Of a DNA stretch of 64,000 bases, positions 1-64,000 are shown piece by piece. The number at the start of each line of letters is the position of its first letter. The stretch's first letter is position 1. The notes beneath the pieces were generated by a model, which saw only the letters and a program-made list of their open reading frames with translations, was not told where the DNA came from and ran no database searches. Location of the stretch: positions 11 to 64,010 of the forward strand of contig CAZSOL010000002.1 of the NCBI GenBank assembly GCA_964608585.1. Direction: 5' to 3'. The translations under genes and the position numbers were made by a program. This stretch comes from an uncultured Candidatus Saccharibacteria bacterium (GTDB lineage: Bacteria > Patescibacteriota > Minisyncoccia > Phycocordibacterales > Zambryskibacteraceae).

Positions 1-908
<908 letters not shown>

Positions 909-1260
909 AATAAACCACTTTTCGAGTTTTCTCTACATACCGTCCAGATATGTAGAGACTGCTCTGTCCTGCTAAATGAAATCAATTATCATTTAGCTCG
1001 CCCCGCTTTTGAGCGGGGCACTTTTGCTTGTACAACCTACAATCAGTTGTACATGCTTGTCTCCACCTCCAGATCCGAAAAGACCCACTTGAAACAATGG
1101 TCAATTAATCTGTGGTGGTATTAAGTTGTCAAAGTACTTCTAGAAAGTTTCGACCCCCGCCTCTTCCGAAGCGGGGGTCGTTAGACCACTTTAGACGGGT
1201 TTTAGGCCGTCTTTACCGCTTTGATTGGTTAGGTCTGTTAAACATTTCTAGGGTCTGGCT

Positions 1261-1290
1261 ATTGTATAGGAAGCCAAAAACCTTGTCAAA
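1261..1290 (-). promoter_or_regulatory. candidate sigma70-like promoter for 23S (TTGACA-17-TACAAT on minus strand)
   Basis: Minus-strand TTGACA (plus 1285-1290) and TACAAT (plus 1261-1266) with 17-nt spacer, oriented toward the 23S gene. Confidence 0.35.
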
Positions 1291-1848
1291 TCGGGCCAAA
1301 ACCCATCTCCTGTAGACAACCCAGAGATACAAAAAGCCCCCAATTAAGGGGGCCAATCAAGGTAAGCTAGAGCCTTTGTACCATGATGTTAGTACCGAAG
1401 AGTTCAACCGCATCTATGACAATTGTCTCCCCTTCTCTGTTGATGATCTCGAAGCTTCCTCCCACAGCCTCGCCAGAGAAATCAGCCTCAACTATTGGGC
1501 CGATATTGTACTTCTCCTGAACATCGCTGGAGATGTTACTCAACCGCACCTTGGGCATCTCAACCTCTGGTTTAAAGTTCCACCTCCTACCCTACTCGAC
1601 AAGGCGTTGCCTTGTCAAAGCAACTTTTACCAAGCCCTCCCCTTGGTAAAAATCTGTGGATAACTATATCTAATAAGAAGAAACTTTTGAGATGAAAAGC
1701 AGCCCGCCGACAACAATGAGACCGAAGGCGAACAAAAATTTAAAGAAAGTTTTGTCAAAATAACGCATATGTAAAGTATATGGTCTAAATAAAGAAAAAG
1801 TTTCTATGTGTGGATAAGATGTGAACAGCTTGTGGATACAAAACAAAA

Positions 1849-1875
1849 ACACCCCGTATGAGGGTGTTTTTGTTG
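1849..1875. terminator. bidirectional rho-independent terminator-like hairpin
   Basis: acaccc-cgtatga-gggtgt hairpin flanked by A-run upstream and T-run downstream; lies downstream of minus-strand CDS ending at 1942. Confidence 0.5.
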
Positions 1876-1941
1876 TCCGAGGCTGTGAGGCCGAGGACTT
1901 TGCTACGTTAGGCGTAGCTCCCTAGCAATAATCCTTGCGGA

Positions 1942-3882
1942 TTACGGCATTGTAACCGAAGAGGTTCTCCACTCGGTAAGACCTGAGGAGAATGTAGATG
2001 CAGCAAGTCCGTTAGAACCTACCCAGTTGAACTGCTCAAGACCGACTGCGTAGATGCCGCTTGTGATAAGCGCAGCTGCAGTAGTCCTACCCTCGAAGCG
2101 GAAGGCTACAGGAATCTCAACAGAGCTACCCTCGTTAAGAGTGATAGTGTTTGAGCTTATAGTGTAACCGCTTGGAGCTGTGATGTCTGTTGTAGAAGCA
2201 CCACCAGTTGAAGCTGCTGAACCGTTAGCGTAAACGATGAACGAAGGTGCATCTGATGAATCAGTACCACCGTTGGTTACGAACGGAGTTGTAGAACCGT
2301 TCATACCAAGCAAGATGTTGCTACCCTTTGCCTCTACACGAACCCTGAAGGTTGCAGTAGCGGAAGAAGTAGAAATGTTGTTTTGCTCAGTACCAGCAGC
2401 GTAGGTAATGGTTGGAGTACCAACTAGTGAGAACGTAGCACCAACGTTCCTTACAAGAAGGTTGTTGGCTGCTGCGGAACCAGTGATGGTATCTACCGCA
2501 TCACCCTCGCTATTCTCACCAACCAAGTTTGTTGTGTTTGCAGTCCACGAAGCATCGATGGTTGTCTGAGTAGCGTTAGCTGCACGAATGTCGGCAGCAA
2601 GGGTGAAGGTTCTTGTAGCACCGGCTGGGATGACATAGCTGATGTTCTCAAAGTCAGCATCGCTGTCTGAGAGAGCGTCAGTGCCAAGGATCTGACCGCT
2701 AGTACCGTTACCTGCGTAGAGGTAAGTAGTAGAAGCAGTAGCAGCACCAGCAGAACGGCTAACTACGAAGTTGATCATGTCTGTGATCTCGATATCATCC
2801 TTCTCGGCCTTGATGTCGAAGACCATAAGCACAACCTTGTCTGCCTCATCCTCGTTAGAACCAGAAGCAGCGACTAACTCACGGTTTTGTGGGTTAGAGT
2901 TGTTGCTTGTAGAAACAATGAGCGATGCGCTCTCTGACAATGAAGCAGAGAAGCTCAAAGTCTTTGTAACTGTGGTGTCGTCAGCAGGTGAGTAAAGGTC
3001 GATACCAACACCGTCAATACCGCGAACGCCGTTGTCGGCGAGAGCGATAGTACCACCCTCGGTGATATCAGCAGACTCTATTGAGCTCTCGATATCAGCC
3101 TTGATGTAGTAAACGCGTGTGGTGTCCTTAGCTACAACTGAGCTAAAGCCAGTCATAGTAAGCTCGTACTCGTTTGAGCCGTTTCTAACAACAGTAGTGT
3201 TGTTAAGCTCAGCTGAAGCAAGAGTTCTACCAGCATCATCTACAAGGTAAACCTTTGTAAGAAGGTCTCTGTAGAGAGTGGAGTCTGTACCAAGATCAAG
3301 CTTGACGCGCTGTAGAGCGATGTCAGAAAGATCTGCCTCTGCCTTGAAGGAAAGAACTTCCTTCATCTCTTGACCCTCGTAAAGGGTTGAGACTGAAACA
3401 GGAGCGTTGGTAACAGTAAGGGTACCCTCAGCACCAGGAGTAGTTATAACTCCAGGAACTGCTGGGGTGGTAACGCCACCAGGGGTGGTAGTAACTGTAC
3501 CAGCAAACTTAGACCTAGAAATAGGTCCGAAGTAACCAGTAGCAGGAACACCGTTAGCAGCTTGCCACTTAGCAACTGCGGCCTTTGTTAGAGAGCCGAA
3601 GTAACCAGGAGCAACACCTGCAGGAATGGTCAAGTAGCCTTGAGCTACAAGAGAGTTCTGAAGTGCGACAACTTGAGCACCAGTAGAACCGACTGTTAGG
3701 TCAGAAGTGATGGTTGCAGAAGCTGAAGTGCCTGCAGTAAGAGCTTGAAGCTGTGCCATAAGCGCAGCAATTTGTGCCTGAAGCTCAGCAATAGTCTGTG
3801 CGCCGACAGGAGCGAAAACGCCCAAAGTCATTGCAGCTGCTGCTGAGAAGCCAGCAAATCGTGCGATTGTGATTCTTTTCAT
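1942..3882 (-). CDS. secreted Ser/Thr-rich surface protein with putative peptidoglycan-binding (PGBD-like) domain
   Basis: N-terminal signal peptide; coiled-coil segment; LVAQGYLT...GYFGSLTKAAVAKWQAANG motif typical of PG_binding_1; long beta-rich S/T/G region. Confidence 0.6.
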   Translation of the reverse strand: MKRITIARFAGFSAAAAMTLGVFAPVGAQTIAELQAQIAALMAQLQALTAGTSASATITSDLTVGSTGAQVVALQNSLVAQGYLTIPAGVAPGYFGSLTKAAVAKWQAANGVPATGYFGPISRSKFAGTVTTTPGGVTTPAVPGVITTPGAEGTLTVTNAPVSVSTLYEGQEMKEVLSFKAEADLSDIALQRVKLDLGTDSTLYRDLLTKVYLVDDAGRTLASAELNNTTVVRNGSNEYELTMTGFSSVVAKDTTRVYYIKADIESSIESADITEGGTIALADNGVRGIDGVGIDLYSPADDTTVTKTLSFSASLSESASLIVSTSNNSNPQNRELVAASGSNEDEADKVVLMVFDIKAEKDDIEITDMINFVVSRSAGAATASTTYLYAGNGTSGQILGTDALSDSDADFENISYVIPAGATRTFTLAADIRAANATQTTIDASWTANTTNLVGENSEGDAVDTITGSAAANNLLVRNVGATFSLVGTPTITYAAGTEQNNISTSSATATFRVRVEAKGSNILLGMNGSTTPFVTNGGTDSSDAPSFIVYANGSAASTGGASTTDITAPSGYTISSNTITLNEGSSVEIPVAFRFEGRTTAAALITSGIYAVGLEQFNWVGSNGLAASTFSSGLTEWRTSSVTMP

Positions 3883-4118
3883 TATTTGATTAATCTATTT
3901 TTAATTGCGCCTCACTTCCCCGATTATTCTAAAAGAGTTCGGTTGGCGAAACGTTTGCTAATTGCCGACAACGGATAAGCCTTTGCCGGCAAGCCCGTCG
4001 AAGTGGGCTAGTCTTTAGGACACATGCTTAATTATATAGAGCAAACGGGCAAAAACCTAAGTATTCTGTGGATAACCCATATGGGTCAATAAACTAAGGC
4101 TATTATACACGTTTTGGC

Positions 4119-4796
4119 CTAATTCGCAAGAGAGTAACGACTCCACCGCTTCTCCCCTTCTTTCTTTAAAACGCCATTCTTCACCAGAGTTAGAAGCTCT
4201 CTCTGTATAGTCTTCTCACTAACCCCTTCTATAAGAGGCGAAACGTCCTTTATCATGATCTCGTCCTGCTTCTTGAGTAGGTTCAAAATGACCGATTGGC
4301 GTCCGTTCTTCTTCAAGGCCACAGCACCGTCCTTTGGTACCTCTTTAAAGTCAGGTTTATACTTTTTGTCTCTTATGATTGAAGATACGGGAGGTAGGAT
4401 AGCTCTATCAACCGTTGGCTGGTGTTGAGGCTTATCTTCTATCTTTAATATATCTGACAAATTATCTCCAGAAGAAAGTAGGTTGGAGAACTCCCTGTGA
4501 ATTATATTGTAATTCATATCAGAAATAAGGCCTGAGTTCTTCGCCACGGTCAAAAGGCTTACTATCTCTTGAACCAAATTCTTACCCTCCTTAGCACCAA
4601 GAAGCTTGTTACCCAAATCTCTTAAGCGCCACTTCATTGGCTCAAGATCGGCAAAAAAGCTCGTTATAAGATAGAGGGCGCTGACCAACTTTTCTGTCTT
4701 TTTAATGTCTGTTTGCATGTCTTTTATACAATGTCCATTATAGCACGTAATGTCCTTTATGGCAAGTGCTCTCAGTATAGGACATTTAAAAGACAC
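4119..4796 (-). CDS. hypothetical protein with C-terminal winged-HTH-like domain; start may be at 4718 (MQTDIKK)
   Basis: C-terminal SVILNLLKKQDEIMIKDVSPLIEGVSEKTIQRELLTLVKNGVL resembles wHTH; TGcTATAAT extended -10 about 20 nt upstream of ATG 4718. Confidence 0.45.
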   Translation of the reverse strand: MSFKCPILRALAIKDITCYNGHCIKDMQTDIKKTEKLVSALYLITSFFADLEPMKWRLRDLGNKLLGAKEGKNLVQEIVSLLTVAKNSGLISDMNYNIIHREFSNLLSSGDNLSDILKIEDKPQHQPTVDRAILPPVSSIIRDKKYKPDFKEVPKDGAVALKKNGRQSVILNLLKKQDEIMIKDVSPLIEGVSEKTIQRELLTLVKNGVLKKEGEKRWSRYSLAN

Positions 4797-4859
4797 TTAA
4801 CAATAGACAAACCCTCTCTTGTATTTCGTGTTACAATTGGCAAATAAATACCTATATAA

Positions 4860-7007
4860 ATGGCCAAAAAAGAGAGGAGAGGCAGACGTGGAAACGAGGA
4901 CTCGGAGTCAATATTTAGCTCTGTATCTGAAGAGACTTGGAATGCTATTTGGGGGGTAGCTTTGGCGGTACTCACCGTCCTCTTTGTTATGGCCTCTTTT
5001 GGGCTGGGAGGCCGAGTAGGAGACCTCACGTATAGAGGGCTATCCTTCCTCTTTGGGGTTGGGTACTACTTGGTGCCACTGGTTTGTCTAATGCTTTCTG
5101 TATCCTTCTTCCGCTCACACGAAAAGAACTTCGCCCTACCACAAGTTTTGGGTTCCTTCGTCTTCTTCTTCTCCTCCTTAGGAGCTGTGGGATTATTAGC
5201 TCCGACTAAGGGAGGGGTCGTGGGTGGAGCAATAGCCAAGCCCCTGCTCTCTCTCTTTGCTATCTATCTATCGCTGATCATCCTCGTAGCCTTAATGGTA
5301 GTCTCACTACTCATCATCTTTGACACCTCAATAAAGATAAACTTCCTCTCTCTCTTCAAGAAGATATTTATGTTTAGAGATAAGCCCCAAGAAGCAGAAG
5401 GACTCCTACCGGTTGAGAATGAAGCGGTAGACAAAGCAGTAGATAAGATTGAAGAGTCAGAGGAAGAAGATGAAGAACCCGAACCTGTTATAAAAAACTT
5501 TGGTAATAAGAAGAAAGAGGAGTCAGAAGGTTTCGCCCCTCTCTTGTTGAAAAAGTCGGGCAAGACTTGGACTCCTCCCCCACTCTCTCTTCTTGAGAGG
5601 GATAAGGGTAAGCCTGGAGTTGGCGACATCAAGGCTAACGCCAATATAATCAAAAGAACTCTACAAAACTTTGGCATCATCGTAGAAATGGACGAGATCT
5701 CTATCGGTCCATCTGTTACTCGTTATGCTCTAAAACCCGCAGAAGGAGTGAAGTTGTCAAAGATAATGGGTCTGCAGACAAACTTAGAACTTGCTCTAGC
5801 GGCTCATCCTGTCCGAATAGAAGCACCGATACCCGGTAAGTCTCTTGTTGGTATAGAGGTACCAAACAGCGCCAAGACCACCATAGGACTTGGCTCTCTC
5901 TTGTCCGAAAGAGAGTATGCTGAGAGCAACAAACCTCTCTTGGTGGCTCTTGGTAAGGATGTGGCTGGTGAGTCGCACTTCGCAAACATTGCTAAGATGC
6001 CTCATGCACTCATTGCTGGAGCAACAGGAAGCGGTAAGTCTGTAACGATACATGCGATCATCACCTCCCTACTCTTCAGGAACCCACCAGAGAACCTAAA
6101 GTTCATCATGATAGACCCTAAGAGGGTTGAGCTAACTCTATACAATAAGATCCCCCACCTTCTCACCCCTGTTATAACCGATGCGAAAAAGGCGATCCTA
6201 GCTCTCAAGTGGGCAACCAAAGAAATGGAGAGGCGCTACGAAGTTCTAGAAAAGGAAGCAGTGCGCGACATCGGCTCTTACCACGAAAGCGTAAAGGAGG
6301 GAGACTCCATGCCTTATATCGTCATCATCATAGACGAGCTAGCAGACCTTATGCAGGCTTACCCTAGAGAGCTTGAGAGTGCTATCGTCCGCTTGGCCCA
6401 GATGTCTAGAGCTGTGGGGATACACCTCCTACTATCAACTCAAAGACCTTCGGTCAACATCATCACTGGACTTATCAAGGCCAACGTCCCCTCTCGTGTA
6501 GCCCTACAAGTAGCCTCACAAATAGACTCTCGCACCATCTTGGATGCTCCAGGGGCAGAAAAGCTTCTAGGAGCTGGAGACATGCTCTGGCTCTCCGGAG
6601 AAAGGGGCAAGCCTACCCGACTTCAGTCTGCCTTCATATCAGAAACTGAGGTCAAAAAGGTGGTGAAGTACTTGGTAGACAACTATGCTGATGAGCTAAA
6701 TGACGAAATAAACTTCTCCACGGAGAATACCTCCAATGCCATCTTCTCCTCTACTCTTGGAGATGATGACTCAGATGAGGAAGACGAGCTCTATGAAGAA
6801 GCTAGAGAAATCGTCATAGGAGCTGGCAAAGCCTCAACCTCGTTCCTCCAAAGGAAGTTACGCATAGGCTACGCTAGAGCAGCTAGACTTATAGACATCT
6901 TAGAAGAAAAGGGGGTTATCGGCCCCGGCTCTGGAGCTAAGCCTAGAGAAGTTATCGGTGTATCCTCAGATGGCACCGCTGAGGGGTTTGGCCAAGACGA
7001 AGAATGA
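4860..7007 (+). CDS. ftsK: DNA translocase FtsK/SpoIIIE
   Basis: N-terminal TM helices, Walker A GATGSGKS, Walker B IIIDELADL, C-terminal gamma wHTH domain. Confidence 0.95.
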   Translation: MAKKERRGRRGNEDSESIFSSVSEETWNAIWGVALAVLTVLFVMASFGLGGRVGDLTYRGLSFLFGVGYYLVPLVCLMLSVSFFRSHEKNFALPQVLGSFVFFFSSLGAVGLLAPTKGGVVGGAIAKPLLSLFAIYLSLIILVALMVVSLLIIFDTSIKINFLSLFKKIFMFRDKPQEAEGLLPVENEAVDKAVDKIEESEEEDEEPEPVIKNFGNKKKEESEGFAPLLLKKSGKTWTPPPLSLLERDKGKPGVGDIKANANIIKRTLQNFGIIVEMDEISIGPSVTRYALKPAEGVKLSKIMGLQTNLELALAAHPVRIEAPIPGKSLVGIEVPNSAKTTIGLGSLLSEREYAESNKPLLVALGKDVAGESHFANIAKMPHALIAGATGSGKSVTIHAIITSLLFRNPPENLKFIMIDPKRVELTLYNKIPHLLTPVITDAKKAILALKWATKEMERRYEVLEKEAVRDIGSYHESVKEGDSMPYIVIIIDELADLMQAYPRELESAIVRLAQMSRAVGIHLLLSTQRPSVNIITGLIKANVPSRVALQVASQIDSRTILDAPGAEKLLGAGDMLWLSGERGKPTRLQSAFISETEVKKVVKYLVDNYADELNDEINFSTENTSNAIFSSTLGDDDSDEEDELYEEAREIVIGAGKASTSFLQRKLRIGYARAARLIDILEEKGVIGPGSGAKPREVIGVSSDGTAEGFGQDEE

Positions 7008-7330
7008 TAAAAAAGGTTGCAATAACAGTCTTCTTCTTGGTTATCTTGGCCTATGCTCTCTTCCAGGGTAGGTATGTAATCCTAGGACCTAGAGTTGTGA
7101 TAAACTTCCCCAAAGAGGAGGCTCTTGTAGACATCGGAACATTACTTATAAGTGGAGTCGCGACAAACATAACCCACTTATCGCTAAACGATCGTCAGAT
7201 ATATACCGACAAAGAAGGACACTTTGAAGAAAAATTGATGGCCCAAGAAGGAATCAATATAATTAAACTTAGAGCCCTAGATCGCTTCGGCCGAGAAAAG
7301 GTAACACTCCTCCGCGTAATCGCCCAATAA
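7004..7330 (+). CDS. hypothetical small membrane protein
   Basis: ORF overlapping ftsK stop (ATGA), N-terminal TM helix. Confidence 0.45.
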
Positions 7331-7340
7331 CAAATTATTT

Positions 7341-8363
7341 ATGCCTAAAGCAAAGAAAGATACAAAGAAAGCAGAAGAAGGTAGTAAGAACAAAAACATA
7401 GACGCTGCCATAGACGCCATTAAAACCAAGTTTGGAGAGGAGGCCATCATGAAGCTTGGTGAGAAGCCAAGAGTTGGTATAGACGCTATCTCAACAGGAT
7501 CCATAGGACTTGATGCGGCTCTTGGTGTAGGAGGACTCCCACGCGGACGCATTATAGAGATCTTCGGACCAGAGTCATCTGGTAAGACCACCCTCTCTCT
7601 ACATGTCATAGCTGAGGCTCAAAAGCTTGGAGGACTTTGCGCCTTCATTGATGCAGAACATGCGATGGATCCAGAGTATGCTGCTAGACTCGGGGTAAAA
7701 AATGACGAACTCCTCATCTCTCAACCAGAGACTGGCGAGCAGGCCTTAGACATCGTAGAGAGCTTGGTACGAAGTGGCAAGATGGATGTCATAGTTGTGG
7801 ACTCTGTTGCTGCTCTCACCCCTAGAGCTGAGATTGAGGGAGACATGGAGCAAACCCATGTCGGTCGCCAAGCTCGTCTAATGAGTCAGGCCTTAAGGAA
7901 GCTGACTGCAATAGTTGCTAAGAGCAAGACTGTCGTTATCTTCATCAACCAAATCAGGATGCAGATTGGAATGATGTTTGGCAACCCAGAGACAACTCCC
8001 GGAGGAAAGGCTTTAAAGTTCTACACATCGGTAAGAATTGATATAAGAAGAATCGCCCAGATAAAGAAGGGCGAAGAAGTTATGGGTGGTCGTATAAGAG
8101 TCAAAGTGGTGAAGAACAAGGTCGCTCCCCCATTTAGACAGAGTGAGTTTGATCTTATGTACAACGAAGGAATATCTAGAGAAGGAGAGATGATTGCACT
8201 CGGTGAGAAGATGGGCCTACTCAAAAAGAGCGGTAACTCATACGAGTATGAAGATACTAAACTTGGGAGAGGATACGATGCGACTCGCCAGTTCCTCCGT
8301 GAGAACAAGCCTATAGCCAACCAAATACTCAAAGAGATTAGACAAAAGTTGAAGGAAGAGTAG
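7341..8363 (+). CDS. recA: recombinase RecA
   Basis: [10 protein letters not shown] Walker A, canonical RecA core throughout. Confidence 0.97.
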
Positions 8364-8377
8364 AATAGCGTCTCTAT

Positions 8378-8953
8378 ATGCTTGAATACAACGAAATAAC
8401 AGAACGCAAATACATCGTGTTTGAAGGCGAGCCTTACGAGGTCCTCTCCTCTCACGTCTTCCGCAAACAACAGAGGAAGCCAGTAAACGCTACTAAGATG
8501 CGCAACATGCTTACAGGGCGCATCGTAGAGCACTCCTTCCACGTATCAGACAAAGCAGAAGAGGCAGATATATCTAAAAGAGAAGTGAAGTACTTGTACA
8601 CGAACAAGGGAGAGTACTGGTTCTCTGACCCAACTAACCCATCAAAGCGCTTTGAGCTACCAGTAGAACTCATCGGTAACGCAGGTAAGTTCCTCAAAGA
8701 AAATATAGTTGTAGACGCCCTTATATATGATGACGGATCCGAAGACGGTAAGACCATAGGCCTCAAACTCCCTATCAAAATGGAGTTGAAGGTCACCGAA
8801 GCTCATCCTGCCGTAAAGGGTAATACAGCCCAAGGAGGCACCAAGGCTGTAGTGCTTGAGACAGGAGCTGAGATACAAGTACCTATGTTTATAAACGAGG
8901 GAGATGTGGTGCGGGTTAACACTGAGACAGGTCAATACACCGAACGAGTCTAA
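8378..8953 (+). CDS. efp: elongation factor P
   Basis: Three-domain EF-P pattern (KGEYWF..., GGTKAVVLETGAEIQVPMFI). Confidence 0.9.
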   Translation: MLEYNEITERKYIVFEGEPYEVLSSHVFRKQQRKPVNATKMRNMLTGRIVEHSFHVSDKAEEADISKREVKYLYTNKGEYWFSDPTNPSKRFELPVELIGNAGKFLKENIVVDALIYDDGSEDGKTIGLKLPIKMELKVTEAHPAVKGNTAQGGTKAVVLETGAEIQVPMFINEGDVVRVNTETGQYTERV

Positions 8954-8954
8954 C

Positions 8955-8983
8955 AAAAAGGCCCCTCTCGGGGCCTTTTTGTT
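8955..8983. terminator. bidirectional rho-independent terminator between efp and rpsR
   Basis: ggcccc-tctc-ggggcc hairpin with A-run before and T-run after. Confidence 0.8.
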
Positions 8984-9174
8984 TAACGACTAACGTAAGG
9001 CAAGAGTCCCATAAAGCGTGCACGCTTGATGGCCACCTCAACAGACTTCTGGAAGCTGACTGGCAAACCACTTCTCTTCCTTGATTGGATACGAGCATGA
9101 GGAGTGATGAACTTCCTTAGAGTGTCTGCGTCCTTGTAGTCTATGTTGTCGTAATTTACTTCTGGGTTCTTCAT
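8983..9174 (-). CDS. rpsR: 30S ribosomal protein S18
   Basis: S18 C-terminal motif AIKRARFMGLLPYV; conserved rpsF-ssb-rpsR order. Confidence 0.9.
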   Translation of the reverse strand: MKNPEVNYDNIDYKDADTLRKFITPHARIQSRKRSGLPVSFQKSVEVAIKRARFMGLLPYVSR

Positions 9175-9198
9175 TGATTTGATCTTAATTTATTCTTC

Positions 9199-9645
9199 TT
9201 AAAAGGGGATGTCATCCAAACTAATGCTTTCCTCTGGGTAATCTATCGTCTCCATTGGAGGAACACTGCTTTTGTCTTCTTCTGCCTTTGGAGCTGATGC
9301 AGGAGTGCTTGACCCTTGTGACCTTGGACCAAACTGGACTCTGTCTGCAACTATCTCTGTCCTGTAGTTCTTCTTGCCATCGGGACTGTCCCAACTTCTG
9401 GTTTGCATCCTACCCTCAACCAAGACAGATGAGCCCTTGCGGAGGAACTGGGCAACTGTCTCTGCTTGTCTGCCGAAAACTACAATGTTGTGGTAATCTG
9501 CCGACTCTTGTTTAACGCCGTTCTTATCCTTCCAAACTCTATTGGTAGCGACAGAAAAGCTTGTAACCTGAATACCTGAGGGCAGAGACTTCATCTCTGG
9601 ATCTCGGGTCAAGTTGCCTATAACTAGAGCTTTGTTCAAATACAT
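9199..9645 (-). CDS. ssb: single-stranded DNA-binding protein
   Basis: OB-fold SSB pattern and acidic C-terminal tail ending DDIPF. Confidence 0.93.
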   Translation of the reverse strand: MYLNKALVIGNLTRDPEMKSLPSGIQVTSFSVATNRVWKDKNGVKQESADYHNIVVFGRQAETVAQFLRKGSSVLVEGRMQTRSWDSPDGKKNYRTEIVADRVQFGPRSQGSSTPASAPKAEEDKSSVPPMETIDYPEESISLDDIPF

Positions 9646-9649
9646 AGAT

Positions 9650-10111
9650 TTATTCTACCACTTTCTCAACAGGCTCTGCTGGGCCACCCCCCTCAGCCTC
9701 AAGAGCAGCCTCTTCTAAGGCCTTCTCCCTCTCCTCACGAGCCTTAATAGCTGAAGCAAAGGTAAACTTGGTCTCTCTGGTGGTCTTGATAAGCAGGTGT
9801 CTTAGAACCTCATCTAGGCCCTTAACTGCCTCTGCTATCTCGTTTGCTGTCTGACCTACTCCCTCAAACTTGACCCAACCTATGTAAGCCTCATCTACCA
9901 CATATTTCCTAGCACCAATGTTCTTAGACATTGTATAGGCTAAGTCTGTGTGTATTGGGTCCTCGGAGTCTAGCTCCTTGGCTCCTGCCTTCTTTATGAT
10001 TCCTTTGATAGTGTCGACCACTTCAGGGAGCTTGTCCTCAGCAATGCTTGGAAGAACCAAGTAGCTAAGTTCATAAACAAGCGCCTCCTTGCGGTCTTCT
10101 GTAATGGACAT
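9650..10111 (-). CDS. rpsF: 30S ribosomal protein S6 (with extended acidic C-terminus)
   Basis: Position upstream of ssb-rpsR; S6-like N-terminal core. Confidence 0.75.
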   Translation of the reverse strand: MSITEDRKEALVYELSYLVLPSIAEDKLPEVVDTIKGIIKKAGAKELDSEDPIHTDLAYTMSKNIGARKYVVDEAYIGWVKFEGVGQTANEIAEAVKGLDEVLRHLLIKTTRETKFTFASAIKAREEREKALEEAALEAEGGGPAEPVEKVVE

Positions 10112-10172
10112 CAGTTTTGATGTTAACTTATAAACCTCAGTCCCGCCTAAACGGGATACAGAAGAGGTCCCA

Positions 10173-10943
10173 CTACCCTATCATGCGGAGGGCATTCCCC
10201 ACAAGCTCTTTGGAAACAAGCTCCAAATCCTCCCCTCTTATCTCGGCAATCTTCTTCACCACCTCACTCACGTAGCTTGGTTCATTCCTCTTTCCTCTAT
10301 AGGGAGCTGGAGCAACATATGGAGCATCGGTCTCGCTCATAAGCATCTCTATTGGAGCGTTTCTTATAACCTCATCATAATCTCTCGCAAAGGTGATAAC
10401 ACCAGTAAAGGATGTTGTGAAGCCTATGGCCCAAAATCTTTGAGCTTCTTCCAAGCTCCCAGCAAAAAAGTGGATGTTGCCACGAAGCTTATCACCATGG
10501 ACCTTCTTTAACCCCTCCAACTTTTCTAAGAGCTCTTGGTAGGCACTGCGAGAGTGGATCATTAGGGGCTTATCATGCTCTAGAGCAAAATCAATTTGTT
10601 CGTCAAAGAGCTTGTCTTGCCTCTCAAAATCTTCTTCCTTCTTTGCATGGAAGAAGTCAAAACCGCACTCACCTACTGCCACTACCTTTGGGCTCTTCAT
10701 CAATTCCTCAAACTTCTCTCTCTCAAAGACTCTGGTTGGATTGTCTACTGGGTGTACTCCTATGCACGCATATATCCCCTCATACTTTTGTGCCAGATCT
10801 ACCGCCCATCTTGAAGACTCATAGTCCGTACCAACTACTATAGTGTGAGTCTCTGCCTCTCGGAGTCTCTCTATAACAGCATCAATATCAGCTTCAAAGT
10901 CCTTGAAGTTTAGGTGTGAGTGGATGTCAAAGTACTTAGGCAT
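10173..10943 (-). CDS. tatD: TatD-family metal-dependent DNase/hydrolase
   Basis: N-terminal FDIHSHLN motif and TIM-barrel TatD pattern. Confidence 0.85.
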   Translation of the reverse strand: MPKYFDIHSHLNFKDFEADIDAVIERLREAETHTIVVGTDYESSRWAVDLAQKYEGIYACIGVHPVDNPTRVFEREKFEELMKSPKVVAVGECGFDFFHAKKEEDFERQDKLFDEQIDFALEHDKPLMIHSRSAYQELLEKLEGLKKVHGDKLRGNIHFFAGSLEEAQRFWAIGFTTSFTGVITFARDYDEVIRNAPIEMLMSETDAPYVAPAPYRGKRNEPSYVSEVVKKIAEIRGEDLELVSKELVGNALRMIG

Positions 10944-12366
10944 TAAGTCTGGGGAATAAATTCTCTGGCTTTTTATTGGCTTTGGTTGCTTCTACTATCT
11001 TTTCTGCTATCTTTGGCATAAAAGGCTCAAGCAACTTTCCAATACGATATAGATTTAGGGACAAGTTCTTGATTATCTCCTTATCTTTTGTCTCCCAAGG
11101 TTTCTTCTCTTGGATTTCCCTATCAAGTTCAGCAATCTTATCCCATATATAATCTATAACTAAATCAAATCTATACTCCTCAATCTTTTCTTTAGGATAA
11201 CCATCAAACGCATAACCATATGTACTCCAATCTGTAGATTCATCCAAATTATCTTCAGCCATCTTCATCACCCTAGCAACCAGATTACCCAACCCATTTG
11301 CTAACCCAGCGTTATACCACTCATCAAGGCGCTCCCAAGTTACATCGGTGTCCTCTGTAGAGTGGACGTGTCTAAGTAGTAGGTACCTTGTAGCATCTGT
11401 GCCGTACTTCTCTACCAAGTCAAACGGACTTATAACGTTACCAAGAGACTTGCTCATCTTCTGTCCTCCCGAAGTGATGAAGCCATGGTAGAAGACTTGG
11501 TCTGTCGGCTTAACATCAGCAGACATGAGCATGGCTTGGAACATCAGAGACTGGAAGCGAACTTGGTCCTTGCCTGCCATTTGAAGAGTGTGCCCGTTTA
11601 TCCAAAACTTCTCAAAGCTCCCCTCTTCTTTGGGCCAACCCAGAGTAGATATGTAGTTGGTTAAGGCGTCAAACCACACATACATCACCTGAGTAGCGTC
11701 GTCTGGCACTGGTATACCCCAAGAGAGGCGAGACTTCTCTCTTGAGATACTGAAGTCCTCCAAGCCATCCTTAACAAAGTTGAGAGCCTCCTCTCTCCTC
11801 CAATTTGGAACTATAGAATCCCCTCTCTCTAAATATTTCAAAAGATCTGGCGCATACTTACTAAACCTAAAGAACCAGTTCTTCTCCTTCATTAGACGTG
11901 GTTCTGTGTCATGGATAACGCACTTGCCGTCTGCCATATCTCTCTCTGTCAGGTATCTCTCGCACCCAACACAATAGAGGCCCTCAAACTCCTTCTCATA
12001 AATATCCCCCTTATCCTTGCACCTCTTCCACATCACTTCCGCTGCCTTAACATGGTCTTCATCCGTAGTGCGGATAAACTTGTCGTAAGAAAGATTTAGA
12101 GATTTCTTCAGCTCCTCAAACTTACCGGCATATAAGTCCACATACTCCTTCACATCCTTGCCTGCCTTATCAGCTGCTTCAAATATCTTTTGCCCATGTT
12201 CGTCAGACCCAGTGTTGAAGAACACGTTATCACTCCCTAACTTCTCTCTAGAATACCTAGCAAAGGCATCTGCCTGAAGTATCTCCAAGGCAAAACCGAT
12301 GTGTGGGTCGGCATTAACATACGGTAGTGTCGTGGTTATGTATTGAGCTTTTTTCTGACTCATCAA
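10936..12366 (-). CDS. metG: methionyl-tRNA synthetase (short form lacking C-terminal tRNA-binding domain)
   Basis: Class I HIGH-region (PHIGF), KMSKS, CxxC...C zinc knuckle in CP insertion. Confidence 0.85.
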   Translation of the reverse strand: MMSQKKAQYITTTLPYVNADPHIGFALEILQADAFARYSREKLGSDNVFFNTGSDEHGQKIFEAADKAGKDVKEYVDLYAGKFEELKKSLNLSYDKFIRTTDEDHVKAAEVMWKRCKDKGDIYEKEFEGLYCVGCERYLTERDMADGKCVIHDTEPRLMKEKNWFFRFSKYAPDLLKYLERGDSIVPNWRREEALNFVKDGLEDFSISREKSRLSWGIPVPDDATQVMYVWFDALTNYISTLGWPKEEGSFEKFWINGHTLQMAGKDQVRFQSLMFQAMLMSADVKPTDQVFYHGFITSGGQKMSKSLGNVISPFDLVEKYGTDATRYLLLRHVHSTEDTDVTWERLDEWYNAGLANGLGNLVARVMKMAEDNLDESTDWSTYGYAFDGYPKEKIEEYRFDLVIDYIWDKIAELDREIQEKKPWETKDKEIIKNLSLNLYRIGKLLEPFMPKIAEKIVEATKANKKPENLFPRLNA

Positions 12367-12376
12367 CTTTTGTTAT

Positions 12377-13375
12377 CTACTCGTCTATAGAAACCTTGAC
12401 CTTATCCTTCTCCAAATCAGAGATAAACTCAATGAAGATAGCTGCTAGTGGAACGGAGATGATCATTCCAAGAAAGCCGGCAAGTTTAGCTCCGATAAGT
12501 AGAGCTAGGATAGAAACCATTGGAGGCACTCCTATAACCTTCTTTACCACGAGAGGATATATAAGCTGGTTCTCAAATTGCTGAATGATAACGAAGAGAC
12601 CTGCGACAAGTAGGGCTAACGACATGCCATCGTGTCCAAAAGCGATGATGACAGCAGGGATAGCAGCAAGTATCGGACCGAACAAGGGGATAATCTCAAA
12701 GAGACCTGCCCCCACCGCCAAGAGGAGTGCATTGGGGATACCTATAAGCAAGAGTCCAAGGTAAGTTAGCACAGCGATGATAACCGACATCAACAACTGC
12801 CCTTGCATCCAAAAGCCAATCTTCTGTCTAGAACGGTTCCAAAGATCCAAGATGTACTTCTCCCTCTTAATAGGAGTAACTATACGAAGGAACTTCCCAA
12901 CTCCATCCTCCTGCACAGCTAGGTAGAAAGAAAGAATGACGATAAGTATAAAACTCGTGATGCCTCCGAAGAGAAGTGAGGCTGAAGAAACAACTCCTTG
13001 AGAGAAGGATAGGAGCATGGTATTTATCTGCTCACTAATATTGGCTATGTCAAAGGAAGAACCCAGAGAGCCTGCAGAAAGCGAGTTCGTATAACCAGAG
13101 ATATTAGATATAAATCCTGATACCTCGCCCAAAAGTGGCAAGAACAAGAAGTAGAAGAGTCCCGCAAAGAGGATAGCCGATACTATGTACACTCCTAGGA
13201 TGGTCGGTAGCCTTGGGACACCTCTCTTCTTCGCCCACGAAGCGGCTGGCTCCACGGCACTAGCTATAACAATAGAAGCAAGGATTACCAAGAAGACATC
13301 CCTTATCATATAAGCAGCGAAGGCTAGAGCCACCACCACCACGCCCCGTATCCAACTACCAGTAGAAATTGTCAT
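12377..13375 (-). CDS. AI-2E family transporter (PerM/YhhT-like permease)
   Basis: Multiple TM helices with AI-2E family pattern. Confidence 0.7.
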   Translation of the reverse strand: MTISTGSWIRGVVVVALAFAAYMIRDVFLVILASIVIASAVEPAASWAKKRGVPRLPTILGVYIVSAILFAGLFYFLFLPLLGEVSGFISNISGYTNSLSAGSLGSSFDIANISEQINTMLLSFSQGVVSSASLLFGGITSFILIVILSFYLAVQEDGVGKFLRIVTPIKREKYILDLWNRSRQKIGFWMQGQLLMSVIIAVLTYLGLLLIGIPNALLLAVGAGLFEIIPLFGPILAAIPAVIIAFGHDGMSLALLVAGLFVIIQQFENQLIYPLVVKKVIGVPPMVSILALLIGAKLAGFLGMIISVPLAAIFIEFISDLEKDKVKVSIDE

Positions 13376-13382
13376 AAGACCA

Positions 13383-14648
13383 TCATAACACCAAGAGTTT
13401 CTTCAGGCGAGACTTGTCCTTGAATGCTCCCACAATAGCCAGATTCATACTGTTCTTAGTAAGAAACTTGTTTGCAACTCTGAGCAAATCCTTGGCAGTT
13501 ATGGATCTGATGTCTCTCTCTAGATCCTTAGGGTTCTTCATCTTTCCACGGAGAACTTCTTGCTCTAAATAATACTCAGCCAAGGCGTCTGAGGTCTCAA
13601 GCCTCATATACATCCCACCAATTAGTAGATCTTTTGTCTTCTTTAGCTCCTTCTCATCGACGAGTTCTTCCTTCAGCTTCTTACACTCATGAACCAATGC
13701 CTTGACCACCTCCTCCACCCTGTTCTTGTCTACTCCGGTAGATATGGTTAAGTAGCTATGGTCGGTGTAATCACACATCTCACTTCTTACGTAGTAGCAG
13801 ACTCCCATCTCCTCTCTAAGCTTCTGGAAGAGTCTTGAGGACATGCCCTTACCAAGCACTCCAACAAGCAAGCCTAGAGCCAAGCGCTCCTTCTCCGCTC
13901 CTAGCTTCGTCTTGAAGCCAAGTATCATATGAGTCTGGTCTGTGTCCTTCTCAAAAACTTTTATCTTTGGCTCACTTTGCACGGAGGAAACTTTGTCCTT
14001 ACCAAGCTTCTTACCAGTGCGAATATCTTTAAAATACTTCTTAACACCACTCAATACCTGACTCTCTCTAATGTCTCCAGAAACTATAATGATAGTCTTG
14101 CCTGCTACATAGTGCTTAGCTCTGTAGACTTCAAAGTCCTCTTTCTTGAAGGTCTTTATATTCTTCGCAGGACCAAGTATCGTCCTACCTGCTGGAGTGT
14201 CACCATACATAAGCTCGGCAAAGACATTCCACACCTTCCTCTGTGGGAGATCCTCATACATAGAGATCTCTTGAAGTATTACTCCTCTCTCCTTTTCTAA
14301 CTCTTCTTTCGGAAGAGTGGGATTTAGATATATATCAGAAACTATCTCCAAAAGTTTAGGGAAGTGCTTCTTCTCCGCTTTAGCCCAGTAAGCAGTCATC
14401 TCGTTACTGGTAAAAGCGTTTGACTCTGCCCCCAAACCATCAAGCTCTTTAGAGATATCCATAGAAGTTGGACGCTTCAAAGTTCCTTTAAAGACCATGT
14501 GTTCCAAGAAGTGCGAGAGTCCGTTCTCCCCCTTCTCCTCATAGTTAGACCCCGTTTCAACCAAAGCCATTACTGTCACCGCAGGACTCTTGGCAGGTAT
14601 ATGAATAATCCTTAACCCGTTAGGGAGTGTAATCTTTTTGTGCTTCAT
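13383..14648 (-). CDS. M16-family zinc peptidase (pitrilysin-like)
   Basis: Inverted zinc motif HFLEH and downstream E in N-terminal domain. Confidence 0.85.
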   Translation of the reverse strand: MKHKKITLPNGLRIIHIPAKSPAVTVMALVETGSNYEEKGENGLSHFLEHMVFKGTLKRPTSMDISKELDGLGAESNAFTSNEMTAYWAKAEKKHFPKLLEIVSDIYLNPTLPKEELEKERGVILQEISMYEDLPQRKVWNVFAELMYGDTPAGRTILGPAKNIKTFKKEDFEVYRAKHYVAGKTIIIVSGDIRESQVLSGVKKYFKDIRTGKKLGKDKVSSVQSEPKIKVFEKDTDQTHMILGFKTKLGAEKERLALGLLVGVLGKGMSSRLFQKLREEMGVCYYVRSEMCDYTDHSYLTISTGVDKNRVEEVVKALVHECKKLKEELVDEKELKKTKDLLIGGMYMRLETSDALAEYYLEQEVLRGKMKNPKDLERDIRSITAKDLLRVANKFLTKNSMNLAIVGAFKDKSRLKKLLVL

Positions 14649-14665
14649 AGAGGCTTAAGAGTACC

Positions 14666-15868
14666 TTAGGCTAGAGCTTCTTTCAAATCTTCTATCTTTA
14701 TCCTCTTTTGCTCTCCGGTATCTCTGTCTCGGACTGTTACAGTGCCCTCTAGCTCCTTCGTCTCGCCCAAAGTATCAAAGTCTACGGTAATGCAGTATGG
14801 GGTACCCACCTCATCTTGTCTTCTGTATCTCTTGCCAATGTTGCCGTTGTCATCAAACTCAATGTTGCCAAACTCGCTCTTAAGCATCTTGTATACCTCT
14901 CTCGCCTTATCTACCAACTCTTTTTTGTTCTTAAGAAGTGGGAAGACGGCTGCACGGATGGGTGCGATGTCTTTTGGCAACTTCAAGTACACTCTCTCCT
15001 CTCCGCCAAGCTTATCCTCTGTATAAGCCGAGACGAGAGTGGCCAAGATGGTCCTATCTACTCCAAGTGACGGCTCTATGACGTGAGGGATGAATCTGTC
15101 TCCACTCTCCTCGTCAAAGTACTCTAGTGCTTGACCAGAAGATGTTGAGTGCTGGCGAAGGTCGTAGTCTGTCCTATAAGCTAACCCCCAAAGTTCTTTG
15201 CGACCAAATGGGTACTCAAACTCAAAGTCTATAGTCTTCTTTGAGTAATGTGCTCGGTCTTTATCCTCCACATCAAGCTCATGAACTTCGTCTATGCCAA
15301 CTTTCTTCGCAAAGTCGTGCATTGCCTGCCTCCACATCTCAAAGCTCTTCTCCCACTCACCCTCCTTCACAAAGTACTCAACCTCCATCTGCTCGAACTC
15401 GCGCTGACGAAAGATAAAATCTCTAGGTGAGATCTCGTTTCTAAACGCCTTACCCACTTGAGCGATACCAAAGGGTAGCTTGGGGTGGAAGGAGTCCACC
15501 ACGTTCTTGAAGTTTACAAATATACCCTGCGCAGTCTCTGGGCGAAGATAAGAAGTTGTCGCCTCCTCACCCGCACCCACAGAGGTCTTAAACATTACGT
15601 TGAACTGCTCACCATTCTCCATTGGGTCTGCAAAGCCTGCGACATGGCCCGAGGCTTCCCAAACTTTTGGGTTCATTATGATAGCTGCGTCCAGACCATA
15701 GACATCCTCTCTCTCATCGCGAAACATCTTAAGCCAGAGTTTCTTCACGTTCTCTTTAAGCAAAACACCTAATGGGCCATAATCCCAAGTACCAGCCAGA
15801 CCCCCATAGATCTCAGAGCCTTGGTAGATGAAGCCCCTCCTCTTCGCTAGTGATATCAGTTTGTCCAT
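14666..15868 (-). CDS. glyQS: glycyl-tRNA synthetase (dimeric GlyQS type)
   Basis: N-terminal LAKRRGFIYQGSEIYGGLAGTWDYGPLG typical of GlyRS class II. Confidence 0.85.
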   Translation of the reverse strand: MDKLISLAKRRGFIYQGSEIYGGLAGTWDYGPLGVLLKENVKKLWLKMFRDEREDVYGLDAAIIMNPKVWEASGHVAGFADPMENGEQFNVMFKTSVGAGEEATTSYLRPETAQGIFVNFKNVVDSFHPKLPFGIAQVGKAFRNEISPRDFIFRQREFEQMEVEYFVKEGEWEKSFEMWRQAMHDFAKKVGIDEVHELDVEDKDRAHYSKKTIDFEFEYPFGRKELWGLAYRTDYDLRQHSTSSGQALEYFDEESGDRFIPHVIEPSLGVDRTILATLVSAYTEDKLGGEERVYLKLPKDIAPIRAAVFPLLKNKKELVDKAREVYKMLKSEFGNIEFDDNGNIGKRYRRQDEVGTPYCITVDFDTLGETKELEGTVTVRDRDTGEQKRIKIEDLKEALA

Positions 15869-15878
15869 AATTACTCGC

Positions 15879-17810
15879 CTACTTTACAACAATTTCGTCT
15901 CCTTGGACATACTGAGGATCGGTTGAAATCATAGTGGTTACAGCTGGATGACTTACTCTAATAGGGCTGTTGGTAAAGGAGTCAACACCAGTAAGGACAA
16001 TATTGCCAAACAAAACTGGTACTCCTCCAACTTGCCCCAAAGAAGGGATGAGAGACACCCTAAAGCTCATCTCCCTGCTTGATGAGGTGAAGCCAGTGCC
16101 AGATGGCAACTTGTCTAAGTTCCACGTCATAGTACGGGTAGATTCGTTATAAGAAACTCTGGGGTTACTTGGTGGAGAGATGTCTTCGGCCCACTGCACA
16201 TTGGCACCAAGTTGACCGGTAATGACAACATCTTCTATGTCATTCCTTGTATTGGATGTGGTTAGAGTGATGGTGTAGGTGGTCTCTTCTTCGGCTTTTG
16301 GTGGGATACTTCCACGGTTTACAAACGGACCGATAGAATACAAAGACTTAGCGCTAAGAGAGACCTCTGAAGCAATCTTGACCAACCTCGTCTCACTAAC
16401 CTTAAGTGTGCCAGAGGTTCCTTGAGCTCTACCAGTTAGTGATACCGTTAGCTCTATCTCTTGGTTAGACGAGCCTAAAGGCAAGCTCTGAAGAGAGGCG
16501 AACTCAAAGGATACTGTGCTTGTGTCACCAGGAGCTAGAGCTCTTAAGTCCTGAGAGTTTGACTCATCCCAAACTATTGAGTTGGTCGTTGAGTTGTAGA
16601 AGCCGCCTGATCTTGGTCTTACAGAGAGCTTGTCTAAGGGGGCCCCAGTAATCCTTACTTCAAGAACTGGGTTGGACAAACTTTCTAACAAATTGTTCTT
16701 GATGGTGATGGTACCCTGGACTTGCTTCCCCACAGGAGCAACATACTCATCAGAAATCTCGTTGTTGAGTCTTATACTCAAGTCTATAGACGGCCTCTCA
16801 ATGGATACACTCATAACTTGTGAAGCAAGCAATGTATCTATGGACTCATTATCTCCTTCTCCAGAACCGACAAAGAAACGGAAAGTTCTCTCCTCCTCGT
16901 TCTCTCCAATAAGAGAGCCTCTAAGAGAGACAGTCTTCTTGGTCCCAGGAGCCAAGTCTCCAAGAAGCCAAAGTCTCTTATCCTTATCGCTAGATACTGG
17001 GGTGGATGTCCTAAGAGAGAAGCCGTATGGATACTCTGCACGAAGGATGACATTCTTAAGCAACTCAGATGAGTTGGCTACGATTGTTGCTGTGGTTACA
17101 AACTCCTCTCCAGAGCCAACTCTGTCTGGACGAGATAGTGTGACAGTAACAGGAGCGGAACCTATAGTGAGAGATGAGGACTTCTCTTTGGTGAAGGTAG
17201 CATTTGAGCCCTTGACTCTATAATCCACCAAGACCCTTATCTCCTTAATCTCACCCTCCTTACCTAAGAATATGGCTTGGATGTTCTTGGTTATCTTATC
17301 TCCAGGAAGCAGGTCTTCTAGGGCTTCCTCTACATCACCAAGCTCTATGGTTTGGTTGTCTACACTCCTCGTCCCACTTGGATACAAGATGTCCAAGTTG
17401 ACATTATCAAGCGTTGCATTGTTTTTGTTTGTGATAGTGATAGCAAGCTCTACGACACTCCCTGCCGAGATGCTTACAGGACCATCAATGCTTATTTCCA
17501 AATTCTTACTTGAGATGAAGTTGTCTCCGTTGAAGTATATAAGTGAGGCAGCTATAGCGGCACAAATAGCAAATAGTATAGAGACGAAAAAAATTCTCTT
17601 TATAATAGGATGATGTTCTGCGTACTGACGAGGAGAGGCTAGCATTTCGTCTATATCTCCAGACTGCCAATCCGAAGGAACTGGTTTGGACTCCACCTCG
17701 CTTATCGGCTCACGCATATCCTCTGGAGGACGGTACTTCGTCCTAGAGTATAAGCGATCATTCATCCTATCAAGCTGACTCCTAGATCTGTTGTCTCTAT
17801 TGTTGGGCAT
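15879..17810 (-). CDS. hypothetical membrane-anchored protein with large extracellular beta-rich domain
   Basis: Cytoplasmic N-terminus, single TM helix near aa 75-95, long S/T/N-rich repeat-like ectodomain. Confidence 0.5.
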   Translation of the reverse strand: MPNNRDNRSRSQLDRMNDRLYSRTKYRPPEDMREPISEVESKPVPSDWQSGDIDEMLASPRQYAEHHPIIKRIFFVSILFAICAAIAASLIYFNGDNFISSKNLEISIDGPVSISAGSVVELAITITNKNNATLDNVNLDILYPSGTRSVDNQTIELGDVEEALEDLLPGDKITKNIQAIFLGKEGEIKEIRVLVDYRVKGSNATFTKEKSSSLTIGSAPVTVTLSRPDRVGSGEEFVTTATIVANSSELLKNVILRAEYPYGFSLRTSTPVSSDKDKRLWLLGDLAPGTKKTVSLRGSLIGENEEERTFRFFVGSGEGDNESIDTLLASQVMSVSIERPSIDLSIRLNNEISDEYVAPVGKQVQGTITIKNNLLESLSNPVLEVRITGAPLDKLSVRPRSGGFYNSTTNSIVWDESNSQDLRALAPGDTSTVSFEFASLQSLPLGSSNQEIELTVSLTGRAQGTSGTLKVSETRLVKIASEVSLSAKSLYSIGPFVNRGSIPPKAEEETTYTITLTTSNTRNDIEDVVITGQLGANVQWAEDISPPSNPRVSYNESTRTMTWNLDKLPSGTGFTSSSREMSFRVSLIPSLGQVGGVPVLFGNIVLTGVDSFTNSPIRVSHPAVTTMISTDPQYVQGDEIVVK

Positions 17811-17828
17811 AATTTATACAATTATACA

Positions 17829-18392
17829 TTAGTCGAGACCACTAGCTCGTATACCATCGTTTACAAAGACCAAGAACTTCTTCCTGTCTGACCTAACCTC
17901 AAGTATCCCCTTCGGCACAGCTTCCTTAGATAAATAACCCAAGTGTGACAGCAAGCTCGCTACTGTCATAAGCTCCCAGTCTGCCAAACTAGACTCATCA
18001 AAGTCTGGCTTACTCAAAGCCTCCAAAGACTTCTTAAATTCTAGAAAGAGGTCTGTATTTTTGTCCTCGCCTCTTACTAACCGCAAAATAAGACTGGTAA
18101 TCCTGTAGATAGAGAGTAGACTCTCTCTCCTCTCTCTAAGAGTTGGTACTACTTCAATAAGCAAGGAGACAGTGGTCATGCGCCAACTCCTCTTACCTCT
18201 TACCAAAGAGACCTTAACGATGCTTAAATCTCCTAGAGCGGGAGCAGTTCTTGACCCCATCTTCCTCACTCCGCGAGCTGTGGCATAAACAAGACCCAGA
18301 TCTTCTGTAAGTATGGCCAAGGTTTTATCTGCCTCTTTGGAAGAGTGACTCCTTAGCACTATACCTATTGTGGTATAGATGTGGTGAGACAT
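17829..18392 (-). CDS. recO: DNA repair protein RecO (short form)
   Basis: ATARGVRKMGSR and ASLLSHLGY motifs align with RecO; follows ileS with overlapping stop/start. Confidence 0.65.
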   Translation of the reverse strand: MSHHIYTTIGIVLRSHSSKEADKTLAILTEDLGLVYATARGVRKMGSRTAPALGDLSIVKVSLVRGKRSWRMTTVSLLIEVVPTLRERRESLLSIYRITSLILRLVRGEDKNTDLFLEFKKSLEALSKPDFDESSLADWELMTVASLLSHLGYLSKEAVPKGILEVRSDRKKFLVFVNDGIRASGLD

Positions 18393-21300
18393 TAGTCTAT
18401 AAGTAACTTGGTATTGGTAGCCCGCTCAATAGCCTCTCTGTGCTTCTTGTACAGATCCTTGTCTTCCTCTGGAGCAAACTCCATCTGGTCTGTTGGCTTC
18501 AAGTTCTTCTCCTTCCTTGTTTCTTGGATATTGCGGATTATCTCTCGCACCTTCCCCTCTTCTATAAGCTCTGGGGTGAGAGTCGTGTCTAGATAAATCT
18601 CTTGTTCCAAATTTTCCTTTATCTCTACCTCCTTAACGTTCACCTCATCTTTTATAAGTTCCAGATAGCCAGCTTCAAGCTTCTTGCTTTTGGCTTCTAG
18701 TTTTTGGAGTGGTTGGCGAATCTTGATATTGGCTCTGGAACGAGCTTCCAAAGCAAGCGAGACGATGCCCCTCACGTTGTCCATGTCTTCTATAATATCT
18801 TTAGATTTGTTACCAAATAGAGAGAATCTCTTCTTCATCTCTGGCCAAGCTTCAAGATGCACACTCTCTACATCACTCTCAATCCTCAACTTCTGATACA
18901 ACTCCTCTGCGGCAAAAGGGGCAAATGGTGCTAGAAGTTTGGAGAGAGACTTCAATACATAATAAAGAGTCTGCTTCGCTTCCTTGTCTTCTTGCTTTAG
19001 CCTATCTCTAGAACGACGGACATACCAAGTAGAGAGATCCTCTATAAAGTCACGTACATTTCTTACCGGCTCTAAGAGCTTATAATCTTCTATATATTTA
19101 GTATTCTCCTCAATCAAATTTCTCAACTTTTCTAATATCCAGACATCAAGAATGTTCTTTGATTCTGGTTGCTTATTGTTTTCCAAACTCTTGTCTCTAT
19201 ACAAATCATAGAAGGTGTAGACGTTGTCTATAAGGTTAAAGACTCTCTTGTTTATCTCCTCCACACTCTTCTCATCAAAGTTCTTGGGCTCACCAGGTTG
19301 GTTGACCGAGTACATCCAAAGACGCAATACGTCCACACCATACTTCTCTATCGCAGAGAAGGGCTCAACAATGTTGCCTACCGACTTACTCATCTTCTTG
19401 CCCTCCTTATCCATTATGAGCCCTAGACAAATTACATTTTTGTAGGCTAGACCTTTGCCCAAAATAGCTCCAACTGCATGCATGGTGTAGAACCATCCAC
19501 GGGTTTGGTCTAGACCTTCGGAGATAAAGTCTGCTGGGTAGCTGGTGCCAGAGGCTACCGGCACAGCCCCAGAGTCGAGCCATACATCCATCACCTCCTT
19601 GGTACGCTTGTACTCCTTGCCATCCTTAACTAGCACTATGTCATCTATATATGGCTTGTGTAGATCTAGCTGATAATCCGAGTTGTGAGGCAAGGGTACA
19701 AAAGGTAGGTCTCTTACTTCAGCATTCTGAAACCTTTTAAACTCTTTGATAAATATGTGAGTCTTCGGCACATGGTACTCCTTGTGTCTTGGGTCATAGT
19801 AGCCAGACACGACAAAAGAGAGCCATGCAGGTCCGCCATGAGTTACTATCAAAATGTTTTTGCCCTTATACTTCTCCTCAATTTCGTACAAGCACTCTCC
19901 CACTCTTCTGCCCACCTCTCTTAGAGACTCACCACCACCTATAACCTCCTCATACCAATTGGGTCCAACGTTATATACGTGGTTGTGATACTCCTCCCAA
20001 TTCTTACCGTCATAACTTCCTGGATTTATCTCCCGCAATCTCTCGTCAAAAATAATGTCGGACTCATTGAAACCTATTTCTCTCGCAACTATCTGTGCAG
20101 TCTCTTTTGTACGAGCAAAGGGGGATGAAATTATTAAATCTATTTTTTTATCCTCCAGAGTTTTAGCATTCTTCTTAACTTGGGCTCTACCTTCTTCGGT
20201 TAGGTGATCATTGGCTTCGTTCTTATAACTAACAAGATCTTGCTTGTTACACTCTGAGCCACCATGACGCATCACAAAATACTTGTTGCCACTCTTCTTC
20301 GTATACTCTCTTATGGTATCAACCGAATCAATGACCAGTTTCTCCCCATCTTGAGACAGCCATACAGGCAGAGGCGTGCCCCAGTAGCGCTCACGCGATA
20401 TAGCCCAGTCCTTAACCTCTCTTAGCCACTCACCGAAGCGCCCATTCTTGATGTAACTTGGCTCCCAGTTTATCTTCTCGTTCTCCTTCATTAGCTCGCT
20501 ACGGAGCTCCGACATCCTTATATACCAAGAGTCACGTGCATAGTATATGAGACGAGTCTTACACCTCCAGCAGAAGGGATAGGAGTGAGTATAGTTCTCC
20601 TTCTTATACAAAAGTCCTCTGCTCTGGAGATCCTTCAAAACATCTACAGCCAAGCTCTCGTCTGTCACACTTCTACCTTCTAACCAATCAGTACCTTTTA
20701 TAAAAGTCCCATCTGGAGAAACCATGTGTTGCTTGGGCAAACCAATCTTACTACCCAAGTCAAAGTCCTCCTGACCATACATCACAGCAGTGTGCACAAT
20801 ACCTGTGCCATCTTCTGTCGTAACGAAGGGTGCTGTATAAACTCTGAAGGTTTTGTCTGTCGGCTTTATAAAGTTATAAAGTGGCTCATACTCCATACCC
20901 ACCATCTCACTACCTTTGTGCTCGGCGATTATTTCGTACTCTTCTGTAAGAACCGAGAGTCTCTCCTTAGCCAAGACGAGTATCTCCTCACCAACTTTAG
21001 CCTCTACATAAGTTATATCCTCTCCGACAGCCAGAGCTAGGTTGCCAGGGAGAGTCCATGGAGTTGTCGTCCACGCGACGAAGTATGCTTTGTCAAAACC
21101 AACAATCTTGAACTTCGCATAAAGCGACAAATCCTTTACATCTGTATAGCCTTGCGCCAACTCATGAGAGGAGAGCCCTGTACCACACCTTGGGCACCAA
21201 GGTACGACCTTGTAGTCCTTGTACAAGAGCTTCTTCTTATCGGCTTCGGCAACAACGTTCCAAACCGACTCTATATATGAGTTCTTGTATGTGATATATG

Positions 21301-21733
21301 GATCCTTGAGGTCTACCCAGTAACCAATGCGATCGGTGAACCTCTCCCAGATGTCCACATACTTCCACACGCTCTTCTTACACTCTTCGTTAAACTTGGC
21401 TACACCGTACTCCTCTATCTCCTTCTTGCTCTTTAGGCCCAACTGCTTCTCTACCTCAAGCTCTACAGGCAGACCGTGAGTGTCCCAACCCCCCTTCCTC
21501 GGCACCTTGTACCCACGCATCGTCTTATAACGAGGTATGGTGTCCTTGAAAGCTCTAGCCTCTAGGTGGTGTATGCCAGGCTTGCCGTTAGCTGTAGGTG
21601 GCCCCTCGTAGAAGACAAATTCGCCCTTAGGCGAAGGCTTCTCGAGTGACTTCTCGAATATCTTGTTGTCCTTCCAAAATTGTAAGACTTTCTCTTCCCT
21701 TTCCGATCTAGAAAGGCCTTTATCTTCAGCCAT
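18392..21733 (-). CDS. ileS: isoleucyl-tRNA synthetase carrying an inserted histidine-phosphatase (PGAM-like) domain
   Basis: HIGH (PGIHH), CP1 editing domain, WAISRERYWGTPLPVW, KMSKS; insertion of about 200 aa between ...REYTKKSGNKY and DLHKPYIDD containing RHGGSECN and VTHGG motifs. Confidence 0.92.
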   Translation of the reverse strand: MAEDKGLSRSEREEKVLQFWKDNKIFEKSLEKPSPKGEFVFYEGPPTANGKPGIHHLEARAFKDTIPRYKTMRGYKVPRKGGWDTHGLPVELEVEKQLGLKSKKEIEEYGVAKFNEECKKSVWKYVDIWERFTDRIGYWVDLKDPYITYKNSYIESVWNVVAEADKKKLLYKDYKVVPWCPRCGTGLSSHELAQGYTDVKDLSLYAKFKIVGFDKAYFVAWTTTPWTLPGNLALAVGEDITYVEAKVGEEILVLAKERLSVLTEEYEIIAEHKGSEMVGMEYEPLYNFIKPTDKTFRVYTAPFVTTEDGTGIVHTAVMYGQEDFDLGSKIGLPKQHMVSPDGTFIKGTDWLEGRSVTDESLAVDVLKDLQSRGLLYKKENYTHSYPFCWRCKTRLIYYARDSWYIRMSELRSELMKENEKINWEPSYIKNGRFGEWLREVKDWAISRERYWGTPLPVWLSQDGEKLVIDSVDTIREYTKKSGNKYFVMRHGGSECNKQDLVSYKNEANDHLTEEGRAQVKKNAKTLEDKKIDLIISSPFARTKETAQIVAREIGFNESDIIFDERLREINPGSYDGKNWEEYHNHVYNVGPNWYEEVIGGGESLREVGRRVGECLYEIEEKYKGKNILIVTHGGPAWLSFVVSGYYDPRHKEYHVPKTHIFIKEFKRFQNAEVRDLPFVPLPHNSDYQLDLHKPYIDDIVLVKDGKEYKRTKEVMDVWLDSGAVPVASGTSYPADFISEGLDQTRGWFYTMHAVGAILGKGLAYKNVICLGLIMDKEGKKMSKSVGNIVEPFSAIEKYGVDVLRLWMYSVNQPGEPKNFDEKSVEEINKRVFNLIDNVYTFYDLYRDKSLENNKQPESKNILDVWILEKLRNLIEENTKYIEDYKLLEPVRNVRDFIEDLSTWYVRRSRDRLKQEDKEAKQTLYYVLKSLSKLLAPFAPFAAEELYQKLRIESDVESVHLEAWPEMKKRFSLFGNKSKDIIEDMDNVRGIVSLALEARSRANIKIRQPLQKLEAKSKKLEAGYLELIKDEVNVKEVEIKENLEQEIYLDTTLTPELIEEGKVREIIRNIQETRKEKNLKPTDQMEFAPEEDKDLYKKHREAIERATNTKLLID

Positions 21734-21765
21734 TGTCAGACTACTTTATCACTTTTAAATCAAAA

Positions 21766-23349
21766 TTACATCTTCTCTGGAGCAGGAATACCTAAGATGC
21801 TTAGACCATTCCTCATCACAATCTTGAAGGCTTCTACTATAGCCAAACGATACTTGCTCTCCGGGTCATCGCTTATCACTTGCTCTGTAGCGTAGAAGTG
21901 GTTGAAGGAGGAGGAAAGCTCTGTAAGATAAGTTACCAAATGGTGTGGGGCATACTCCTCGCCCACTCTCTCCACCACTTCGGGGAAGCGGTATAAGAGT
22001 CTCTCAACTTCGTGAGTCTCTTTCCTATCTGCCTTCGTATCTCCTTTGCTCCCAGCTTTTTCTATTACAGAGTTGGCGCGAGCGTGTGCGTATTGTAAGT
22101 AGACACCCGAATCTCCATCGGTTGAGACTGACTTCTCGATATCAAAGATGATGTCGTTGCCTATAGACTGGCGGAGGATCATATACTTGATAGCTCCTAT
22201 GGCTACTCTCTCATCATCCTTCACCCTCTCACGTATCTCACTGATAAGAGTGTCGGCAGTTATAACCTCGCCAGTACGAGAGCTCATCTTGCCTGTAGGT
22301 AAGCGGAGCATACCGTGTGGCAGGTGCTTCGTAGCGGAGGCGAGCTCTGGATACATTTGCGCAAGTGCGGTGAGCATCACCTTGAAGTACTCCTTTATCT
22401 CGTTGCCTGTCACTACTACCGACTTTGTGTACTTCCACTTCTTGTACTTGTTGACCGCATTACCAAGATCCTTGGCCTCATAGGTTGGAAGCTTGTGCCT
22501 GTTTATAAAGACTCTAGTGTGGAGCTTGGGGTCAAACATCTCTCCTCTAAAGACTATGGCTCCTTCTGACTCCTCAAAAATCTTCCCCACGTTCTTCTCC
22601 ACAAGCTCCTTACCAAGCTTGCCCGCCTCAGATTCAAAGAAGTAGTAGTCAAACTTGGTCCCCAACCTCTTATATATATCTTCAAAGTACTTGAGACTTG
22701 CCTTCCTACCCTCTTCGTAGACCTTGTTTATCGCCTTGTCGCTTCTATCGAAAATCTTTTTGTTTATCTCTTCTATCTCCTTCCTTGCCTCAAGGTTATC
22801 TACATAGGCCTTTGCTCCCAAGGGGTATGCACTCTTCCAATCACCATGGAAGTAACCCCAGATAGCCATAGCGATGTGCATACCTGTATCTCCTTGGTAG
22901 TTGGCTCTCCTTACATCGGCCCCACTCCACTCTATAGCACGAGAGACAGCCTCGCCTATGGTGTTGCTCATCAGGTGCCCGATGTGGAACTCCTTGAAGG
23001 GGTTCGGGTCTGTATACTCAACCATAACCTTCTCTCCCTTTAGCTTCTTGAGTCTTCCATACTTCTTGTCTTGCTTTATAACCTCCTTAAGAGAGTCGAC
23101 AAAAAACTTTTTGGACAAATAGAAGTTGATGAAGCCGGGACCGACCATCTCTACTCTCTCCACCTCTTCAGGCTTGTTCTTGCTCAAATAATCAAAGATC
23201 TCTTGCTTCCTACTTTGGTTCTTTATACCAACGTTTGTAGAGTAGTCCCCCATCTTGAGGTCTACCGGATGCTCCACGACAAAGCTCGCATCGACGATAC
23301 CAACATCCTCTAAAGCTCGCTTGATTAGATTAAATATAGTTTCTCTCAC
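21766..23349 (-). CDS. argS: arginyl-tRNA synthetase (GTG start)
   Basis: HIGH (FHIGHLMSN), ArgRS catalytic core and DALR-type C-terminus ending ...PEKM. Confidence 0.85.
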   Translation of the reverse strand: MRETIFNLIKRALEDVGIVDASFVVEHPVDLKMGDYSTNVGIKNQSRKQEIFDYLSKNKPEEVERVEMVGPGFINFYLSKKFFVDSLKEVIKQDKKYGRLKKLKGEKVMVEYTDPNPFKEFHIGHLMSNTIGEAVSRAIEWSGADVRRANYQGDTGMHIAMAIWGYFHGDWKSAYPLGAKAYVDNLEARKEIEEINKKIFDRSDKAINKVYEEGRKASLKYFEDIYKRLGTKFDYYFFESEAGKLGKELVEKNVGKIFEESEGAIVFRGEMFDPKLHTRVFINRHKLPTYEAKDLGNAVNKYKKWKYTKSVVVTGNEIKEYFKVMLTALAQMYPELASATKHLPHGMLRLPTGKMSSRTGEVITADTLISEIRERVKDDERVAIGAIKYMILRQSIGNDIIFDIEKSVSTDGDSGVYLQYAHARANSVIEKAGSKGDTKADRKETHEVERLLYRFPEVVERVGEEYAPHHLVTYLTELSSSFNHFYATEQVISDDPESKYRLAIVEAFKIVMRNGLSILGIPAPEKM

Positions 23350-23379
23350 CCACTCATAATAGCTGAAACGAGAGGTAAA

Positions 23380-23407
23380 AGAAAAAGCCCGCTCTCCAGA
23401 GCGGGCT
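23380..23407 (-). terminator. rho-independent terminator downstream of tmk
   Basis: agcccgctct/agagcgggct 10-bp stem followed by T-run on minus strand. Confidence 0.75.
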
Positions 23408-23413
23408 TTGGAC

Positions 23414-24037
23414 TTAGTGGCTTAGAAGCGCACGTAGAGCCCCATTGTAGAAGTCGTTCCAGACTTCAACTGGGGTACGAGAGGCGTCTAGCTCTCGCAC
23501 GTTGCCGATACTTGCAAACTCACGATAGCCCTGCCGAACCCGATTATGAAAACCGAGGTCCATCTCGTCGAAAAGGTTGCGGTCCTTGGCACCATGCTTT
23601 CTCTTAAGACCGACCATAGGGTCAATGTCGAGATAGATGTAAGTAGGCACCACACGGCCTCCAAACATAGACTCTCTGACCTGACGGAAGGTGGTCTTCA
23701 GTTGATGGTGTTCCTCACCAAAGATCTGGTAGGCAAAGGTAGACATATCAAACCTGTCTGAGACTACATCAACCCCAGCTTCTAGGGCCGGTACAATCTT
23801 CTGGGCAATGTGATCAGCTCTTGCCGCCCAGAAGAGATGGAAGCGGGTCTCTGCATCGAAGCTCTCCCCTTCCTTAGAAAAAAGTAGGGAGCGAATCTTC
23901 TCCGCAAAAGGGGTACCACCCGGCTCTCGGGTCACGATGAGCTTCTTCGGATCAGACATCTCCCCCAATCGCTTAATGATGGTGGACTTGCCCGAACCTT
24001 CGCCCCCCTCAACCACAATCAATCGTCCGCGCTTCAT
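23414..24037 (-). CDS. tmk: thymidylate kinase
   Basis: P-loop VVEGGEGSGKST, TREPGGT and DRF motifs; GC-rich relative to flanks. Confidence 0.9.
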   Translation of the reverse strand: MKRGRLIVVEGGEGSGKSTIIKRLGEMSDPKKLIVTREPGGTPFAEKIRSLLFSKEGESFDAETRFHLFWAARADHIAQKIVPALEAGVDVVSDRFDMSTFAYQIFGEEHHQLKTTFRQVRESMFGGRVVPTYIYLDIDPMVGLKRKHGAKDRNLFDEMDLGFHNRVRQGYREFASIGNVRELDASRTPVEVWNDFYNGALRALLSH

Positions 24038-24144
24038 AAAGAGCTCCTGTGTACAGGTTTTTGATCTTCAGTAAGCGTAAACTCTTCCGAGTTGGAGTCA
24101 ATATTGACTCAAAGAAAAAGGCGGGGTGTTAACCCGCCAGTTGT

Positions 24145-25191
24145 CTACTCATCCGAGAGAGAGAGTACAAAATCAGTCAAAGTCTCATCGCCTCGCATTC
24201 CCTCAAGAACGGCTTCCCGAGATGTAAGCTTCGAGAAGTCATGTTCACCCTTGAGGGTCTTCCGATATTGGATCCACTTGGGTCCGAAGTTCCCTCCTTG
24301 TGGTCCTAGGAATGCCCCCGTGTGATCGTGGGTCGTTGCCGGATGCTCGAAGGGCGAAGTGTGACCACTACTCTGGAGCCGATCAGCAAGCTTTAGGTCT
24401 TCGTCAAGACTCCGCTTGCCATCGTGAGTAAGATAACTTACCCGCGCGCAACGCCCAGAAGAAATTCTGGCAAGAACCCACGGGTCACCAACCTCCGAAC
24501 GGTCTTCGTCGAAGATGTAAGGAAGGTGCCACTCCATATGGTCAAGCTCAACCGGTTTGCTTGTGCTATGAGCCTTAGCCATCGCTATTGCGAGAGCTTG
24601 GATCTCTGGCTGAGCCATTGGAGATGCCCGAAGGGCGTAGAAGTTCCGCCAGTAGGTTCCTGTAACGATCACCGTGTGCCAAGCATATGGCTCCAACACT
24701 CGGTTAGCGTGTTGCTTGTGAACACCAACAGAAAGCATCTTCATCTTCAAAGCAACATCTCGATACTCTTGGCAGAGTTGTTCAATCTGTTCACAGGCAG
24801 CAATAGCCCGTAGATCCTCCTTAGCATCTTTCACGATCTGATATGTTCCACCAGCAAGGAAAAAAGCTTGGATGATTGAGACATCTCTGCCGATGAGCCA
24901 GTTATTCCTAGCAGAATCACTATCCTTACCAGAAACCTCTTCGGCCGACTGCATTCCAGCCTTGTTCCTACCGAAGGCCATCGGTACAAATGGATGTTCC
25001 AGAAGCTCCAATAGACGCTTCCAAACAGGGATTGCTCTCGAACTCGCCGAGTTACGAGAAAGGACTCGGTGTGTGTTGAACTCCGCGAGGATAAACCTCG
25101 GGAAGGTCAGCTCGAAAGTTGTCAGACGACTTCCATCGTGGGAGCTGTCTGCTACGACTTTCGCTTGGATACCTACGCGTTCAGTTTGCAC
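24145..25191 (-). CDS. ThyX-like flavin-dependent thymidylate synthase homolog, non-canonical (THR for RHR motif; extra ThyX N-terminal-like segment at C-terminus); GTG start
   Basis: FNTHRVLSRNSASSRA aligns to ThyX motif RHRx7S; ALRASPMAQPEIQALAIA aligns to conserved ThyX C-terminal helix; C-terminal CARVSY...GHTSPFEH matches ThyX N-terminal ARVS...GHxSPFEH. Confidence 0.65.
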   Translation of the reverse strand: MQTERVGIQAKVVADSSHDGSRLTTFELTFPRFILAEFNTHRVLSRNSASSRAIPVWKRLLELLEHPFVPMAFGRNKAGMQSAEEVSGKDSDSARNNWLIGRDVSIIQAFFLAGGTYQIVKDAKEDLRAIAACEQIEQLCQEYRDVALKMKMLSVGVHKQHANRVLEPYAWHTVIVTGTYWRNFYALRASPMAQPEIQALAIAMAKAHSTSKPVELDHMEWHLPYIFDEDRSEVGDPWVLARISSGRCARVSYLTHDGKRSLDEDLKLADRLQSSGHTSPFEHPATTHDHTGAFLGPQGGNFGPKWIQYRKTLKGEHDFSKLTSREAVLEGMRGDETLTDFVLSLSDE

Positions 25192-25264
25192 AGAAACCTC
25201 TGGTTGATGTTTGAAGGTCCTAAATCCAAACGAACACTACCATAAAGTTTTCTTACAAACAACG

Positions 25265-25310
25265 AAGAAAAAGCCCCGTGATGCATCACTGCATCACGGG
25301 GTGTTTTGTT
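25265..25310. terminator. bidirectional rho-independent terminator (12-bp perfect stem)
   Basis: ccccgtgatgca-tcac-tgcatcacgggg hairpin with A-run upstream and T-run downstream. Confidence 0.8.
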
Positions 25311-25788
25311 ATCGAGGCGGAAGCTTGAAGCCATGTGACTCTGCAGTACCATGAAGACGAAAAGAAGGCTTCTTCTCAACGAAGATCTCTCGCTCAAAGG
25401 CAAGAACCAAATCCACCACCTCATCGAAGTTGGAATACTTCACCAACTTGAAGTCTGGGTGAGTGATACCTGCGATCAAGCGACTTGGGTTGTTGTCCTT
25501 GGAGGCCAAACCAAGAACTGGCTTGCCTCGAAGTTCAATCGCAGTAGACATCTCATAACCAAGACCAAGCGACGGAAAGTCGAGAAATGCAACCATGAGG
25601 TCACACCCAGCAACGTGGTTATGGATATCCAGCTTGTACACATCTTGATCGGTCCCTGGGTGAGGATACAGAAACTTGAGAACTTCAAAGTGCTTATCTA
25701 GCAGTTCTCTCGTCTCCTTCACTCTCTCTACATACCATTCAGAAGCACCTTGCAGGGCACAACCAACGTAGAGCTTACGCTTGGGCAC
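25309..25788 (-). CDS. nucleoside 2-deoxyribosyltransferase-like / DNPH1(Rcl)-like protein (GTG start, AAGGAGA SD)
   Basis: KLYVGCAL start of Rossmann-like fold and D..GLGYEMSTAIELRGKPVLGL matching the D.GT.fE.GyA...GKPV signature of the deoxyribosyltransferase-like superfamily. Confidence 0.5.
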   Translation of the reverse strand: MPKRKLYVGCALQGASEWYVERVKETRELLDKHFEVLKFLYPHPGTDQDVYKLDIHNHVAGCDLMVAFLDFPSLGLGYEMSTAIELRGKPVLGLASKDNNPSRLIAGITHPDFKLVKYSNFDEVVDLVLAFEREIFVEKKPSFRLHGTAESHGFKLPPR

Positions 25789-25860
25789 TTGAGTCTCCTT
25801 GTGTTGAGATCTTTTCTGAGAGACAGATTACTTTATATACAAAACAAAAGCAAAAGAGTC

Positions 25861-26283
25861 TTACTTCACCTCCACACCCATTGAGCGAGCAGAGCCTTCA
25901 ATAATCCTCATTGCGGCGTCTATGTCGGTAGCGTTGAGGTCGGCCATCTTCTTCTCGGCTATAGCCCTCACTTGTGCCTTAGAAATGGAACCAATTTTAG
26001 AAGTATTTGGCTTGCCACTACCCTTCTCCTTACCCAAGGTCTTGAGTATTAGGTTAGCTGCAGGCTCGGTCTTGTAGATCATCCCATAAGTACGGTCATC
26101 GTAGACCTCAACCACTGTAGGCACTATCTCACCTACTCTGTCCTTGGTCTCATCGTTAAAGCGCTTAACGAACTCACCAATGTTAAGCCCTGCACCTCCA
26201 AGTACTGGACCAAGAGCTTGTCCTGGGACAGCCTTACCGCCGGGGATCTGGAGCTTTAATACCTTTGTAACTTTCTTTGCCAT
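25861..26283 (-). CDS. rplK: 50S ribosomal protein L11
   Basis: Canonical L11 sequence (PGGKAVPGQALGP...). Confidence 0.95.
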   Translation of the reverse strand: MAKKVTKVLKLQIPGGKAVPGQALGPVLGGAGLNIGEFVKRFNDETKDRVGEIVPTVVEVYDDRTYGMIYKTEPAANLILKTLGKEKGSGKPNTSKIGSISKAQVRAIAEKKMADLNATDIDAAMRIIEGSARSMGVEVK

Positions 26284-26308
26284 AAATATATTGGGACCTT
26301 AGAGTACC

Positions 26309-26854
26309 TTACATCTTCTTAACCTGCAAGAAGTCGAGCTCAACAGGAGTCTCACGACCAAACATTGAGACAAGCACCTTGACCTTACCTCTCTCCTGAT
26401 CAATCTCGGAAACCTTGCCCTCAAGGTCTTTGAAAGGACCGTCTACGATAAGGACCGCATCCTCCTCTGACAGGTTGATAGTGTGCATCACCTTGTCTGC
26501 GTTCATCCTAGCGAAGAGAGAGTCCACCTCAGCCTTATCTATCGGCACAGGGTACACTCCAGAGCCAACGAAACCTGTAACTCTTGGAGTGTTCCTCACC
26601 ACATACCATGAGTCGTCTGTCACTATCATATCCACCAAGATGTAGCCGGGGTATATCTTCTCTTCCTCCTCTACTCGCTTACCTCCCTTGATCTTGATCT
26701 TCTTCTCGGTAGGGACAATAACATTGAAGATCTTGTCCTCCATACCTAGAGACTCTATGCGTTGCTTCAAATTCCTCTGCACGGCGTTCTCATACCCTGC
26801 ATATGTGTGAATGACGTACCAGTTGCGACCTTCTGAGATTTTTTGCTTTGACAT
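26309..26854 (-). CDS. nusG: transcription antitermination factor NusG (start at MSKQK, not the longer ORF)
   Basis: NGN domain WYVIHTYAGYEN and KOW domain; longer ORF would overlap secE. Confidence 0.9.
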   Translation of the reverse strand: MSKQKISEGRNWYVIHTYAGYENAVQRNLKQRIESLGMEDKIFNVIVPTEKKIKIKGGKRVEEEEKIYPGYILVDMIVTDDSWYVVRNTPRVTGFVGSGVYPVPIDKAEVDSLFARMNADKVMHTINLSEEDAVLIVDGPFKDLEGKVSEIDQERGKVKVLVSMFGRETPVELDFLQVKKM

Positions 26855-26859
26855 TGTGT

Positions 26860-27042
26860 TTAGATAACAAACTTTTGAATAACCAAAGACAAGATGTAGT
26901 CGAAGAAACCAAGAAGAACTGCAGTGATAATAGACACAGCTATAACAATAAGGGTAAAGCCCATAGTCTCCCTCCTTGTTGGCCACTTAACGTGCACAAG
27001 CTCTGCCTTCGTATCGCGGATGTATTGTATGAATCTCTTCAT
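26860..27042 (-). CDS. secE: preprotein translocase subunit SecE
   Basis: 60-aa single-TM protein upstream of nusG-rplK. Confidence 0.8.
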   Translation of the reverse strand: MKRFIQYIRDTKAELVHVKWPTRRETMGFTLIVIAVSIITAVLLGFFDYILSLVIQKFVI

Positions 27043-27132
27043 CTCTTTTACTAAAAAACGCCCCTCGGCGTCTTTTAGATAATACTATACTCGAACCCCT
27101 AGGTCAAACCCCCCTGCCACTGCGGGGCAAGC

Positions 27133-27921
27133 CTACCTTATCTCGTAGGTGATGGTGACGTTTGAGGTGACCTTGCTCTCACCTGTTGGGACGTCTATAG
27201 CCTTTGAGTCAGCTCCGCCCATACCCATAACTAGGCCCTCTCGGTAAACAGTAGGATAAGGTCCTGGGTTGTAGGTGTTGTCGCTAAAGTCCACCACCTT
27301 GCCAAGCCTTACTCCTAAAGACTTTGCCAAAGCCTTAGCCTTCGCACGGGCCTCGCTTACCGCCTCGTCTCTAGCCTCTGCCATAACCATATCTGGATTG
27401 TCTATGGTAAAGGAGAGTGAGGAGATGTTGGTAGCTCCATTGGCTCCAGCCAAAGAGAGGGCCTGACCAGCGTCAGCGGTGTTCCTGACCTTGATAGATA
27501 CAGTATGAGTTACTGTATAACCATCTGGGATCTGTCTTGAAGGAGGACAGTAGCTGTAAGTACAAGCAACTGGCTCATAGGTGTACTTGGGGTAGACAGA
27601 GTAGTCCACGGTGCGGATATCTCTCTCTTCTATACCCATATCCTTAAGAGCTTCCAAGATTGCATTGACCTTATCTGTCACAGCATCTTGTGCTGCGCCA
27701 ACCGTCTTAGCATCGTTAGACACCGAGAAGGAGAAGCTCGCAATGTCTGGCTGAGCAAAGGCCTCACCCTGACCAGTAACTACTATGGTGCTATAAGCTG
27801 CACTAGGAGACCTCCACTCCTTAAACCCGCCCAAAATCTGAATAACAAGAAACAAAATTACTAATAAACTACCTATTTTGAGGAAACGCTTGCCCTCAAA
27901 TGAATTAAAATATTCTTGCAT
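27133..27921 (-). CDS. SIMPL/DUF541-family periplasmic protein (YggE-like)
   Basis: N-terminal TM/signal anchor then DUF541 pattern. Confidence 0.65.
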   Translation of the reverse strand: MQEYFNSFEGKRFLKIGSLLVILFLVIQILGGFKEWRSPSAAYSTIVVTGQGEAFAQPDIASFSFSVSNDAKTVGAAQDAVTDKVNAILEALKDMGIEERDIRTVDYSVYPKYTYEPVACTYSYCPPSRQIPDGYTVTHTVSIKVRNTADAGQALSLAGANGATNISSLSFTIDNPDMVMAEARDEAVSEARAKAKALAKSLGVRLGKVVDFSDNTYNPGPYPTVYREGLVMGMGGADSKAIDVPTGESKVTSNVTITYEIR

Positions 27922-27933
27922 GCGAAGAGTATA

Positions 27934-28608
27934 TCATAAGCTCCGCACCCTCCTCTTCCACCACTCTCTCTCGGACAAAAAGACGTTAAAGATAAGTATA
28001 GACGAGCTAACCGTAAGAAGCCCTAGAGCCATACCCGCCAAGACATCTAACGCAAAGTGGGCTCCAAGATAAACCCTAGAGAAGGAGACTAGAAGAGCAC
28101 TGGCGATACAAGCGATGATGACAAAGACTCTGACAGCCCAGTTTCTTGATATAGAGAAGAAGGAGTACCCTGTGACAAAGAAGAAGGCGGTGGCTACCGT
28201 AGCATGCCCCGAGGGGAAGCTCCAACCAGAGAGATCTGTAACCAAACTGTCCAAAGGTCTTGGGATACTCAAAGAGCTCTTCATCACTACAAAAGCTACT
28301 ACGGAGACAAAAAGGGAGAATATGTAAAGTAGTGTGTCGTACAAGTCTCTATGAAGAACCAGAAGTATAGAGAGGACTATAGCTAAACTCGTAAGGACGA
28401 AAGGAGAGCCAATGTTGGTGATGAAGAGCATCAAGTTGGTCAGAGCTGGTGTACGAAGATGGGAGACAACCGTCTCTATAAGAGTGTTGAAAGGGGTAAG
28501 CTCCCCCACTCCGGAAGTTGCTCCGGCAGTAAGGATAATGAGGGTGAGGCCAGAGAAGATGGCTATGAGCAGAAAAAAAATATTTTTTATCGTTCGCGAA
28601 AGATTCAT
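27934..28608 (-). CDS. PAP2-family phosphatase (undecaprenyl-diphosphatase-like)
   Basis: KSSLSIPRP, PSGH and SRVYLGAHFALD phosphatase motifs, multiple TM helices. Confidence 0.8.
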   Translation of the reverse strand: MNLSRTIKNIFFLLIAIFSGLTLIILTAGATSGVGELTPFNTLIETVVSHLRTPALTNLMLFITNIGSPFVLTSLAIVLSILLVLHRDLYDTLLYIFSLFVSVVAFVVMKSSLSIPRPLDSLVTDLSGWSFPSGHATVATAFFFVTGYSFFSISRNWAVRVFVIIACIASALLVSFSRVYLGAHFALDVLAGMALGLLTVSSSILIFNVFLSEREWWKRRVRSL

Positions 28609-28627
28609 TTGCTTATAAATCGTAGCA

Positions 28628-28664
28628 TATAAAAGTTGAAGCCCCGGCGCAGATGCGCCGGGGC
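28628..28664 (-). terminator. GC-palindrome terminator (gccccggcgc-agat-gcgccggggc)
   Basis: Perfect 24-nt palindrome followed by T-rich run on minus strand; near-identical element at 38063-38086. Confidence 0.6.
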
Positions 28665-28691
28665 TGTTCTAAGGTGCTTGTGTTCGGTTGA

Positions 28692-29030
28692 TCAGGACAC
28701 CGACGCTTCCTTCTCCAGACGTCGTCTGGCGAGAGAAGCGTAGACGTGGTCATCACTGGCGTGGAACATCGAGGCGACCTCGTTCTCCGTCTCGTAACCG
28801 TAGTAACGAGCGAGGAAGTCATAGTCTGCCCGACGCTGGTCCTTCTCCTTGAAGGACCTCTCGGCCAAACGCCTAATACAGATGAGACCTTCCTCATCAA
28901 TCGGATGGTTTTCTGGTGCCCCCTTCACCTGCGAAGCCTCGCTCCTCGGTCGGCCCTTGCCGATCTTGGAGTTGAGCTTGGTCCCGGAACCTGCTGAGGC
29001 TTGCGGATGTGCCATTCGGAATTTCCTCAA
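28692..29030 (-). CDS. hypothetical protein in GC-rich (about 58%) segment, AT-hook-like KGRPR motif; GAGGAA SD
   Basis: ORF with strong SD and compositionally distinct from flanking low-GC genes. Confidence 0.45.
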   Translation of the reverse strand: MRKFRMAHPQASAGSGTKLNSKIGKGRPRSEASQVKGAPENHPIDEEGLICIRRLAERSFKEKDQRRADYDFLARYYGYETENEVASMFHASDDHVYASLARRRLEKEASVS

Positions 29031-29173
29031 TACTGGAAGTGGGGTGTTACTTCAGTTGTCAAAGGTGCTTGCACTAACCCTAAAGCGCTTCTCCGAGGCG
29101 CTTTGTCCAAGGTTAAGTCTGGGTGAGAGTGTCTTTTATCTATTCTACTACTTAAGCAAAATTAGTCAAGACT

Positions 29174-29419
29174 TTATAGAGCAAGTAGCTCTTGAACCTT
29201 GTCTCTTATTCCGTAAGTTCTGGTTATATCTAAAGGAGTTGCCTCCCCCTTTCTAACCATTTCTATCTTTTCTACCAACCTTTCGGCTGTATATGTCTTA
29301 GCTGTACCTCTAATGTCCCCAATTTGTCTTAAGACTTGATAGAGGTCTTCAAAGCTATTAGCAGACTTAATAAGATCTTCTCTTTCTGACAAAGTATCTA
29401 TTATTGGTTCTCCTTCCAT
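29174..29419 (-). CDS. hypothetical small protein (AT-rich), immediately downstream of tRNA-His
   Basis: 81-aa ORF starting 24 nt after tRNA-His 3' end. Confidence 0.35.
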   Translation of the reverse strand: MEGEPIIDTLSEREDLIKSANSFEDLYQVLRQIGDIRGTAKTYTAERLVEKIEMVRKGEATPLDITRTYGIRDKVQELLAL

Positions 29420-29440
29420 AAAATTATTATATATTATTTT

Positions 29441-29513
29441 GGGTGACTACAGGGAGTCGAACCCTGACAGAGAGCTCCACAAGCTCGCGTGCTACCGCTA
29501 CACCATAGCCACC
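29441..29513 (-). tRNA. tRNA-His (GTG) with encoded G-1
   Basis: Manual cloverleaf: 8-bp acceptor with G-1:C73, anticodon loop TTGTGGA, T-loop TTCGACT. Confidence 0.85.
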
Positions 29514-29573
29514 ATCAAACCCCATCTTTATACCATAAATTAAGAAAAAGACCGCCTTTTGGGCGGTCTGTAC

Positions 29574-30266
29574 TTATGCGCTAAGAGACAGGCTGGCTTG
29601 CTCGCGTCCTGTGGCACAAGCGTACCCAGAACACCCCAAAGCCCCAGAGCGACGTCGCTGGTCTCTACGAATATAGTTGGCGGCGTTCTCAGAGAGACCA
29701 TCAACACGAGCAAGGGTTATCCAAAGAGGATACTCCGTCCAAGCTACCAAGAACGGGCACGAGCACAGTCTTGAGTGAGGCAAGACATAGCCATACTCGT
29801 GTAGAACCCACTCCACCTCACGCTTAAACCGCTCTAAGGTTCTACCCTCGCTCACTCCAACAAAGCCCCGCAAGGCTAGAGCCCCTGCAAACTCTAGGGT
29901 CAGTCCAATGATGTCAGAGAGGTTAACCTCTGCCTGTCTTGGACGAGGAGGGAGCTTCTTGCTCAAGATCTTCTGGAGCAAGGACTTAGGAGTAACTCTG
30001 CTCTTGGATACTCTCAGATCAAGAGAGGTCTGCCCCCTGTGCTTCAGCGAAGAACTGGAGACGAGTTCTAGGGCTTGGATAGACTCAAAGAGTCTCTCTG
30101 CAAGCTCAACCTCTATCTCCCCCTTTGTCCTCTGCCTCCGCTTACCAATATTGATCCCCTTCTTAGAAAGAACTCCAAGAAGTAATTGGGTCGCGACCTG
30201 CACACGAGAAACACTTTCCCGTTCCATTATGTCCTCTCTGTATTGAGTGAAGGAGCTTCTTCGCAC
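29574..30266 (-). CDS. hypothetical protein between tRNA-His and tRNA-Leu (moderately GC-rich)
   Basis: 230-aa ORF; no recognisable catalytic motifs. Confidence 0.4.
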   Translation of the reverse strand: MRRSSFTQYREDIMERESVSRVQVATQLLLGVLSKKGINIGKRRQRTKGEIEVELAERLFESIQALELVSSSSLKHRGQTSLDLRVSKSRVTPKSLLQKILSKKLPPRPRQAEVNLSDIIGLTLEFAGALALRGFVGVSEGRTLERFKREVEWVLHEYGYVLPHSRLCSCPFLVAWTEYPLWITLARVDGLSENAANYIRRDQRRRSGALGCSGYACATGREQASLSLSA

Positions 30267-30462
30267 ATCATAGCTCTAAAGAAAACAAAAAACTCTGTGT
30301 ATATTGCACAGAGAAATACTTAAAACAAAATGTCTATACTACTTTAGTGCGCGGGTGAGCTTGGGTTGGGACCCAAGCGCAAGACCTTGAGCATCAAAGA
30401 TGCGAAAGGTGTACAGCCTCTGTAAGAGGAGGATGCAATCCTCTCCCGGCTCAAACTTGTTT

Positions 30463-30545
30463 GTGCGCGGGAGAGGATTTGAACCTCCATGCCTCTCGGC
30501 GCTACCACCTCAAGGTAGTGCGTCTACCAATTTCGCCACCCGCGC
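30463..30545 (-). tRNA. tRNA-Leu (GAG), long variable arm
   Basis: Acceptor GCGCGGG/CCCGCGC, anticodon loop TTGAGGT, long variable arm, T-loop TTCAAAT. Confidence 0.88.
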
Positions 30546-30577
30546 AACTTGTCCCGCTTAGGCGGGATACGCCAATC

Positions 30578-30973
30578 TTACTCGGCTTCTACTGTTTCTT
30601 CAACAACTGGAGCAGGAGTGGAGAAGCGCTCGTTCCTCATTTGTCGTCTGACCTCCTTAGCCGCCTTCTCACGAATGTGGTACAGCTTGGCACGGCGGAC
30701 CTTAGCTCGCTTCAAGATATCAATCTTGTCTATCATTGGAGAATAGAGTGGGAAGATCTTCTCAACTCCCACCCCTGATGCAACACGACGAACGGTGAAG
30801 GTGGCCCCAGCCTCACTTCCGTGCTTGCGAGCAAGCACAAGACCCTCAAAGGCCTGCAAGCGAGTCTTGCCTTTCTCTTGGATCTTCTGCCAGACACGCA
30901 CGGTGTCACCAGCTCTTAGGTCAAGCTTGGCTCTGTCTTCTATCTTTACTGGGCTCATTACTCTTGTTGGCAT
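30578..30973 (-). CDS. rplS: 50S ribosomal protein L19
   Basis: RAGDTVRV...[10 protein letters not shown]19 core. Confidence 0.9.
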
Positions 30974-30998
30974 CCCTTTTGTTTCCTTTATTGAGTCA

Positions 30999-31694
30999 TC
31001 AATCTAACACAGCTTTGCCTACCCTGTCGAGAGCCTGCCTAAAGTCGTCAGGATACGGTGCTAACACAACCTTTCTCTCCCCTTTTGTATCTTTAAAGGA
31101 GATTTGCTTAGCGTGCAGAGCCAATCTTTCGAATCCAAGTAAAGCCGGCTTGCCAGAAGCGTAGAGTTTGTCGGCAATAACTGGGTGGTGCAGAGCCTTG
31201 AAGTGAACGCGGATCTGATGCGTCCTGCCGGTCTTCGGCTTTGCCTCTACCAAGGTCACTCCCTCGCCTCTGCCAAGTACTCTAAAGTACGTTATCGCCT
31301 CTCTACCCTCGTGCCCAGCTATGCGCTTGCGAAAGTCAGACTTACTTCTAGATATTTTTGTGTTTATAGTGCCGTGGTCCTCCTTGAGGTTGCCGTACAG
31401 GAAGGCTTCGTACACCTTGTCTACCTCGTGATTTTGAAACTGACGCTTCAAACACTCAAAGCCTTCCTTGGTCTTGGCCAATAGCAGGACCCCAGAGGTC
31501 TCTCGGTCTATCCTATGCACAATGCCCGGCCTCTCTATCTCACCCATCTTCTCCCCCACATCCTTGGCCTCTGGGTACTTGCTCACAAACCAGTTGGATA
31601 CACTCGGCTCCTCTGTCCGACCATCAGAGTGTACGACAAGACCAGCGGGTTTGTTTATCGCAATGATATCTTCGTCTTCAAAGAGGACTTCCAT
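30999..31694 (-). CDS. RluA-family pseudouridine synthase
   Basis: Catalytic HRIDRETSG motif. Confidence 0.85.
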
Positions 31695-31697
31695 TTG

Positions 31698-31770
31698 TGG
31701 GCGATACAGGACTCGAACCTGTGACCTTCTCTGTGTAAAAGAGTTGCTCTACCAACTGAGCTAATCGCCC
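31698..31770 (-). tRNA. tRNA-Val (TAC)
   Basis: Acceptor GGGCGAT/ATCGCCC, anticodon loop TTTACAC, T-loop TTCGAGT. Confidence 0.88.
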
Positions 31771-31853
31771 TACTTATCCGTCAAAGCACGGATGAAACGA
31801 TACTAACATACAATATATACCTTACGCACGACTTTATGATAATGTGGGTGGAC

Positions 31854-31925
31854 GCCTCCATAGCTCAATGGATAGAGCAGCTCTCTTCTAAGGAGTTGAT
31901 GTGGGTTCGATTCCTGCTGGAGGCA
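31854..31925 (+). tRNA. tRNA-Arg (TCT)
   Basis: Acceptor GCCTCCA/TGGAGGC, D-stem GCTC/GAGC, anticodon loop CTTCTAA. Confidence 0.8.
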
Positions 31926-31929
31926 CAGA

Positions 31930-32241
31930 TTAGATAGAAGGTTCTGGAGTTTCCTCTGGGGTGCTTAGTATTGAGTCAAAGACCGTCTGCTTTTCCTTAT
32001 AGTAGTCAGTGTTCCTCTTCAAAAGATTTTTGTTTATGGGCGAGTCAGTTGTCTCCACTATCTCTGCACTAAAGACCCCTTGCCAAACTTGGTAGAAAGC
32101 AAGACCAGAGTAAACAGCCACCAAAAAAATAAGGGTTAAGAAAATAGTGAACATAACTCTCCAGTCAGCGTCAGGCCCACTCCCCCAACCAAGGATCCTG
32201 CCACGAGTTTTATAATCGTCTCTATTTAAAATCAGTTTCAT
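31930..32241 (-). CDS. small membrane protein, last gene of pilMNO-like operon
   Basis: Single TM helix; stop/start overlap with upstream pilO-like gene. Confidence 0.4.
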   Translation of the reverse strand: MKLILNRDDYKTRGRILGWGSGPDADWRVMFTIFLTLIFLVAVYSGLAFYQVWQGVFSAEIVETTDSPINKNLLKRNTDYYKEKQTVFDSILSTPEETPEPSI

Positions 32242-32756
32242 TTTTCTGGATAAGTTACTACTTTAAGCGAGATGATTGTCCTCCATCCTTCACCATCTGT
32301 ACCAAGATCAACTCGGTCAATACTAAACTTGTGAGGCAAGTTCTCAACTAACTTTATATAAGACAAGCTTGGCCCCCAAGCACCCCGAGACTCTATAGAT
32401 ATGCGCACTGTCTCTGGGTTAGCTGAAGAGGAGGTCTTGGAATCGTTGGTGATAGACGAGATAGACACGTTAAGCCCCAGGTCTCGGCCTGTGTTCTCAA
32501 GCTTCTCCAACAAGGCAACCAAGTCTGCTCTGGTCAAAATAATTTCTTCTATCAGAGCGAGCTCTTCCTTAGAGCTCTCTTGTAGGAGAGCAATGTTCTT
32601 GGCCCGACTGTCTCCTCCTATATAAGAGTCAGCTGACTCATTAGCACTCGCCACCTCCTTCTGAATACGAGACACAAGATGCAACTCATAACCAAGTCCT
32701 AGAGCGAAGAGTAGAGTAATGAGCCCTATGATAATGATTCTTGTTGTGGATGTCAT
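32238..32756 (-). CDS. pilO: type IV pilus assembly PilO-like protein
   Basis: N-terminal TM, coiled-coil, position after pilM-pilN. Confidence 0.5.
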   Translation of the reverse strand: MTSTTRIIIIGLITLLFALGLGYELHLVSRIQKEVASANESADSYIGGDSRAKNIALLQESSKEELALIEEIILTRADLVALLEKLENTGRDLGLNVSISSITNDSKTSSSANPETVRISIESRGAWGPSLSYIKLVENLPHKFSIDRVDLGTDGEGWRTIISLKVVTYPEK

Positions 32757-33319
32757 TTGTCTTTTGGCGGTACCAGATTTATATCAAAGGGTATGTCAGA
32801 CTCTCTAGCTATAGCACTAACTGGGAAGTCTACCTGACCCCACTCTCCCGAATCATTCAGGTCAGCTTGGAAGGCAATGAGAGCTTGTCGAGTCTTAGCC
32901 ATTCCGCTAGCTCTAAAGCTTTTGCTACCATTTGGCGCCTTAGAAAAAGAGAGATTCGTAATGGATATAGCAGAAGACCTCTTGGCCAAAATCTTTTTGA
33001 AGTAATCATATGGCTCATCTCTGTCTTCATCGGGAGTTATTGTCTTCAGGTCGGCTAAGGTGTTGTCCAACCAACTCTCCAAAGCAACATTGTCCAAACC
33101 TTGAGTCGGCTTATCTACAACTCCAAGGGTGAAGAGGACTGCCTCCCTCTTCTGAAGTAGAAAGATGGTGGTCGGAGAAAGTGTGACAATAGCAAAGAGT
33201 ACTAGAGTAGACACTAGACCAAGAGCTACAGAAACTCTTCTAAGAGAGTACTCCTTCTTGGCCTTCTCTGATGCTTTTGGTGGTAAAAGTTTATACATAT
33301 TCTCTAGAGCCTTCCTCAA
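32753..33319 (-). CDS. pilN: type IV pilus assembly PilN-like protein
   Basis: Short cytoplasmic N-terminus, TM, periplasmic domain; downstream of pilM. Confidence 0.5.
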   Translation of the reverse strand: MRKALENMYKLLPPKASEKAKKEYSLRRVSVALGLVSTLVLFAIVTLSPTTIFLLQKREAVLFTLGVVDKPTQGLDNVALESWLDNTLADLKTITPDEDRDEPYDYFKKILAKRSSAISITNLSFSKAPNGSKSFRASGMAKTRQALIAFQADLNDSGEWGQVDFPVSAIARESDIPFDINLVPPKDK

Positions 33320-34265
33320 GAGCAGCTCCTATAGCAGCTGCATAAGCCAGTGATGTCTCAAAGGGCATATCGGGCAAGCGCTTCTCTACATCACAGACAT
33401 TGACCCAAACATTACCAAGAGAGTATGGCGTCTCAACATCACTCATAATACTGCTAACCAACTTCTCATCCTTAGCATAAGGTCCACCAACAATAATCCT
33501 CTCCACCTTCTGGTTTGGAAGATTATTAGACTCATACTTACTACTCCAAAAAGAGAAGAACTTCCTGATCTCAGACTTCAAAGATTTGATAAGTTCTGGA
33601 TCTTCCGAATCAGCCACATCAAGAGAGAGTGTGGAGCTAAACTGGACTGTCTCATCATGGACAAGATAAAAGCCTACTCTTCTGTGTCCTAAATAGATTA
33701 TGAGATGCGATCTTTCGTCCCCCTTCTTAACGAGTGACCGAGCTATCGCTTGAGACTCAATGTCAAAGGATACTGGAGTGAGTCCAGCAGACTCAAAGGT
33801 GTCTATATAACTCTCTGCAACGTCGGTAGGAAGTACAGACACTGCTACCTTAAAGTCATTCGGCTTGTCTATAACTTCAAAGGAGAAGATGGACTTGGAC
33901 AAAGATACTGGGGCGTTCTCCTCAATGATAAAGGCAACTGCGTCATGTAGATCTTTGTAAGGGACCTTCTCAACGTTCGCGGTAAAGAGATAGGCTCTCT
34001 CCTCAGGCACTGTAGCCCTAACAAACTTTATCCCCTTCTCTTTGGAAAGCTTGGAGAGGATCTCTACTAGCCTTTGCTTATCCTTAACCTCACCTTGGGA
34101 GACGACTCCCTCGGGTAGCGGTATCTCTCCCGAGTGCTCAATATGAAGCTCCTTACTACTCCCCGGCCTAAAGGAAATGTAGCGCACAGTCCTCTCTGAG
34201 ATAGAGACCCCAGCGTCTGTAAGCGTTAGAAAATCTGGTGTAGGAAAAAGATCAAACAACTTCAT
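33291..34265 (-). CDS. pilM: type IV pilus assembly protein PilM (actin-like ATPase fold)
   Basis: Actin/HSP70-like fold pattern typical of PilM. Confidence 0.7.
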   Translation of the reverse strand: MKLFDLFPTPDFLTLTDAGVSISERTVRYISFRPGSSKELHIEHSGEIPLPEGVVSQGEVKDKQRLVEILSKLSKEKGIKFVRATVPEERAYLFTANVEKVPYKDLHDAVAFIIEENAPVSLSKSIFSFEVIDKPNDFKVAVSVLPTDVAESYIDTFESAGLTPVSFDIESQAIARSLVKKGDERSHLIIYLGHRRVGFYLVHDETVQFSSTLSLDVADSEDPELIKSLKSEIRKFFSFWSSKYESNNLPNQKVERIIVGGPYAKDEKLVSSIMSDVETPYSLGNVWVNVCDVEKRLPDMPFETSLAYAAAIGAALEEGSREYV

Positions 34266-34277
34266 TCCAACATTATA

Positions 34278-34604
34278 TCACTTCACCTTTGTACCAACTG
34301 GTATCTCTTCCCCAACTTTTAGAAGTGAGAAGGCTGTATCGGTAGATACTGCCAAGATCATTGCCTCGGAGGTCATGCCCATGAGAGGTCTTGGCTCAAG
34401 ATTTGTAACGAAGGGGCACCTTACACCAACTAAACTTTGTGGGTCGGAGAAATACTTCTTGATGCCCGAGAGGACTGTGCGAGATCGCTCCTCACCAAAG
34501 TCCACAGTGAGCTTTAGTAACTTATCGCTCCCCTCTACGTCTTCTACAACCTTTATCTCCCCTACGGTTATCTCTGTCTTCTTGAAGTCGTCAATATTTA
34601 TCAT
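34278..34604 (-). CDS. free-standing tRNA-binding domain protein (CsaA/Trbp111-like)
   Basis: OB-fold tRNA-binding domain pattern like MetRS C-terminal domain. Confidence 0.7.
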   Translation of the reverse strand: MINIDDFKKTEITVGEIKVVEDVEGSDKLLKLTVDFGEERSRTVLSGIKKYFSDPQSLVGVRCPFVTNLEPRPLMGMTSEAMILAVSTDTAFSLLKVGEEIPVGTKVK

Positions 34605-34612
34605 CTGTTTAA

Positions 34613-34996
34613 TTATACGGCTTTCCTACTATCTATATAGCTCTTAAGTATAAGCGAGGCAGCGGAGGCATCTAGCATGTCGTTCTCCCCTTGGAGTCTT
34701 GTGGCTTCAAGCGAGGTAAGGAGCTCGGGGTGGAACTCAACCGACTTGCCGAGAGACTCTAGAGAGCGAGCAAAGTTCTTAGCCTCTTCGTCTATGGCAT
34801 TGGCCTCTCCTTTAAAATTCTTTGACTCTCCAACGACTATCCTCTCTATTTGCCAGTCGTCAGCCAGACGAGTTACCTCGTTTATAAGGTTCTCATCGTT
34901 AGGGAGGACTACTCTAGGTATAGCAAAGTCGCCTGTCTCATCGGTAGAGGCAATACCCACCCTCTTCTCTCCAAAGTCTATAGCCATTAACCTCAT
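34613..34996 (-). CDS. ruvX: Holliday junction resolvase-like RuvX/YqgF (start at MRLMAIDFG)
   Basis: N-terminal AIDFGEKRVGIA motif of YqgF RNase H-like fold. Confidence 0.85.
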   Translation of the reverse strand: MRLMAIDFGEKRVGIASTDETGDFAIPRVVLPNDENLINEVTRLADDWQIERIVVGESKNFKGEANAIDEEAKNFARSLESLGKSVEFHPELLTSLEATRLQGENDMLDASAASLILKSYIDSRKAV

Positions 34997-35021
34997 AGGC
35001 GCATTATAGTACACTTATAGT

Positions 35022-35240
35022 ATGGAAGCTTGGATTCAAGAAAATGCATTACTCTTTATACTTCTACTCGTCTGGACCTTGTTTTGGAAGGGTAAGGCCT
35101 TGTGGAAGTCAGCTCAACTCAACCAGAAGTACTGGTTTGTCATCCTTCTTATCGTGAATACCTTTGGTCTTTTGGAAATCTTCTATCTTTTCGTCATAAA
35201 CCGAAAGAGTGGAGAAGCTCCCAAAAAATTGCTAGAGTAA
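35022..35240 (+). CDS. hypothetical small membrane protein
   Basis: 72-aa ORF with two predicted TM helices. Confidence 0.35.
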   Translation: MEAWIQENALLFILLLVWTLFWKGKALWKSAQLNQKYWFVILLIVNTFGLLEIFYLFVINRKSGEAPKKLLE

Positions 35241-35247
35241 GCCCGTT

Positions 35248-35331
35248 GGAGGAGTGGCAGAGTGGTCTATCGCACTTGTCTTGAAAACAAGAGTCTCGCA
35301 AGGGACCGTGAGTTCGAATCTCACCTCCTCC
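35248..35331 (+). tRNA. tRNA-Ser (TGA)
   Basis: Acceptor GGAGGAG/CTCCTCC, anticodon loop CTTGAAA, long variable arm, T-loop TTCGAAT. Confidence 0.88.
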
Positions 35332-35359
35332 GCTAATTTTTGTGTGATAAAATTATTTC

Positions 35360-35833
35360 GTGGCAAAGAATAGTACATTCTCTCTTGAGTGGCACGCGCC
35401 AGAGCACGAGCACAAGCAAAGGAGCTCAGACTGGTTCTGGGCGGCGGGTATCATCACTGTTGCTATCTTCTTAGTGGCAATACTACTCGGCAACATAATC
35501 TTTGGTATATTGGTAATCGTCAGTGCCTTTGCTCTAGCCCTCTTCATAAACAAACAACCTGAGGACATCCACCTCTCTATAAACGATGTTGGTATATATA
35601 AAGAAAGAGTTCTCTACCCCTTTGATACCCTAGACAGCTTCTGGATAGACACCGAGCACCCACACAAGAAGATCATCCTCCACTCCAAGAAGGTCCTGAT
35701 GCCTCTCATCATCATCCCCCTAGCCGATGATGTGAACGTGGAAGCTCTGCACGAACAACTCTCAAAGTATTTGAAGGAGGAGTATAAGTCTCTACCCTTG
35801 GTAGAAAAAATATTGGAATACTTAGGGTTTTAG
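35360..35833 (+). CDS. hypothetical membrane protein
   Basis: 157-aa ORF with two N-terminal TM helices. Confidence 0.45.
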   Translation: MAKNSTFSLEWHAPEHEHKQRSSDWFWAAGIITVAIFLVAILLGNIIFGILVIVSAFALALFINKQPEDIHLSINDVGIYKERVLYPFDTLDSFWIDTEHPHKKIILHSKKVLMPLIIIPLADDVNVEALHEQLSKYLKEEYKSLPLVEKILEYLGF

Positions 35834-35850
35834 GGTAGTATCTTTCCCAA

Positions 35851-35925
35851 GCTCCCATCGTTCAATGGATAGGACATGACTTTGCGGAAGTTAAAATGTA
35901 GGTTCGATTCCTACTGGGAGCACCA
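35851..35925 (+). tRNA. tRNA-Arg with genomically encoded GCG anticodon; CCA encoded
   Basis: Acceptor GCTCCCA/TGGGAGC, D-stem GTTC/GGAC, anticodon stem TGACT/AGTTA with loop TTGCGGA, T-loop TTCGATT, 3' ACCA. Confidence 0.8.
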
Positions 35926-35926
35926 A

Positions 35927-36190
35927 CTAGCCGAGTTTCTTAATAGATTGTGAGAGGCGGGACTTCTTGCGAGAAGCGGTGTTCTTGTCGATGGTCTTAC
36001 CCTTAACTGCTTTGTCTAGAGCTTTTTGCACAAGACTAAACTGGGCTAGAGCCTCCTTCTTCTTACCCTCGGAGATGAGCTTCTTCAACTGCTTCATTTG
36101 AGTAGCGACCTTGTCCTTCCTTGCACGGTTAAAGTTGCGCTTCCTGTCGGAGCTTCGGAGGGCCTTCTTGGCGCTTCGTGTTATAGGCAT
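35927..36190 (-). CDS. rpsT: 30S ribosomal protein S20 (start at MPITRSAKK)
   Basis: S20-like N-terminus SAKKALRSSDRKR and helical body; longer ORF would overlap ruvA start. Confidence 0.85.
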   Translation of the reverse strand: MPITRSAKKALRSSDRKRNFNRARKDKVATQMKQLKKLISEGKKKEALAQFSLVQKALDKAVKGKTIDKNTASRKKSRLSQSIKKLG

Positions 36191-36213
36191 AGCGGAGATG
36201 CTATCATACCAAT

Positions 36214-36789
36214 ATGATTGGCACAATATCTGGTATCGTCAAACACAAGGATCTACACGGCCTTATTGTGGATGTCGGAGGGGTTGGCTACAAGGTGGCG
36301 GTAAACACAGATACAGCAATTGAGGTTGAGAGTGGCTCCCCCATCTTCCTTTGGACCCATCTGGTCGTGAGGGAGACCGCCTTAGATCTATACGGGTTTA
36401 TAGACCAAGACACCTTGAGAGTCTTTGAACTACTTATAAGCATATCGGGCATTGGACCAAAGACCGCTCTAGGGATACTAAATGTTGCTAACCCATCCAT
36501 ACTACGAAAGGCTGTGGCCAACGATGATACAAGCTACCTTACTAAGGTCTCCGGCATCGGCAAGAAGAATGCTGAGAAGATAGTGCTTGAGCTCCGCGAC
36601 AAACTCACCACAACAACCGAAGACAAGAGTGAGAGTCTGCGTGCCGAAGGAGATGTGATGGAGGCCTTGGTCTCTCTTGGCTACAACGAGCGTGATATCC
36701 GCGATGTACTTAAGAAGCTCCCAAAGGAATTGAAAACTGCTTCAGAACAGGTAAAGTATGCTTTGAAGCAATTGTCTGATGTTAGATAG
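36214..36789 (+). CDS. ruvA: Holliday junction branch migration protein RuvA
   Basis: MIGTISGIV...VGGVGYKV OB domain, HhH motifs (ISGIGPKTA, VSGIGKKNAEKI). Confidence 0.9.
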   Translation: MIGTISGIVKHKDLHGLIVDVGGVGYKVAVNTDTAIEVESGSPIFLWTHLVVRETALDLYGFIDQDTLRVFELLISISGIGPKTALGILNVANPSILRKAVANDDTSYLTKVSGIGKKNAEKIVLELRDKLTTTTEDKSESLRAEGDVMEALVSLGYNERDIRDVLKKLPKELKTASEQVKYALKQLSDVR

Positions 36790-38053
36790 TCTTTTAACCA
36801 CAATTAAGAAATTCATACCCAAGAGCCTCTTTGAGGCTCTTGCCCCCTTGTATCACTACTCGCTGGCTCTAGTTGGGGCTCTTATCTTCGGCTTCCCATC
36901 AAAGAAGCTTGTGGTTATCGCAGTAACTGGCACCAAAGGCAAGAGCTCTACCACCGAGATGATCAACTCCATCTTTGAGGAAGCTGGGCACAAAACCCTA
37001 CTTCTAAACACGATCCGCTTTAAGATTGGTGGAGAGTCTATGCCAAACAGAAGGAAGATGACTGTCCCAGGGCGCTTCTTCCTCCAAAAGATGTTGCGTA
37101 AGGCCGAGATGGCAGGGTGCAACGTAGCAATAATTGAGCTCTCAAGCGAGGCAGCTAAGCAGTATAGGCATAAGTTCGTCTATCTTGATGCTTTGGTCTT
37201 CACCAACCTTCATCCTGAGCACATAGAGAGTCATGGCTCGTTTGAGAATTATAAGAAGTCCAAACTCTCTCTAACCGAAAGCCTGAGAATGAGTAATGGT
37301 AAGAGGAGTATCGTTGTGGCAAACATAGATGACTTGGCTGGGACAGACTTCCTAAACTGCGGTGCTCGTAGAGCTCTACCCTACTCCCTCAAAGATGCTG
37401 GGATTTATAAACTTGAGGAGAGTGGAGTAACCTTCAACTTTAAGGGTCTAGAGATAAGGTCCAAACTCCTTGGACGCTTCAATCTTGAGAACATGCTGGC
37501 TGCCGCCACTCTAGCCAACGCCTTTGATATACCTACCGAGACAATCAAGAAGGGCTTGGAGAGTCTGTCTGTCATTAAGGGTCGGGTGGAGTTTGTAAGG
37601 ATAAGCGAGAAGCAGGAGTTTGATGTCGTGGTGGACTATGCACACACAGCGGAGTCTCTACAAGAGTTGTACAAAGCATTTGATGGCAAGAGGAAAATCT
37701 GCGTGCTAGGCAATACTGGTGGAGGGAGAGACAAGTGGAAGAGGCCTGAGATGGCTAAGATCGCTGACCAGTTTTGTGACGAAGTGATACTAACAAACGA
37801 AGACCCCTATGATGAGAACCCAGAGCAAATAATCTCCGACATGCTCCCAGGGTTTAAAAAGATTATGCCCAAAGTGATTATGGATAGACGTGAGGCCATA
37901 CACAGTGCACTGAAGTTTGCTAAAAAGGGTGATGCTGTGCTCATCACCGGCAAAGGCACAGACCCATACATAATGCTCGCCAACAACAAGAAGCTAGTGT
38001 GGTCAGACTTTGAAGTAGCTAAAGAGGGACTCCAGAAAATTTTGAAAAAATAA
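36779..38053 (+). CDS. murE: Mur ligase family, MurE-like (UDP-MurNAc-tripeptide synthetase)
   Basis: P-loop VTGTKGKSST, Mur ligase middle and C-terminal domains, NEDPYDENP (DNPR-like) motif. Confidence 0.7.
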   Translation: MLDSLLTTIKKFIPKSLFEALAPLYHYSLALVGALIFGFPSKKLVVIAVTGTKGKSSTTEMINSIFEEAGHKTLLLNTIRFKIGGESMPNRRKMTVPGRFFLQKMLRKAEMAGCNVAIIELSSEAAKQYRHKFVYLDALVFTNLHPEHIESHGSFENYKKSKLSLTESLRMSNGKRSIVVANIDDLAGTDFLNCGARRALPYSLKDAGIYKLEESGVTFNFKGLEIRSKLLGRFNLENMLAAATLANAFDIPTETIKKGLESLSVIKGRVEFVRISEKQEFDVVVDYAHTAESLQELYKAFDGKRKICVLGNTGGGRDKWKRPEMAKIADQFCDEVILTNEDPYDENPEQIISDMLPGFKKIMPKVIMDRREAIHSALKFAKKGDAVLITGKGTDPYIMLANNKKLVWSDFEVAKEGLQKILKK

Positions 38054-38086
38054 AATAAAACAGCCCCGAGCGCATGCGCTCGGGGC
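38047..38086 (-). terminator. GC-palindrome terminator (gccccgagcgc-atgc-gcgctcggggc)
   Basis: Perfect 24-nt palindrome; minus-strand T-rich run (plus aaaataaaataaaaca) follows; sequence family shared with 28641-28664. Confidence 0.65.
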
Positions 38087-38100
38087 TTGGACCTTCTTCA

Positions 38101-38565
38101 TCACATCCAGTTGTGAGTGTTGCCGAAAGGATCAGGTGGGTTCTTCTGGACCTCCACACCGAGCTCATCGAGGAACTCCATGAAGTTGTTCCACAGAGTC
38201 TTGAGGGCTCTACCGAGAGTCCATTTCATCTTCGGGGGCTCCTCCTTGGTGAAGAGGCTCTCCTTGAAGATGTGGATCATCTGCCCAACCATGGCCGACT
38301 CGATTGAGATGGGGCCCGTCTCCGAGCTGTCGTACGTATCAACGGAGTCCATCCTGACATCAATCCTCTCATCCGGATGAGCTGTGCCAAGACCGAGATT
38401 GATGTTCTCGGTATGGGCGAGAGCTTGGTAGATTTGGTCATAGATCTCCTTCGCTCTCACAGCGTGACCCAAGTGACCCTTGTCCAAGGGACCGACGATG
38501 AAGTACTTCTTGAGCTCTCCTTGAAAGTAGAGCTCAATCCGCTTGTAGGGCTTGAAGTTGCCCAT
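38101..38565 (-). CDS. hypothetical protein, GC-rich (about 54%), strong SD (GGGAGGT)
   Basis: 154-aa ORF with SD 5 nt upstream of ATG, unlike native genes; no recognisable domain. Confidence 0.5.
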   Translation of the reverse strand: MGNFKPYKRIELYFQGELKKYFIVGPLDKGHLGHAVRAKEIYDQIYQALAHTENINLGLGTAHPDERIDVRMDSVDTYDSSETGPISIESAMVGQMIHIFKESLFTKEEPPKMKWTLGRALKTLWNNFMEFLDELGVEVQKNPPDPFGNTHNWM

Positions 38566-38732
38566 AAATACCTCCCGGATAGGTTGTAGAGTGCGTTGTC
38601 TACCCTTAATAATACCACATTAGATTCCAAAAAGTCAAGTTTGGACAACCATTGACTACTGAAGCTTATTTATGTCAATATAAAAAAAGACATAAGCCGT
38701 GCATTAAGTTGCACACAAAGGAGGTGAGTAAG

Positions 38733-38933
38733 ATGAGCAAGCCGCACACGGACTTCAATCTTCAACCGTCTCAGGTGCCCTTCATGGACGAAGTCGCTAG
38801 GACTATTGTCCAGCAGCCTGATTACACGGGTATCGGTGGCCACGGCCTCGAGACACACGGTCCCCACGGACCACACACCCAGACCAACATCGGTCTCGAC
38901 GGAACAACAATCAACATCCGCAAGCCTGGCTGA
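38733..38933 (+). CDS. small His/Gly-rich protein (66 aa) with consensus SD AAGGAGGTG
   Basis: In-frame ATG 6 nt after AAGGAGGTG (38718-38726); followed directly by strong terminator. Confidence 0.5.
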   Translation: MSKPHTDFNLQPSQVPFMDEVARTIVQQPDYTGIGGHGLETHGPHGPHTQTNIGLDGTTINIRKPG

Positions 38934-38941
38934 TCAACCCA

Positions 38942-38978
38942 CACCACACGCAACACATCGCGTGTGGTGGTTTTTTAT
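38942..38978 (+). terminator. rho-independent terminator (caccacacgc stem + T6)
   Basis: 10-bp stem caccacacgc/gcgtgtggtg, 8-nt loop, TTTTTT; a second acacacac/gtgtgtgt hairpin at 38984-39008 serves the convergent minus-strand gene. Confidence 0.8.
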
Positions 38979-39015
38979 AAAAAACACACACTTTTTGGGT
39001 GTGTGTTTTAATTCC

Positions 39016-39258
39016 TTAGGGGGGAATCTCCCCAGAAACATACTTCCTTAGGTATTCATCCCGATCCTTCCCCCACTGTTCGGCTCTTGCATCTGCTTCA
39101 GCATCACGAATGCGGTCTGCCTCGCGAAGCTTTTCGATTTCCTCATCAGAAGGACCGTTGAGGTAGTCGACATTTGGATCAATAAATGGTTGGGACAGGC
39201 CGATGCCTATGTAACCATTATTATGATCCGGTCTTCCTGAAGACTCGTTTTCGACCAT
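39016..39258 (-). CDS. hypothetical small acidic protein (80 aa), GC-rich, SD GGAGGA
   Basis: ORF with GGAGGATAAAATG context; convergent terminator hairpin downstream. Confidence 0.45.
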   Translation of the reverse strand: MVENESSGRPDHNNGYIGIGLSQPFIDPNVDYLNGPSDEEIEKLREADRIRDAEADARAEQWGKDRDEYLRKYVSGEIPP

Positions 39259-39269
39259 TTTATCCTCCG

Positions 39270-39443
39270 CTATCCACGGCGTTTGAGTTTATCGATGAAA
39301 TCGTCTCGATCTCTGCTCGAAGGACTGCTTGGTGGCAACCCCCTCCTTGGATCAGGAGGATCAGCGAACGTGGTGCGAGGCGGAGTCAAGGGGGGCTCTT
39401 TGCCCCCGCCTCCTGTATCCGTTTGTGGCTTTGAAGCGGTCAT
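39270..39443 (-). CDS. hypothetical Pro-rich small protein (57 aa; below ORF-track cutoff), SD AGGAGGA
   Basis: Manual translation MTASKPQTDTGGGGKEPPLTPPRTTFADPPDPRRGLPPSSPSSRDRDDFIDKLKRRG preceded by AAGAGGAGGAAAG. Confidence 0.35.
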   Translation of the reverse strand: MTASKPQTDTGGGGKEPPLTPPRTTFADPPDPRRGLPPSSPSSRDRDDFIDKLKRRG

Positions 39444-39536
39444 CTTTCCTCCTCTTGTGTAAAAAGAGCGAATCGTATTCCAAATTCAAACTATCTTTAA
39501 ATAGCACTAATGTCAATTAAACTATAGTATATCGAC

Positions 39537-40394
39537 ATGCCAGAACTCCCTGAGGTACAAACAACGGTTAATGGGCTAAATGCCAAAGCACGCGGAAGAA
39601 AGATCGTAAGCGTTTGGACCGACTACAAGAGCAAGCTCCCTATGCACAAAGACTCTATCAAGGAAGAGAGGTTCTTTAGAGAATTTAAGAAAAAGGTTGT
39701 TGGAAAGAAAATTTTGAAAGCCGAAAGACGGGCCAAAAATATTTTGATCCACCTCACAGGTGGGCACACCATACTCGTGCATATGAAGATGACTGGGCAC
39801 TTCGTCTACGATAGATCGGAGTACCCGCACATCCGCTTCTCCCTCACTTTGGACAATGGCAAAGTCTTAGCACTCTCCGATATGAGGCGCTTCGCTAAAG
39901 TAACACTTATAGAGACAGATAAACTCCATGAGTCTAAACACTTGGAAGACATTGGCCCAGAACCGCTTGAGCCCAGCTTCAAGCTTCAAGCCTTTAGCTT
40001 CCAGCTTATTAAAAAGCCAAATGGGAAGATCAAAACCGTTCTTATGGATCCGTCTGTAGTCGCAGGTATTGGTAACATCTACTCAGACGAAATACTCTGG
40101 CGAGCTGATGTGCACCCAGAGTCTAGAGTCTCCAAAATCCCCCAAGCAAATATCTCCAAAATGTTTAAGGCAATGAAGGAGGTCTTGAGGAAGGGTATAG
40201 ACTTCGGTGGAGACTCAATGAGCGATTACAGGAACATAGATGGCGAGCGGGGCGACTTCCAAAACCATCACAAAGCTTATAGAAAAACAGGAGGAAAGTG
40301 TGAGAAAAGCGGGTGTAAAGGCTCTATAGAGCGCCTTATAGTCGGTGGTCGCTCTGCCCATTTTTGTAACAAACACCAGGTAAGATATAATTGA
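39537..40394 (+). CDS. mutM: formamidopyrimidine-DNA glycosylase (Fpg/MutM)
   Basis: N-terminal MPELPEV catalytic Pro2/Glu3, H2TH, C-terminal zinc finger C..C..C..C. Confidence 0.9.
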   Translation: MPELPEVQTTVNGLNAKARGRKIVSVWTDYKSKLPMHKDSIKEERFFREFKKKVVGKKILKAERRAKNILIHLTGGHTILVHMKMTGHFVYDRSEYPHIRFSLTLDNGKVLALSDMRRFAKVTLIETDKLHESKHLEDIGPEPLEPSFKLQAFSFQLIKKPNGKIKTVLMDPSVVAGIGNIYSDEILWRADVHPESRVSKIPQANISKMFKAMKEVLRKGIDFGGDSMSDYRNIDGERGDFQNHHKAYRKTGGKCEKSGCKGSIERLIVGGRSAHFCNKHQVRYN

Positions 40395-40411
40395 GAGGTA
40401 ACAACAAATAT

Positions 40412-40717
40412 ATGAAATCAATACTTATCGCCACATTATTCCTCATCCCTGTAGCCGGCTTTGCTGTCGGTACCGATACAACCGTCTACCCTACCAAGGA
40501 CAAGACCACCACTACCACGTACGACAAGACAAAGACCACCACAACCTACGATAAGGCTAAGACCACTACTACTTATGACAAGACTAAGTACACAGGAGAG
40601 GTGATGACCGAGGCAGTGCGTCAGCAAGAGATGATCAAACTTCAAAATCTTATTGCTCAACTTCTTCAACAACTTATTGCCCTCTTACAAGCTCAGCAAA
40701 AGACTCTAACTCAATAG
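40412..40717 (+). CDS. small secreted protein with Thr-rich tandem repeats (TTTTYDK[TA]K x3) and C-terminal Leu/Gln coiled coil (start at MKSIL)
   Basis: Signal peptide MKSILIATLFLIPVAGFA, 3 tandem 27-33 nt repeats, amphipathic LQ-rich tail. Confidence 0.55.
   Translation: MKSILIATLFLIPVAGFAVGTDTTVYPTKDKTTTTTYDKTKTTTTYDKAKTTTTYDKTKYTGEVMTEAVRQQEMIKLQNLIAQLLQQLIALLQAQQKTLTQ
40502..40588 (+). repeat. three imperfect tandem 27-33-nt coding repeats
   Basis: aagaccaccactaccacgtacgacaagacaaag / accaccacaacctacgataaggctaag / accactactacttatgacaagactaag. Confidence 0.8.
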
Positions 40718-41170
40718 AGTATAGAGAGCTATACCAGTAGAGACAGAGACGTTGAGAGACTCCTTCTTCCCCTTCATCTCTATCTCTAAGACTTCGTCAG
40801 AGACTTCTAAGGCATCCTTGGAGACTCCTTCTACTTCGTTGCCAACTATTAGACACAGCTTATTAGCTTCTAAGCTACTTAGCTTTTTAGCTTTAGGATC
40901 CTGCTCAAGAGATATTATTAAAAATCCTTGAGACTTAAGCTCTTTGAGCAATTCCACGACATCCTCTCTATGCTCCCACTCCATCATCTCCTCTGCACCA
41001 AGAGAGACCTTGGCGAAGTCCGTGCGCTTACGACCGAAGCGGTCTAAGGGTGTGGGGGTCGTACCTATAAGGTAAATTTTACTCACCCCAAGCCCCTCCG
41101 CTGTGCGGAAGATGGAACCCACGTTCTCCACACTTCGTATGTTGTCTAAGACTAAAAAGCATTTGTTCAT
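40706..41170 (-). CDS. SpoU/TrmH-family RNA 2'-O-methyltransferase
   Basis: SPOUT motifs NIRSVENVGSIFRTAEGLGV, LIVGNEVEGVS, SLNVSVSTGIALY. Confidence 0.8.
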   Translation of the reverse strand: MNKCFLVLDNIRSVENVGSIFRTAEGLGVSKIYLIGTTPTPLDRFGRKRTDFAKVSLGAEEMMEWEHREDVVELLKELKSQGFLIISLEQDPKAKKLSSLEANKLCLIVGNEVEGVSKDALEVSDEVLEIEMKGKKESLNVSVSTGIALYTLLS

Positions 41171-41171
41171 A

Positions 41172-42029
41172 TCAAAAAACTAAAAGAGTTAAGCCGAAAA
41201 TCATTATCGCTGTGGCGAAAAGCTTTTTAGACAAATCCCTTTCTTTAAAAAACTCTCCAGCCAAAACAATAGTCCCCAAAACCGAAGTCCTCTTCACCGC
41301 CTCAACCAAACCGACTTCAGCCAGAGACACTGCCTCAATCTGGAACCACCTATAAGCTAAGGTCAGTACAGATATACCTACAATAAACTTCCCAAACTTT
41401 TTGAATCCAAGTTGGAATCCATCACCTTCTGACTTGGTAAAAACAACTAAAAGAAAAAAGTTTATAGCTATAAAGATCTGAACAAGGACTAGATAAGTCA
41501 GAGGAGGTACATTATTAATCCCAACCATATACCTATCTATCGTGGCGCTGAAACCGTATAAGGCTAAAGCCAATAACACTAGAAAGAAGTACTTACGTGG
41601 CAACCCGTCCCTATCACCATCTTTGCTTCTTACAACAATAAAGACACCTATCATTATTAAAATAATTCCGAAAATACCTTGAGCAGATATTTTCTCTCCC
41701 AAAAAGATGAAGGCCACTAAGGTGGTTATGCCTGGACCTAATATAGTTATAGGCACAATAGAGCTTAAGTCGTTGTGCCGTATAGCTCTTACTATGCAAA
41801 AAAAGGCTGTCGCCGATAAAACCGAGCCTAAGTAAATATAAATAAGGGTTAACCCTCCAATCTCTCCAAAATCCACAAAAGGTATAAGAAGCAAAGAAAA
41901 GAGGGCGTTGACCAAAGACAGAGAGAAGGCGAACTCAAGTGAGCGCTCGCTGTTTAAAGTCTTCTTCTCTACCACCCCAGCAAAAGAGGCAAACAAAGCA
42001 GAGAGTAGGGCGTAGGTGAACCAGGGCAT
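41172..42029 (-). CDS. EamA/DMT-family transporter
   Basis: 10-TM pattern with duplicated EamA halves. Confidence 0.7.
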   Translation of the reverse strand: MPWFTYALLSALFASFAGVVEKKTLNSERSLEFAFSLSLVNALFSLLLIPFVDFGEIGGLTLIYIYLGSVLSATAFFCIVRAIRHNDLSSIVPITILGPGITTLVAFIFLGEKISAQGIFGIILIMIGVFIVVRSKDGDRDGLPRKYFFLVLLALALYGFSATIDRYMVGINNVPPLTYLVLVQIFIAINFFLLVVFTKSEGDGFQLGFKKFGKFIVGISVLTLAYRWFQIEAVSLAEVGLVEAVKRTSVLGTIVLAGEFFKERDLSKKLFATAIMIFGLTLLVF

Positions 42030-42417
42030 GATATTATTTAACCATACACTATTAAACAGATTTATGTTAAACCCATTTCCAGACTTACTTATATACTCAA
42101 CCTTTGCCCCCTTCGTCCTAAGAGTAGTACTTGGCTTCGTCTACCTTGATCTTGGTATCTTAAACCTCAAGAAGGAGGGTAACCAGAAGCTCCTAGGTCT
42201 TGTAGAGGTGGTGGGCGCTGTGATGCTCTTCTTCGGCTTCTACACCCAGATAGCGGCTATACTCTTCATCATCATCGGAGCAGTGAGCTTCTACATTGAG
42301 TACAAGGATGCCTCAATACTCAAGCGAGACATCGTCTTCTACCTACTAATACTTGCTATCTCTATCTCTCTCCTCCTTACCGGCGCAGGTGCTTACGCCA
42401 AAGACATACCACTCTAA
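42016..42417 (+). CDS. hypothetical membrane protein (DoxX-like)
   Basis: Four predicted TM helices. Confidence 0.4.
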   Translation: MNQGMILFNHTLLNRFMLNPFPDLLIYSTFAPFVLRVVLGFVYLDLGILNLKKEGNQKLLGLVEVVGAVMLFFGFYTQIAAILFIIIGAVSFYIEYKDASILKRDIVFYLLILAISISLLLTGAGAYAKDIPL

Positions 42418-42421
42418 TTAG

Positions 42422-42492
42422 TGCTCCCACATGGAATCGAACCATGATCAATTGCTTAAAAGGCAACTGCTCTACCACTGAGCTATGGGAGC
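42422..42492 (-). tRNA. tRNA-Lys (TTT)
   Basis: Acceptor GCTCCCA/TGGGAGC, anticodon loop CTTTTAA, T-loop TTCGATT. Confidence 0.85.
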
Positions 42493-42505
42493 CTAGTACT
42501 CTACT

Positions 42506-42979
42506 CTACAGATTTAGTAGGATTTTCTCAATCATTGTCTCCATCTCGCCCTTGCCACGACGAGCATCGTGGTAGCCCACAACCAACGACTCTGAGAGCC
42601 TCTCCAACTCCTCTACCTTCCAGTTCTTGAGACAGCTCTTAAACTTTTTGTATACAAAAGGGTTGAGCCCAGACTCATCGGCACTAGCGGTCTTCGCCGA
42701 CAAGAGAAGGGCTTTAACCCCCCACATCACTCGCCAAAATATTTCGTCAGCAACCATACCACTTGCTAGAGCCTGCTCATACACCACCCACGCCTTCCTC
42801 TTATCTTTCTCACCTATTGCATCTGTAAGGGGAAACACATTAAACCCGCCCGACTGATACCCTTCAGTCGTTCGGGCAGGCTCCTTGTCGACCTCGGAGA
42901 CAAGTCCGACATCTACCCTCTCGCCAAACAAATTTACTCCATAAAATTCGTCACTCATATCTTTTTTAATTCGCCCCAA
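42506..42979 (-). CDS. hypothetical protein, weakly DNA polymerase III delta (HolA) C-terminal-domain-like
   Basis: Helical pattern resembling HolA domain III; overlaps polA stop by 25 nt. Confidence 0.3.
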   Translation of the reverse strand: MGRIKKDMSDEFYGVNLFGERVDVGLVSEVDKEPARTTEGYQSGGFNVFPLTDAIGEKDKRKAWVVYEQALASGMVADEIFWRVMWGVKALLLSAKTASADESGLNPFVYKKFKSCLKNWKVEELERLSESLVVGYHDARRGKGEMETMIEKILLNL

Positions 42980-45348
42980 TTCTTACCGACACTTGCATCA
43001 GCAACTATTGGTACCCCGTGAGTCTCCTTGCCCTCCATAACTCTCTCCATTATATCCTTGAGCTTTGGCGCCACATCCTCTATCAGACCATCCTCAAGCT
43101 CATACACAATTTCGTCATGCACTTGGAGTACGAGCTCCACCTTATCATCCAACTTCTCCTGCTTAAGAAGGTCGTCTATCTGCCTCATAGCGATCTTCAC
43201 TATATCGGCCTCGGTACCTTGGATAGGTGCATTGATAGCCATCCTCTCTGCTCCCGCTCTTATATAAGGAAGTGGCGAACGAAGGCCTGAGAAGTACCTT
43301 CGTCTACCAAACATGGTCTCAGTGTAACCAAGTCGCTCGGCCGAAGCCTTCGTCTCATCCAAATACTTTGAGAGTCCAGAAAAAGTTTCAAAGTAGTTGT
43401 TGTAGAACTCCTGCGCCTCCTTTCTTGTAGATTTTAAATTAGTAGTTAGAGCACTCACTCCCATACCGAAGAGTACACCGAAGTTGATAGTCTTAGCCTT
43501 CGTCCTCATGCTCTTGTCTACCTCCTCTGCCTTAACTCCGAAGACCCTCATCGCTACTCCAGTGTGCACATCCTCCCCGTTTTTGAATATCTCTATAAGC
43601 TTCTCATCTTTAGATAGGATGGCAGCAATGCGAAGCTCTATCTGTGAGTAGTCTAGCGAGAGCAAACTCTTACCCTTCTCTGCTACGAAGGCCTTGCGTA
43701 TCACTCTGCCAAGCTCGGTGCGTATAGGGATGTTTTGTAGCCCGGGGTTCTGCGAAGCCATGCGACCTGTAGCTGCCCCAGAGAGGATGAAGGTGGAGTG
43801 CAGACGAGAGTCTTTGTCTAAGAGCTCTGGGATAGCGTCTATGTAGGTAGAGAGAAGCTTCTGGAGTTCTCGGTAACTAAGGATGAGGTCTATGATTGGG
43901 TGCTTATCCAAGAGCTTCACCAACTCTGACTCCTTGGTTGAGAGAGAGCCCCCTGCTGTCTTCTTCTGTCTTGTGCCAGCAAGACCTAGTTTGACAAAAA
44001 GTATCTCACCGAGTTGCTTAGGAGAGTTGATGTTGAACTCCTCTCCAGCATGCTCCCAGATCTGACTCTCAAGTTTGGACAACCCCTTGTGATACTCCTT
44101 GGACAAATCCTTGAGCAATTTCTTGTCTACTTTGATCCCCACTCTGTTCATCTCCTTGACCACGGGTATGAGGGGCTTCTCTATCTCCTCATATACCTCT
44201 CTACTCTTCCTCTTATCCAACTCGTCATTTACCACCTTCCACGCTCCCTCTATATCCCTAGCTTTGGTAAAGGTCGTTACATCCTCCATAGAAGGGTTGG
44301 TGAGATTAGAGTCTACTACCCAGAGAGCAAGCTTTAACTCCTCGTCTTCGGCGAGACCTCTAGAAGATTCGAGGTCGTCGGAGCCCGTCGGATTTTGACG
44401 GGTTAAGACCGCAGAATCTTTTGAGGTTGAGCCGTTAATCAATCTCTTCACTCTCTCTGGCATCGTGCGAAACTCCAACTTCTGGAAGAGTTCGTTTAGT
44501 TTGTTTGTATCCAACTCCTCTCGCCAAGTCTTTGGCAACTTCCACTCTATAGGCGCATCACGTCTGATGGTGGCCAAGGTCTTAGAGAAGAGGGCTTCCT
44601 CTTCGTTCTCAAGCAACAAGTTTTTTACCCGCTCGGTAATACCTGCTTTTTTATATTCATCTTTCTTCTTAAGAGCTTTGTAGATCTTCTCAATAGAGCC
44701 AAAGGTTTGAATAAGTGAGGTGGCTGTCTTCTCTCCGATACCCTTCACTCCGATGATGTTGTCGGATGGATCTCCACGAAGACCTTTGTAGTCGGGTAAG
44801 AGATCTGGTCCAAAGCCGAAGCGCTCCTCCACCTTCTTCTTGTCATAGAGCACTACATCGGTAAGCCCCTTCCTCAAGGTGTACACTCTTACGCGTGTAC
44901 CATCTATCAAACTCATTGTATCCATATCTCCAGAGGCAATGATGACTTCAAGATTTTTGTCCTTCTTGGTTAGATTAACTATAGTGCCCAAGATGTCGTC
45001 GGCCTCAAACCCAGGCTTTGAGTAGACGGGTATACCCCACGCGGAGAAAACTTCCAAAGACTTATCAATCTGAGTAATGAGGTTCTTGTCCAAATCTTTT
45101 CTGGTCCCCTTGTAGTTCTCGTAGGCCTCGTGTCGGTGCGTCTTCTCTGGGAGGTCAAAGGTGGCCACTATGTAGTTGGGCTTCAAGTCCTCAATGATCT
45201 TTATAAGCATGGAGGCTAGACCGTAGAGAGCTCCTGTCGGCTCGCCACTCGCTGTAGAGAAGTCCGGCAATGCGTGGTAAGCACGATGGATTATCGCGTG
45301 AGCATCAAGGAGTACTAATCTGGATCTCTCTTGTGTTTTCGTCGACAT
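42955..45348 (-). CDS. polA: DNA polymerase I (5'-3' exonuclease + polymerase domains)
   Basis: N-terminal 5'-nuclease (LLDAHAIIHRAYHA), C-terminal family A polymerase motifs. Confidence 0.93.
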   Translation of the reverse strand: MSTKTQERSRLVLLDAHAIIHRAYHALPDFSTASGEPTGALYGLASMLIKIIEDLKPNYIVATFDLPEKTHRHEAYENYKGTRKDLDKNLITQIDKSLEVFSAWGIPVYSKPGFEADDILGTIVNLTKKDKNLEVIIASGDMDTMSLIDGTRVRVYTLRKGLTDVVLYDKKKVEERFGFGPDLLPDYKGLRGDPSDNIIGVKGIGEKTATSLIQTFGSIEKIYKALKKKDEYKKAGITERVKNLLLENEEEALFSKTLATIRRDAPIEWKLPKTWREELDTNKLNELFQKLEFRTMPERVKRLINGSTSKDSAVLTRQNPTGSDDLESSRGLAEDEELKLALWVVDSNLTNPSMEDVTTFTKARDIEGAWKVVNDELDKRKSREVYEEIEKPLIPVVKEMNRVGIKVDKKLLKDLSKEYHKGLSKLESQIWEHAGEEFNINSPKQLGEILFVKLGLAGTRQKKTAGGSLSTKESELVKLLDKHPIIDLILSYRELQKLLSTYIDAIPELLDKDSRLHSTFILSGAATGRMASQNPGLQNIPIRTELGRVIRKAFVAEKGKSLLSLDYSQIELRIAAILSKDEKLIEIFKNGEDVHTGVAMRVFGVKAEEVDKSMRTKAKTINFGVLFGMGVSALTTNLKSTRKEAQEFYNNYFETFSGLSKYLDETKASAERLGYTETMFGRRRYFSGLRSPLPYIRAGAERMAINAPIQGTEADIVKIAMRQIDDLLKQEKLDDKVELVLQVHDEIVYELEDGLIEDVAPKLKDIMERVMEGKETHGVPIVADASVGKNWGELKKI

Positions 45349-45742
45349 GGTTTATGTCTATATGTATAGCACTATTGGGCAAAATATTCTTGACCCGTTC
45401 TGCCCACTCTATAAGTATCAAGTTCTCTCCATTTTCTAGCATCTCTTTGAAGCCCAAAGAGAGCAACTCCTCCTCCATCTCAAGTCTATAAGCGTCTATA
45501 TGTATAAAGTGAGTCCAAGGCTTGTCCTTAAGTTCATACACCCTCTCTATCACAAAAGTGGGACTAGGAATATTTTCCTCCACTCCTAACAACTGACCCA
45601 CAAATTGAGAGAAGGTGGTCTTCCCAGCACCTAGGTCGCCGTTTAGTGCCACAACTGTCGCTGTGTCGTTCGGGCTAAGACTCTTAATAAAGTCTTGAGC
45701 AATCTTCTTGGTGTCCTCACTACTCTTGGAAACATATTTCAT
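45305..45742 (-). CDS. tsaE: tRNA t6A37 biosynthesis ATPase TsaE (YjeE)
   Basis: P-loop LNGDLGAGKTTF and TsaE pattern. Confidence 0.85.
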   Translation of the reverse strand: MKYVSKSSEDTKKIAQDFIKSLSPNDTATVVALNGDLGAGKTTFSQFVGQLLGVEENIPSPTFVIERVYELKDKPWTHFIHIDAYRLEMEEELLSLGFKEMLENGENLILIEWAERVKNILPNSAIHIDINHVDENTREIQISTP

Positions 45743-45754
45743 CTCTCTAATATA

Positions 45755-45786
45755 AAGGAAAAGGCCAGAGATTGCTCTCTGGCCCC
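45755..45786 (-). terminator. rho-independent terminator downstream of GC-rich lipoprotein gene
   Basis: ggccagag-attgct-ctctggcc hairpin followed by T-rich run on minus strand. Confidence 0.7.
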
Positions 45787-45801
45787 TTCTTCCTCAAACG
45801 A

Positions 45802-46170
45802 TCACCGGTCAGGACAACCCCCCGGAAGCCATTGGACAGGCCACGAGTAGTTGTTCTGCGGAGCGGTCGGACCGTTGCCCGACGAAACACTCACGTTATA
45901 CTCGAGCGAACCCAGGGGCTCGTCGTTGTCGAGCCGGAAGCCGGTCGCCACGATAACGAAGCGGTTGTAGCTTGCGCTCGTACCAGTGAGAGAGACATTG
46001 ACCTGCTCACCAGGCATGAGACGTTCGCTGACCACATCATAGTTGCCAGTACCTGCGAGACGACTGATGCGAAGGTAGGCACCTGGGCAGTCGTTCGTCA
46101 CGAGGACGTGGGCCTGCGGATAGCAGGCGGTCATGAGAAGAAGTGAGAAGAGCAAGACCACGAAGCGCAT
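45802..46170 (-). CDS. small lipoprotein (lipobox LLMTAC), GC-rich (about 58%) orphan
   Basis: Signal peptide with L-M-T-A-C lipobox; compositionally foreign; own terminator. Confidence 0.55.
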   Translation of the reverse strand: MRFVVLLFSLLLMTACYPQAHVLVTNDCPGAYLRISRLAGTGNYDVVSERLMPGEQVNVSLTGTSASYNRFVIVATGFRLDNDEPLGSLEYNVSVSSGNGPTAPQNNYSWPVQWLPGGCPDR

Positions 46171-46282
46171 ATGGGTATCCTCAGTAAGTGGTTAATCTTT
46201 ATCTATTATACCACAAGTAGTAGCAGAAAGTCAAGAGCAGATTTAGGCCTAAAATTAAGCTCATTTGAGGTAGAATGTAGCC

Positions 46283-47965
46283 ATGATCCAATTTGATGAG
46301 GACCGACAAAACGAACGTATAAACTATCTCAGGAAGAAGGAGGAAGAAGACTTAGCCTCTACCCTCTCACAAAAGTATGGTGTCCCATATATAGATCTCA
46401 CTGTACACTCCATAAACATTGACGCGCTTAGGATCTTAAAGGAGGAGGAGAGCAGGAAGGCCGAGATAGCCATCTTCAACGTTGTAAACAAAAATATTGA
46501 CGTAGCTGTTCTATCTCCAGAAAGTGAGCGAACAAAAGAAGCTATAGAGAGCTTGAGAAGCAGGGGTTACACCCCAGAGGTATACATGGTCTCACACGCA
46601 TCGCTTGAGAAGGTCTGGGAGAGGTACAAGGACCTCTCATACTCCTTTGAGACAAAGTCTGGAGCCTTAGACATCTCAAACGAAGATATCCTCTCCGTAA
46701 TGAGCCGAGTTAAGAACCTCAGTGACATCAAGCTTGAGATTCAAAACATCTTAGGACAGAAGAAGGCTTATAGAGTCTCAAAAATCTTAGAAATCATCCT
46801 CGCCGGAGGAGTTGCTCTAAATGTCTCCGATATCCACCTAGAGCCTGCCGAGAAGGATGTGCGTCTCAGATACAGAATGGATGGAGTACTTACAGATATC
46901 CTAAACTTTGACCGGGAGACCTTTGACCTACTACTATCAAGAATAAAGCTTGTTTCAAACCTAAAGCTAAACATAAAGGAGAGGGCTCAGGATGGGCGCT
47001 TCTCTATCAAGCTTGAGGATAGTGCTGTGGAAGTGAGAGTCTCACTCCTCCCAGGGGAGAACGGTGAAGCTATAGTGCTCCGCGTCCTCTCTCCAGAGAG
47101 TAACAACGTCACCTTAGACGACCACGACATACACCCAAAGCTCCTTGCGATCATAAAGAAGGAGATAAGAAAGCCAAACGGTATGATCCTAACCACCGGC
47201 CCAACCGGAAGCGGTAAGACTACTACTCTCTATGCCATTCTTAAAGAAATATACTCCCCTGATATAAAAATCATCACCATAGAGAACCCGATTGAGTATC
47301 ACCTCAAGGGTATTGTCCAAACTCAGATAGATGAGGATGGTAGTTACAGCTTCGCCGAAGGACTCAAGAGCTCCCTAAGACAAGATCCAGACGTCATCAT
47401 GGTTGGAGAGATTCGTGATGCAGAGACAGCAACCACAGCAGTGAACGCCGCTCTCACAGGTCACCTTGTGCTCTCAACTCTACACACCAACAACGCAGCA
47501 GGCACCTTCCCCCGCTTGCTTGACCTGGGGATCAACTCCAAGGTGGTCTCCTCTGCGGTAAACATCGCTATTGCCCAAAGACTAGTTAGACGTCTGTGTG
47601 AGAAGTGTAAGAAGGAGGTGCCTCTAGAAGGCGCCACTAAACAACTTTTCGACAAGGTCCTAGACAATATCGTCGACAAAAGCTATCTTGATCAAGTTCA
47701 AAGAGAGAAGATCTGGGAGTCAGTAGGCTGTCCAGATTGCAATGGTACAGGCTTCCAAAGCCGACTAAACATCTTTGAAGCGATCCTTGTAGACGATAAG
47801 ATAGAGGAGGCTGTCATCGATAACCCCTCGGAGAGAGATATCGAGGTTGCCTCAAGAGAGCAAGGTCTTCTTAATCTTGTGGAAGACGGCTTTCTTAAAA
47901 TCCTTGCTGGGCACACATCGTTGGATGAGCTTCGCAGAGTTGTGGATCTTTCTGGTGTAGAATAG
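46283..47965 (+). CDS. pilB: type IV pilus assembly ATPase PilB (GspE family)
   Basis: Walker A GPTGSGKTTT, Asp box, His box, Walker B, C-terminal tetracysteine. Confidence 0.9.
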   Translation: MIQFDEDRQNERINYLRKKEEEDLASTLSQKYGVPYIDLTVHSINIDALRILKEEESRKAEIAIFNVVNKNIDVAVLSPESERTKEAIESLRSRGYTPEVYMVSHASLEKVWERYKDLSYSFETKSGALDISNEDILSVMSRVKNLSDIKLEIQNILGQKKAYRVSKILEIILAGGVALNVSDIHLEPAEKDVRLRYRMDGVLTDILNFDRETFDLLLSRIKLVSNLKLNIKERAQDGRFSIKLEDSAVEVRVSLLPGENGEAIVLRVLSPESNNVTLDDHDIHPKLLAIIKKEIRKPNGMILTTGPTGSGKTTTLYAILKEIYSPDIKIITIENPIEYHLKGIVQTQIDEDGSYSFAEGLKSSLRQDPDVIMVGEIRDAETATTAVNAALTGHLVLSTLHTNNAAGTFPRLLDLGINSKVVSSAVNIAIAQRLVRRLCEKCKKEVPLEGATKQLFDKVLDNIVDKSYLDQVQREKIWESVGCPDCNGTGFQSRLNIFEAILVDDKIEEAVIDNPSERDIEVASREQGLLNLVEDGFLKILAGHTSLDELRRVVDLSGVE

Positions 47966-47976
47966 ATAATATAAAT

Positions 47977-48363
47977 ATGAAAAAAATAATAATCCTTATC
48001 ATCATAATCCTTATCGCGGGCGGAGTTTGGTATTCGCAAAAGCCTAAAGAGGCCACTCTTGAGACCTTGGTCTCAAACTTGATGATGGAGAAGGACTTTC
48101 CTTCCATAAGTGGTTACAAAATTTTTGAAACTTTAGACAACCCAACAGGCCAGTACACAGCGGTGCTGTTTGGTGCTGGTGATAGCGCAAACGCCTTTGC
48201 CTTTGCTGTCTTTGAGGGTGAGATAATACAAAAATCTTTCGTTCTTCAAGAGGAGGGGGTTGGCAATAAGCTTGATAATCTAGTATGGAAGAGTGAGAAG
48301 GAGATCTCTTTTGATCAAACTGTTTCTGGTACAACTCTAACCAAAACTCTTAGTGTTAAGTAA
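47977..48363 (+). CDS. hypothetical membrane-anchored protein
   Basis: N-terminal TM (KKIIILIIIILIAGGVWY) then soluble domain. Confidence 0.5.
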   Translation: MKKIIILIIIILIAGGVWYSQKPKEATLETLVSNLMMEKDFPSISGYKIFETLDNPTGQYTAVLFGAGDSANAFAFAVFEGEIIQKSFVLQEEGVGNKLDNLVWKSEKEISFDQTVSGTTLTKTLSVK

Positions 48364-48600
48364 GACACGTAATTAAGCTCTTGGGTAGGTTGCGAAGAGG
48401 AGAAGCTTGTGAGTAAATGTCTATTGGACCCTGTGAGCGAAGAGCAGGTTCCAGATCGTACATCTCCAAGCAATAAGCATAAAACTTGAGGATAGTGGCA
48501 GCTCGCAAGCGAACCACCAACGTCCTTAGTAGGACGCTCAAAGCCCGCGAAGGCAATTGCTTAGAGATGTATGGGCTGGAAACTTGTGAAGAAACCCTTC

Positions 48601-48629
48601 TTGAGTCGAACCTAACCCTAGCATATAAT
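48601..48629 (+). promoter_or_regulatory. near-consensus sigma70 promoter TTGAGT-17-TATAAT giving leaderless ruvB mRNA
   Basis: -10 TATAAT ends 7 nt before ruvB ATG (48637); no SD. Confidence 0.55.
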
Positions 48630-48636
48630 AATTTCT

Positions 48637-49653
48637 ATGTCAAGAGAGAAAAGTAAAGAAGCTCCTTCCGATATAAGCTCTCTAGATACCGAACTTAGGC
48701 CAAACCGCTGGGAGGAGTACATCGGTCAGAAGGTTATAAAGGATAACCTCCGAATACTCCTCACAGCAGCAAGCGAGCGTGGTACAACACCAGAACATGT
48801 ACTCTTCTACGGTCCACCAGGTTTGGGTAAGACCACTCTTGCTCACCTCATCGCCAAAGAGACGGGTAGGCAGATCAAGGTCACCTCAGGCCCTGCAATA
48901 GAGAAGGTTGGTGACCTAGCATCCATACTCACCAACTTAGGTGCTGGAGATATCATATTTATTGATGAGATACACAGACTAAACAAAACCATAGAGGAAG
49001 TCCTCTATCCTGCTATGGAGTCGGGCACCTTAGACATCATCATTGGTAAGGGGCCCAGTGCTCGCACAATACAACTAGAGCTCCCCCCCTTTACTCTCCT
49101 TGCTGCAACAACCAGAGTGGCTATGGTCTCCTCTCCCCTTCGCTCTCGCTTCTCTGGAGGGGTACATAGATTAGAATTTTATACAGAGGAGGAGATAGAG
49201 GAGATCATCAAACGATCTGCAAAAATATTAGGCGTAGAGATGGGTAAGAACGCCGAGAAGGCTATTGCCAAAAGAGCTCGGCAAACTCCCCGCACAGCCA
49301 ACTACTTCTTAAAGCGTGCTCGCGACTTCGCTCAAGTACATAAGAAGAGTTTGGACGATGGTGTGGTTGATGAGGCTTTGAAGCTGTTAGGAGTAGACGA
49401 GGTGGGACTGACCCCTTCGGACAGAAAACTTCTAGAAACCTTAGCAGACAAATTCGGCGGTGGACCGGTGGGTCTTGGTACCTTAGCCGCTGCTCTCTCA
49501 GAAGAAGAAGCAACTATAGAGGAGTTCAACGAACCTTACCTCATACAACTGGGCCTTATTGAGCGCACCACTCGTGGCAGAGTGCTTACAGAAAACGGCT
49601 ACAAGCACTTAGGCAAGCCTCTGCCAAAAAATTTACAAAAGAAACTCTTATAA
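48637..49653 (+). CDS. ruvB: Holliday junction helicase RuvB
   Basis: AAA+ Walker A GPPGLGKTTLA, RuvB sensor and wHTH. Confidence 0.95.
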   Translation: MSREKSKEAPSDISSLDTELRPNRWEEYIGQKVIKDNLRILLTAASERGTTPEHVLFYGPPGLGKTTLAHLIAKETGRQIKVTSGPAIEKVGDLASILTNLGAGDIIFIDEIHRLNKTIEEVLYPAMESGTLDIIIGKGPSARTIQLELPPFTLLAATTRVAMVSSPLRSRFSGGVHRLEFYTEEEIEEIIKRSAKILGVEMGKNAEKAIAKRARQTPRTANYFLKRARDFAQVHKKSLDDGVVDEALKLLGVDEVGLTPSDRKLLETLADKFGGGPVGLGTLAAALSEEEATIEEFNEPYLIQLGLIERTTRGRVLTENGYKHLGKPLPKNLQKKLL

Positions 49654-49654
49654 A

Positions 49655-50185
49655 ATGGCAGGACATAACAAGTGGAGTAAAATCAAAAGACAAAAGGAAA
49701 AGACAGATGCGCAAAAGTCTAAGATCTTTTCCAAATTTGCCAAAGCCATCTCCACCGCCTCTCGCGAGGCTAAGGGAGACACAAACTCCCCCACTCTCCG
49801 TGCAGCCATAGAGAAGGCGCAGGAGTTCAATATGCCAAGAGAAAACATAGAACGTGCAGTGAAGAAAGGTGTTGGTGGCGAAGGTGAGCAATTAGAGACT
49901 ATTACATACGAGGCTTACGGCCCAGGAGGAAGTGCTTTGATAATAGATGCATTAACTAGCAACAGAAACAAGGCAGCTCAAGAGATAAAGTTCATTTTGT
50001 CGCAGTTTGGAATAGAGTTAGCTCAACCGGGTTCTGCTTCTTGGGCTTTCAAAAGAGAGGGTGGTGAGTGGGTACCCAACGTCCAAGTACCAATAAGTGA
50101 AGAGGGTGTGCAAACTCTTGAAAGCTTGATAGAAAAGCTTGAAGAAAATGATGAAGTCCAAGACGTATACACCAATGCCGAGTAG
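49655..50185 (+). CDS. yebC: YebC/PmpR-family transcriptional regulator (short)
   Basis: MAGHNKWSKIKRQK N-terminus characteristic of YebC family. Confidence 0.85.
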   Translation: MAGHNKWSKIKRQKEKTDAQKSKIFSKFAKAISTASREAKGDTNSPTLRAAIEKAQEFNMPRENIERAVKKGVGGEGEQLETITYEAYGPGGSALIIDALTSNRNKAAQEIKFILSQFGIELAQPGSASWAFKREGGEWVPNVQVPISEEGVQTLESLIEKLEENDEVQDVYTNAE

Positions 50186-50657
50186 AGTAATAGGTATAGA
50201 CCCTGGGTTTGATAGATGTGGTGTCGCAATCCTTGAGAAGTTGGCAAACAAAGAGACTCTCCTCTATTCAACCTGTATAAACACTAGTAGGCAGGACTCT
50301 CACGAGATTAGGCTGAACATGATAGGCACAAGCCTGAGAAAGGTTCTTGAAGAGTGGCAACCAGAATCAATGGCAATAGAGAAACTCTTCTTCAACATAA
50401 ACCAAAAGACGGCTATTAAGGTGGCTGAGGCTAGAGGAGTTATTATGCACGAAGCCTCGCTAAAAGGCCTTCCCGTGACAGAGTACAGCCCCCAAGCGAT
50501 AAAGATCGCGGTAACAGGCTATGGCAAGGCCACCAAGCCTCAGGTTGAAGCTATGGTGACAAGAATATTAGGTTTAGATAAGAGGAAGATGTTGGACGAC
50601 GAGATGGATGCTATAGCTGTGTGCATAACCCACCTTGCCTCGACAAGAGCCAGATGA
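50139..50657 (+). CDS. ruvC: Holliday junction resolvase RuvC (true start possibly 50175)
   Basis: RVIGIDPGFDRCGVAIL catalytic Asp motif; RNase H-like fold. Confidence 0.85.
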   Translation: MKKMMKSKTYTPMPSRVIGIDPGFDRCGVAILEKLANKETLLYSTCINTSRQDSHEIRLNMIGTSLRKVLEEWQPESMAIEKLFFNINQKTAIKVAEARGVIMHEASLKGLPVTEYSPQAIKIAVTGYGKATKPQVEAMVTRILGLDKRKMLDDEMDAIAVCITHLASTRAR

Positions 50658-50709
50658 TACAAATAACGCTGTCCCAGTATATTGGGCAAGTTAAAAACTT
50701 TAAATAACC

Positions 50710-50901
50710 ATGGACGACAACTCAACAGACGATTTAAACCCTATAGATCCTGACGATCTTGAAGAGATTGATGAGGATGAGGTGGGCGTGCCCAATCCAT
50801 CCCCTCTAAGCGAAGAGGATGATCACGAAAGTCTAGATGCTCTAGCAGACGAAGAGGAGGAAGAGATGGATTACGACGACGATGAGATGGACCAGATGTA
50901 A
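50710..50901 (+). CDS. hypothetical highly acidic small protein (63 aa, about 50% D/E)
   Basis: ORF with purine-rich codons; terminator-like hairpin 50929-50969 downstream. Confidence 0.4.
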   Translation: MDDNSTDDLNPIDPDDLEEIDEDEVGVPNPSPLSEEDDHESLDALADEEEEEMDYDDDEMDQM

Positions 50902-50903
50902 GT

Positions 50904-52028
50904 CTAGTCACGAACAATTTTAAGGAAGCGGTGTTTGCCAATACGGTAGACACCGTTTTCTTTTTCCTCTATTGCTCCTGCTTTTTCCAAACGATTGAAC
51001 TCGGTCTTAGAAGACACTAGGTTGTGCTTTAGTAGAATATCTACCAACTTATCATCTTTACTTGCAGACACTGTTGGTATATCACTTGGAACCTCATTTT
51101 TAGAAAACTTCTTCTCAAAGTCTTCTTGTGCTGTCTTGGCCCCCTTCTCCCCGTGATACATTGAGACGATCTCGTAAGCTAGTCTCATTTTGGCCTCCTT
51201 AGGATGACCTTGCATTATCGTCTCTATCTCATCTAGTGGTACTCTTGTAGTAAGCTCAAAATACTTTGGGACAAACTCATCTTTTAGAGACATTATTTTG
51301 CCATACATATCGTCGGCTTTGTCTAAAATGTTTACAACGTTACCCCAAGAAGAACTCATCTTCCTGCCATCAAGTCCTTCAATTATCTCTGTCATCAAAA
51401 TGTCTTGTGGTTCTTGCTTATAAAGCGGTTGGATCCTGCGTCCAGTAAGAAGATTGAACCTTTGATCTGTGCCTCCAAGCTCAACATCTGCTCTAACTGC
51501 TACCGAGTCATAACCTTGCATTAGTGGATACAGAAGTTCGTGGAATGAGACCCTCTGCCCAGCTTCTAACCTCTTTGCAATATTTTCTCTAGAAGAGAAC
51601 TCGTTGAGACCAAACAGATTTGCCATCTGAGCTAAGTCCTTAAAACCTATTTTGTATAACCACTCTGAGTTGTGATGTGTCTCTGTCTTATCCTTATCAA
51701 GAATTTTGAAAACTTGATCAAAATAGGTCTTCATATTGCTTTCTACTTGTTCCTCCGTGAGCATTGGTCTTTCAGATTCCTTGTCCGACGTATCTCCAAC
51801 AACTCCAGTAGCATCCCCAATTATAAAAACTGCTGTATGGCCTAAATTTTGAAAATCTCTCAACTTCCAAAGCAAAACCGCTCTGCCTATATGAATATTG
51901 GGGCTTGTTGGATCAATTCCCAGCTTTACCCTCAGCTTTTTTCCAGATTTTAGTTTTTCCTCCAGATGCTTCTTATCTATAACCTCTGAAACCCCTCGGG
52001 TTAAAAGCTCTTCTATCTCTTTATCCAT
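50904..52028 (-). CDS. tyrS: tyrosyl-tRNA synthetase
   Basis: G.DPTSPNIHIGRAV (HIGH-like), AVFIIGDATGVVGD, KMSSS (KMSKS variant). Confidence 0.85.
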   Translation of the reverse strand: MDKEIEELLTRGVSEVIDKKHLEEKLKSGKKLRVKLGIDPTSPNIHIGRAVLLWKLRDFQNLGHTAVFIIGDATGVVGDTSDKESERPMLTEEQVESNMKTYFDQVFKILDKDKTETHHNSEWLYKIGFKDLAQMANLFGLNEFSSRENIAKRLEAGQRVSFHELLYPLMQGYDSVAVRADVELGGTDQRFNLLTGRRIQPLYKQEPQDILMTEIIEGLDGRKMSSSWGNVVNILDKADDMYGKIMSLKDEFVPKYFELTTRVPLDEIETIMQGHPKEAKMRLAYEIVSMYHGEKGAKTAQEDFEKKFSKNEVPSDIPTVSASKDDKLVDILLKHNLVSSKTEFNRLEKAGAIEEKENGVYRIGKHRFLKIVRD

Positions 52029-52058
52029 ATGAGTAATCTAACATGTTAAGATGTTTTT

Positions 52059-54155
52059 ATGAATCCCGCTAAAAGGGCTTGGATTAAGACTCACAGGAAG
52101 AATATCCTGTCTTTGATCGTATCGGCCGTCTTGTTGATTATTGGTATTGGACTCTTGTGGGTAGCCAGCCTCAAAATACCAGATCTGTCAGATCTTGAAA
52201 CCAGAAGAGTGGTGGAATCAACCAAAATATATGACCGCACCGGAGAAGTGCTCCTCTACGATATGGGTCAGAACTTGAGACGAACCATTATCCCCTTCAA
52301 GGAAATCTCTGATTATGTGAAGAAGGCTGTGGTTGCTGTGGAAGACAAAGGGTTCTACTCTCATGGAGGCTTTGATATGGAGGCCATAATGAGGGCTATC
52401 TGGGTAGACATAAAGACTCTGTCTCTCTCTCAAGGAGGCTCTACAATAACCCAACAAGTGGTCAAAAACTCTATCCTAACGACAGACAAGACCCCGACCA
52501 GAAAGTTGAAGGAGATCATCCTTGCAATAAAGCTTGATGGAGCTCTAACCAAAGAGCAGATACTGAACATTTATCTAAACGAGATACCCTTCGGGGGTAA
52601 TCTATATGGGGTTGAGGAAGCTTCTCAAAACTTCTTTAGGAAAAAAGCTAAAGACCTAACCTTGGCAGAGTCAGCTTATCTGGCCGCGATTATAAACCGA
52701 CCAACACGATACTCCCCTTATGGCACACATAGAGATGAGTTAGAGAATAGGAAAAACTTTGTCCTAAGTGAGATGCTAAAACAATCTCTTATAAACACCG
52801 AGGAGTACGAAACGGCTTTGAAGGAGGTTGTCGCCTTCAGCCCCAGAGAGAACATCGGTGGGATAAGAGCTCCTCACTTTGTTTTCTATGTCATAGACAT
52901 ACTTAGAGACACTTATGGTGAAGATACCATTCAAAGTGGTGGTCTTAGGGTTATAACCACTCTTGACTATGATATACAAAAAGAAGCAGAAGTTGTTGCA
53001 AAAAAGTACGGTGAGATAAACCAGGAGCAATTCAACGCTGACAACAACGCCACTGTTGTTATAAACCCAAAAACTGGAGACATCTTAGCTATGACTGGAT
53101 CCAGAGACTACTTTGACGAAGATATAGGTGGTAACTTTAACGCAGCGATAGCTCGTAGACAGCCGGGCTCAACCTTTAAACCTCTTGTCTACTCTGTCTT
53201 GTTCAACAAGGGTTATACGCCAGATACAATCCTTTGGGATGTACCAACCCAATTTTCTCCAAACTGTGACTGGGATAAGCTTGAGAGTGACGACATTTGC
53301 TACTCTCCAGTCAACTACGACGACCTCTTCCGAGGCCCTATGAAGATAAGAGACGCTTTGGCCCAATCAATAAACGTCCCCGCAGTTAAGGCTCTATATC
53401 TTGCTGGAATAAGAAACTCTCTTGATCTGGCCGAATCATTTGGCATCACAAGTCTTAAGGATGAAAGTCGCTTTGGTCTATCTCTTGTCCTTGGAGGTGG
53501 TGAAGTATCTCTTCTGGAACTTGTATCTGCATACAGCGTGTTTGCCAATGATGGAACACGAAACCCTCACAACGCATTGATTAGGGTTTACGACTCTAGA
53601 GACAAAATTTTGGAAGAGCACACCCCATCACCAAGAAGAGTTTTGCCAGAAGATACATCAAGGAAAATATCCAGCATCCTTTCTGATAACGTAGCAAGAA
53701 CCCCAGCTTATGGACCAAACTCTATCTTGTATTTTGCAGATAGGCCTGTAGCAGTAAAGACAGGTACAACCAACGACTTCAAAGATGCTTGGATTGTTGG
53801 CTTTACCCCCAACGTCGTTGTAGGGGCTTGGGTTGGCAACAACGAAAACATTCCAATGGAAAAGAGAGTGGCTGGCTTCATCGTTGCTCCAATGTGGAGA
53901 GAGCTTATGAATGCGGTTCTCCCAGACCTACCTGTTGAAAACTTCGGAGAGCCATCAATCACAGATCCAGACTTAAAACCTGTTCTACGAGGAGAGTGGC
54001 AAAGCGGAGAAGCCCATTCCATCCTTCATTTTGTGGACAAAGACAATCCCTTAGGCCCATCACCAATTAACCCAAACCTTGACCCACAATACCAAAACTG
54101 GGAGAAAGCTATTGAAGCCTTCTTATCTTCTAGTAGACCAGTTTCGTCAAATTAA
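52059..54155 (+). CDS. class A penicillin-binding protein (glycosyltransferase + transpeptidase), PBP1A-like
   Basis: N-terminal TM, GT51 motifs (EDKGFYSHGG), transpeptidase STFKP, SxN, KTGT. Confidence 0.9.
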   Translation: MNPAKRAWIKTHRKNILSLIVSAVLLIIGIGLLWVASLKIPDLSDLETRRVVESTKIYDRTGEVLLYDMGQNLRRTIIPFKEISDYVKKAVVAVEDKGFYSHGGFDMEAIMRAIWVDIKTLSLSQGGSTITQQVVKNSILTTDKTPTRKLKEIILAIKLDGALTKEQILNIYLNEIPFGGNLYGVEEASQNFFRKKAKDLTLAESAYLAAIINRPTRYSPYGTHRDELENRKNFVLSEMLKQSLINTEEYETALKEVVAFSPRENIGGIRAPHFVFYVIDILRDTYGEDTIQSGGLRVITTLDYDIQKEAEVVAKKYGEINQEQFNADNNATVVINPKTGDILAMTGSRDYFDEDIGGNFNAAIARRQPGSTFKPLVYSVLFNKGYTPDTILWDVPTQFSPNCDWDKLESDDICYSPVNYDDLFRGPMKIRDALAQSINVPAVKALYLAGIRNSLDLAESFGITSLKDESRFGLSLVLGGGEVSLLELVSAYSVFANDGTRNPHNALIRVYDSRDKILEEHTPSPRRVLPEDTSRKISSILSDNVARTPAYGPNSILYFADRPVAVKTGTTNDFKDAWIVGFTPNVVVGAWVGNNENIPMEKRVAGFIVAPMWRELMNAVLPDLPVENFGEPSITDPDLKPVLRGEWQSGEAHSILHFVDKDNPLGPSPINPNLDPQYQNWEKAIEAFLSSSRPVSSN

Positions 54156-54387
54156 GCTTTGTTCTAGATCTAACCAACTCCAAAATCTGATCTTCTTTGA
54201 GTTTTAGCTCGTTTCTTTTTGCTGGAGAGGTCTTTATCTTCAGACTATTGCCTTGTATTGATACATCCTCAGCAAAAACATCAAAACCAGCAACCTCCTT
54301 AACGCTATTACAAACACTTTCTCTGATAGCCCGGTCCCCACCCAAAGACCTCCTTAACCTCTCTAGAAGCCCGTTTAAAGCATCCAT
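54130..54387 (-). CDS. small protein downstream of dnaN (DUF721-like)
   Basis: 85-aa ORF directly following dnaN. Confidence 0.3.
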   Translation of the reverse strand: MDALNGLLERLRRSLGGDRAIRESVCNSVKEVAGFDVFAEDVSIQGNSLKIKTSPAKRNELKLKEDQILELVRSRTKLNLTKLVY

Positions 54388-55487
54388 TACCGGTTCATGG
54401 GCATTAGTAGATATCTAAAACTTTTGTCCCCTACACCCTCTACCATTATCGGCTTGCCCTCCCCAGCAAAATGAAGTTGTAAGCTATCCACCGAAATGGA
54501 AGCAAAACCGTCTGTAAGGTAACGATGATTAACACTTATTGATATATCCTTACCTTCAAGAGAAGCTTCTATATTGTCTTTGTTCTCACCAACATCTTGA
54601 TTTTTAGACTCTATCTCAAATTTTTTATTTTTTGGAGAAAGAGTCAGTCTAAGTTGGTTAAAATTGTCTGAGAATATGAGTGAGGTCTTCAAAGAAGAGA
54701 GGAGATCTTGTTTCAACACAATAGCACTGGAAGCGATGTCTTTAGGAATAATTTGTTTGTAGTCTGGAAACACACCATCTATTGTGCGAGAGGTTAAGTA
54801 TATAGACCCGCCTCTCATAGCCATTTGATTATCTTCAATGGTTATAGACACATCTTCTTCTATACCATCAAAGATTCTTATTATTTCCAGAACATTCTTT
54901 TGTGGTAAGAGTATTTGGGTAAAGTTTGGTATCTTTTTTACCTTTATTTTTTTCTCAGCGAGCCTGAAGGAGTCTGTAGCAACAAAAACAAGACTTTCCC
55001 CTTCATGGATTAAACAAACAGATGAGAGTTCTGGTTTAATACTCCCAACCGCAGCTGCATAAAACACGGATTTGAGACCTAAAACAAGATCCTTAGACGG
55101 TATAGAGAAGTTACTCCCACCACCCATCTCAGGGATAACAGGAAACTCCTCTGGAGGTAGGGTTTTTAGGGTTGAGTGTGTTGTTGGGGTTTCTATAACA
55201 AGAGTTTGGTTGTCTTGGGTTAGGGTTACATTATTTCCTTTTGATAAAGAGTTTATGAGAGAAGAGAAGATGTGTGCCGGAACAACAACATGACCTTCTT
55301 TTAGAACTTTAACGGGTAGATGGATTGATATTCCTAAATCTAAGTTTGTTGCCCTAATAGTTAAGATTCCTCCAAGAGCCTCTAAAGAGATCCCTGCTAA
55401 AACTGGTAGGGTTACATTTTTACCAGAGACCTTCTCGGCTCTACTCACAGCCTCCACAAGTTTTTCTCTAGTTGATTCTATTTTCAT
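54387..55487 (-). CDS. dnaN: DNA polymerase III beta sliding clamp
   Basis: Three-domain clamp pattern; downstream of dnaA. Confidence 0.9.
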   Translation of the reverse strand: MKIESTREKLVEAVSRAEKVSGKNVTLPVLAGISLEALGGILTIRATNLDLGISIHLPVKVLKEGHVVVPAHIFSSLINSLSKGNNVTLTQDNQTLVIETPTTHSTLKTLPPEEFPVIPEMGGGSNFSIPSKDLVLGLKSVFYAAAVGSIKPELSSVCLIHEGESLVFVATDSFRLAEKKIKVKKIPNFTQILLPQKNVLEIIRIFDGIEEDVSITIEDNQMAMRGGSIYLTSRTIDGVFPDYKQIIPKDIASSAIVLKQDLLSSLKTSLIFSDNFNQLRLTLSPKNKKFEIESKNQDVGENKDNIEASLEGKDISISVNHRYLTDGFASISVDSLQLHFAGEGKPIMVEGVGDKSFRYLLMPMNR

Positions 55488-55691
55488 ATTTAAATACTTG
55501 TTAATACTATTAGTCTTGTGGATATGTGGAAAAACTTTTTAAGATAGATAGAGATTAGTGTTTTTATTTTTTTAAAAAAGTGGAGTGGTGGATAACTTCT
55601 AAAAACCGATATTAACTTTTTAACCCCCCTACTTGTTTCTTGGTTTTTTAAAGACATTTTTGTTTGGTTTTGAACATTTTGTACACAACTA
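55488..55691. promoter_or_regulatory. candidate oriC segment (DnaA boxes + AT-rich unwinding element) in dnaN-dnaA spacer
   Basis: TGTGGATAT (55516-55524), TGTGGAAAA (55525-55533), GGTGGATAA (55587-55595) matching TGTGNATAA; tttttatttttttaaaaaag AT tract. Confidence 0.6.
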
Positions 55692-57035
55692 TTAAACAGA
55701 TAATAAGTTTCTTATTTGAGAAAGTTCTTGTTCTAGTGTTTGGTCGTTCTTTAGATCTGTCTTTATTTTCTCACAAGAGTGGATGACTGTGGTATGGTCT
55801 CTACCTCCAAGTTTATCCCCTATTGAAGGGTATGAGATGTTGAAATCCTCTCTCAAAATGTACATTATCATTTGGCGAGGTTTTATTATCTCCTTCCGGC
55901 GAGTCTTCTCGTATATACTCTCCTCCTCTATAGAATAAAAGTCTGAGATTATCTTAACAATGTCCTTTACCGCCACAGCTTTCTTGGGTTTCTGACTGTT
56001 CTTTATCAGGCTCTTTACATCAGCCACCGTCACCTCCCTACCTTTGAGTTGGGAATGAATTATTAGGGTGTTTAGGGCTCCCTCAAGATCCCTAATGTTG
56101 CCTGCCACAGCCTTTGATAAGTAATCTATTACCTCTGGGGTTAGAGACATGCCTTGTAGTCGTGCCTTAGCGCTCAATATAGCTATCCTAGACTCGTGGT
56201 CCGGCTGGGGTATGTCTATTATCATTCCTGCAGACATCCTGCTTTTTAGGCGGTCTTCAAGCCCCTGTATGAAGTGTGGATGTTTGTCGGAGGAGAAGAT
56301 AACCTGTTTGTTGTTGTCATAAAGGGTGTTAAAGAGATGGAAGAGCTCTTCTTGGAATTTCTGCTTCTCGGAGAAAAACTGGATATCGTCCATGATAAGT
56401 ACATCGTATTTTCTGTATTTCTCCTTAAATACAGCCATTTTTTGGGTTTGGAGGGCATTCATACAGTCTTGGCCAAACTTTTCAGATGTCATATAGAAGA
56501 CCCTCTTACCTGGAGAAACCGTCTTTATATGGTTGCCTATAGCCTGTATAAGGTGGGTTTTGCCGTGGCCGGTTGAGCCGTAGATAAAGAGAGGGTTATA
56601 CATAAGCCCTGGGGATTTGATAACCGCCTGAGCGGCTGCATGGGCCAACTCATTAAAAGGGCCAATAATAAAGGTTTCAAAGGTGTAGCGAGGGTTTAGG
56701 TTGTCTTCTTTATTGACCAAGGACTCTGGCAAAGGCAGGCTGGCCGTACCACCCATGGTTATAGGCTTATCCTCCCTTCTTTTAGGCTCATCACGGTTTA
56801 TAACGTATTCTACAGCGTGTATGGTGTGGTCTCGGTCCCTAAGGAGTTTTAGGACGGTAGCATGGTATCTGGATTGGAACATATCTCTAGCGAAGGCATT
56901 TGGCACAGACAGAATAATGGTGTTTTCGTCTCTTTTGACGATATGAGTGTCTTTAAACCAAGTGCTAAAGGCAGGCTTAGAAATGGTCAATTCTATCTCA
57001 GCTAGTATTGATTCCCAGAGTTGTTTTGGATCCAT
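55692..57035 (-). CDS. dnaA: chromosomal replication initiator DnaA (start at MDPKQLW; ORF track extends to TTG at 57077)
   Basis: AAA+ GSTGHGKTHL, Walker B, C-terminal DnaA-box binding domain. Confidence 0.93.
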   Translation of the reverse strand: MDPKQLWESILAEIELTISKPAFSTWFKDTHIVKRDENTIILSVPNAFARDMFQSRYHATVLKLLRDRDHTIHAVEYVINRDEPKRREDKPITMGGTASLPLPESLVNKEDNLNPRYTFETFIIGPFNELAHAAAQAVIKSPGLMYNPLFIYGSTGHGKTHLIQAIGNHIKTVSPGKRVFYMTSEKFGQDCMNALQTQKMAVFKEKYRKYDVLIMDDIQFFSEKQKFQEELFHLFNTLYDNNKQVIFSSDKHPHFIQGLEDRLKSRMSAGMIIDIPQPDHESRIAILSAKARLQGMSLTPEVIDYLSKAVAGNIRDLEGALNTLIIHSQLKGREVTVADVKSLIKNSQKPKKAVAVKDIVKIISDFYSIEEESIYEKTRRKEIIKPRQMIMYILREDFNISYPSIGDKLGGRDHTTVIHSCEKIKTDLKNDQTLEQELSQIRNLLSV

Positions 57036-57087
57036 AAAGAGTGTCCGAACGATATGTAGTATATATGTTCGGACCAAGACTCCAAAC

Positions 57088-57116
57088 TTGTAATATGGCC
57101 AAAAAATGTTTATAAT
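57088..57116 (+). promoter_or_regulatory. rpmH promoter TTGTAA-17-TATAAT
   Basis: Hexamers at 57088-57093 and 57111-57116, 24 nt upstream of rpmH ATG. Confidence 0.5.
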
Positions 57117-57140
57117 GTGTTTATAAGTTGTTAACTAGAA

Positions 57141-57275
57141 ATGTCTACAACATACCAACCCAAGAAGCGCAAGAGAGCTAGAGCCCACGGCTTTAGGAAG
57201 AGAGCCAAAACCACTGGTGGTCGTCGCACCGTGAAGAGCCGTCGTCGCAAGGGTCGCAAACGACTGACTGTATAA
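57141..57275 (+). CDS. rpmH: 50S ribosomal protein L34 (44 aa; below ORF-track cutoff)
   Basis: Manual translation [44 protein letters not shown]; canonical position upstream of rnpA. Confidence 0.9.
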
Positions 57276-57589
57276 TGCTTTCTAGTCAGAACCGAATACC
57301 TAGGAAAGATTTTGGGGACATACTGTCTTCTCGTCAGACCTCAAGTACTAAAAACTTTTTACTAAGATTTGCTCAAAACAAAGATAAGAGGTTTGCTGTA
57401 TCTGTATCCAAAAAAGTCTCAAAGAGTGCTGTTGCAAGAAACACATTAAGAAGAAGAACCTACGCTGTCCTGAGAGATCTTCTGCCAAAATTAGGAAATG
57501 GTTTATATTTAATAAGTGCTAAGCCGAGTGCTAAGGACCTTCGTGGCGATAGATTAAAAAATGAAATAACTGAGTTATTATTATCCTGA
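57275..57589 (+). CDS. rnpA: ribonuclease P protein component
   Basis: Basic protein overlapping rpmH stop (TAATG); RnpA pattern. Confidence 0.8.
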   Translation: MLSSQNRIPRKDFGDILSSRQTSSTKNFLLRFAQNKDKRFAVSVSKKVSKSAVARNTLRRRTYAVLRDLLPKLGNGLYLISAKPSAKDLRGDRLKNEITELLLS

Positions 57590-58311
57590 TGTCTACCTTA
57601 TACAACAAACTGCTTGTCGAGCCGATATACAACACCCTCGTCACCTTGTTTGATCTGTTCCCTCTTGCCGGTGCAGGCCTCTCCATAATCCTCATTACAA
57701 TTATTGTTAGACTGGCTCTATACCCACTCTCTAAGAAGGCAGTTAAGGCGCAGATAGAGATGCAGAGCTTAACTCCAGCGCTACAAGAGATAAAGACGAA
57801 GTATAAAGACAACAAAGAGGAGCAGGCTCGTCGCACTCTAGCCCTCTACAAAGATCGAGGTATTAACCCCTTTTCTGGTATCTTGGTTTTGCTTATACAG
57901 CTTCCTGTTATTTTTGCTCTATATCACATTTTCGTCTCCACCGGCTTCCCCGAGATAAACACCGAGCTCCTCTACTCCTTTGTGGTTCCTCCAGTTGAGG
58001 TTAACCCAATGTTTTTTGGAGCTGATCTGACTCAGAAGAGCGCTATCCTCGCTCTTCTTGCTGCTATTACCACTTACTACCAGATCAAACTAGCTTCCCC
58101 CATAAACAAGAAGTCAGCAGGAGCTCCATCTTTCGGAGATGATCTGGCTCAAAGTATGCAAACACAGATGAAGTACTTCTTCCCTGTGATGGTCTTCTTC
58201 ATCGCTTATACAATCTCAGGTGTCATTGCTCTCTATTGGCTCACCACAAACCTCTTTACGATTGGTCAGGAGATCTTTGTACGAAGAAAGTTGTTAGCTA
58301 ATCAAGCTTAA
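57589..58311 (+). CDS. yidC: membrane protein insertase YidC (short form)
   Basis: YidC/Oxa1 5-TM core. Confidence 0.85.
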   Translation: MSTLYNKLLVEPIYNTLVTLFDLFPLAGAGLSIILITIIVRLALYPLSKKAVKAQIEMQSLTPALQEIKTKYKDNKEEQARRTLALYKDRGINPFSGILVLLIQLPVIFALYHIFVSTGFPEINTELLYSFVVPPVEVNPMFFGADLTQKSAILALLAAITTYYQIKLASPINKKSAGAPSFGDDLAQSMQTQMKYFFPVMVFFIAYTISGVIALYWLTTNLFTIGQEIFVRRKLLANQA

Positions 58312-59530
58312 GTGCCCAAAGAGTCAGGTCCTTCTTGTTGGTGAAGATCAAGTACTCTTCCTCCGAGTCTAGCTTTAGGTTTGTTGCATCAACCTCTTGC
58401 CCAAACTCAGTCTTTGGGTCAAGGATATTCTCAACAGTGTTGGTGTCGACGTTGAACCTTCTGATACTATCTGTGTAATCTGTCACACCTTGGTACCAAA
58501 GATCTGGTACATCAAGACCCAAGCCTCCACTCGGCACTCCACAAATGACAATGCTTGATGATTTCTCACTCCAAACACACTTCTCTGGTAGAGTGGCTGG
58601 TAGGATGTTGGTAACAGCCTCTGTAGTTAAGTTTTTAGCGGTTAACACAACTTGTCCGCCTAGTGTATTGCTATAGAGTAGTCTTCTACCGTCAGGGTTT
58701 GATAAGGCCGTCAGTCCCATCAAAGGACCAAGAATCTTGGTTAAATTACCATTATTTAGGTTTAAGTTATAAACATACCCTTCGGCTTTGGAGCTGGGCT
58801 TAGTCCTTAGGATGACGGAAGTGTTTGTGAGGGGTTGTATAAGCCAGCTTCTGAAGCTAGAAGCAAGAACGTTTCTCGCACCACCTCCATTAAAGTTTGA
58901 GGTGTATACCCCTCCAACATCCTCTAGTGTATAAACAAGGTTCCCGTTTGGTAGAAGAGCTACCTCCCCCACTTCGCCTTCAAGCAAGGTGCTACTCATG
59001 GTGTACAAAGCCTCGGTAGAGGTGCCTTTAGGAGCAGTGAGGGATATTGAGGTGTTTGTTGTTAGGTCGCTGTTGTTTATAACCGTTCTCTCAAGGAAAC
59101 CCGCACCATCCTCTCTCCACAAAGCTGTGTAGATCTGGGGCCTGGTGGTGTTTATGATCCTCACCTTCTCTCCGGTTGCCAAATTGCTTTCAAACACGTG
59201 GCCAGTAGCTCTCTCCACAAAGCGCACCATAGGAGTGTCATCTCTCTCTATAATAATCGACCCAGATACAGGAGTATCAGAAAGCCTAAAGAAGTTTGAT
59301 ACAGGTACACCAGTACTCCCTGTAGGTTCGTCACCACCAGTTGTTGAACCATCTCCGGTGTCTGTACCCGTATCACCACCTGTGGAGACATCCTCTGGTG
59401 CGCTACCAAAAGGAAGTCCGGGGATTACGGGTAGGCCGTTTGGCGTCTTACCACCCAAAAGAAGATAGAGTATTCCGCTTCCAAGAGCGATGGTGAGGAT
59501 GAGTATTAAGATGGCAGTACGTTTCTTCAT
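58298..59530 (-). CDS. hypothetical secreted/anchored protein with Gly/Thr/Asp-rich linker and beta-propeller-like domain
   Basis: N-terminal TM, low-complexity GDTGTDTGDGSTTGGDEPTG linker, repeated beta-rich segments. Confidence 0.5.
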   Translation of the reverse strand: MKKRTAILILILTIALGSGILYLLLGGKTPNGLPVIPGLPFGSAPEDVSTGGDTGTDTGDGSTTGGDEPTGSTGVPVSNFFRLSDTPVSGSIIIERDDTPMVRFVERATGHVFESNLATGEKVRIINTTRPQIYTALWREDGAGFLERTVINNSDLTTNTSISLTAPKGTSTEALYTMSSTLLEGEVGEVALLPNGNLVYTLEDVGGVYTSNFNGGGARNVLASSFRSWLIQPLTNTSVILRTKPSSKAEGYVYNLNLNNGNLTKILGPLMGLTALSNPDGRRLLYSNTLGGQVVLTAKNLTTEAVTNILPATLPEKCVWSEKSSSIVICGVPSGGLGLDVPDLWYQGVTDYTDSIRRFNVDTNTVENILDPKTEFGQEVDATNLKLDSEEEYLIFTNKKDLTLWALKLD

Positions 59531-59533
59531 GTG

Positions 59534-60397
59534 TTAACGATTTATGAAAGCACTTTCTCTTAATGTGGGGAAGCACACTATTTTCCCTTGAAGTTCTGGA
59601 CTTCCTCCAACTAGTTGTTTTATAGCGTCTCTTCTACTATTTGGACACGCGTTGTATTGTTGGAAGTCTGGTCCAAATGCCACATGAACGTTTCTAATAA
59701 AAGTGCTAACAATAATATTGCTTGTATTGGCAACAGATACTTCTAAACAATTTCCAGAATATTCCCCCGGTTTGTAACAGGCGAGATCTCCAGCTTGCTC
59801 GGCTGTTTGAGGGTAAGCTTTTATTACTTGCCACACAAGAAGACGTTCTCTTGTCCTCTCCTCTCCTCTTTCTGTATACGTTTCTTGATATCTTAACCCC
59901 TTCAAATCTTCTAATCCTGAGAGAAGGTTACTGTTTATATAACAAGGATTATTAATACATGCACCCGGGGTTACTGTTATTTCTGCCGAATTCAAAACAA
60001 CACAGTTGTTGGTACAGCCAGTTTCTTCAGCACCTTCATTCCCGAAACCTCCATTATTAAGGTCATCTGGGTTCAGTGCTTCTCCACCTGCATTTTGTGG
60101 AGTAGGAGCTAGGGTTATTCTTACCAAGTTAGGGCTTATCGTAAAGAGAATTGCATAAGAGCCTATCGCCAGAAGGAGTCCAAACAAAGCATTTCTTATT
60201 ATTTTCTTTGCGTCCTCTTTGCCCCCCCAAGCATCTGTTGTGAGATAGATTATTCCTCCATACATTACCCTTAGAACAGCTAGAGCGCCAGCTACAGCAA
60301 TAATTAGTGGCACAAGGTTGCCGAAGAACGTTGCTGGGTCTGTGCCAGAGTTTCCCCCCACGAGTATTGGTAATGGAGCTAAAGGGCTATAATCCAT
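59534..60397 (-). CDS. T4SS-associated membrane protein with VirB2/TrbC pilin-like N-terminus and Cys-rich C-terminal ectodomain
   Basis: Two hydrophobic helices in first 95 aa in TrbC-like arrangement; C-terminal domain with 10 Cys. Confidence 0.35.
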   Translation of the reverse strand: MDYSPLAPLPILVGGNSGTDPATFFGNLVPLIIAVAGALAVLRVMYGGIIYLTTDAWGGKEDAKKIIRNALFGLLLAIGSYAILFTISPNLVRITLAPTPQNAGGEALNPDDLNNGGFGNEGAEETGCTNNCVVLNSAEITVTPGACINNPCYINSNLLSGLEDLKGLRYQETYTERGEERTRERLLVWQVIKAYPQTAEQAGDLACYKPGEYSGNCLEVSVANTSNIIVSTFIRNVHVAFGPDFQQYNACPNSRRDAIKQLVGGSPELQGKIVCFPTLRESAFINR

Positions 60398-61139
60398 TGT
60401 TTTGATTAAACATTATATTAAAGTTTTTAGGTTGAGGTTGTACCAAGACTCCTTTATTAGTAATAGAAAGTTGTATCTTCGCTTGACCAGAGGAGTCGTC
60501 TGAAATTCTATAGGTAACTCTATTTCCAGTTCTTGCGTCTCCTGTGTTGGTTGACCAAAGATAACTTATTGCTGGTGCGTTTTTCGTAGTGGTTCTATGA
60601 AATAGTGGTATCGCCGAGAAGCTCACTTCACTATTAATTAGTGAAAAGTTATTTAAAACAGCCTTATTTAACATCAAGCCATATAGTGGACTGTCTTCTA
60701 CAACTAAGATTTCAGGATCTGATGGAGATAGGGTAACTCTCTCTGTAGCCAAAATATCTCCTTCTTCCCCATCTCTGACATCCACCCTTACTTCTATAGG
60801 TAAAGATAGTATGGTGTCACTAAAAGTTATACTGTTCTTACCAACCCCAGAGAGGCTACCCAATACAGTTCCATCCTTACTCCACCTGTAATACAAAGAT
60901 GCAGAACTTTTACCTGGGATAATAGCTATGGCAGACACAGCCACTTGTCCTTCGTTTGGCCAAAGAGCCAGACCTTGATAAAAAGGAGGCGTATAAGACT
61001 GACCTTCCCACAATATGTCCACTGTTTGGGCTTCTGCATTAGGAGGCATTAGTACAAAACAAGTGCTGAATAGTAAAGAAAGAAGAGTTATACGCATAAC
61101 AATATTATAACCCAACTGTTTCTTTGATTTTTGTATCAA
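60387..61139 (-). CDS. hypothetical secreted protein in T4SS-like cluster (start probably MRITLL)
   Basis: Signal peptide ...FVLMPPNAEAQ; beta-rich. Confidence 0.5.
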   Translation of the reverse strand: MIQKSKKQLGYNIVMRITLLSLLFSTCFVLMPPNAEAQTVDILWEGQSYTPPFYQGLALWPNEGQVAVSAIAIIPGKSSASLYYRWSKDGTVLGSLSGVGKNSITFSDTILSLPIEVRVDVRDGEEGDILATERVTLSPSDPEILVVEDSPLYGLMLNKAVLNNFSLINSEVSFSAIPLFHRTTTKNAPAISYLWSTNTGDARTGNRVTYRISDDSSGQAKIQLSITNKGVLVQPQPKNFNIMFNQNNGL

Positions 61140-61422
61140 GGATCATAAATACAACTATTCCAGTCCACGCAGGTAGACTAGATAAAACTGGTATCATCTC
61201 AGCCACAAATCCAGTTGACCCAACCACGAGTCTTTTTGGGCTGACAAAGCTGATCCCCTTGAGTTTGAACCAAAACCAGAAGTGGAAGCCAGCAAAGAAG
61301 GCTACAATAAAGTTTAGTCCAGGGACTAGAGATAACACGTCATAAAACAAGGCAACCGCGATCATAAGATACTTTGTTGGGCCAGATAGTTTTGATTCAG
61401 GCTTTGATACAGGGGTATCCAT
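61105..61422 (-). CDS. small 2-TM membrane protein (VirB3-like candidate)
   Basis: 105 aa, two TM helices, adjacent to VirB4. Confidence 0.35.
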   Translation of the reverse strand: MDTPVSKPESKLSGPTKYLMIAVALFYDVLSLVPGLNFIVAFFAGFHFWFWFKLKGISFVSPKRLVVGSTGFVAEMIPVLSSLPAWTGIVVFMILDTKIKETVGL

Positions 61423-61424
61423 TT

Positions 61425-63257
61425 TTATCTTGTGACCTCTCGGGTTTCTTCTAACTCTCTTTTTGCCTTCTTTTGAGCCAAGACTTGTGATGGGTCTGAG
61501 GTGATGATCTGGTCCTCGGTGTAAGAGGCAATGATCTTGATAGCTACGTGCTTAAGCCCAGCGAAGAAGATCCCCTCCCCCACATCCGACTCAAGGAGCA
61601 AGAACTTCTCTTCATCTGTCAGGTTGAAGGTTTTCTGCAGGTTATCTATGTTTGTTGGAGACTGCTTAAGTAAGACTTGGATAGAAGAGTTAGTGATGAT
61701 CGGTAGACCGTATGGAGACTTGAGGAAGTCGCCCACGTCTTGAGTGATGGTAGCCACACCCAAGTAATACTTCCTCCCTCTCTTAACCAACCCTGTTAGG
61801 AAGGAAGCCGTGTCGTCTGACTTCATCATCCACCACGCCTCGTCTATGACGAGTAACCTCTTCTTCAGCTCTCTCCTTACCGCGTTCCAGATAAAGTGAG
61901 TGACGATGTACATCGCCACAGGCTTGAGCTCATCCTCCATGTCACGGAGAGAGAAGACCACCAACTTCTTGTTGATGTCTACATTTGTTGGTCTGTTGAT
62001 GAAGCCTGCCCAAGTACCCTTGGTGTACTTAGTAAGCCTTTGAGCCAAGGACTCGCCTCCCTCAAGACCTGAGAGCACTAGCTCAAAGTCGGACATTAGA
62101 GGAGGCTCAACGTTTCTAAAGTCGGAGTCAGCTGTGATGTCTTTAAGTGCATATGTCTCGGTGATAGCTCGGTCTATAAGCGCGTCCTCTTCTGCGGTGA
62201 GTCCTCCCATCATAATACGGAAGAGCCCTACAAGGTTGATGATGTTACTCCTCAAGATATTGGCAGCTGACTCATCAGGACCTGGGACCGGTAGGTCAAA
62301 GGGGTTTATATGGTGCTCGGAGTTGAGAGAGACGTTGAAGTATCTACCCCCTACTGCCTCAGCCATGTACTCGTACTCTCGCTCTGGGTCTATGATGATG
62401 ACCTCAGTATCAAACATTAGGGTTCTTAGGATTTCAAGCTTGGTGCAGTAAGACTTACCAGCACCTGACTTGGCGAAGATGACGGAGTTGTAGTTCTCAA
62501 GTGAGAAGCGGTCAAAGAGTACAAGGGATGAGTTGTGTCTGTTGATGCCGTAGAGTATCCCTTTGTCGGAGGTGAGGTCAAATGAGGTGAATGGGAAGAG
62601 GGATGAGAGTGGTGAGGAGTTAAGCTTGGAGTGTACACCCAAGAGATCGTCGCCCAAGGGTAGAGTAGACTTGTAACCCTGCTCTTGCTGGAAGAGTGCT
62701 GGCTTAACATACACGAGCTTAGCCTCAAGGATGGACTTGATCTCATTTTCTATCTTGTCCAGCTCAAGGTTAGAGTCGGCGTAGATAGTGATGTAGAGGC
62801 CAACATCAAAGAGCTTCTCTTGAGCTTGTTGTAGCTGGTCGCGGAGGTTCTCAAGATCTTGATAAGCCACATCAAGCACTGGGTCTCTGACTAAACCCTT
62901 CTCCTCTCTGGTGTGTATCTGGCTCTCCACCTCAGCCACCTTCTTTTGGAATTGCCTTAGTATTTTGGATGTCTCTATCGGATGAACAAAGATAGACACA
63001 TCAAAAACTTTATCCATATTAAGTATCGGAGAGAACCACTCTTCCGAAAGGAAGCGCGGATAAGAAATGATGAAGAAGCTACGCAAGATTTTTTCTCCGA
63101 GGTCCAACTCTCTGGGGGTAATCTTTAGCGCCGAAGGAGCTATAAGGTCCTTGAGCTCCAGCACTCCTGCTTCAAAGACTTCTTGAGGCAGGATAGACTG
63201 TATCCTTTGCTCAACCTTCTCCTCTTTTTTACCGATGATTTTGTCGAAGAAGCTCAT
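61425..63257 (-). CDS. virB4: VirB4/TrbE-family T4SS ATPase (ATPase portion)
   Basis: Walker A FAKSGAGKSY, Walker B LLVIDEAWWMM, DUF87/AAA-like domain. Confidence 0.8.
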   Translation of the reverse strand: MSFFDKIIGKKEEKVEQRIQSILPQEVFEAGVLELKDLIAPSALKITPRELDLGEKILRSFFIISYPRFLSEEWFSPILNMDKVFDVSIFVHPIETSKILRQFQKKVAEVESQIHTREEKGLVRDPVLDVAYQDLENLRDQLQQAQEKLFDVGLYITIYADSNLELDKIENEIKSILEAKLVYVKPALFQQEQGYKSTLPLGDDLLGVHSKLNSSPLSSLFPFTSFDLTSDKGILYGINRHNSSLVLFDRFSLENYNSVIFAKSGAGKSYCTKLEILRTLMFDTEVIIIDPEREYEYMAEAVGGRYFNVSLNSEHHINPFDLPVPGPDESAANILRSNIINLVGLFRIMMGGLTAEEDALIDRAITETYALKDITADSDFRNVEPPLMSDFELVLSGLEGGESLAQRLTKYTKGTWAGFINRPTNVDINKKLVVFSLRDMEDELKPVAMYIVTHFIWNAVRRELKKRLLVIDEAWWMMKSDDTASFLTGLVKRGRKYYLGVATITQDVGDFLKSPYGLPIITNSSIQVLLKQSPTNIDNLQKTFNLTDEEKFLLLESDVGEGIFFAGLKHVAIKIIASYTEDQIITSDPSQVLAQKKAKRELEETREVTR

Positions 63258-63259
63258 AG

Positions 63260-63898
63260 TTATCTTTTTATAATAGCTTTTTCTGTCTCCCCAGGGTTGA
63301 AGGCCTTATAGAAGAGCTCTGTCACCTCGTCTGTTCCGAGCCTAGCTATACGTATACCAGTCCTTATAAGTCCTTGCTCTACCACAGCCAAGCGTTCCTC
63401 CAGTTGTGTTCTAGCCTCATCGAAGTCAGCTTCCTTAGCACCGGCTCTGTCTTTGGGTTTTCTGCTAACAAGAGAGGAGAGCCCACTAGACTTGTTGGTG
63501 CTTATGATAGAGGGGTTGTATGGTACGACAACGAAGAAGCTCTTTGTCATGATGTTGGTAGACTCGGTGAAGGACCTGACGAACTCTATATATTCGTGAG
63601 TCTGGAGCTTCATTAGGCTGTTGGTTTGGAGTTTGGCCTGCTCTTCAAGTAAGGCAAGGTAAGGTCTGATGTCCAACTTTCTTGATTGCACTACTATCTG
63701 AACAGAGAAGTCTAAAGAGTTTAAGAAGTCTTGAAATTGCAGAAGGATGGCATTCTTCTCATCTACGGACTTAAGGGAGAAGTTGAGTGAGGAGGCAAGG
63801 AGTATGCCACGCATGCCACCATCCTTCTCGATGATGATGCCGTCTCGCACTTCTTTGATAGGGACAAACGCTTGAGTAGGTAAAGAACCACTAGCCAT
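63260..63898 (-). CDS. VirB4 N-terminal domain encoded as separate ORF
   Basis: PIKEVRDGIIIEKDGGMRGIL... resembles the N-terminal region of Gram-positive-type VirB4 proteins; ends 2 nt before ATPase ORF in another frame. Confidence 0.55.
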   Translation of the reverse strand: MASGSLPTQAFVPIKEVRDGIIIEKDGGMRGILLASSLNFSLKSVDEKNAILLQFQDFLNSLDFSVQIVVQSRKLDIRPYLALLEEQAKLQTNSLMKLQTHEYIEFVRSFTESTNIMTKSFFVVVPYNPSIISTNKSSGLSSLVSRKPKDRAGAKEADFDEARTQLEERLAVVEQGLIRTGIRIARLGTDEVTELFYKAFNPGETEKAIIKR

Positions 63899-64000
63899 AA
63901 GAGTATTATAGCGTATCTTTTGTAACAGGGTTTGATTGTTGCTTCACATCTAGCTCGAAGGTGAGGTCTTTGAGCTTACTACCTGAGAGCTTTGGCACAG

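What the first reader, a model, noticed from the sequence alone, without database searches (positions are those of the whole stretch)
19664..20281. Isoleucyl-tRNA synthetase with an embedded complete histidine-phosphatase (PGAM/SixA-like) domain
The ileS product (1113 aa) is unusually long. Between the conserved WAISRERYWGTPLPVW segment and the DLHKPYIDD / DVWLDSG segment, where IleRS normally has about 60 aa, there is an insertion of about 200 aa. The insertion begins YFVMRHGGSECN (the RHG catalytic motif of branch-1 histidine phosphatases), contains a LIISSPFARTKETAQI middle motif and ends VTHGGPAWLSF (second catalytic His). The reading frame is continuous, so this is an in-frame domain insertion, not a neighbouring gene. 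A phosphatase or mutase domain inside the catalytic body of an aaRS is not a described IleRS architecture to my knowledge. It could be a moonlighting activity, a regulatory module, or a domesticated insertion.
Basis: partly seen in the sequence, partly recalled or inferred. Interest (0 to 1): 0.82.

Follow-up and report, generated by a model that had tools for sequence, protein, structure and literature searches.

The report
IleRS with a built-in histidine phosphatase
The isoleucyl-tRNA synthetase of this Patescibacteria (CPR) genome carries a complete histidine phosphatase with all its catalytic residues inside one of its surface loops; the same phosphatase is a separate gene directly upstream of ileS in sister lineages, so the two enzymes form an old, undescribed pair whose joint purpose is unknown.

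Summary
Window 18392-21733 (-) is one uninterrupted 1113-aa ileS gene. About 200 aa (aa 484-681, window 19691-20284) form a complete branch-1 histidine phosphatase (Pfam His_Phos_1, E = 8.7e-34). It is nested in the variable CP3 subdomain of a type-2 IleRS.

The architecture is lineage-wide, not a one-off:
- All 120 best full-length homologues carry the domain.
- At least 394 GTDB species genomes encode it (mostly Paceibacteria/Parcubacteria).
- The catalytic set R489-H490, R541, E568 and H632 is essentially invariant, even where the IleRS body is only about 40% identical.

New findings:
- In sister lineages with a normal-length IleRS, the closest free-standing phosphatase is encoded immediately upstream of ileS. 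The order is argS-HP-ileS-recO, the window's own synteny. This held in 6 of 6 look-ups and in 54 of 69 metagenome loci that extend at least 600 nt downstream.
- Other CPR IleRSs carry 2 to at least 4 phosphatase domains with the full catalytic set, at three or more different insertion sites.

The nearest structures are small-metabolite phosphatases (PspA, PhoE, CobC), not mutases or SixA. The substrate, and any functional coupling to aminoacylation, remain unproven. CPR proteins fuse promiscuously, which weakens the coupling argument. I found no paper describing the architecture.

The parts
18392..21733 (-). ileS: 1113-aa type-2 isoleucyl-tRNA synthetase carrying a nested histidine-phosphatase domain
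   Evidence: It is a single ORF. TIGR00392 ileS scores 852 bits against a cutoff of 621. Pfam finds tRNA-synt_1, His_Phos_1, Anticodon_1 and DUF5915. The AF2 model has pLDDT 89 and matches IleRS2 8c8w/8c8v at TMt 0.77 and 1ile at TMt 0.89.
19691..20284 (-). Nested branch-1 histidine-phosphatase (HP) domain, aa 484-681. The Pfam core is aa 486-639, window 19817-20278.
   Evidence: PF00300 E = 8.7e-34. The domain-only AF2 model has pLDDT 87.5, and its best Foldseek matches in the PDB are PspA 4ij5/4ij6, 9mmh, Rv2419c, PhoE 1h2e and CobC 6nru.
20264..20269 (-). R489-H490 of the RHG motif. H490 is the predicted phospho-accepting nucleophile.
   Evidence: Both are invariant in 120/120 close homologues and 34/34 distant ones. 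They are present in every aligned HP copy at every insertion site.
20111..20113 (-). R541, the second phosphate-binding arginine (SPFxRTxET motif)
   Evidence: 120/120, 34/34 and 356/357
20030..20032 (-). E568, the predicted general acid (proton donor)
   Evidence: E in 119/120. In the 34 distant sequences it is 32 E and 2 D.
19838..19840 (-). H632, the second catalytic histidine (VTHGG motif)
   Evidence: 120/120 and 34/34
20285..20377 (-). N-terminal half of the CP3 subdomain (aa 453-483), ending in the conserved junction SGN|K-Y
   Evidence: The model shows strands 457-459 and 465-467 and helix 471-477 before the HP domain. N483 is invariant. The CP3 definition comes from PMC7191050 and PMC7955072.
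19589..19690 (-). C-terminal half of CP3 (aa 682-715): conserved junction PLPHN..LDLHKPYID and a beta-hairpin leading into DVWLDSG
   Evidence: P682, H692, P694 and D697 are invariant. The model shows strands 700-703 and 706-710.
21566..21577 (-). [quoted passage not shown]
   Evidence: Sequence. G/AXHH is found in most of the 111 aligned homologues: GIHH 70, AIHH 15. The motif is described for IleRS2 in PMC10485003.
19382..19396 (-). KMSKS loop (aa 780-784)
   Evidence: Sequence; invariant in alignment A1
21766..23349 (-). argS, immediately upstream. This is the same synteny block as in genomes where the phosphatase is a separate gene between argS and ileS.
   Evidence: Pfam finds Arg_tRNA_synt_N, tRNA-synt_1d and DALR_1. 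The order argS-HP-ileS is seen in L083-L093.
17829..18392 (-). recO-like gene, immediately downstream; part of the conserved block
   Evidence: Pfam finds RecO_N and RecO_C. recO lies downstream of ileS in the related loci.

Best explanation
**What it is**
This is a bifunctional enzyme. The body is a working type-2 IleRS with the GIHH and KMSKS motifs, an intact editing domain, and the anticodon-binding and C-terminal domains. Nested in its variable CP3 subdomain is a complete branch-1 histidine phosphatase with every catalytic residue kept.

**Phosphatase chemistry (inferred from the family)**
- R489, R541, R610 and H632 hold the phosphate.
- H490 attacks a phosphomonoester and becomes phosphorylated.
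- E568 protonates the leaving group.
- Water then releases phosphate.

The fold and nearest relatives point to a small-metabolite phosphatase of the PspA/PhoE/CobC kind, not a mutase or a protein phosphatase.

**Origin**
The domain is the counterpart of a roughly 190-aa phosphatase gene that sits between argS and ileS in sister CPR lineages. In this lineage the gene has moved into ileS.

**Coupling to IleRS**
I favour the view that the link is selected and that the phosphatase works together with IleRS. CP3 starts directly after the CP2-3 linker, and that linker lines the pocket for the tRNA 3' end. The phosphatase may therefore sit near the entrance of the synthetic site. There it could remove a phosphorylated compound that interferes with isoleucine activation or transfer, or remove a reaction product.

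**Shown versus inferred**
- Shown: the architecture, residue conservation, gene linkage, and the multiple insertion sites and copies.
- Inferred: phosphatase activity, coupling to IleRS, and the position relative to the active site.
- Unknown: the substrate. Each specific candidate (AMP or PPi removal, a phosphorylated inhibitor, a tRNA 3'-phosphate, phospho-IleRS) has a probability of 0.2 or less.
For: **Domain identity and intactness**
PF00300 matches at E = 8.7e-34. The catalytic residues are invariant in 120 close homologues and 34 distant ones, whose IleRS bodies are 23-61% identical (mostly 38-61%) to the window protein. The fold is modelled confidently, and both junctions have high pLDDT and conserved junction residues (N483, P682, H692, P694, D697), which suggests a fixed orientation.

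**IleRS intactness**
TIGR00392 scores above its cutoff. GIHH, KMSKS, TTTPWT and GTGIVH are all present.

**Breadth**
All 120 best homologues carry PF00300. At least 394 GTDB species genomes were confirmed.

**Gene linkage**
Six of six closest free-standing phosphatases lie directly upstream of an insert-less ileS, in the order argS-HP-ileS-recO. Of 69 metagenome loci that extend at least 600 nt downstream, 54 are directly adjacent, 3 lie within about 1 kb and 8 are nested. Two of the 4 loci without ileS were examined, and both have defence or toxin genes inserted after HP. All 80 GTDB loci with a nested domain lack a second HP gene nearby. The free gene accompanies two diverged IleRS subtypes.

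**Repeated nesting**
HP domains occur in CP3, after the DxWFESG motif, and about 80 aa after KMSKS. IleRSs with 2 to at least 4 copies exist, and every aligned copy keeps R-H-R-E-H.

**Substrate class**
The Foldseek top hits are metabolite phosphatases.
Against: No activity has been measured. I could not obtain model coordinates, so the distance and orientation between H490 and the IleRS active site are unknown.

The synteny block also contains recO, which is unrelated to aminoacylation, so adjacency alone does not prove a shared function.

CPR proteins fuse promiscuously. The TsaC/YrdC domain is fused in CPR to MGMT, TruB, CPDase, NUDIX, GNAT and glycosylase domains, so a fusion need not mean coupling.

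The domain satisfies no characterised equivalog model, so the substrate is open. About 9 of the 120 close homologues lack roughly 30 aa of the cap region that usually shapes substrate specificity.
Confidence: 0.55

Rival explanations
1. Hitch-hiking fusion without functional coupling. The phosphatase is an ordinary housekeeping metabolite phosphatase that happened to lie next to ileS in an ancestral operon. Because the genes were adjacent and CP3 tolerates insertions, it became nested. Both activities are kept but work independently. The only benefit is co-expression or genome streamlining.
For: The conserved block includes the unrelated recO. CPR TsaC is fused to many unrelated domains. IleRSs in CPR also carry GNAT, HD and Y1_Tnp-like segments. 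The nearest relatives are generic metabolite phosphatases. CP3 is known to vary in topology between IleRSs (PMC7191050). The insert evolves faster than the IleRS body: 75% against 87% identity to P0122, and about 35% against about 42% in distant homologues.
Against: The same domain family is nested at three or more different sites of the same protein, in up to at least 4 copies that all keep the catalytic residues. Linkage to ileS is nearly universal across two IleRS subtypes. The nested and adjacent forms are mutually exclusive. The junction residues are strongly conserved.
Confidence: 0.35
2. The domain is a glycolytic cofactor-dependent phosphoglycerate mutase (or another specific known enzyme such as CobC or phosphoserine phosphatase) that moonlights from inside IleRS.
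For: The superfamily includes dPGM, CobC and PspA. The best sequence and fold matches include PspA (4ij5), CobC (6nru) and a short archaeal dPGM model.
Against: All equivalog models score far below their cutoffs:
- dPGM_arch: 79 against 225
- GpmB: 56 against 261
- PRK01295 dPGM: 39 against 316
- CobC TIGR03162: 88 against 163
- PspA: 70 against 350

dPGM structures rank lower and with large rmsd.
Confidence: 0.05
3. The domain is a catalytically dead structural or regulatory module, for example an extra tRNA-binding surface or a phospho-ligand sensor, that only looks like a phosphatase.
For: aaRS insertions often act as RNA-binding or regulatory modules (general knowledge). Some homologues have lost about 30 aa of the cap.
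Against: R489, H490, R541, E568 and H632 are invariant or nearly so across hundreds of sequences and all insertion sites. Surrounding positions vary freely.
Confidence: 0.04
4. It is an artefact or a mobile element: an assembly chimera, a frameshifted neighbouring gene, or an intein-like selfish insertion.
For: Some database entries look like split genes, with short IleRS/HP fragments on long contigs.
Against: Those fragments come from frameshift-ridden assemblies. The window ORF is continuous. Identical and near-identical full-length proteins occur in independent assemblies, and hundreds of species share the architecture. There is no compositional anomaly. Pfam reports only aaRS domains and His_Phos_1 for the protein, and no intein family.
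Confidence: 0.01

Closest known systems
Type-2 (eukaryote-like) bacterial IleRS with the non-canonical G/AXHH signature, e.g. Priestia megaterium IleRS2 (PDB 8c8u/8c8v/8c8w) and Thermus thermophilus IleRS (1ILE)
   Same: The IleRS body is the same: TIGR00392 membership, CP1 editing domain, KMSKS, anticodon-binding domain and DUF5915 C-terminal domains. GIHH replaces HIGH, as in the G/AXHH clade described in PMC10485003. The structure model superposes on these entries (TMt 0.77-0.89).
   Different: Those enzymes have a short CP3 loop (14 residues in 8c8w) where the window protein has about 216 residues that contain a whole phosphatase. No solved IleRS contains such a domain.
Small branch-1 histidine phosphatases acting on metabolites: PspA-type phosphoserine phosphatase (4ij5), PhoE (1h2e), CobC alpha-ribazole phosphatase (6nru), GpgP Rv2419c (4qih), and the riboflavin-pathway HFP (9mmh)
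   Same: They share the fold (TM 0.63-0.73), a size of about 200 aa, and the RHG...R...E...H catalytic set.
   Different: Those are free-standing enzymes with defined substrates. The window domain reaches none of their equivalog cutoffs and is nested inside, or encoded next to, an aaRS.
NCBIfam NF040702 'ileS_w_GNAT': isoleucine-tRNA ligase containing an N-acetyltransferase domain
   Same: It is another IleRS that carries an additional enzymatic domain. A CPR IleRS with both HP and GNAT exists (P0325).
   Different: The extra domain is different (GNAT, not a phosphatase). The window protein scores 323 bits against a cutoff of 1999, so it is not a member.
PRK07238 bifunctional RNase H / acid phosphatase (the mycobacterial Rv2228c type; the organism name is from my own knowledge)
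   Same: A CobC-like histidine phosphatase is covalently joined to an enzyme of nucleic-acid metabolism. It is the best NCBIfam hit for the HP part (91 bits). To my knowledge the functional link between its two halves is likewise unexplained.
   Different: That is an end-to-end fusion, not a nested insertion, and the partner enzyme is different. The score is far below the cutoff of 326.
The free-standing HP gene of the argS-HP-ileS operon in sister Patescibacteria (e.g. P0071 from a Staskawiczbacteria MAG, P0091)
   Same: It is the closest non-fused relative (35-39% identity) with the same catalytic residues, in the same synteny block as the window.
   Different: It is a separate 188-199-aa protein. 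It carries a conserved SCWPEK motif that the nested form lacks.

Membership tests
Isoleucyl-tRNA synthetase (class Ia, type 2) | Scores above the curated cutoff of the ileS equivalog model TIGR00392 | tested here: met
   852.2 bits against a cutoff of 621.4, matched in two stretches around the insert
Isoleucyl-tRNA synthetase (class Ia, type 2) | Class-I signature motifs (HIGH or its IleRS2 variant G/AXHH, and KMSKS) | tested here: met
   GIHH at aa 53-56 and KMSKS at aa 780-784. G/AXHH is accepted as a functional IleRS2 variant in PMC10485003.
Isoleucyl-tRNA synthetase (class Ia, type 2) | CP1 editing domain with the Thr-rich and GTG(I/V)VH motifs | tested here: met
   TTTPWT at aa 222-227 and GTGIVH at aa 309-314. 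W221, T222-T224, P225, W226, T227, G309, G311, V313 and H314 are invariant in 111 homologues. The region matches editing-domain structures 1wk8 and 1udz.
Isoleucyl-tRNA synthetase (class Ia, type 2) | Anticodon-binding domain plus the type-2 C-terminal domains | tested here: met
   Anticodon_1 at aa 863-1011 and DUF5915 at aa 1046-1108
Isoleucyl-tRNA synthetase (class Ia, type 2) | Charges tRNA-Ile with isoleucine | not testable with these tools
   Requires an enzyme assay
Histidine phosphatase superfamily, branch 1 (PF00300) | Scores above the Pfam gathering threshold | tested here: met
   117.3 bits against 21.7, E = 8.7e-34, aa 486-639
Histidine phosphatase superfamily, branch 1 (PF00300) | RHG motif with the nucleophilic histidine, plus the second Arg, second His and an acidic proton donor | tested here: met
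   R489-H490-G491, R541, H632 and E568 are present and are invariant or nearly invariant in 120 close homologues, 34 distant ones and 357 domain copies.
Histidine phosphatase superfamily, branch 1 (PF00300) | The alpha/beta fold of the superfamily, complete to the C-terminal strand | tested here: met
   The AF2 domain model has pLDDT 87.5. Foldseek matches PspA, PhoE and CobC with probability 1.0 and TM 0.63-0.73. The final strand is modelled at aa 673-676.
Histidine phosphatase superfamily, branch 1 (PF00300) | Phosphatase or mutase activity through a phospho-histidine intermediate | not testable with these tools
   Requires an assay of wild type against H490A
Cofactor-dependent phosphoglycerate mutase (dPGM) | Scores above the cutoff of a dPGM equivalog model | tested here: not met
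   NF038349: 79.1 against 225. PRK03482 GpmB: 55.8 against 261. PRK01295: 38.9 against 316. dPGM structures rank low and with rmsd of about 7-8 A.
CobC alpha-ribazole phosphatase / PspA phosphoserine phosphatase | Scores above the equivalog cutoff | tested here: not met
   TIGR03162: 87.9 against 162.9. NF045917 PspA: 69.8 against 350. PRK13463: 57.1 against 277.
SixA-type phosphohistidine protein phosphatase | Closest sequence or fold similarity to SixA | tested here: inconclusive
   No SixA model appears among the 25 NCBIfam families shown (31 matched) and no SixA structure is in the Foldseek top 50. I made no direct comparison with SixA.
IleRS with GNAT domain (NF040702) | Scores above the cutoff of 1999 bits | tested here: not met
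   322.7 bits, from the IleRS parts only
Anti-phage defence proteins (PADLOC) | Matches any PADLOC model | tested here: not met
   No hit for the nested domain or for the free-standing P0071 at E <= 0.01

The most novel reading that the evidence does not exclude
The histidine phosphatase is a dedicated accessory activity of IleRS that has been conserved across a large part of the Patescibacteria. It is either a separate operon partner or nested in 1 to at least 4 copies at several sites around the catalytic core. It acts directly on something in the aminoacylation cycle. Possible targets are a phosphorylated inhibitor or metabolite that competes at the synthetic site, a reaction product, a 3'-phosphorylated tRNA end, or phosphorylated IleRS itself. 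This would be a new kind of quality-control, protection or regulatory module in an aminoacyl-tRNA synthetase, comparable in principle to the editing domain.
Probability: 0.3. Interest if true: 0.88.

Novelty: new variant of a known kind. Interest (0 to 1): 0.7.

Why it matters
Bacterial aminoacyl-tRNA synthetases are among the best-studied enzymes. To my knowledge their only well-established extra catalytic modules are editing domains.

Here a second, unrelated domain that keeps the full catalytic residue set has been kept with IleRS through deep divergence in one of the largest bacterial radiations. It appears either as the upstream gene or nested in the synthetase. In some lineages it is nested at several sites or in several copies.

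If the phosphatase serves aminoacylation, that would reveal an unknown step or vulnerability of isoleucine charging in these ultra-small, host-dependent bacteria. If it does not, the case is a clean natural example of how an adjacent gene becomes a nested domain in an essential enzyme without harming either fold.

Either outcome can be tested with recombinant protein. The case also supplies a well-defined permissive insertion site (CP3) for engineering class Ia synthetases.

Tried and rejected
1. **Apparent split genes.** Short IleRS/HP 'partial' proteins on long contigs looked like naturally split ileS genes. Two look-ups showed frameshift-fragmented assemblies instead, so I dropped this idea.

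2. **Failed first genome scan.** The first scan used a 28-sequence alignment and failed because no stretch was conserved enough. I repeated it with 7 closer sequences.

3. **TsaC/YrdC-HP fusion as a clue.** I considered the P0051 fusion as a second Rosetta stone pointing to a shared adenylate or PPi chemistry. The fusion exists in only 4 clusters. CPR TsaC is fused to many unrelated domains, so it carries little weight and in fact warns that CPR fusions are promiscuous.

4. **Recent intragenic duplication.** I tested whether HP copies at different sites arose this way. The copies are only about 33-45% identical to each other and to everything else, so the order of events cannot be resolved by identity alone.

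5. **Geometry.** I wanted the distance and orientation of H490 relative to the synthetic site and the KMSKS loop. Model coordinates are not exposed to the scripting tool, so this remains undone.

6. **PADLOC.** The search for a defence-system connection found nothing.

7. **Literature.** Six searches, plus text searches inside the Minisyncoccota review and the 2026 IleRS evolution preprint, found no description of the architecture.

8. **Mutase reading.** Rejected on equivalog scores.
Full report
**1.

Window 18392-21733 on the minus strand is one uninterrupted 1113-aa ORF. Pfam finds a class-I synthetase catalytic domain split in two, with His_Phos_1 (PF00300) at aa 486-639 between the halves (E = 8.7e-34, 117 bits against a gathering score of 21.7). 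Anticodon_1 and DUF5915 follow. NCBIfam identifies the protein as ileS (TIGR00392, 852 bits against a cutoff of 621).

The closest solved enzyme is Priestia megaterium IleRS2 (8c8w). Its alignment breaks at query residue 465 and resumes at 682, while only 14 residues pass in the crystal sequence. The net insertion is therefore about 200 aa.

GC content across the insert is unremarkable. An identical protein (P0121) and an 87%-identical one occur in other public assemblies. Neither an artefact nor chance can explain this.

**2. Where the insertion sits**

The segment between the WxxSRxRYWG 'CP2-3 linker' and the DxWFDSG strand is the CP3 subdomain of IleRS. Its topology already differs between the Candida, Thermus and Staphylococcus enzymes (PMC7191050). 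In yeast IleRS the linker just before it forms part of the pocket that receives the tRNA 3' end (PMC7955072).

In the AlphaFold model of the whole protein (pLDDT 89, pTM 0.79), CP3 is laid out as follows:
- two short strands and a helix (aa 457-477);
- then the phosphatase (aa 484-676 in secondary structure, block pLDDT mostly 93-98);
- then a beta-hairpin (aa 700-710) leading into DVWLDSG.

The native CP3 elements are therefore retained, and the phosphatase is nested in a loop of CP3. The junction residues are conserved: N483, P682, H692, P694 and D697 are invariant in 111-120 homologues. This argues for a fixed rather than floppy attachment, although that is an inference. The IleRS body of the model superposes on IleRS2 structures (TMt 0.77 for 8c8w and 8c8v, 0.89 for 1ile). 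No solved IleRS has anything at this position.

**3. Both enzymes look intact**

The IleRS part has:
- KMSKS at aa 780-784;
- the editing-site motifs TTTPWT and GTGIVH;
- GIHH in place of HIGH.

G/AXHH is a recognised functional variant of the signature motif in type-2 IleRS and is linked to mupirocin hyper-resistance (PMC10485003). Most close homologues share it.

The phosphatase part has the complete catalytic set of the superfamily: R489-H490-G491, N496, R541, E568, R610 and H632. Conservation is as follows:
- In the 120 best full-length homologues (58-100% identical overall), R489, H490, N496, R541, R610 and H632 are 120/120 and E568 is 119/120.
- In 33 representatives of 50%-identity clusters, whose IleRS bodies are 23-61% identical (mostly 38-61%) to the window protein, R489, H490, R541 and H632 are 34/34 (query included) and E568 is 32 E plus 2 D.

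The insert evolves somewhat faster than the synthetase body, yet these positions do not move. That is the signature of selection for catalysis.

**4. What kind of phosphatase**

No characterised equivalog model is satisfied. CobC, PspA, GpmB, two dPGM models and the RNase H/acid phosphatase model all score far below their cutoffs.

A model of the domain alone (pLDDT 87.5) matches small-metabolite phosphatases best:
- PspA-type phosphoserine phosphatase (4ij5, 4ij6)
- a riboflavin-pathway histidine-family phosphatase (9mmh)
- mycobacterial hydrolases and GpgP
- PhoE
- CobC
- TIGAR

True mutases rank lower with large rmsd, and no SixA appears in the top 50. The domain is best described as a generic PhoE/PspA/CobC-like phosphomonoesterase of unknown substrate.

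**5. The architecture is lineage-wide**

- All 120 best hits to the full protein carry PF00300. The source names include Nomurabacteria, Zambryskibacteria, Minisyncoccia, Paceibacterota and Parcubacteria.
- A search of 1.84 billion cluster representatives with the insert alone returns mostly proteins of 1130-1200 aa with the domain at about residues 490-720.
- A scan of one genome per GTDB species used the junction pattern LD[LFI]H[RK]P[YF]ID. Of those, 394 were confirmed, and 78 of the best 80 match from residue 1-3 of the 237-residue query to residue 233 or beyond (the other two start at residues 5 and 18).
- Each of those 80 loci has exactly one phosphatase-bearing ORF, and it is the long ileS frame.

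**6. New: the phosphatase is the upstream neighbour of ileS where it is not nested**

The closest free-standing relatives (188-199 aa, 35-39% identical to the window domain in alignment A5) were looked up on their contigs. In 6 of 6 cases the gene lies directly upstream of a normal-length ileS (938-966 aa, no PF00300), on the same strand, 1-58 nt apart. Where the upstream sequence is held, the order is argS-HP-ileS-(small ORF)-recO. The window has the same block with the phosphatase inside ileS: argS at 21766-23349, ileS at 18392-21733 and recO at 17829-18392. There is no other phosphatase of this family in the 64 kb.

I then scanned metagenome contigs with an alignment of free-standing phosphatases and classified 80 loci. 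Sixty-nine extended at least 600 nt downstream (with small ORF overlaps corrected by hand):

| State | Loci |
|---|---|
| Directly upstream of ileS | 54 |
| Separated from ileS by 0.6-1 kb | 3 |
| Nested in ileS | 8 |
| No ileS in the sequence held | 4 |

Two of the last four were examined. Both have defence or toxin genes inserted just after the phosphatase: EcoRI-type methylase, AbiU2, GmrSD/HNH and NYN in one, and YafQ/ParE in the other.

The free gene accompanies two diverged IleRS subtypes, one with HYGH/KMSKK and one with GIHH/KMSKS. Both are bona fide ileS by TIGR00392.

**7. New: several insertion sites and copy numbers**

Other CPR IleRSs carry the same domain family elsewhere in the protein.

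| Site | Position | Examples |
|---|---|---|
| A | CP3, the window's site | window protein; P0304 (first copy); P0370 (two copies) |
| B | Directly after DxWFESG...MPYAS, about window aa 728-732 | P0304, P0306, P0369 |
| C | About 80 aa after KMSKS, in the loop before the anticodon-binding domain, about window aa 847-858 | P0306, P0357, P0369, P0352; an RHG motif about 80 aa after KMSKS at the truncated end of P0304 |

- P0370 comes from a Peribacteria MAG and has two copies inside CP3.
- P0265 has at least four copies in tandem.
- The P0306 type has six cluster members on contigs of up to 1.06 Mb.
- Every aligned copy keeps R-H-R-E-H; N496 and R610 each vary in one copy.
- The copies are only about 33-45% identical to one another, so they are old.

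**8. Interpretation**

What is shown:
- a nested phosphatase with a complete, conserved catalytic set in an apparently functional IleRS;
- an ancient and nearly universal genomic link between this phosphatase family and ileS in a large part of the Patescibacteria;
- repeated nesting at several sites.

What is inferred is that the two activities are functionally coupled. Three observations favour coupling:
- nesting at several sites and in several copies in this one protein;
- mutual exclusivity of the adjacent and nested forms;
- conserved junctions.

Three observations count against over-reading it:
- The same block contains recO.
- CPR proteins fuse freely. TsaC/YrdC is joined in CPR to MGMT, TruB, CPDase, NUDIX, GNAT and glycosylase domains.
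- Adjacency itself makes recombination into a tolerant loop more likely.

I put coupling at roughly 0.55 and a neutral hitch-hiking fusion at 0.35. The substrate is unknown. The fold argues for a small phosphomonoester rather than a protein. Specific ideas are product removal (AMP or PPi), destruction of a phosphorylated competitor at the synthetic site, tRNA 3'-end healing, and dephosphorylation of IleRS. Each is speculative, at a probability of 0.2 or less.

**9. Novelty**

Both domains are textbook families, and the combination is machine-annotated in public databases. I found no paper describing it. I ran six literature searches and searched the text of two further papers: a 2026 review of the phylum (Minisyncoccota) and a 2026 preprint devoted to IleRS domain evolution, which mentions neither a phosphatase nor CPR. 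I classify it as a new variant of a known kind: an aaRS with an additional nested catalytic domain. It has the unusual added features of an operon-partner form and multi-site, multi-copy variants.

Noticed in passing
window 21566-21577 (-), aa 53-56: The IleRS has GIHH instead of the class-I HIGH signature. This is the G/AXHH variant that PMC10485003 links to mupirocin hyper-resistance in type-2 IleRS. Most close homologues share it (GIHH 70, AIHH 15 of 111), whereas one sister IleRS subtype next to a free-standing phosphatase has canonical HYGH.
   Followed up: partly
P0306, P0369, P0357, P0352, P0304, P0370, P0265 (related proteins, not in the window): These CPR IleRSs carry 2 to at least 4 histidine-phosphatase domains at three or more different insertion sites: CP3, after DxWFESG, and about 80 aa after KMSKS. 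All aligned copies keep the catalytic residues. P0370 is annotated as Candidatus Peribacteria.
   Followed up: partly
P0325 (1066 aa, JGI): This IleRS combines an IS200-like Y1_Tnp segment inside the editing-domain region (aa 340-461), a CP3 phosphatase (aa 680-854) and a GNAT domain after DCWFESG (aa 935-1063). I did not check whether it is a real protein or an assembly or annotation chimera.
   Followed up: no
P0220 (1334 aa, JGI): This close homologue (60% identity) has the CP3 phosphatase plus an HD phosphohydrolase domain at the extreme C-terminus (aa 1140-1258). It may be a read-through fusion with a downstream gene.
   Followed up: no
P0051, P0384-P0386; L175: A small clade has a TsaC/YrdC (threonylcarbamoyl-AMP synthase) protein fused to a phosphatase of the same family. 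More generally, CPR TsaC is fused to a wide range of unrelated domains: MGMT PF01035 most often, then TruB, CPDase/2'-5' ligase, NUDIX, GNAT and a DNA glycosylase.
   Followed up: partly
P0128, P0162, P0174, P0198, P0203, P0213, P0232, P0234, P0238 (close homologues, 1061-1085 aa): About 9 of the 120 close homologues lack roughly 30 aa of the phosphatase 'cap' region (profile positions about 90-120, window aa about 573-603). They keep the catalytic residues. This may mean altered or relaxed substrate specificity.
   Followed up: no
Alignment A4 columns about 25-30 (free-standing HPs), compared with window aa 502-507: Free-standing phosphatases share a nearly invariant SCWPEK motif shortly after the RHG...N segment. 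The nested forms have variable residues there (S-Y-K-N-E-A in the window). It could be a docking surface that became dispensable after covalent fusion, or part of the pocket rim.
   Followed up: no
L117 5621-10419; L110 5902-7141: In two metagenome loci the position between the phosphatase gene and where ileS is expected is occupied by defence or toxin genes: EcoRI-type methylase, AbiU2 HEPN, GmrSD/HNH and NYN in one, and a YafQ/ParE-like toxin in the other. The site appears to be an insertion hotspot.
   Followed up: partly
L001, L002: ileS is broken into several ORFs on otherwise long contigs, and L002 also has an inverted partial duplicate. These look like error-prone long-read assemblies, not real split genes. 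Such fragments inflate the number of 'partial' IleRS/phosphatase proteins in databases.
   Followed up: partly
window 1-901 (-); tRNAs at 29442-29512, 30464-30545, 31698-31770, 31854-31925, 35248-35332, 35851-35922, 42422-42492: The window starts inside a bacterial 23S rRNA gene (the 5' 859 model positions) and contains seven tRNA genes. I did not examine them further.
   Followed up: no
window 15879-17810 (-): This 643-aa protein downstream of recO has weak DUF11/CLIPPER-like repeats. The same kind of gene (CLIPPER/DUF7619 hits) follows recO in the related loci, so the conserved block extends at least this far.
   Followed up: no
L003-L082 record titles: Many GTDB representative MAGs carrying the nested phosphatase are titled 'uncultured Candidatus Saccharibacteria bacterium'. 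Their IleRS and synteny are of the Paceibacteria type, so the label looks like a generic submitter name rather than a taxonomic placement.
   Followed up: no

Follow-up and report, generated by a model that had tools for sequence, protein, structure and literature searches.

The segment between argS and rplK in the 64-kb window (the whole stretch of DNA analysed) is probably this genome's version of a dTTP-synthesis cluster, long resident in the rplK-argS interval of one Paceibacteria (Patescibacteria/CPR) clade, whose cassettes have been swapped laterally within the lineage. It contains three minus-strand genes that form three separate transcription units: p159 (25309–25788; 159 aa, GTG start), which encodes a DNPH1/Rcl-like member of the nucleoside 2-deoxyribosyltransferase superfamily; a ThyX-family thymidylate synthase ORF (24145–25191; 348 aa, GTG start); and tmk, encoding dTMP kinase (23414–24037; 207 aa). 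An earlier note on this DNA had described a tmk, a ThyX-like and a deoxyribosyltransferase-like gene at this position, and the profile and structure matches agree with it; the neighbour that it called recA is actually recO. The 64-kb window holds one tmk and one thyX, with no second copy of either and no dcd, dut, dCMP deaminase or glyA. The arrangement is reproduced in an independent assembly (L001), as are those of the relatives discussed below (L083/L084 and L086/L087).

Homology and gene context together suggest how the three products may act. The ThyX-like protein would methylate dUMP to dTMP with FAD, a reductant and methylene-tetrahydrofolate, and Tmk would phosphorylate dTMP to dTDP. 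The p159 protein would cleave, and possibly transfer, the base of deoxynucleoside 5′-monophosphates, an activity that would guard the pool of pyrimidine dNMPs or supply it. Each gene appears to sit in its own cassette, consisting of a promoter-like element, a leader of about 30–40 nt with a Shine-Dalgarno (SD) site, the ORF and a strong intrinsic terminator.

The assignment of Tmk is straightforward: it scores 132.9 bits against TIGR00041 (cut-off 83.25) and matches PF02223 with E 2.5e-33, and the translation contains the P-loop GGEGSGKST and the DR(Y/F/H) motif, as SDRFD. The p159 protein was modelled with AlphaFold (pLDDT 89.3). The top Foldseek matches in the PDB are DNPH1/Rcl and MilB (E 7e-8, TM 0.6–0.8), and all of the top 50 are one or the other, with probability 1.0; the fold is deoxyribosyltransferase-like. 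A family profile matches DNPH1/Rcl with E 1e-9, aligning PSLGLGYE to PSLGVGYE. None of the residues D54, G75, G77 and E79 varies among 18 homologues, and the catalytic Glu (E79) and upstream Asp (D54) align with the DNPH1 motifs. Y7 is also invariant. The N-terminal catalytic Tyr of human DNPH1 is Y24, and the DNPH1 profile alignment begins at profile position 42, leaving Y7 uncovered. Pfam PF05014 gave no match for p159 itself, and matches six of the 18 family members (E up to 1, best 1.6e-6). At six other loci p159 occupies the same slot, in the order rplK-p159-thyX. It may alternate at this site with dCTP deaminase, which would hint at a different route of supplying or policing the dUMP pool; the known substrate of DNPH1 is 5-hydroxymethyl-dUMP.

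The ThyX-like protein has the ThyX fold and matches Pfam Thy1 (PF02511) at 52.0 bits, above the cut-off of 24.8, with its segments in a different order. The N-terminal helical segment (GHxSPxEH) has moved to the C-terminal side, some 235 residues beyond the RHR-like motif that it precedes in canonical ThyX. Residues 25–52, 135–211 and 242–291 correspond to chain residues 75–102, 129–209 and 32–80 of TM0449, and the collinear order, with the GHxSPxEH helices ahead of the RHR strand, is thus not found. Sequential structure aligners give a TM score of only 0.23–0.53 between this protein and canonical ThyX. When the segments are re-joined, the sequence gives a single match to Thy1 positions 15–183 of 191, and the TIGR02170 score rises from 60.3 to 73.2 bits, still short of the equivalog cut-off of 87.9; L086, a relative with a canonical ThyX, reaches 125.6. 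Matches found with hhalign to a two-sequence canonical profile were also out of order, although weak (probability ≤50%), and are not relied on here. The RHRxxSxxxxSxRY motif reads T40-H41-R42-V-L-S45-R-N-S-A-S50-S-R52-A53, so that it keeps the His, the two Ser and the final Arg, with Thr40 in place of the first Arg and Ala53 in place of the Tyr. The second Arg of RHR varies within the re-ordered family (R, T or C). About 50 residues have been added as a conserved C-terminal tail (W306, R310, D318). Pfam, NCBIfam and hhalign show no similarity of this tail (296–348) to the RHR region, and a second RHR strand there is no more than speculation. The re-ordered topology may have originated in a tandem duplication after which parts were lost. 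A literature search found no paper describing a re-ordered ThyX, its matches for 'permuted' referring to phage genome ends, and no solved structure describes one.

The expression signals of the three genes are distinctive. Their SD sites are AAGGAG (25800–25795) for p159, GAGGT (25200–25196) for ThyX and AGGAG (24048–24044) for tmk, with predicted duplex energies of −8.3, −6.5 and −6.6 kcal/mol respectively; a generic anti-SD sequence was used because the window has no 16S rRNA gene. A value of −6 kcal/mol is reached by nine of the 63 genes in the window, namely all three cluster genes and six of the other 60, which upholds and extends the suggestion in the earlier note that SD sites set these genes apart. 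The window also carries a leaderless signature, in that 13 of its 63 genes have a −10 box beginning at −12. In relatives, an SD site of −6 kcal/mol or stronger precedes 88% of ThyX orthologues and 69–77% of tmk orthologues, compared with 0–12% for eight flanking genes. It is likely, as part of the best explanation, that the cluster genes have kept their SD sites as functional elements, in host genomes that mostly start translation without them.

Both terminators listed previously are present. The first, a two-way hairpin after p159 (25274–25301, scored on both strands), has a stem of 12–13 bp with 8 GC pairs; the second, after tmk (23384–23409, minus strand), has 7 GC pairs in its 11-bp stem, and a T run. 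A third, overlooked before, ends the ThyX cassette (24120–24138, minus strand) and reads GGCGGGTTAACACCCCGCC then TTTTTCTTT. These are the three strongest minus-strand hairpins between 15 and 35 kb. The ThyX cassette as a whole (24111–25268, minus strand) comprises a promoter-like extended −10, a leader with the SD site, the ORF and the terminator. Its −10-like element, TGgTAGTGT (25242–25234), recurs in relatives with the same type of ThyX (type 1), and its conservation points to a promoter. The same argument applies to the putative tmk promoter region and leader (24038–24113, minus strand), where a −35 element TTGACT (24101–24096), a −10-like TACGCT (24079–24074) and a 22-bp palindrome with core GTCAATATTGAC at 24108–24097 are found, and which is conserved in L088, L083, L005 and L082. 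Where a relative has thyX inverted, this gene diverges from tmk, with the palindrome in between. The upstream region and leader of p159 occupy 25789–25860 on the minus strand.

The base composition of the region is unusual in some respects only. Its GC content is 50.3%, compared with 45.7% for the window; this is +2.1 SD (same-size windows have an SD of 2.2 points), and only 0.16% of same-size windows reach it, although a second peak of equal height occurs at 29451–31871. The enrichment noted earlier is therefore real, but was overstated: about 52% had been set against flanks of 38–42%, and the flanking genes have 44.6% (ileS), 46.6% (argS) and 48.7% (rplK). The surplus lies mostly in codon position 1 (GC1 about 0.60 compared with 0.51, SD 0.047). 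GC3 is ordinary, at 0.577, 0.510 and 0.506 for the three genes compared with a mean of 0.484 (SD 0.075), i.e. +0.3 to +1.2 SD, and argS itself reaches 0.574. In synonymous-codon score, tmk and ThyX fall 1.6 SD under the mean, and the tetranucleotide correlation is 0.739 compared with a mean of 0.855 (SD 0.077), placing the region at the 8.6th percentile. The compositional signal in this window is weak. In lower-GC relatives the deviation of the cassettes is strong: the GC content of ThyX exceeds that of the locus in 21 of 21 patescibacterial loci, by 6.9 points on average, and its GC3 surplus reaches +0.37 in low-GC genomes. The surplus may thus have two sources, one being the amino-acid make-up of the three proteins, acting through GC1, and the other a tendency of the cassettes to hold about 50–55% GC regardless of host GC.

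A thymidylate cluster is found in the same rplK-argS interval at more than 25 related Paceibacteria loci, and the order PAP2-SIMPL-secE-nusG-rplK-[thyX]-[tmk]-argS-ileS-recO recurs in L002–L019, L082–L088 and L093–L098. In relatives the interval also houses dcd, dut, a long DCD, dCMP deaminase, SHMT and another kind of tmk. For each of the three proteins, the closest homologues come from Paceibacteria/Parcubacteria. Judged on sequence, the origin of the cluster is in-lineage and not foreign. All relatives have a thymidylate function at the site, and the specific ThyX cassette is absent or replaced in the two closest, L083 and L088.

Comparison with these two relatives locates the replacement precisely. 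L088 is 83.3% identical at the nucleotide level without a break from 27567 to 25269, including the upstream region of p159 (83%), and the identity ends just beyond the 25274–25301 hairpin and its T run, at the left junction of the ThyX cassette. Over 25268–24111 there is no nucleotide similarity to L088, L083 or L084, although both flanks are alignable, and similarity to L088 and L083 resumes at 24110, at the right junction in the tmk promoter region. In place of the cassette, L088 carries a canonical ThyX of 293 aa, inverted, and L083 a Thy1 protein of 455 aa on the opposite strand, which has no BLASTP similarity to the window ThyX. The hairpin is kept in L083, L084 and L088, in each of which it stands between convergent p159 and thyX genes. 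On the right-hand side, the terminator and the palindrome of the window match L005, in which an identical copy of the 24120–24138 hairpin follows a type-1 ThyX. Altogether this one slot holds four ThyX architectures in two orientations.

The tmk gene gives a similar picture. Its nearest alleles are those of L093 and L094 (83–84% identical), although their ArgRS is only 59–62% identical, and it is 44% identical to the L083 allele, although the ArgRS of L083 is 90.7% identical (88% in nucleotides); p159 of L083 is 53% identical. The alleles thus suggest, with good probability, that tmk has had a different history from its flanks. In distance-based NJ trees on short alignments, some internal nodes of which are poorly supported, the housekeeping proteins pair L002 with L016 (100%) and join L010 and L017 to the L001 clade (95%), and the ThyX tree splits these loci into types 1 and 2 (81%; 98% each in a larger tree). 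The phylogeny proposed in the earlier note therefore does reveal a conflict, at nodes of 81–100%, but gives no donors outside Paceibacteria. Ancient paralogy with differential loss could mimic part of this incongruence. No donor was found closer than 73% for ThyX or 84% for tmk.

These results are best accounted for if the site is conserved and Paceibacteria exchange its cassettes laterally, through recombination at regulatory elements that are themselves conserved, here probably the two-way terminator that follows p159 and the tmk promoter with its palindrome. An oppositely oriented ThyX of another architecture would, in this genome, have given way to a type-1 re-ordered ThyX cassette. Purely vertical descent, with ancient paralogues differentially lost, fast and uneven evolution, and GC content and SD sites set by gene-specific expression needs, is unlikely. 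The conserved site, the GC1-driven surplus in this window, the correlation of ThyX identity with that of L11, NusG and IleRS (Spearman 0.5–0.66) and the conservation of SD sites across orthologues, a sign of selection more than of a foreign relic, are all compatible with it, but it does not readily explain sharp breakpoints at regulatory elements amid DNA that is 83–88% identical, four architectures and two orientations in one slot, a tmk that is 83% identical to distant genomes and 44% to the closest, or cassette GC3 far above the flanks in low-GC relatives. Moreover, no locus has two ThyX types side by side.

Across relatives, the ThyX-like gene keeps its linkage to tmk, dcd, dut, dCMP deaminase and SHMT, and in sister genomes its slot is filled by canonical ThyX, implying that the two are functionally equivalent. 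From this linkage and interchange, the protein is likely to be the enzyme that converts dUMP to dTMP. There is very little chance that it is instead another flavin-dependent pyrimidine modifier (a PolB-like UMP methylase or another maker of 5-substituted dUMP) with p159 as the matching hydrolase: that linkage and a slot-sharing ThyX with 125.6 bits against TIGR02170 speak against it, as does the occurrence of the same ThyX type in most genomes that are free of p159, and in phages the gene adjoins a dNMP kinase or pairs with dCMP deaminase.

The family is common in phages, with 1035 records (grouped in phrog_85), of which 939 cover at least 80% of the window ThyX. The phage homologues are 36–40% identical to it, and in trees the parcubacterial ThyX-like proteins form a clade with 100% bootstrap support, apart from the phage clade (92%). 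A tblastn search of 50,697 phage records with p159 gave no match, and a phage origin for this gene was rejected. Terminator tails excepted, no att-like direct repeats flank either the island or the ThyX cassette; the sole exact 12-mer repeat found is the shared terminator tail GGGCTTTTTCTT. The locus has no integrase gene and no adjacent tRNA (the nearest is at 29.4 kb), and site-specific integration was rejected on the missing repeats and tRNA. That the segment is a compositionally foreign thymidylate module, recently inserted between argS and rplK from outside the lineage and possibly from a phage, is most improbable and already largely refuted: its GC content above that of the window, its atypical SD sites and strong terminators, the abundance of the family in phages and the proposal that phages are vehicles of thy genes (PMC2826268) all speak for it, against which stand the occurrence of the cluster at this site in more than 25 relatives, the fact that each of the three proteins has its nearest homologues in Paceibacteria, the distant and separate phage clade beside a monophyletic parcubacterial one, the lack of a phage match for p159, the missing mobility genes, att repeats and tRNA, and an ordinary GC3. 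What survives of the horizontal acquisition first suggested is a narrower lateral exchange within Paceibacteria; derivation from phage or from outside the lineage does not.

Taken jointly, and with rather less than even confidence, we propose that the ThyX type represented by gp30 of phage N4 has a distinct, undescribed topology and may be the working synthase of many Paceibacteria, Saccharibacteria, Solirubrobacterales and more than 1000 phages, that the rplK-argS interval is a hot-swap site, and that p159 alternates there with dCTP deaminase. Bacteria that have no thyA cannot do without ThyX, and the enzyme is a target for antibacterial drugs. A widespread re-ordered ThyX with Thr and Ala changes in its motif and no solved structure would be a useful test of which active-site parts are indispensable, and annotation is affected because the equivalog model misses it. 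The locus offers an unusually clean, breakpoint-level view of in-place replacement of an essential gene in small-genome CPR bacteria. It suggests that, where starts are otherwise leaderless, the portable units of a genome are self-contained cassettes led by an SD site. As to the question raised in the earlier note, it shows that the combination of high GC, SD sites and terminators is here the mark of a module exchanged within the lineage and not of phage DNA.

Several known systems can be compared with the cluster. DNPH1/Rcl (2′-deoxynucleoside 5′-phosphate N-hydrolase, or 5-hydroxymethyl-dUMP N-hydrolase) and MilB (CMP N-glycosidase) have the same fold as p159, and DNPH1/Rcl shares with it PSLG(V/L)GYE with the catalytic Glu, the Asp of (E/L)D and the Ser of SxxIxG; p159 differs in being bacterial, in its C-terminal extension of 20 residues and in sharing only 21–28% identity with DNPH1. 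Compared with canonical ThyX (T. maritima TM0449 and M. tuberculosis ThyX; PF02511, TIGR02170), the window protein is re-ordered, has an added tail and scores below the equivalog level. A parallel in topology is the 'putative thymidylate synthase' of the N4 gp30 type (Schitoviridae, Mx1, and Caulobacter, Pseudomonas and Erwinia phages), annotated as ThyX, which has the same segment order, aligns end to end and shares HRxFSRNxxSxRAxP, HKQxxNR, WxNFxxLR, ARVSY and HxSPxEH. These proteins are shorter (286–305 aa), have little of the C-terminal tail and group in a clade of their own; to our knowledge none has been characterised biochemically. Finally, thy genes are often transferred, and viruses have been proposed as the vehicles, in an analysis in which displacement by homologues was not modelled (Stern et al., 2010; PMC2826268). 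The locus described here is another such case of a thy gene, but differs from those transfers in that replacement would have occurred in place, at one chromosomal slot and within one phylum, with four ThyX architectures and with breakpoints mapped to a terminator and a promoter.

The segment at 23380-25800, on the minus strand between argS and rplK, contains three genes, which the earlier note had labelled tmk, ThyX-like and deoxyribosyltransferase-like. These labels are correct at family or superfamily level, and family membership was observed directly. The tmk gene (23414-24037, minus strand) scores 132.9 bits on the dTMP-kinase equivalog, where 83.25 is required. The ThyX-like gene (24145-25191, minus strand) encodes 348 residues, and matches Pfam Thy1 with 52 bits (cut-off 24.8), falling under the ThyX equivalog cut-off (60.3 bits vs 87.9). 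The third gene, p159 (25309-25788, minus strand; 159 residues), gives no Pfam match on its own, and is DNPH1/Rcl-like by fold and family profile. Its AlphaFold model (pLDDT 89.3) was matched by Foldseek to DNPH1/Rcl and MilB (E 7e-8), and a profile of 18 p159 homologues matches DNPH1/Rcl with E 1e-9; PSLGLGYE in p159 pairs with PSLGVGYE, and the upstream Asp is conserved. The wider p159 family is not rare, as an exhaustive profile search with an E limit of 0.001 recovered 1,634 cluster representatives. By family, p159 would act on dNMPs, the ThyX-like enzyme would convert dUMP to dTMP, and Tmk dTMP to dTDP. For dTMP synthesis by the ThyX-like protein, the main argument from context is its neighbourhood of dTTP-synthesis genes.

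Searches against solved structures, by sequence and by profile, align the ThyX-like protein with T. maritima ThyX in segments whose order differs. Its residues 25-52 match chain residues 75-102 (the RHR/SxR motif), 135-211 match 129-209, and 242-291 match 32-80 (the GHxSPFEH helices). When residues 212-283 were placed ahead of 21-211, two partial Thy1 matches became a single continuous match over profile positions 15-183 of 191; the Pfam score went up from 52.0 to 64.2 bits, and that on TIGR02170 from 60.3 to 73.2 bits. The predicted structure has an N-terminal β-hairpin at residues 9-31, and suggests that the first strands are in their original place and that the helical segment alone has moved. 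Such a move would be consistent with tandem duplication and subsequent loss of parts. Residues matching H79, S88, R90, N169, R174, H53 and H59 of the canonical T. maritima enzyme TM0449 are invariant in 115 family members (numbering checked against chain alignments and PDB mutant names). In contrast to canonical ThyX, the protein has Thr for the first Arg of RHR and Ala for the motif Tyr.

With each species represented by one genome, 374 species were found to have a relative of the ThyX-like protein. The closest are from Paceibacteria/Parcubacteria (50-68% identity), followed by many Solirubrobacterales and some Saccharibacteria (42-50%), and for all three proteins (ThyX, tmk and p159) the closest named homologues belong to Parcubacteria, Paceibacterota or Minisyncoccota. 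The order PAP2-SIMPL-secE-nusG-rplK-[thyX]-[tmk]-argS-ileS-recO recurs in Paceibacteria loci, with thyX inverted in some. In various relatives the interval includes dCTP deaminase, dUTPase, long DCD, dCMP deaminase and serine hydroxymethyltransferase, as well as another kind of tmk. By its gene content, the rplK-argS interval is a dTTP-synthesis cluster, and the site is old and conserved. Homologues of p159 occupy the slot rplK-p159-thyX-tmk-argS in every case. Among about 30 related loci, the position between rplK and thyX is filled by p159, by a dCTP deaminase that is divergently transcribed, or by a BtpA-like protein (~227 residues), or is empty. The p159 and dcd genes co-occur in none of about 30 loci, which are not phylogenetically independent, and two related loci, L093 and L094, contain neither; the pattern is a lead only.

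Several features of the surrounding genes were also observed. No rplA, rplJ or rplL comes after rplK (25861-26283, minus strand); here and in every related locus, that place is taken by the thymidylate cluster. In IleRS (18392-21733, minus strand) the catalytic domain is split in two by an inserted histidine-phosphatase domain (PF00300, VMRHGGSE), as also found in L082, L083, L093 and L094. Positions 1-901 (minus strand) are the 5' part of a 23S rRNA gene with no adjoining 16S rRNA gene, and a nearby ORF (1942-3882) encodes a product with a peptidoglycan-binding domain.

The segment had been described as a GC-rich island, with a contrast by eye of 10-14 points. Its GC is indeed higher (50.3%, against 45.7% for the window), and just 0.16% of same-size windows (SD 2.2 points) attain it, but the contrast is only ~4-5 points. 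A second peak, equal in height, is located at 29451-31871, and the flanking ileS, argS and rplK have 44.6%, 46.6% and 48.7% GC. In a per-gene count, the surplus of the three genes sits in codon position 1 (GC1 ~0.60; the window averages 0.51, SD 0.047). Their GC3 is ordinary (0.577, 0.510 and 0.506; mean 0.484, SD 0.075; argS 0.574). The tmk and ThyX-like genes are 1.6 SD under the mean in a leave-one-out synonymous-codon score, and the tetranucleotide-usage correlation of the region with the window is 0.739 (mean 0.855, SD 0.077; 8.6th percentile). It is concluded that the region is mildly atypical in composition, and not clearly alien.

The same excess is found elsewhere. In 21/21 patescibacterial loci the GC of the ThyX gene exceeds that of its own locus, by 6.9 points on average, and the GC3 gap to the flanks is large in low-GC genomes (0.638 against about 0.37 in L002, 0.749 against about 0.45 in L016, 0.763 against about 0.39 in L019). 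Other ThyX types, tmk and the gene of the variable rplK-thyX slot have a GC excess likewise. These cassettes have ~50-55% GC throughout, in host loci that span 36% to 58%, and the signal in the window is faint because host GC there happens to be near that of the cassettes. A stronger compositional outlier than 23380-25800 is a 154-residue ORF at 38101-38565 (minus strand), which lacks a Pfam match, has GC3 0.742 against the window mean of 0.484, and carries the window's strongest Shine-Dalgarno (SD) sequence (GGAGGT, -11.6 kcal/mol). A low-GC stretch at 54000-62000, in which several genes have GC3 of about 0.28-0.32, contains dnaN (54387-55487); the cumulative GC skew has its minimum near 61-62 kb, and the replication origin may lie in this stretch.

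The SD sequences and terminators reported earlier were both recovered, and stand up better than the GC signal. All three cluster genes have an SD site, whose duplex energy with a generic anti-SD sequence is -8.3, -6.5 and -6.6 kcal/mol respectively. Just 9/63 window genes reach -6 kcal/mol, and three of these nine are the cluster genes. A -10-like TAnn[AT]T box begins exactly 12 nt 5' of the start codon in 13/63 window ORFs, which is a signature of leaderless transcripts, and at -16 to -9 in 23/63. An SD site is retained by 88% of ThyX orthologues and by 69-77% of those of tmk, compared to 0-12% for eight flanking genes, which argues that the ThyX and tmk sites are maintained gene features and not decaying relics. 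The strongest three minus-strand terminator hairpins in 15-35 kb lie 3' of p159, tmk and the ThyX-like gene, the last having been overlooked earlier. The cluster is therefore seen directly to consist of three units, each with SD site and terminator, and probably each with its own promoter. A complete promoter-SD-terminator unit could make a gene portable between genomes that otherwise use leaderless starts.

Comparison with relatives indicates where exchange may have occurred. Beside the p159 homologues of relatives, thyX runs in the other direction and differs in architecture from that of the window. In L082 (6479-7873), L083 (966-2333) and L085 (1725-3083), all on the minus strand of the locus, the slot contains a two-part Thy1 protein of 452-464 residues; L086, L087 and L088 have a canonical ThyX of 292-321 residues, which passes TIGR02170 at 125.6 bits. 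The N-terminal half of the two-part protein, to which its Pfam Thy1 match is confined, has SGQEASTRY, with QDW where RHR is expected, and the C-terminal half has RDIQRHRA.

Breakpoints and discordant identities were observed directly. L083, a close relative, has 90.7% identity in ArgRS (88% in argS nucleotides) against 44% in tmk, 53% in p159 and no detectable similarity in ThyX; L093 and L094 have 59-62% in ArgRS, 67% in IleRS, 83-84% in tmk and 61-63% in ThyX. L088, also close, matches the window unbroken from 27567 to 25269 (83.3% of nucleotides; p159 84%), and the match stops immediately past the p159 terminator. There is no similarity to L088 from 25268 to 24111, and it restarts at 24110, at the palindrome GAGTCAATATTGAC that precedes tmk. 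The right-hand junction and an identical ThyX terminator are common to the window and L005, which has the same type of ThyX (type 1). The palindrome 5' of tmk is near-perfect and 22 bp long (24092-24113), with core GTCAATATTGAC, and L005, L082, L083 and L088 all retain it. Where a relative has thyX inverted, the palindrome separates thyX from the divergently transcribed tmk, and resembles two back-to-back -35 boxes. Assembly chimeras are unlikely, given that each arrangement is present in at least two independent assemblies.

Taken most simply, these alignments describe the window as a mosaic, in which the left part would be L088-like as far as the p159 terminator, the type-1 ThyX cassette (25268-24111) would have taken the place of an inverted ThyX, and the tmk allele would have yet another history. 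Recombination at the p159 terminator and the promoter palindrome of tmk could provide the route. The p159 terminator is two-way, with one direction used in the window, and this fits an ancestral arrangement of converging p159 and thyX. Neighbour-joining trees, the distance method used for all trees here, are also in conflict: in the housekeeping tree L002 groups with L016 (100%), and L010 and L017 stand beside the window's clade (95%), whereas the ThyX tree splits these genomes into two types (81%; 98% each in a larger tree). The suggested horizontal acquisition is supported as exchange inside the lineage, indicated by breakpoints, discordant identities and conflicting trees. Overall, the original observation is partly confirmed and its interpretation partly supported, as within-lineage exchange and not as foreign or phage DNA.

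A phage derivation had also been proposed. By tblastn the re-ordered ThyX was found in 1035 phage records, 939 of which align end to end over 80% or more of the query, including N4-like Schitoviridae, Mx1, and Caulobacter, Pseudomonas and Erwinia phages. Identity to the window protein is 36-40%, and a tree with four phage sequences separates phage (92%), Solirubrobacterales-plus-Saccharibacteria (92%) and Parcubacteria (100%) clades. A link to phages is therefore real at depth, but a recent phage origin of this gene is not supported. In Myxococcus phage Mx1 (locus L090, 3001-4697) the re-ordered ThyX gene is directly followed by a deoxynucleoside monophosphate kinase gene, mirroring the bacterial thyX-tmk pairing.

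Two aspects are worth follow-up: the re-ordered ThyX topology, of which we found no description in the searchable literature, and the replacement of cassettes in situ at a single conserved site. The 'putative thymidylate synthase' gp30 of phage N4 (phrog_85) is the same re-ordered protein. ThyX proteins are a known family, and thy genes are already known to move laterally, and to do so frequently, with viruses as possible vehicles (PMC2826268).

Follow-up and report, generated by a model that had tools for sequence, protein, structure and literature searches.

In the literature, ThyX enzymes, which are pursued as antibacterial targets, are defined by the signature RHRx7S together with a set of arginines, always the same, that bind dUMP. 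The canonical enzyme is a homotetramer with FAD in which each active site is built by three subunits. Its alpha1-alpha2 module, which holds the FAD/folate contacts S30, H53, T55 and E58 (numbering of the Thermotoga maritima enzyme, Tm), precedes strand beta3. Along the canonical chain the elements follow one another in the order Y...H...RHR...SxRY...R. The residues R78, R80, S88 and R90 are the conserved dUMP hydrogen-bonding residues of ThyX (PMC3498832); in the enzyme of M. tuberculosis (Mtb), Y108 acts as a 'lid' over the uracil C5 and the flavin N5, and R199 (Tm R174) is the uracil/dUMP-binding Arg (PMC6514825).

The nearest described system to the protein analysed here is canonical ThyX (PF02511; TM0449, 1O26/1KQ4; Mtb, 2AF6; PBCV-1, 4FZB; H. 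pylori, 3AH5). Both have the H of RHR, the SxR motif, equivalents of R147 and R174, ARVS(Y/F) and GHxxPFEH, and the predicted place in the pathway between the supply of dUMP and thymidylate kinase. However, the present protein carries the alpha1-alpha2 module after the core and not before beta3, its clade has THR (THx in many CPR members) and an Ala for the Tyr that follows SxR, and it possesses an additional conserved C-terminal motif. PolB (4P5A), the UMP/dUMP methylase of polyoxin biosynthesis, retains the canonical order and belongs to an antibiotic pathway. Neither a nucleoside-antibiotic cluster nor the canonical order, the marks of the PolB type, was found here; the gene lies among housekeeping and dTTP-pathway genes. 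ThyA (PF00303) has the same predicted net product, dTMP, but an unrelated fold and mechanism and no similarity to the present protein.

The protein and the order of its elements

The gene occupies positions 24145-25191 on the minus strand of the window, that is, the whole stretch of 64,000 nt that was analysed. It starts with GTG, with GAGG 6 nt 5' of the start, and encodes a complete protein of 348 aa, similar in length to its homologues; an identical copy is present on a public 119.5-kb contig. Pfam Thy1 (PF02511) is found in two stretches, as the preliminary description had anticipated, and scores 52 bits (cutoff 24.8; E 1e-13), the best stretch aligning residues 25-209 to profile positions 60-186 of 191. 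The NCBIfam equivalog TIGR02170 gives 60.3 bits, below its cutoff of 87.9, and the PHROGs family phrog_85, 'thymidylate synthase', matches residues 9-332 (E 3.5e-65). The gene thus appears, from its sequence, to encode a flavin-type thymidylate synthase of the ThyX superfamily with a rearranged order of elements. Its parts are as follows.

24544..25167, minus strand: N-terminal beta-hairpin and ThyX core, residues 9-216, equivalent to Tm ~56-202, beta3 through alpha8
25033..25077, minus strand: ThyX-motif region NTHRVLSRNSASSRA, residues 39-53, from profile alignments and the conservation census
24727..24855, minus strand: helical insertion, residues 113-155, an alignment gap with helices H115-149 in the AF2 model
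24700..24720, minus strand: HKQHANR, residues 158-164; R164 corresponds to Tm R147, a contact of the dUMP phosphate, and K159 is clade-invariant
24604..24645, minus strand: NFYALRASPMAQPE, residues 183-196; N183 is equivalent to Tm N169 and R188 to Tm R174; AQxE helix
24325..24474, minus strand: relocated module, residues 240-289, equivalent to Tm 18-65, helices alpha1-alpha2
24259..24294, minus strand: clade-specific C-terminal motif GNFGPKWIQYRK, residues 300-311, conserved across alignments
24148..24240, minus strand: C-terminal tail, residues 318-348, confined to the CPR subclade in the alignment comparison

Structural equivalences were assigned from the secondary structure of the AF2 monomer model together with profile alignments. 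The model has the ThyX fold, with the following values in the fold comparison.

4FZB, PBCV-1 ThyX: 12.3
2AF6, M. tuberculosis ThyX: 11.6
3AH5, H. pylori ThyX: 11.4
4P5A, PolB UMP/dUMP methylase: 10.6
5CHP, T. maritima ThyX: 10.0

In the model, a beta-hairpin (E9-18, E21-31) opens the chain, its second strand being the equivalent of Tm beta3, and the core follows with H32-38, the motif loop 39-55, the long helix H88-112, H159-164, E171-178, H181-188 and H195-210, after which two short strands are present. The helices H237-253 and H262-274 correspond to Tm alpha1 and alpha2 and are followed by H279-282 (SPFEH), and a 65-residue extension closes the chain. The relocated module carries R250, S252 (S30), Y253, H277 (H53), S279 (T55), E282 (E58) and H283 (H59). 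The C-terminal motif, GN..W.Q.RK, comprises G300, N301, W306, Q308 and the invariant R310 and is without a canonical ThyX counterpart.

Three kinds of alignment place these parts on the T. maritima enzyme, whose chain numbering equals the native numbering plus 12 (the TM0449 reference sequence is 100% identical to 1KQ4). Searched singly against PDB sequences, the query aligns at residues 25-52 with TmThyX chain 75-102 (the RHR...SxR region), at 135-211 with chain 129-209 and at 242-291 with chain 32-80. A profile of 42 diverse relatives matches TmThyX with E 1.6e-12 over the whole sequence (hmmsearch), profile positions 90-173 falling on chain 129-214 (i-E 1.1e-4 alone) and positions 200-250 on chain 32-80 (i-E 4.6e-4 alone); the match to PolB, profile 22-173 on chain 71-228, is collinear. 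With the 42-relative profile, hhalign gave two matches, one between query 240-289 and Tm 18-65 (P 1.1e-6), the other between query 18-216 and Tm 56-202 (P 1.2e-4). The agreement of these matches bears out the alignment to ThyX through the RHR region and the late helix that had been noticed initially, as well as the presence of the ARVS...GHxSPFEH element near the C-terminus. The order of elements is therefore THR...SxRA...R188...Y253...H277. Together the two hhalign matches span Tm 18-202 and have only Tm 56-65 (PFEHIVFTFH) in common, the small overlap that would be expected at a permutation breakpoint.

The preliminary description had proposed a product of permutation or of duplication and truncation, with a degenerate copy of GHxSPFEH retained at the N-terminus. 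Sequence, profiles and fold all speak for the permuted order, but the retained copy finds no support: comparison of residues 1-60 with 212-330 in two family alignments gave hhalign probabilities of 0.1-0.2% (P 0.4-0.5), and the AF2 model has a beta-hairpin at the N-terminus. An internal duplication is thereby ruled out, and the element has been moved rather than duplicated. Tandem duplication followed by truncation, with a breakpoint at about Tm 56-65, is the most likely origin of the arrangement, and a strict circular permutation by this means the likeliest route. Since strand E9-18 may be new or may be a beta2 that was kept, the order is here termed 'permuted'.

That the permuted order is an artefact of mis-assembly, of a frameshift fusion of two fragments or of a chance C-terminal resemblance is hardly credible, even though the single-sequence E-values against PDB are 1.3 and 2.3 per stretch. 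Both segments are significant at the profile level, the AF2 model is confident over the entire chain, and the architecture is collinear in isolate phages, in complete chromosomes and in the independent assemblies behind thousands of homologous clusters, which rule out a chimera.

Conservation of the active-site residues

The residues were mapped with query, profile and hhalign alignments and a conservation census over 270 relatives. In the list below, each T. maritima position is followed by its equivalent in the window protein and the state of that position in the clade.

Tm R78 (Mtb R95): T40, Thr in 260 of 263 aligned relatives
Tm H79: H41, invariant
Tm R80: R42, Arg in 126 of 145 diverse representatives and in 60 of 118 of the CPR set (Thr 30, Cys 25)
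Tm S88: S50, invariant
Tm R90: R52, invariant
Tm Y91 (Mtb Y108): A53, Ala invariant
Tm R147: R164, invariant
Tm N169: N183, invariant
Tm R174 (Mtb R199): R188, invariant
Tm S30: S252, invariant
Tm H53: H277, invariant
Tm T55: S279, conserved
Tm E58: E282, conserved, with Gln in 54 of 120 CPR sequences

In place of the signature RHRx7-8S, the window protein has T40-H41-R42-x7-S50, and the replacement of the first Arg by Thr, pointed out at the outset for this one protein, extends to nearly the entire family; the substitution E86->S is likewise invariant in the clade. Given the dUMP-binding roles assigned in canonical ThyX (PMC3498832), the clade therefore always lacks one of these residues (R78) and often a second (R80). 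The catalytic/uracil-binding Arg, the second phosphate Arg and the folate/flavin-stacking His are all kept, as R188, R164 and H277. Altogether, about 18 positions, including all the remaining catalytic equivalents, are invariant across representatives down to 36% identity to the query. Invariant residues without a canonical counterpart are G79-M80, K159, R250 and R310, among which K159 and R310 may be considered candidates for charge compensation after R78->T40.

Distribution and genomic neighbourhood of the clade

The protein had been presented as a peculiar single case; its architecture proved to be the standard one of a very large clade. At least 7,989 clusters at 90% identity share it in the protein homology search, and the 120 best clusters consist almost entirely of proteins of 336-364 aa, those with source names being from Parcubacteria/Paceibacterota. 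A HMMER search of 1.84 billion 50%-identity representatives yielded 5,179 representatives at E < 1e-3 and 2,489 at E < 1e-30; among the matches listed, most are of 270-330 aa and collinear with the query. An extension common to standard ThyX enzymes had been named as an explanation that would overturn the permutation. The architecture is indeed common, but the homologues are all permuted and none is standard. A six-way alignment including JWAlpha gp49, JG004 PJG4_130, Solirubrobacterales and Nanosynbacter proteins displays the shared architecture and motifs.

Among 50,697 phage genomes, 1,034 records were matched by tblastn, 939 of them covering at least 80% of the query unbroken. The carriers include N4-like Schitoviridae ('N4 gp30-like'), Pakpunavirus, ICP1, rV5-like, phiCbK and Campylobacter phages, in which the gene is annotated as 'thymidylate synthase', 'FAD-dependent thymidylate synthase' or 'hypothetical protein'. 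The phrog_85 phage proteins (N4 gp30-like, JWAlpha gp49, JG004 PJG4_130, ICP1, rV5-like) are true members of the family, with the permuted architecture and the clade motifs over ~90% of the length at 31-40% identity. They are mostly of 270-310 aa, lack the tail 318-348 and usually retain Arg at the third RHR position. Most are also without the insertion 113-155, which is present in CPR-type and some other members and missing from most of the short (270-300 aa) phage-type members. In a set with one genome per species, relatives are encoded at 381 loci, the best 80 of which belong to CPR (Paceibacteria, Saccharibacteria, Kaiserbacteria, Zambryskiibacteria) and to chromosomes of Solirubrobacterales, where the gene is widespread and chromosomal.

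The longer relatives owe their additional parts to inteins and to one DUF3310, and not to pathway enzymes. In several relatives the intein occupies the exact junction of THRxx with S(R/K)NSASSRA; in one case it is GH|MSPFEH that is interrupted. Insertion at such places is typical of catalytically indispensable sites.

Automated labels of clade members read either 'thymidylate synthase/ThyX' or 'hypothetical protein'. A description of the clade as permuted in sequence and devoid of the RHR and Tyr signature was not found in the searchable literature, in which the matches for 'permuted' concerned phage genomes or combinatorics. In 2004, Liu and Yang (J Bacteriol 186:6316) reportedly described an intein-containing ThyX of Trichodesmium that has 'distinctive ThyX motifs'; their work may concern the permuted clade, since intein-bearing members of the clade exist. 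The family as such is abundant among sequenced genes and goes mostly under the name of thymidylate synthase, while its permutation and loss of signature are apparently undescribed.

The gene is flanked in the window by a gene for a 159-aa protein and by tmk, within a housekeeping stretch secE-nusG-rplK ... argS-ileS. The adjacent features are as follows.

23414..24037, minus strand: tmk, thymidylate kinase (Pfam PF02223, E 2.5e-33)
24120..24138, minus strand: terminator-like GC hairpin and T-run directly after the stop codon of the ThyX-like gene
25274..25301, minus strand: terminator-like hairpin with a 12-bp stem, separating the ThyX-like gene from the gene for the 159-aa protein upstream of it

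As it is bracketed by terminator-like hairpins, the gene looks monocistronic, and tmk is therefore regarded as a neighbour that is not demonstrably co-transcribed. None of thyA, folA, dut, dcd or a canonical thyX occurs in the 64,000 nt. A Mur-ligase ORF of the window that had been suspected to be FolC is MurE by NCBIfam.

Iterated profiles applied to 27 distinct CPR loci located tmk within 1.5 kb of the gene in 20, a Dcd-family gene within the same distance in 17 and dut in three, and NCBIfam identifies representative CPR neighbours as dCTP deaminase and dUTPase, with scores above the cutoffs. The equivalent syntenic slot in L001, the locus of a relative with 53% identity, is occupied by tmk / thyX-like / dut / dcd. 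The CPR neighbourhood thus covers the full route from dCTP through dUTP/dUMP and dTMP to dTDP. In phage JG004 the gene adjoins RNR beta/alpha, and in the N4-like phage JWAlpha a dCTP deaminase gene precedes it by ~4 kb and a thioredoxin-like ORF by 1.5 kb. The flanks of 54 non-CPR loci, mostly of Solirubrobacterales, contain no tmk, dcd or dut; the neighbours there are a membrane transporter and a glyoxalase-like protein as well as nuoN-like, rpoA-like and rpsD-like ORFs, the last three recognised by sequence inspection. Such conserved chromosomal neighbours indicate a resident housekeeping gene and not a prophage. A Nanosynbacter contig of 3.5 kb (L080) has the order HAD hydrolase / thyX-like / thyA (Pfam E 5.5e-113) / folA. 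The two synthase genes would be redundant if both make dTMP. The arrangement may be a case of such redundancy, which mycobacteria also show, or it may point to a separate role.

Probable function and its significance

The protein is probably a permuted but otherwise ordinary synthase converting dUMP to dTMP. This reading is favoured by the conservation of catalytic equivalents across the 270 relatives, by the presence of tmk, dcd and dut near the gene in CPR and of RNR or dCTP deaminase in phages, by the position of inteins in THR|SxNSASSR and GH|xSPFEH, as expected of catalytically critical sites, and by the phrog_85 match together with the chromosomal housekeeping placement in Solirubrobacterales. 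Such an enzyme would use reduced FAD, NAD(P)H and methylene-tetrahydrofolate, presumably as a homotetramer, and the neighbouring thymidylate kinase would then phosphorylate the dTMP. In its chain, the short beta-hairpin at the start runs straight into beta3, and the alpha1-alpha2 module follows the last core helix and precedes the clade-specific GN..W.Q.RK motif. The charge and the 'lid' lost with R78->T40 and Y91->A53 would probably be replaced by clade-invariant residues elsewhere, for which K159 and R310 are candidates. A biochemical or genetic characterisation of any clade member was not found in the searchable literature.

Several observations count against this assignment, namely T40 and A53 in place of a dUMP binder and the lid, the presence of Arg at the third RHR position in only about half of the CPR set, the TIGR02170 score below its cutoff and the immediate proximity of a genuine thyA and folA to the L080 gene. 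The preliminary description had suggested that the protein could modify dUMP instead of being a plain thymidylate synthase, a suggestion that its genomic context does not support. Stated broadly, it would be an enzyme of ThyX fold with an altered substrate or product, such as a PolB-like UMP/dUMP methylase, an enzyme acting on deoxyuridine, dUDP or dUTP, or one forming a hydroxymethyl or other C5 adduct. The invariant changes R78->T, Y91->A and E86->S and the variable R80 equivalent of CPR fall on sites that contact dUMP or shield C5/N5, and the C-terminal motif is invariant and specific to the clade. Nevertheless, such a function is unlikely. The uracil-activating and folate-stacking residues are kept, the genes associated with it, which are tmk, dcd and dut in CPR and RNR or dCTP deaminase in phages, are consistent with a supply of dTMP, and the gene is single-copy and chromosomal in two cellular lineages. 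It is also present in N4-like phages, for which we know of no report of modified thymidine. Moreover, the characterised pathways of thymidine hypermodification begin with hydroxymethylases of the ThyA family and not with ThyX (PMC8989533), which, with the gene neighbourhoods, speaks against the suggestion. A still more specific form of it, in which the lost RHR Arg(s), the lost Tyr lid and the new C-terminal Arg motif amount to a rebuilt active site that is not that of a plain dTMP synthase, is distinctly improbable; such a site could differ in the nucleotide that it accepts, in its reductant or in the fate of the one-carbon unit, e.g. by acting on deoxyuridine in another state of phosphorylation or by giving a non-methyl C5 product.

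That the protein is a catalytically dead relic of ThyX with a structural, regulatory or nucleotide-binding role is very improbable. The canonical RHR signature and the Tyr lid are gone and the equivalog score is under its cutoff, but all the remaining catalytic equivalents are among the invariant positions of even distant relatives, the inteins target the clade motifs, and the clade has been kept in thousands of reduced genomes and in phages. As regards novelty, there is a considerable possibility, somewhat short of a probability, that the same product, dTMP, is made through an undescribed permuted lineage that is maybe the main thymidylate synthase of many CPR bacteria, is widespread in Solirubrobacterales and in more than 1,000 phages, and is wrongly left as 'hypothetical' by equivalog models. 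This milder reading is more likely than one with an altered product.

A clade thousands strong thus departs from ThyX in its motif as well as in its chain order while keeping its fold. Motif- and equivalog-based annotation overlooks part of the clade, many members being labelled 'hypothetical protein', so that CPR genomes can appear to be without thymidylate synthesis. The 'thyX' auxiliary genes of phages (N4-like, Pakpunavirus, ICP1, rV5-like) encode the permuted variant and not the characterised enzymes. If the protein is simply a dTMP synthase, the finding would be a useful structural and evolutionary footnote and not new biology; the clade is a natural experiment on which residues of ThyX are truly essential.

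Probable transcription units and the 159-residue neighbour

The gene for the permuted ThyX homologue lies between an open reading frame encoding 159 residues, immediately upstream, and the thymidylate kinase gene tmk. The following features were recorded here:

25309-25788 (-), open reading frame of 159 residues
25274-25301 (-), strong terminator-like hairpin, 3' of the 159-residue reading frame
24120-24138 (-), strong terminator-like hairpin, 3' of the ThyX-like gene
23384-23409 (-), strong terminator-like hairpin, 3' of tmk

Since each of the three genes is followed by such a hairpin, they are neighbours and yet probably constitute separate transcription units. The 159-residue product has no match in Pfam or NCBIfam, and just 18 homologues were found among 5.8 billion proteins, one of which carries PF05014 (nucleoside 2-deoxyribosyltransferase). 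The slot that it occupies beside the ThyX-like gene is the position of dut/dcd (dUTPase/dCTP deaminase) in the relatives, and the protein is possibly a deoxynucleoside-salvage enzyme.

Thymidylate synthase genes, inteins and an in-frame TGA among the relatives

A full-length classical thymidylate synthase gene adjoins the ThyX-like gene in only one of the 82 loci, that of a Nanosynbacter sp. (L080, contig JARKOR010000180.1, 429-3522), where the order is HAD hydrolase, ThyX-like gene, thyA and folA, with the ThyX-like gene directly between the hydrolase gene and a bona fide thyA (Pfam E-value 5.5e-113). In a Solirubrobacterales MAG (L076), a 352-residue reading frame (10004-11059) lies downstream of the ThyX-like gene at a distance of about 1 kb. 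Its similarity to Pfam Thymidylat_synt is confined to the middle of the profile (positions 105-231 of 266, E-value 4.7e-16), and it may encode a divergent or truncated ThyA-like protein.

Inteins are carried by the relatives P0169, P0184, P0200, P0209 and P0157, none of which is in the window; one intein contains an HNH endonuclease. The insertion point is flanked by THRxx on one side and S(R/K)NSASSRA on the other; in P0157 it falls within the GH|MSPFEH motif. Another relative, P0223, bears DUF3310 at its N-terminus. The ThyX-like gene of a further MAG (L077) contains a lone in-frame TGA (8499-8501), which aligns with the conserved tryptophan found at W181 in the window protein. This points either to UGA recoding in the lineage or to a pseudogene.

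Other regions of the window

Elsewhere in the window, the following were identified:

18392-21733 (-), isoleucyl-tRNA synthetase, 1,113 residues
54387-57077 (-), dnaN and dnaA, adjoining the lowest-GC stretch
57589-58311, yidC
61425-63257 (-), TraG/VirD4-like P-loop ATPase

A histidine-phosphatase domain (His_Phos_1) is inserted in the synthetase at residues 486-639 (Pfam E-value 8.7e-34), and the same architecture is found in the isoleucyl-tRNA synthetase of a related CPR genome (L001, 3175-6615). The TraG/VirD4-like ATPase is flanked by four reading frames of 212-410 residues with no match in Pfam, and the region as a whole (58298-63898, minus strand) is possibly what remains of a conjugative or type IV secretion system. 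The GC content of the window reaches its minimum (0.376) at 54-56 kb, and the dnaN/dnaA region with this minimum is probably the chromosomal origin region.
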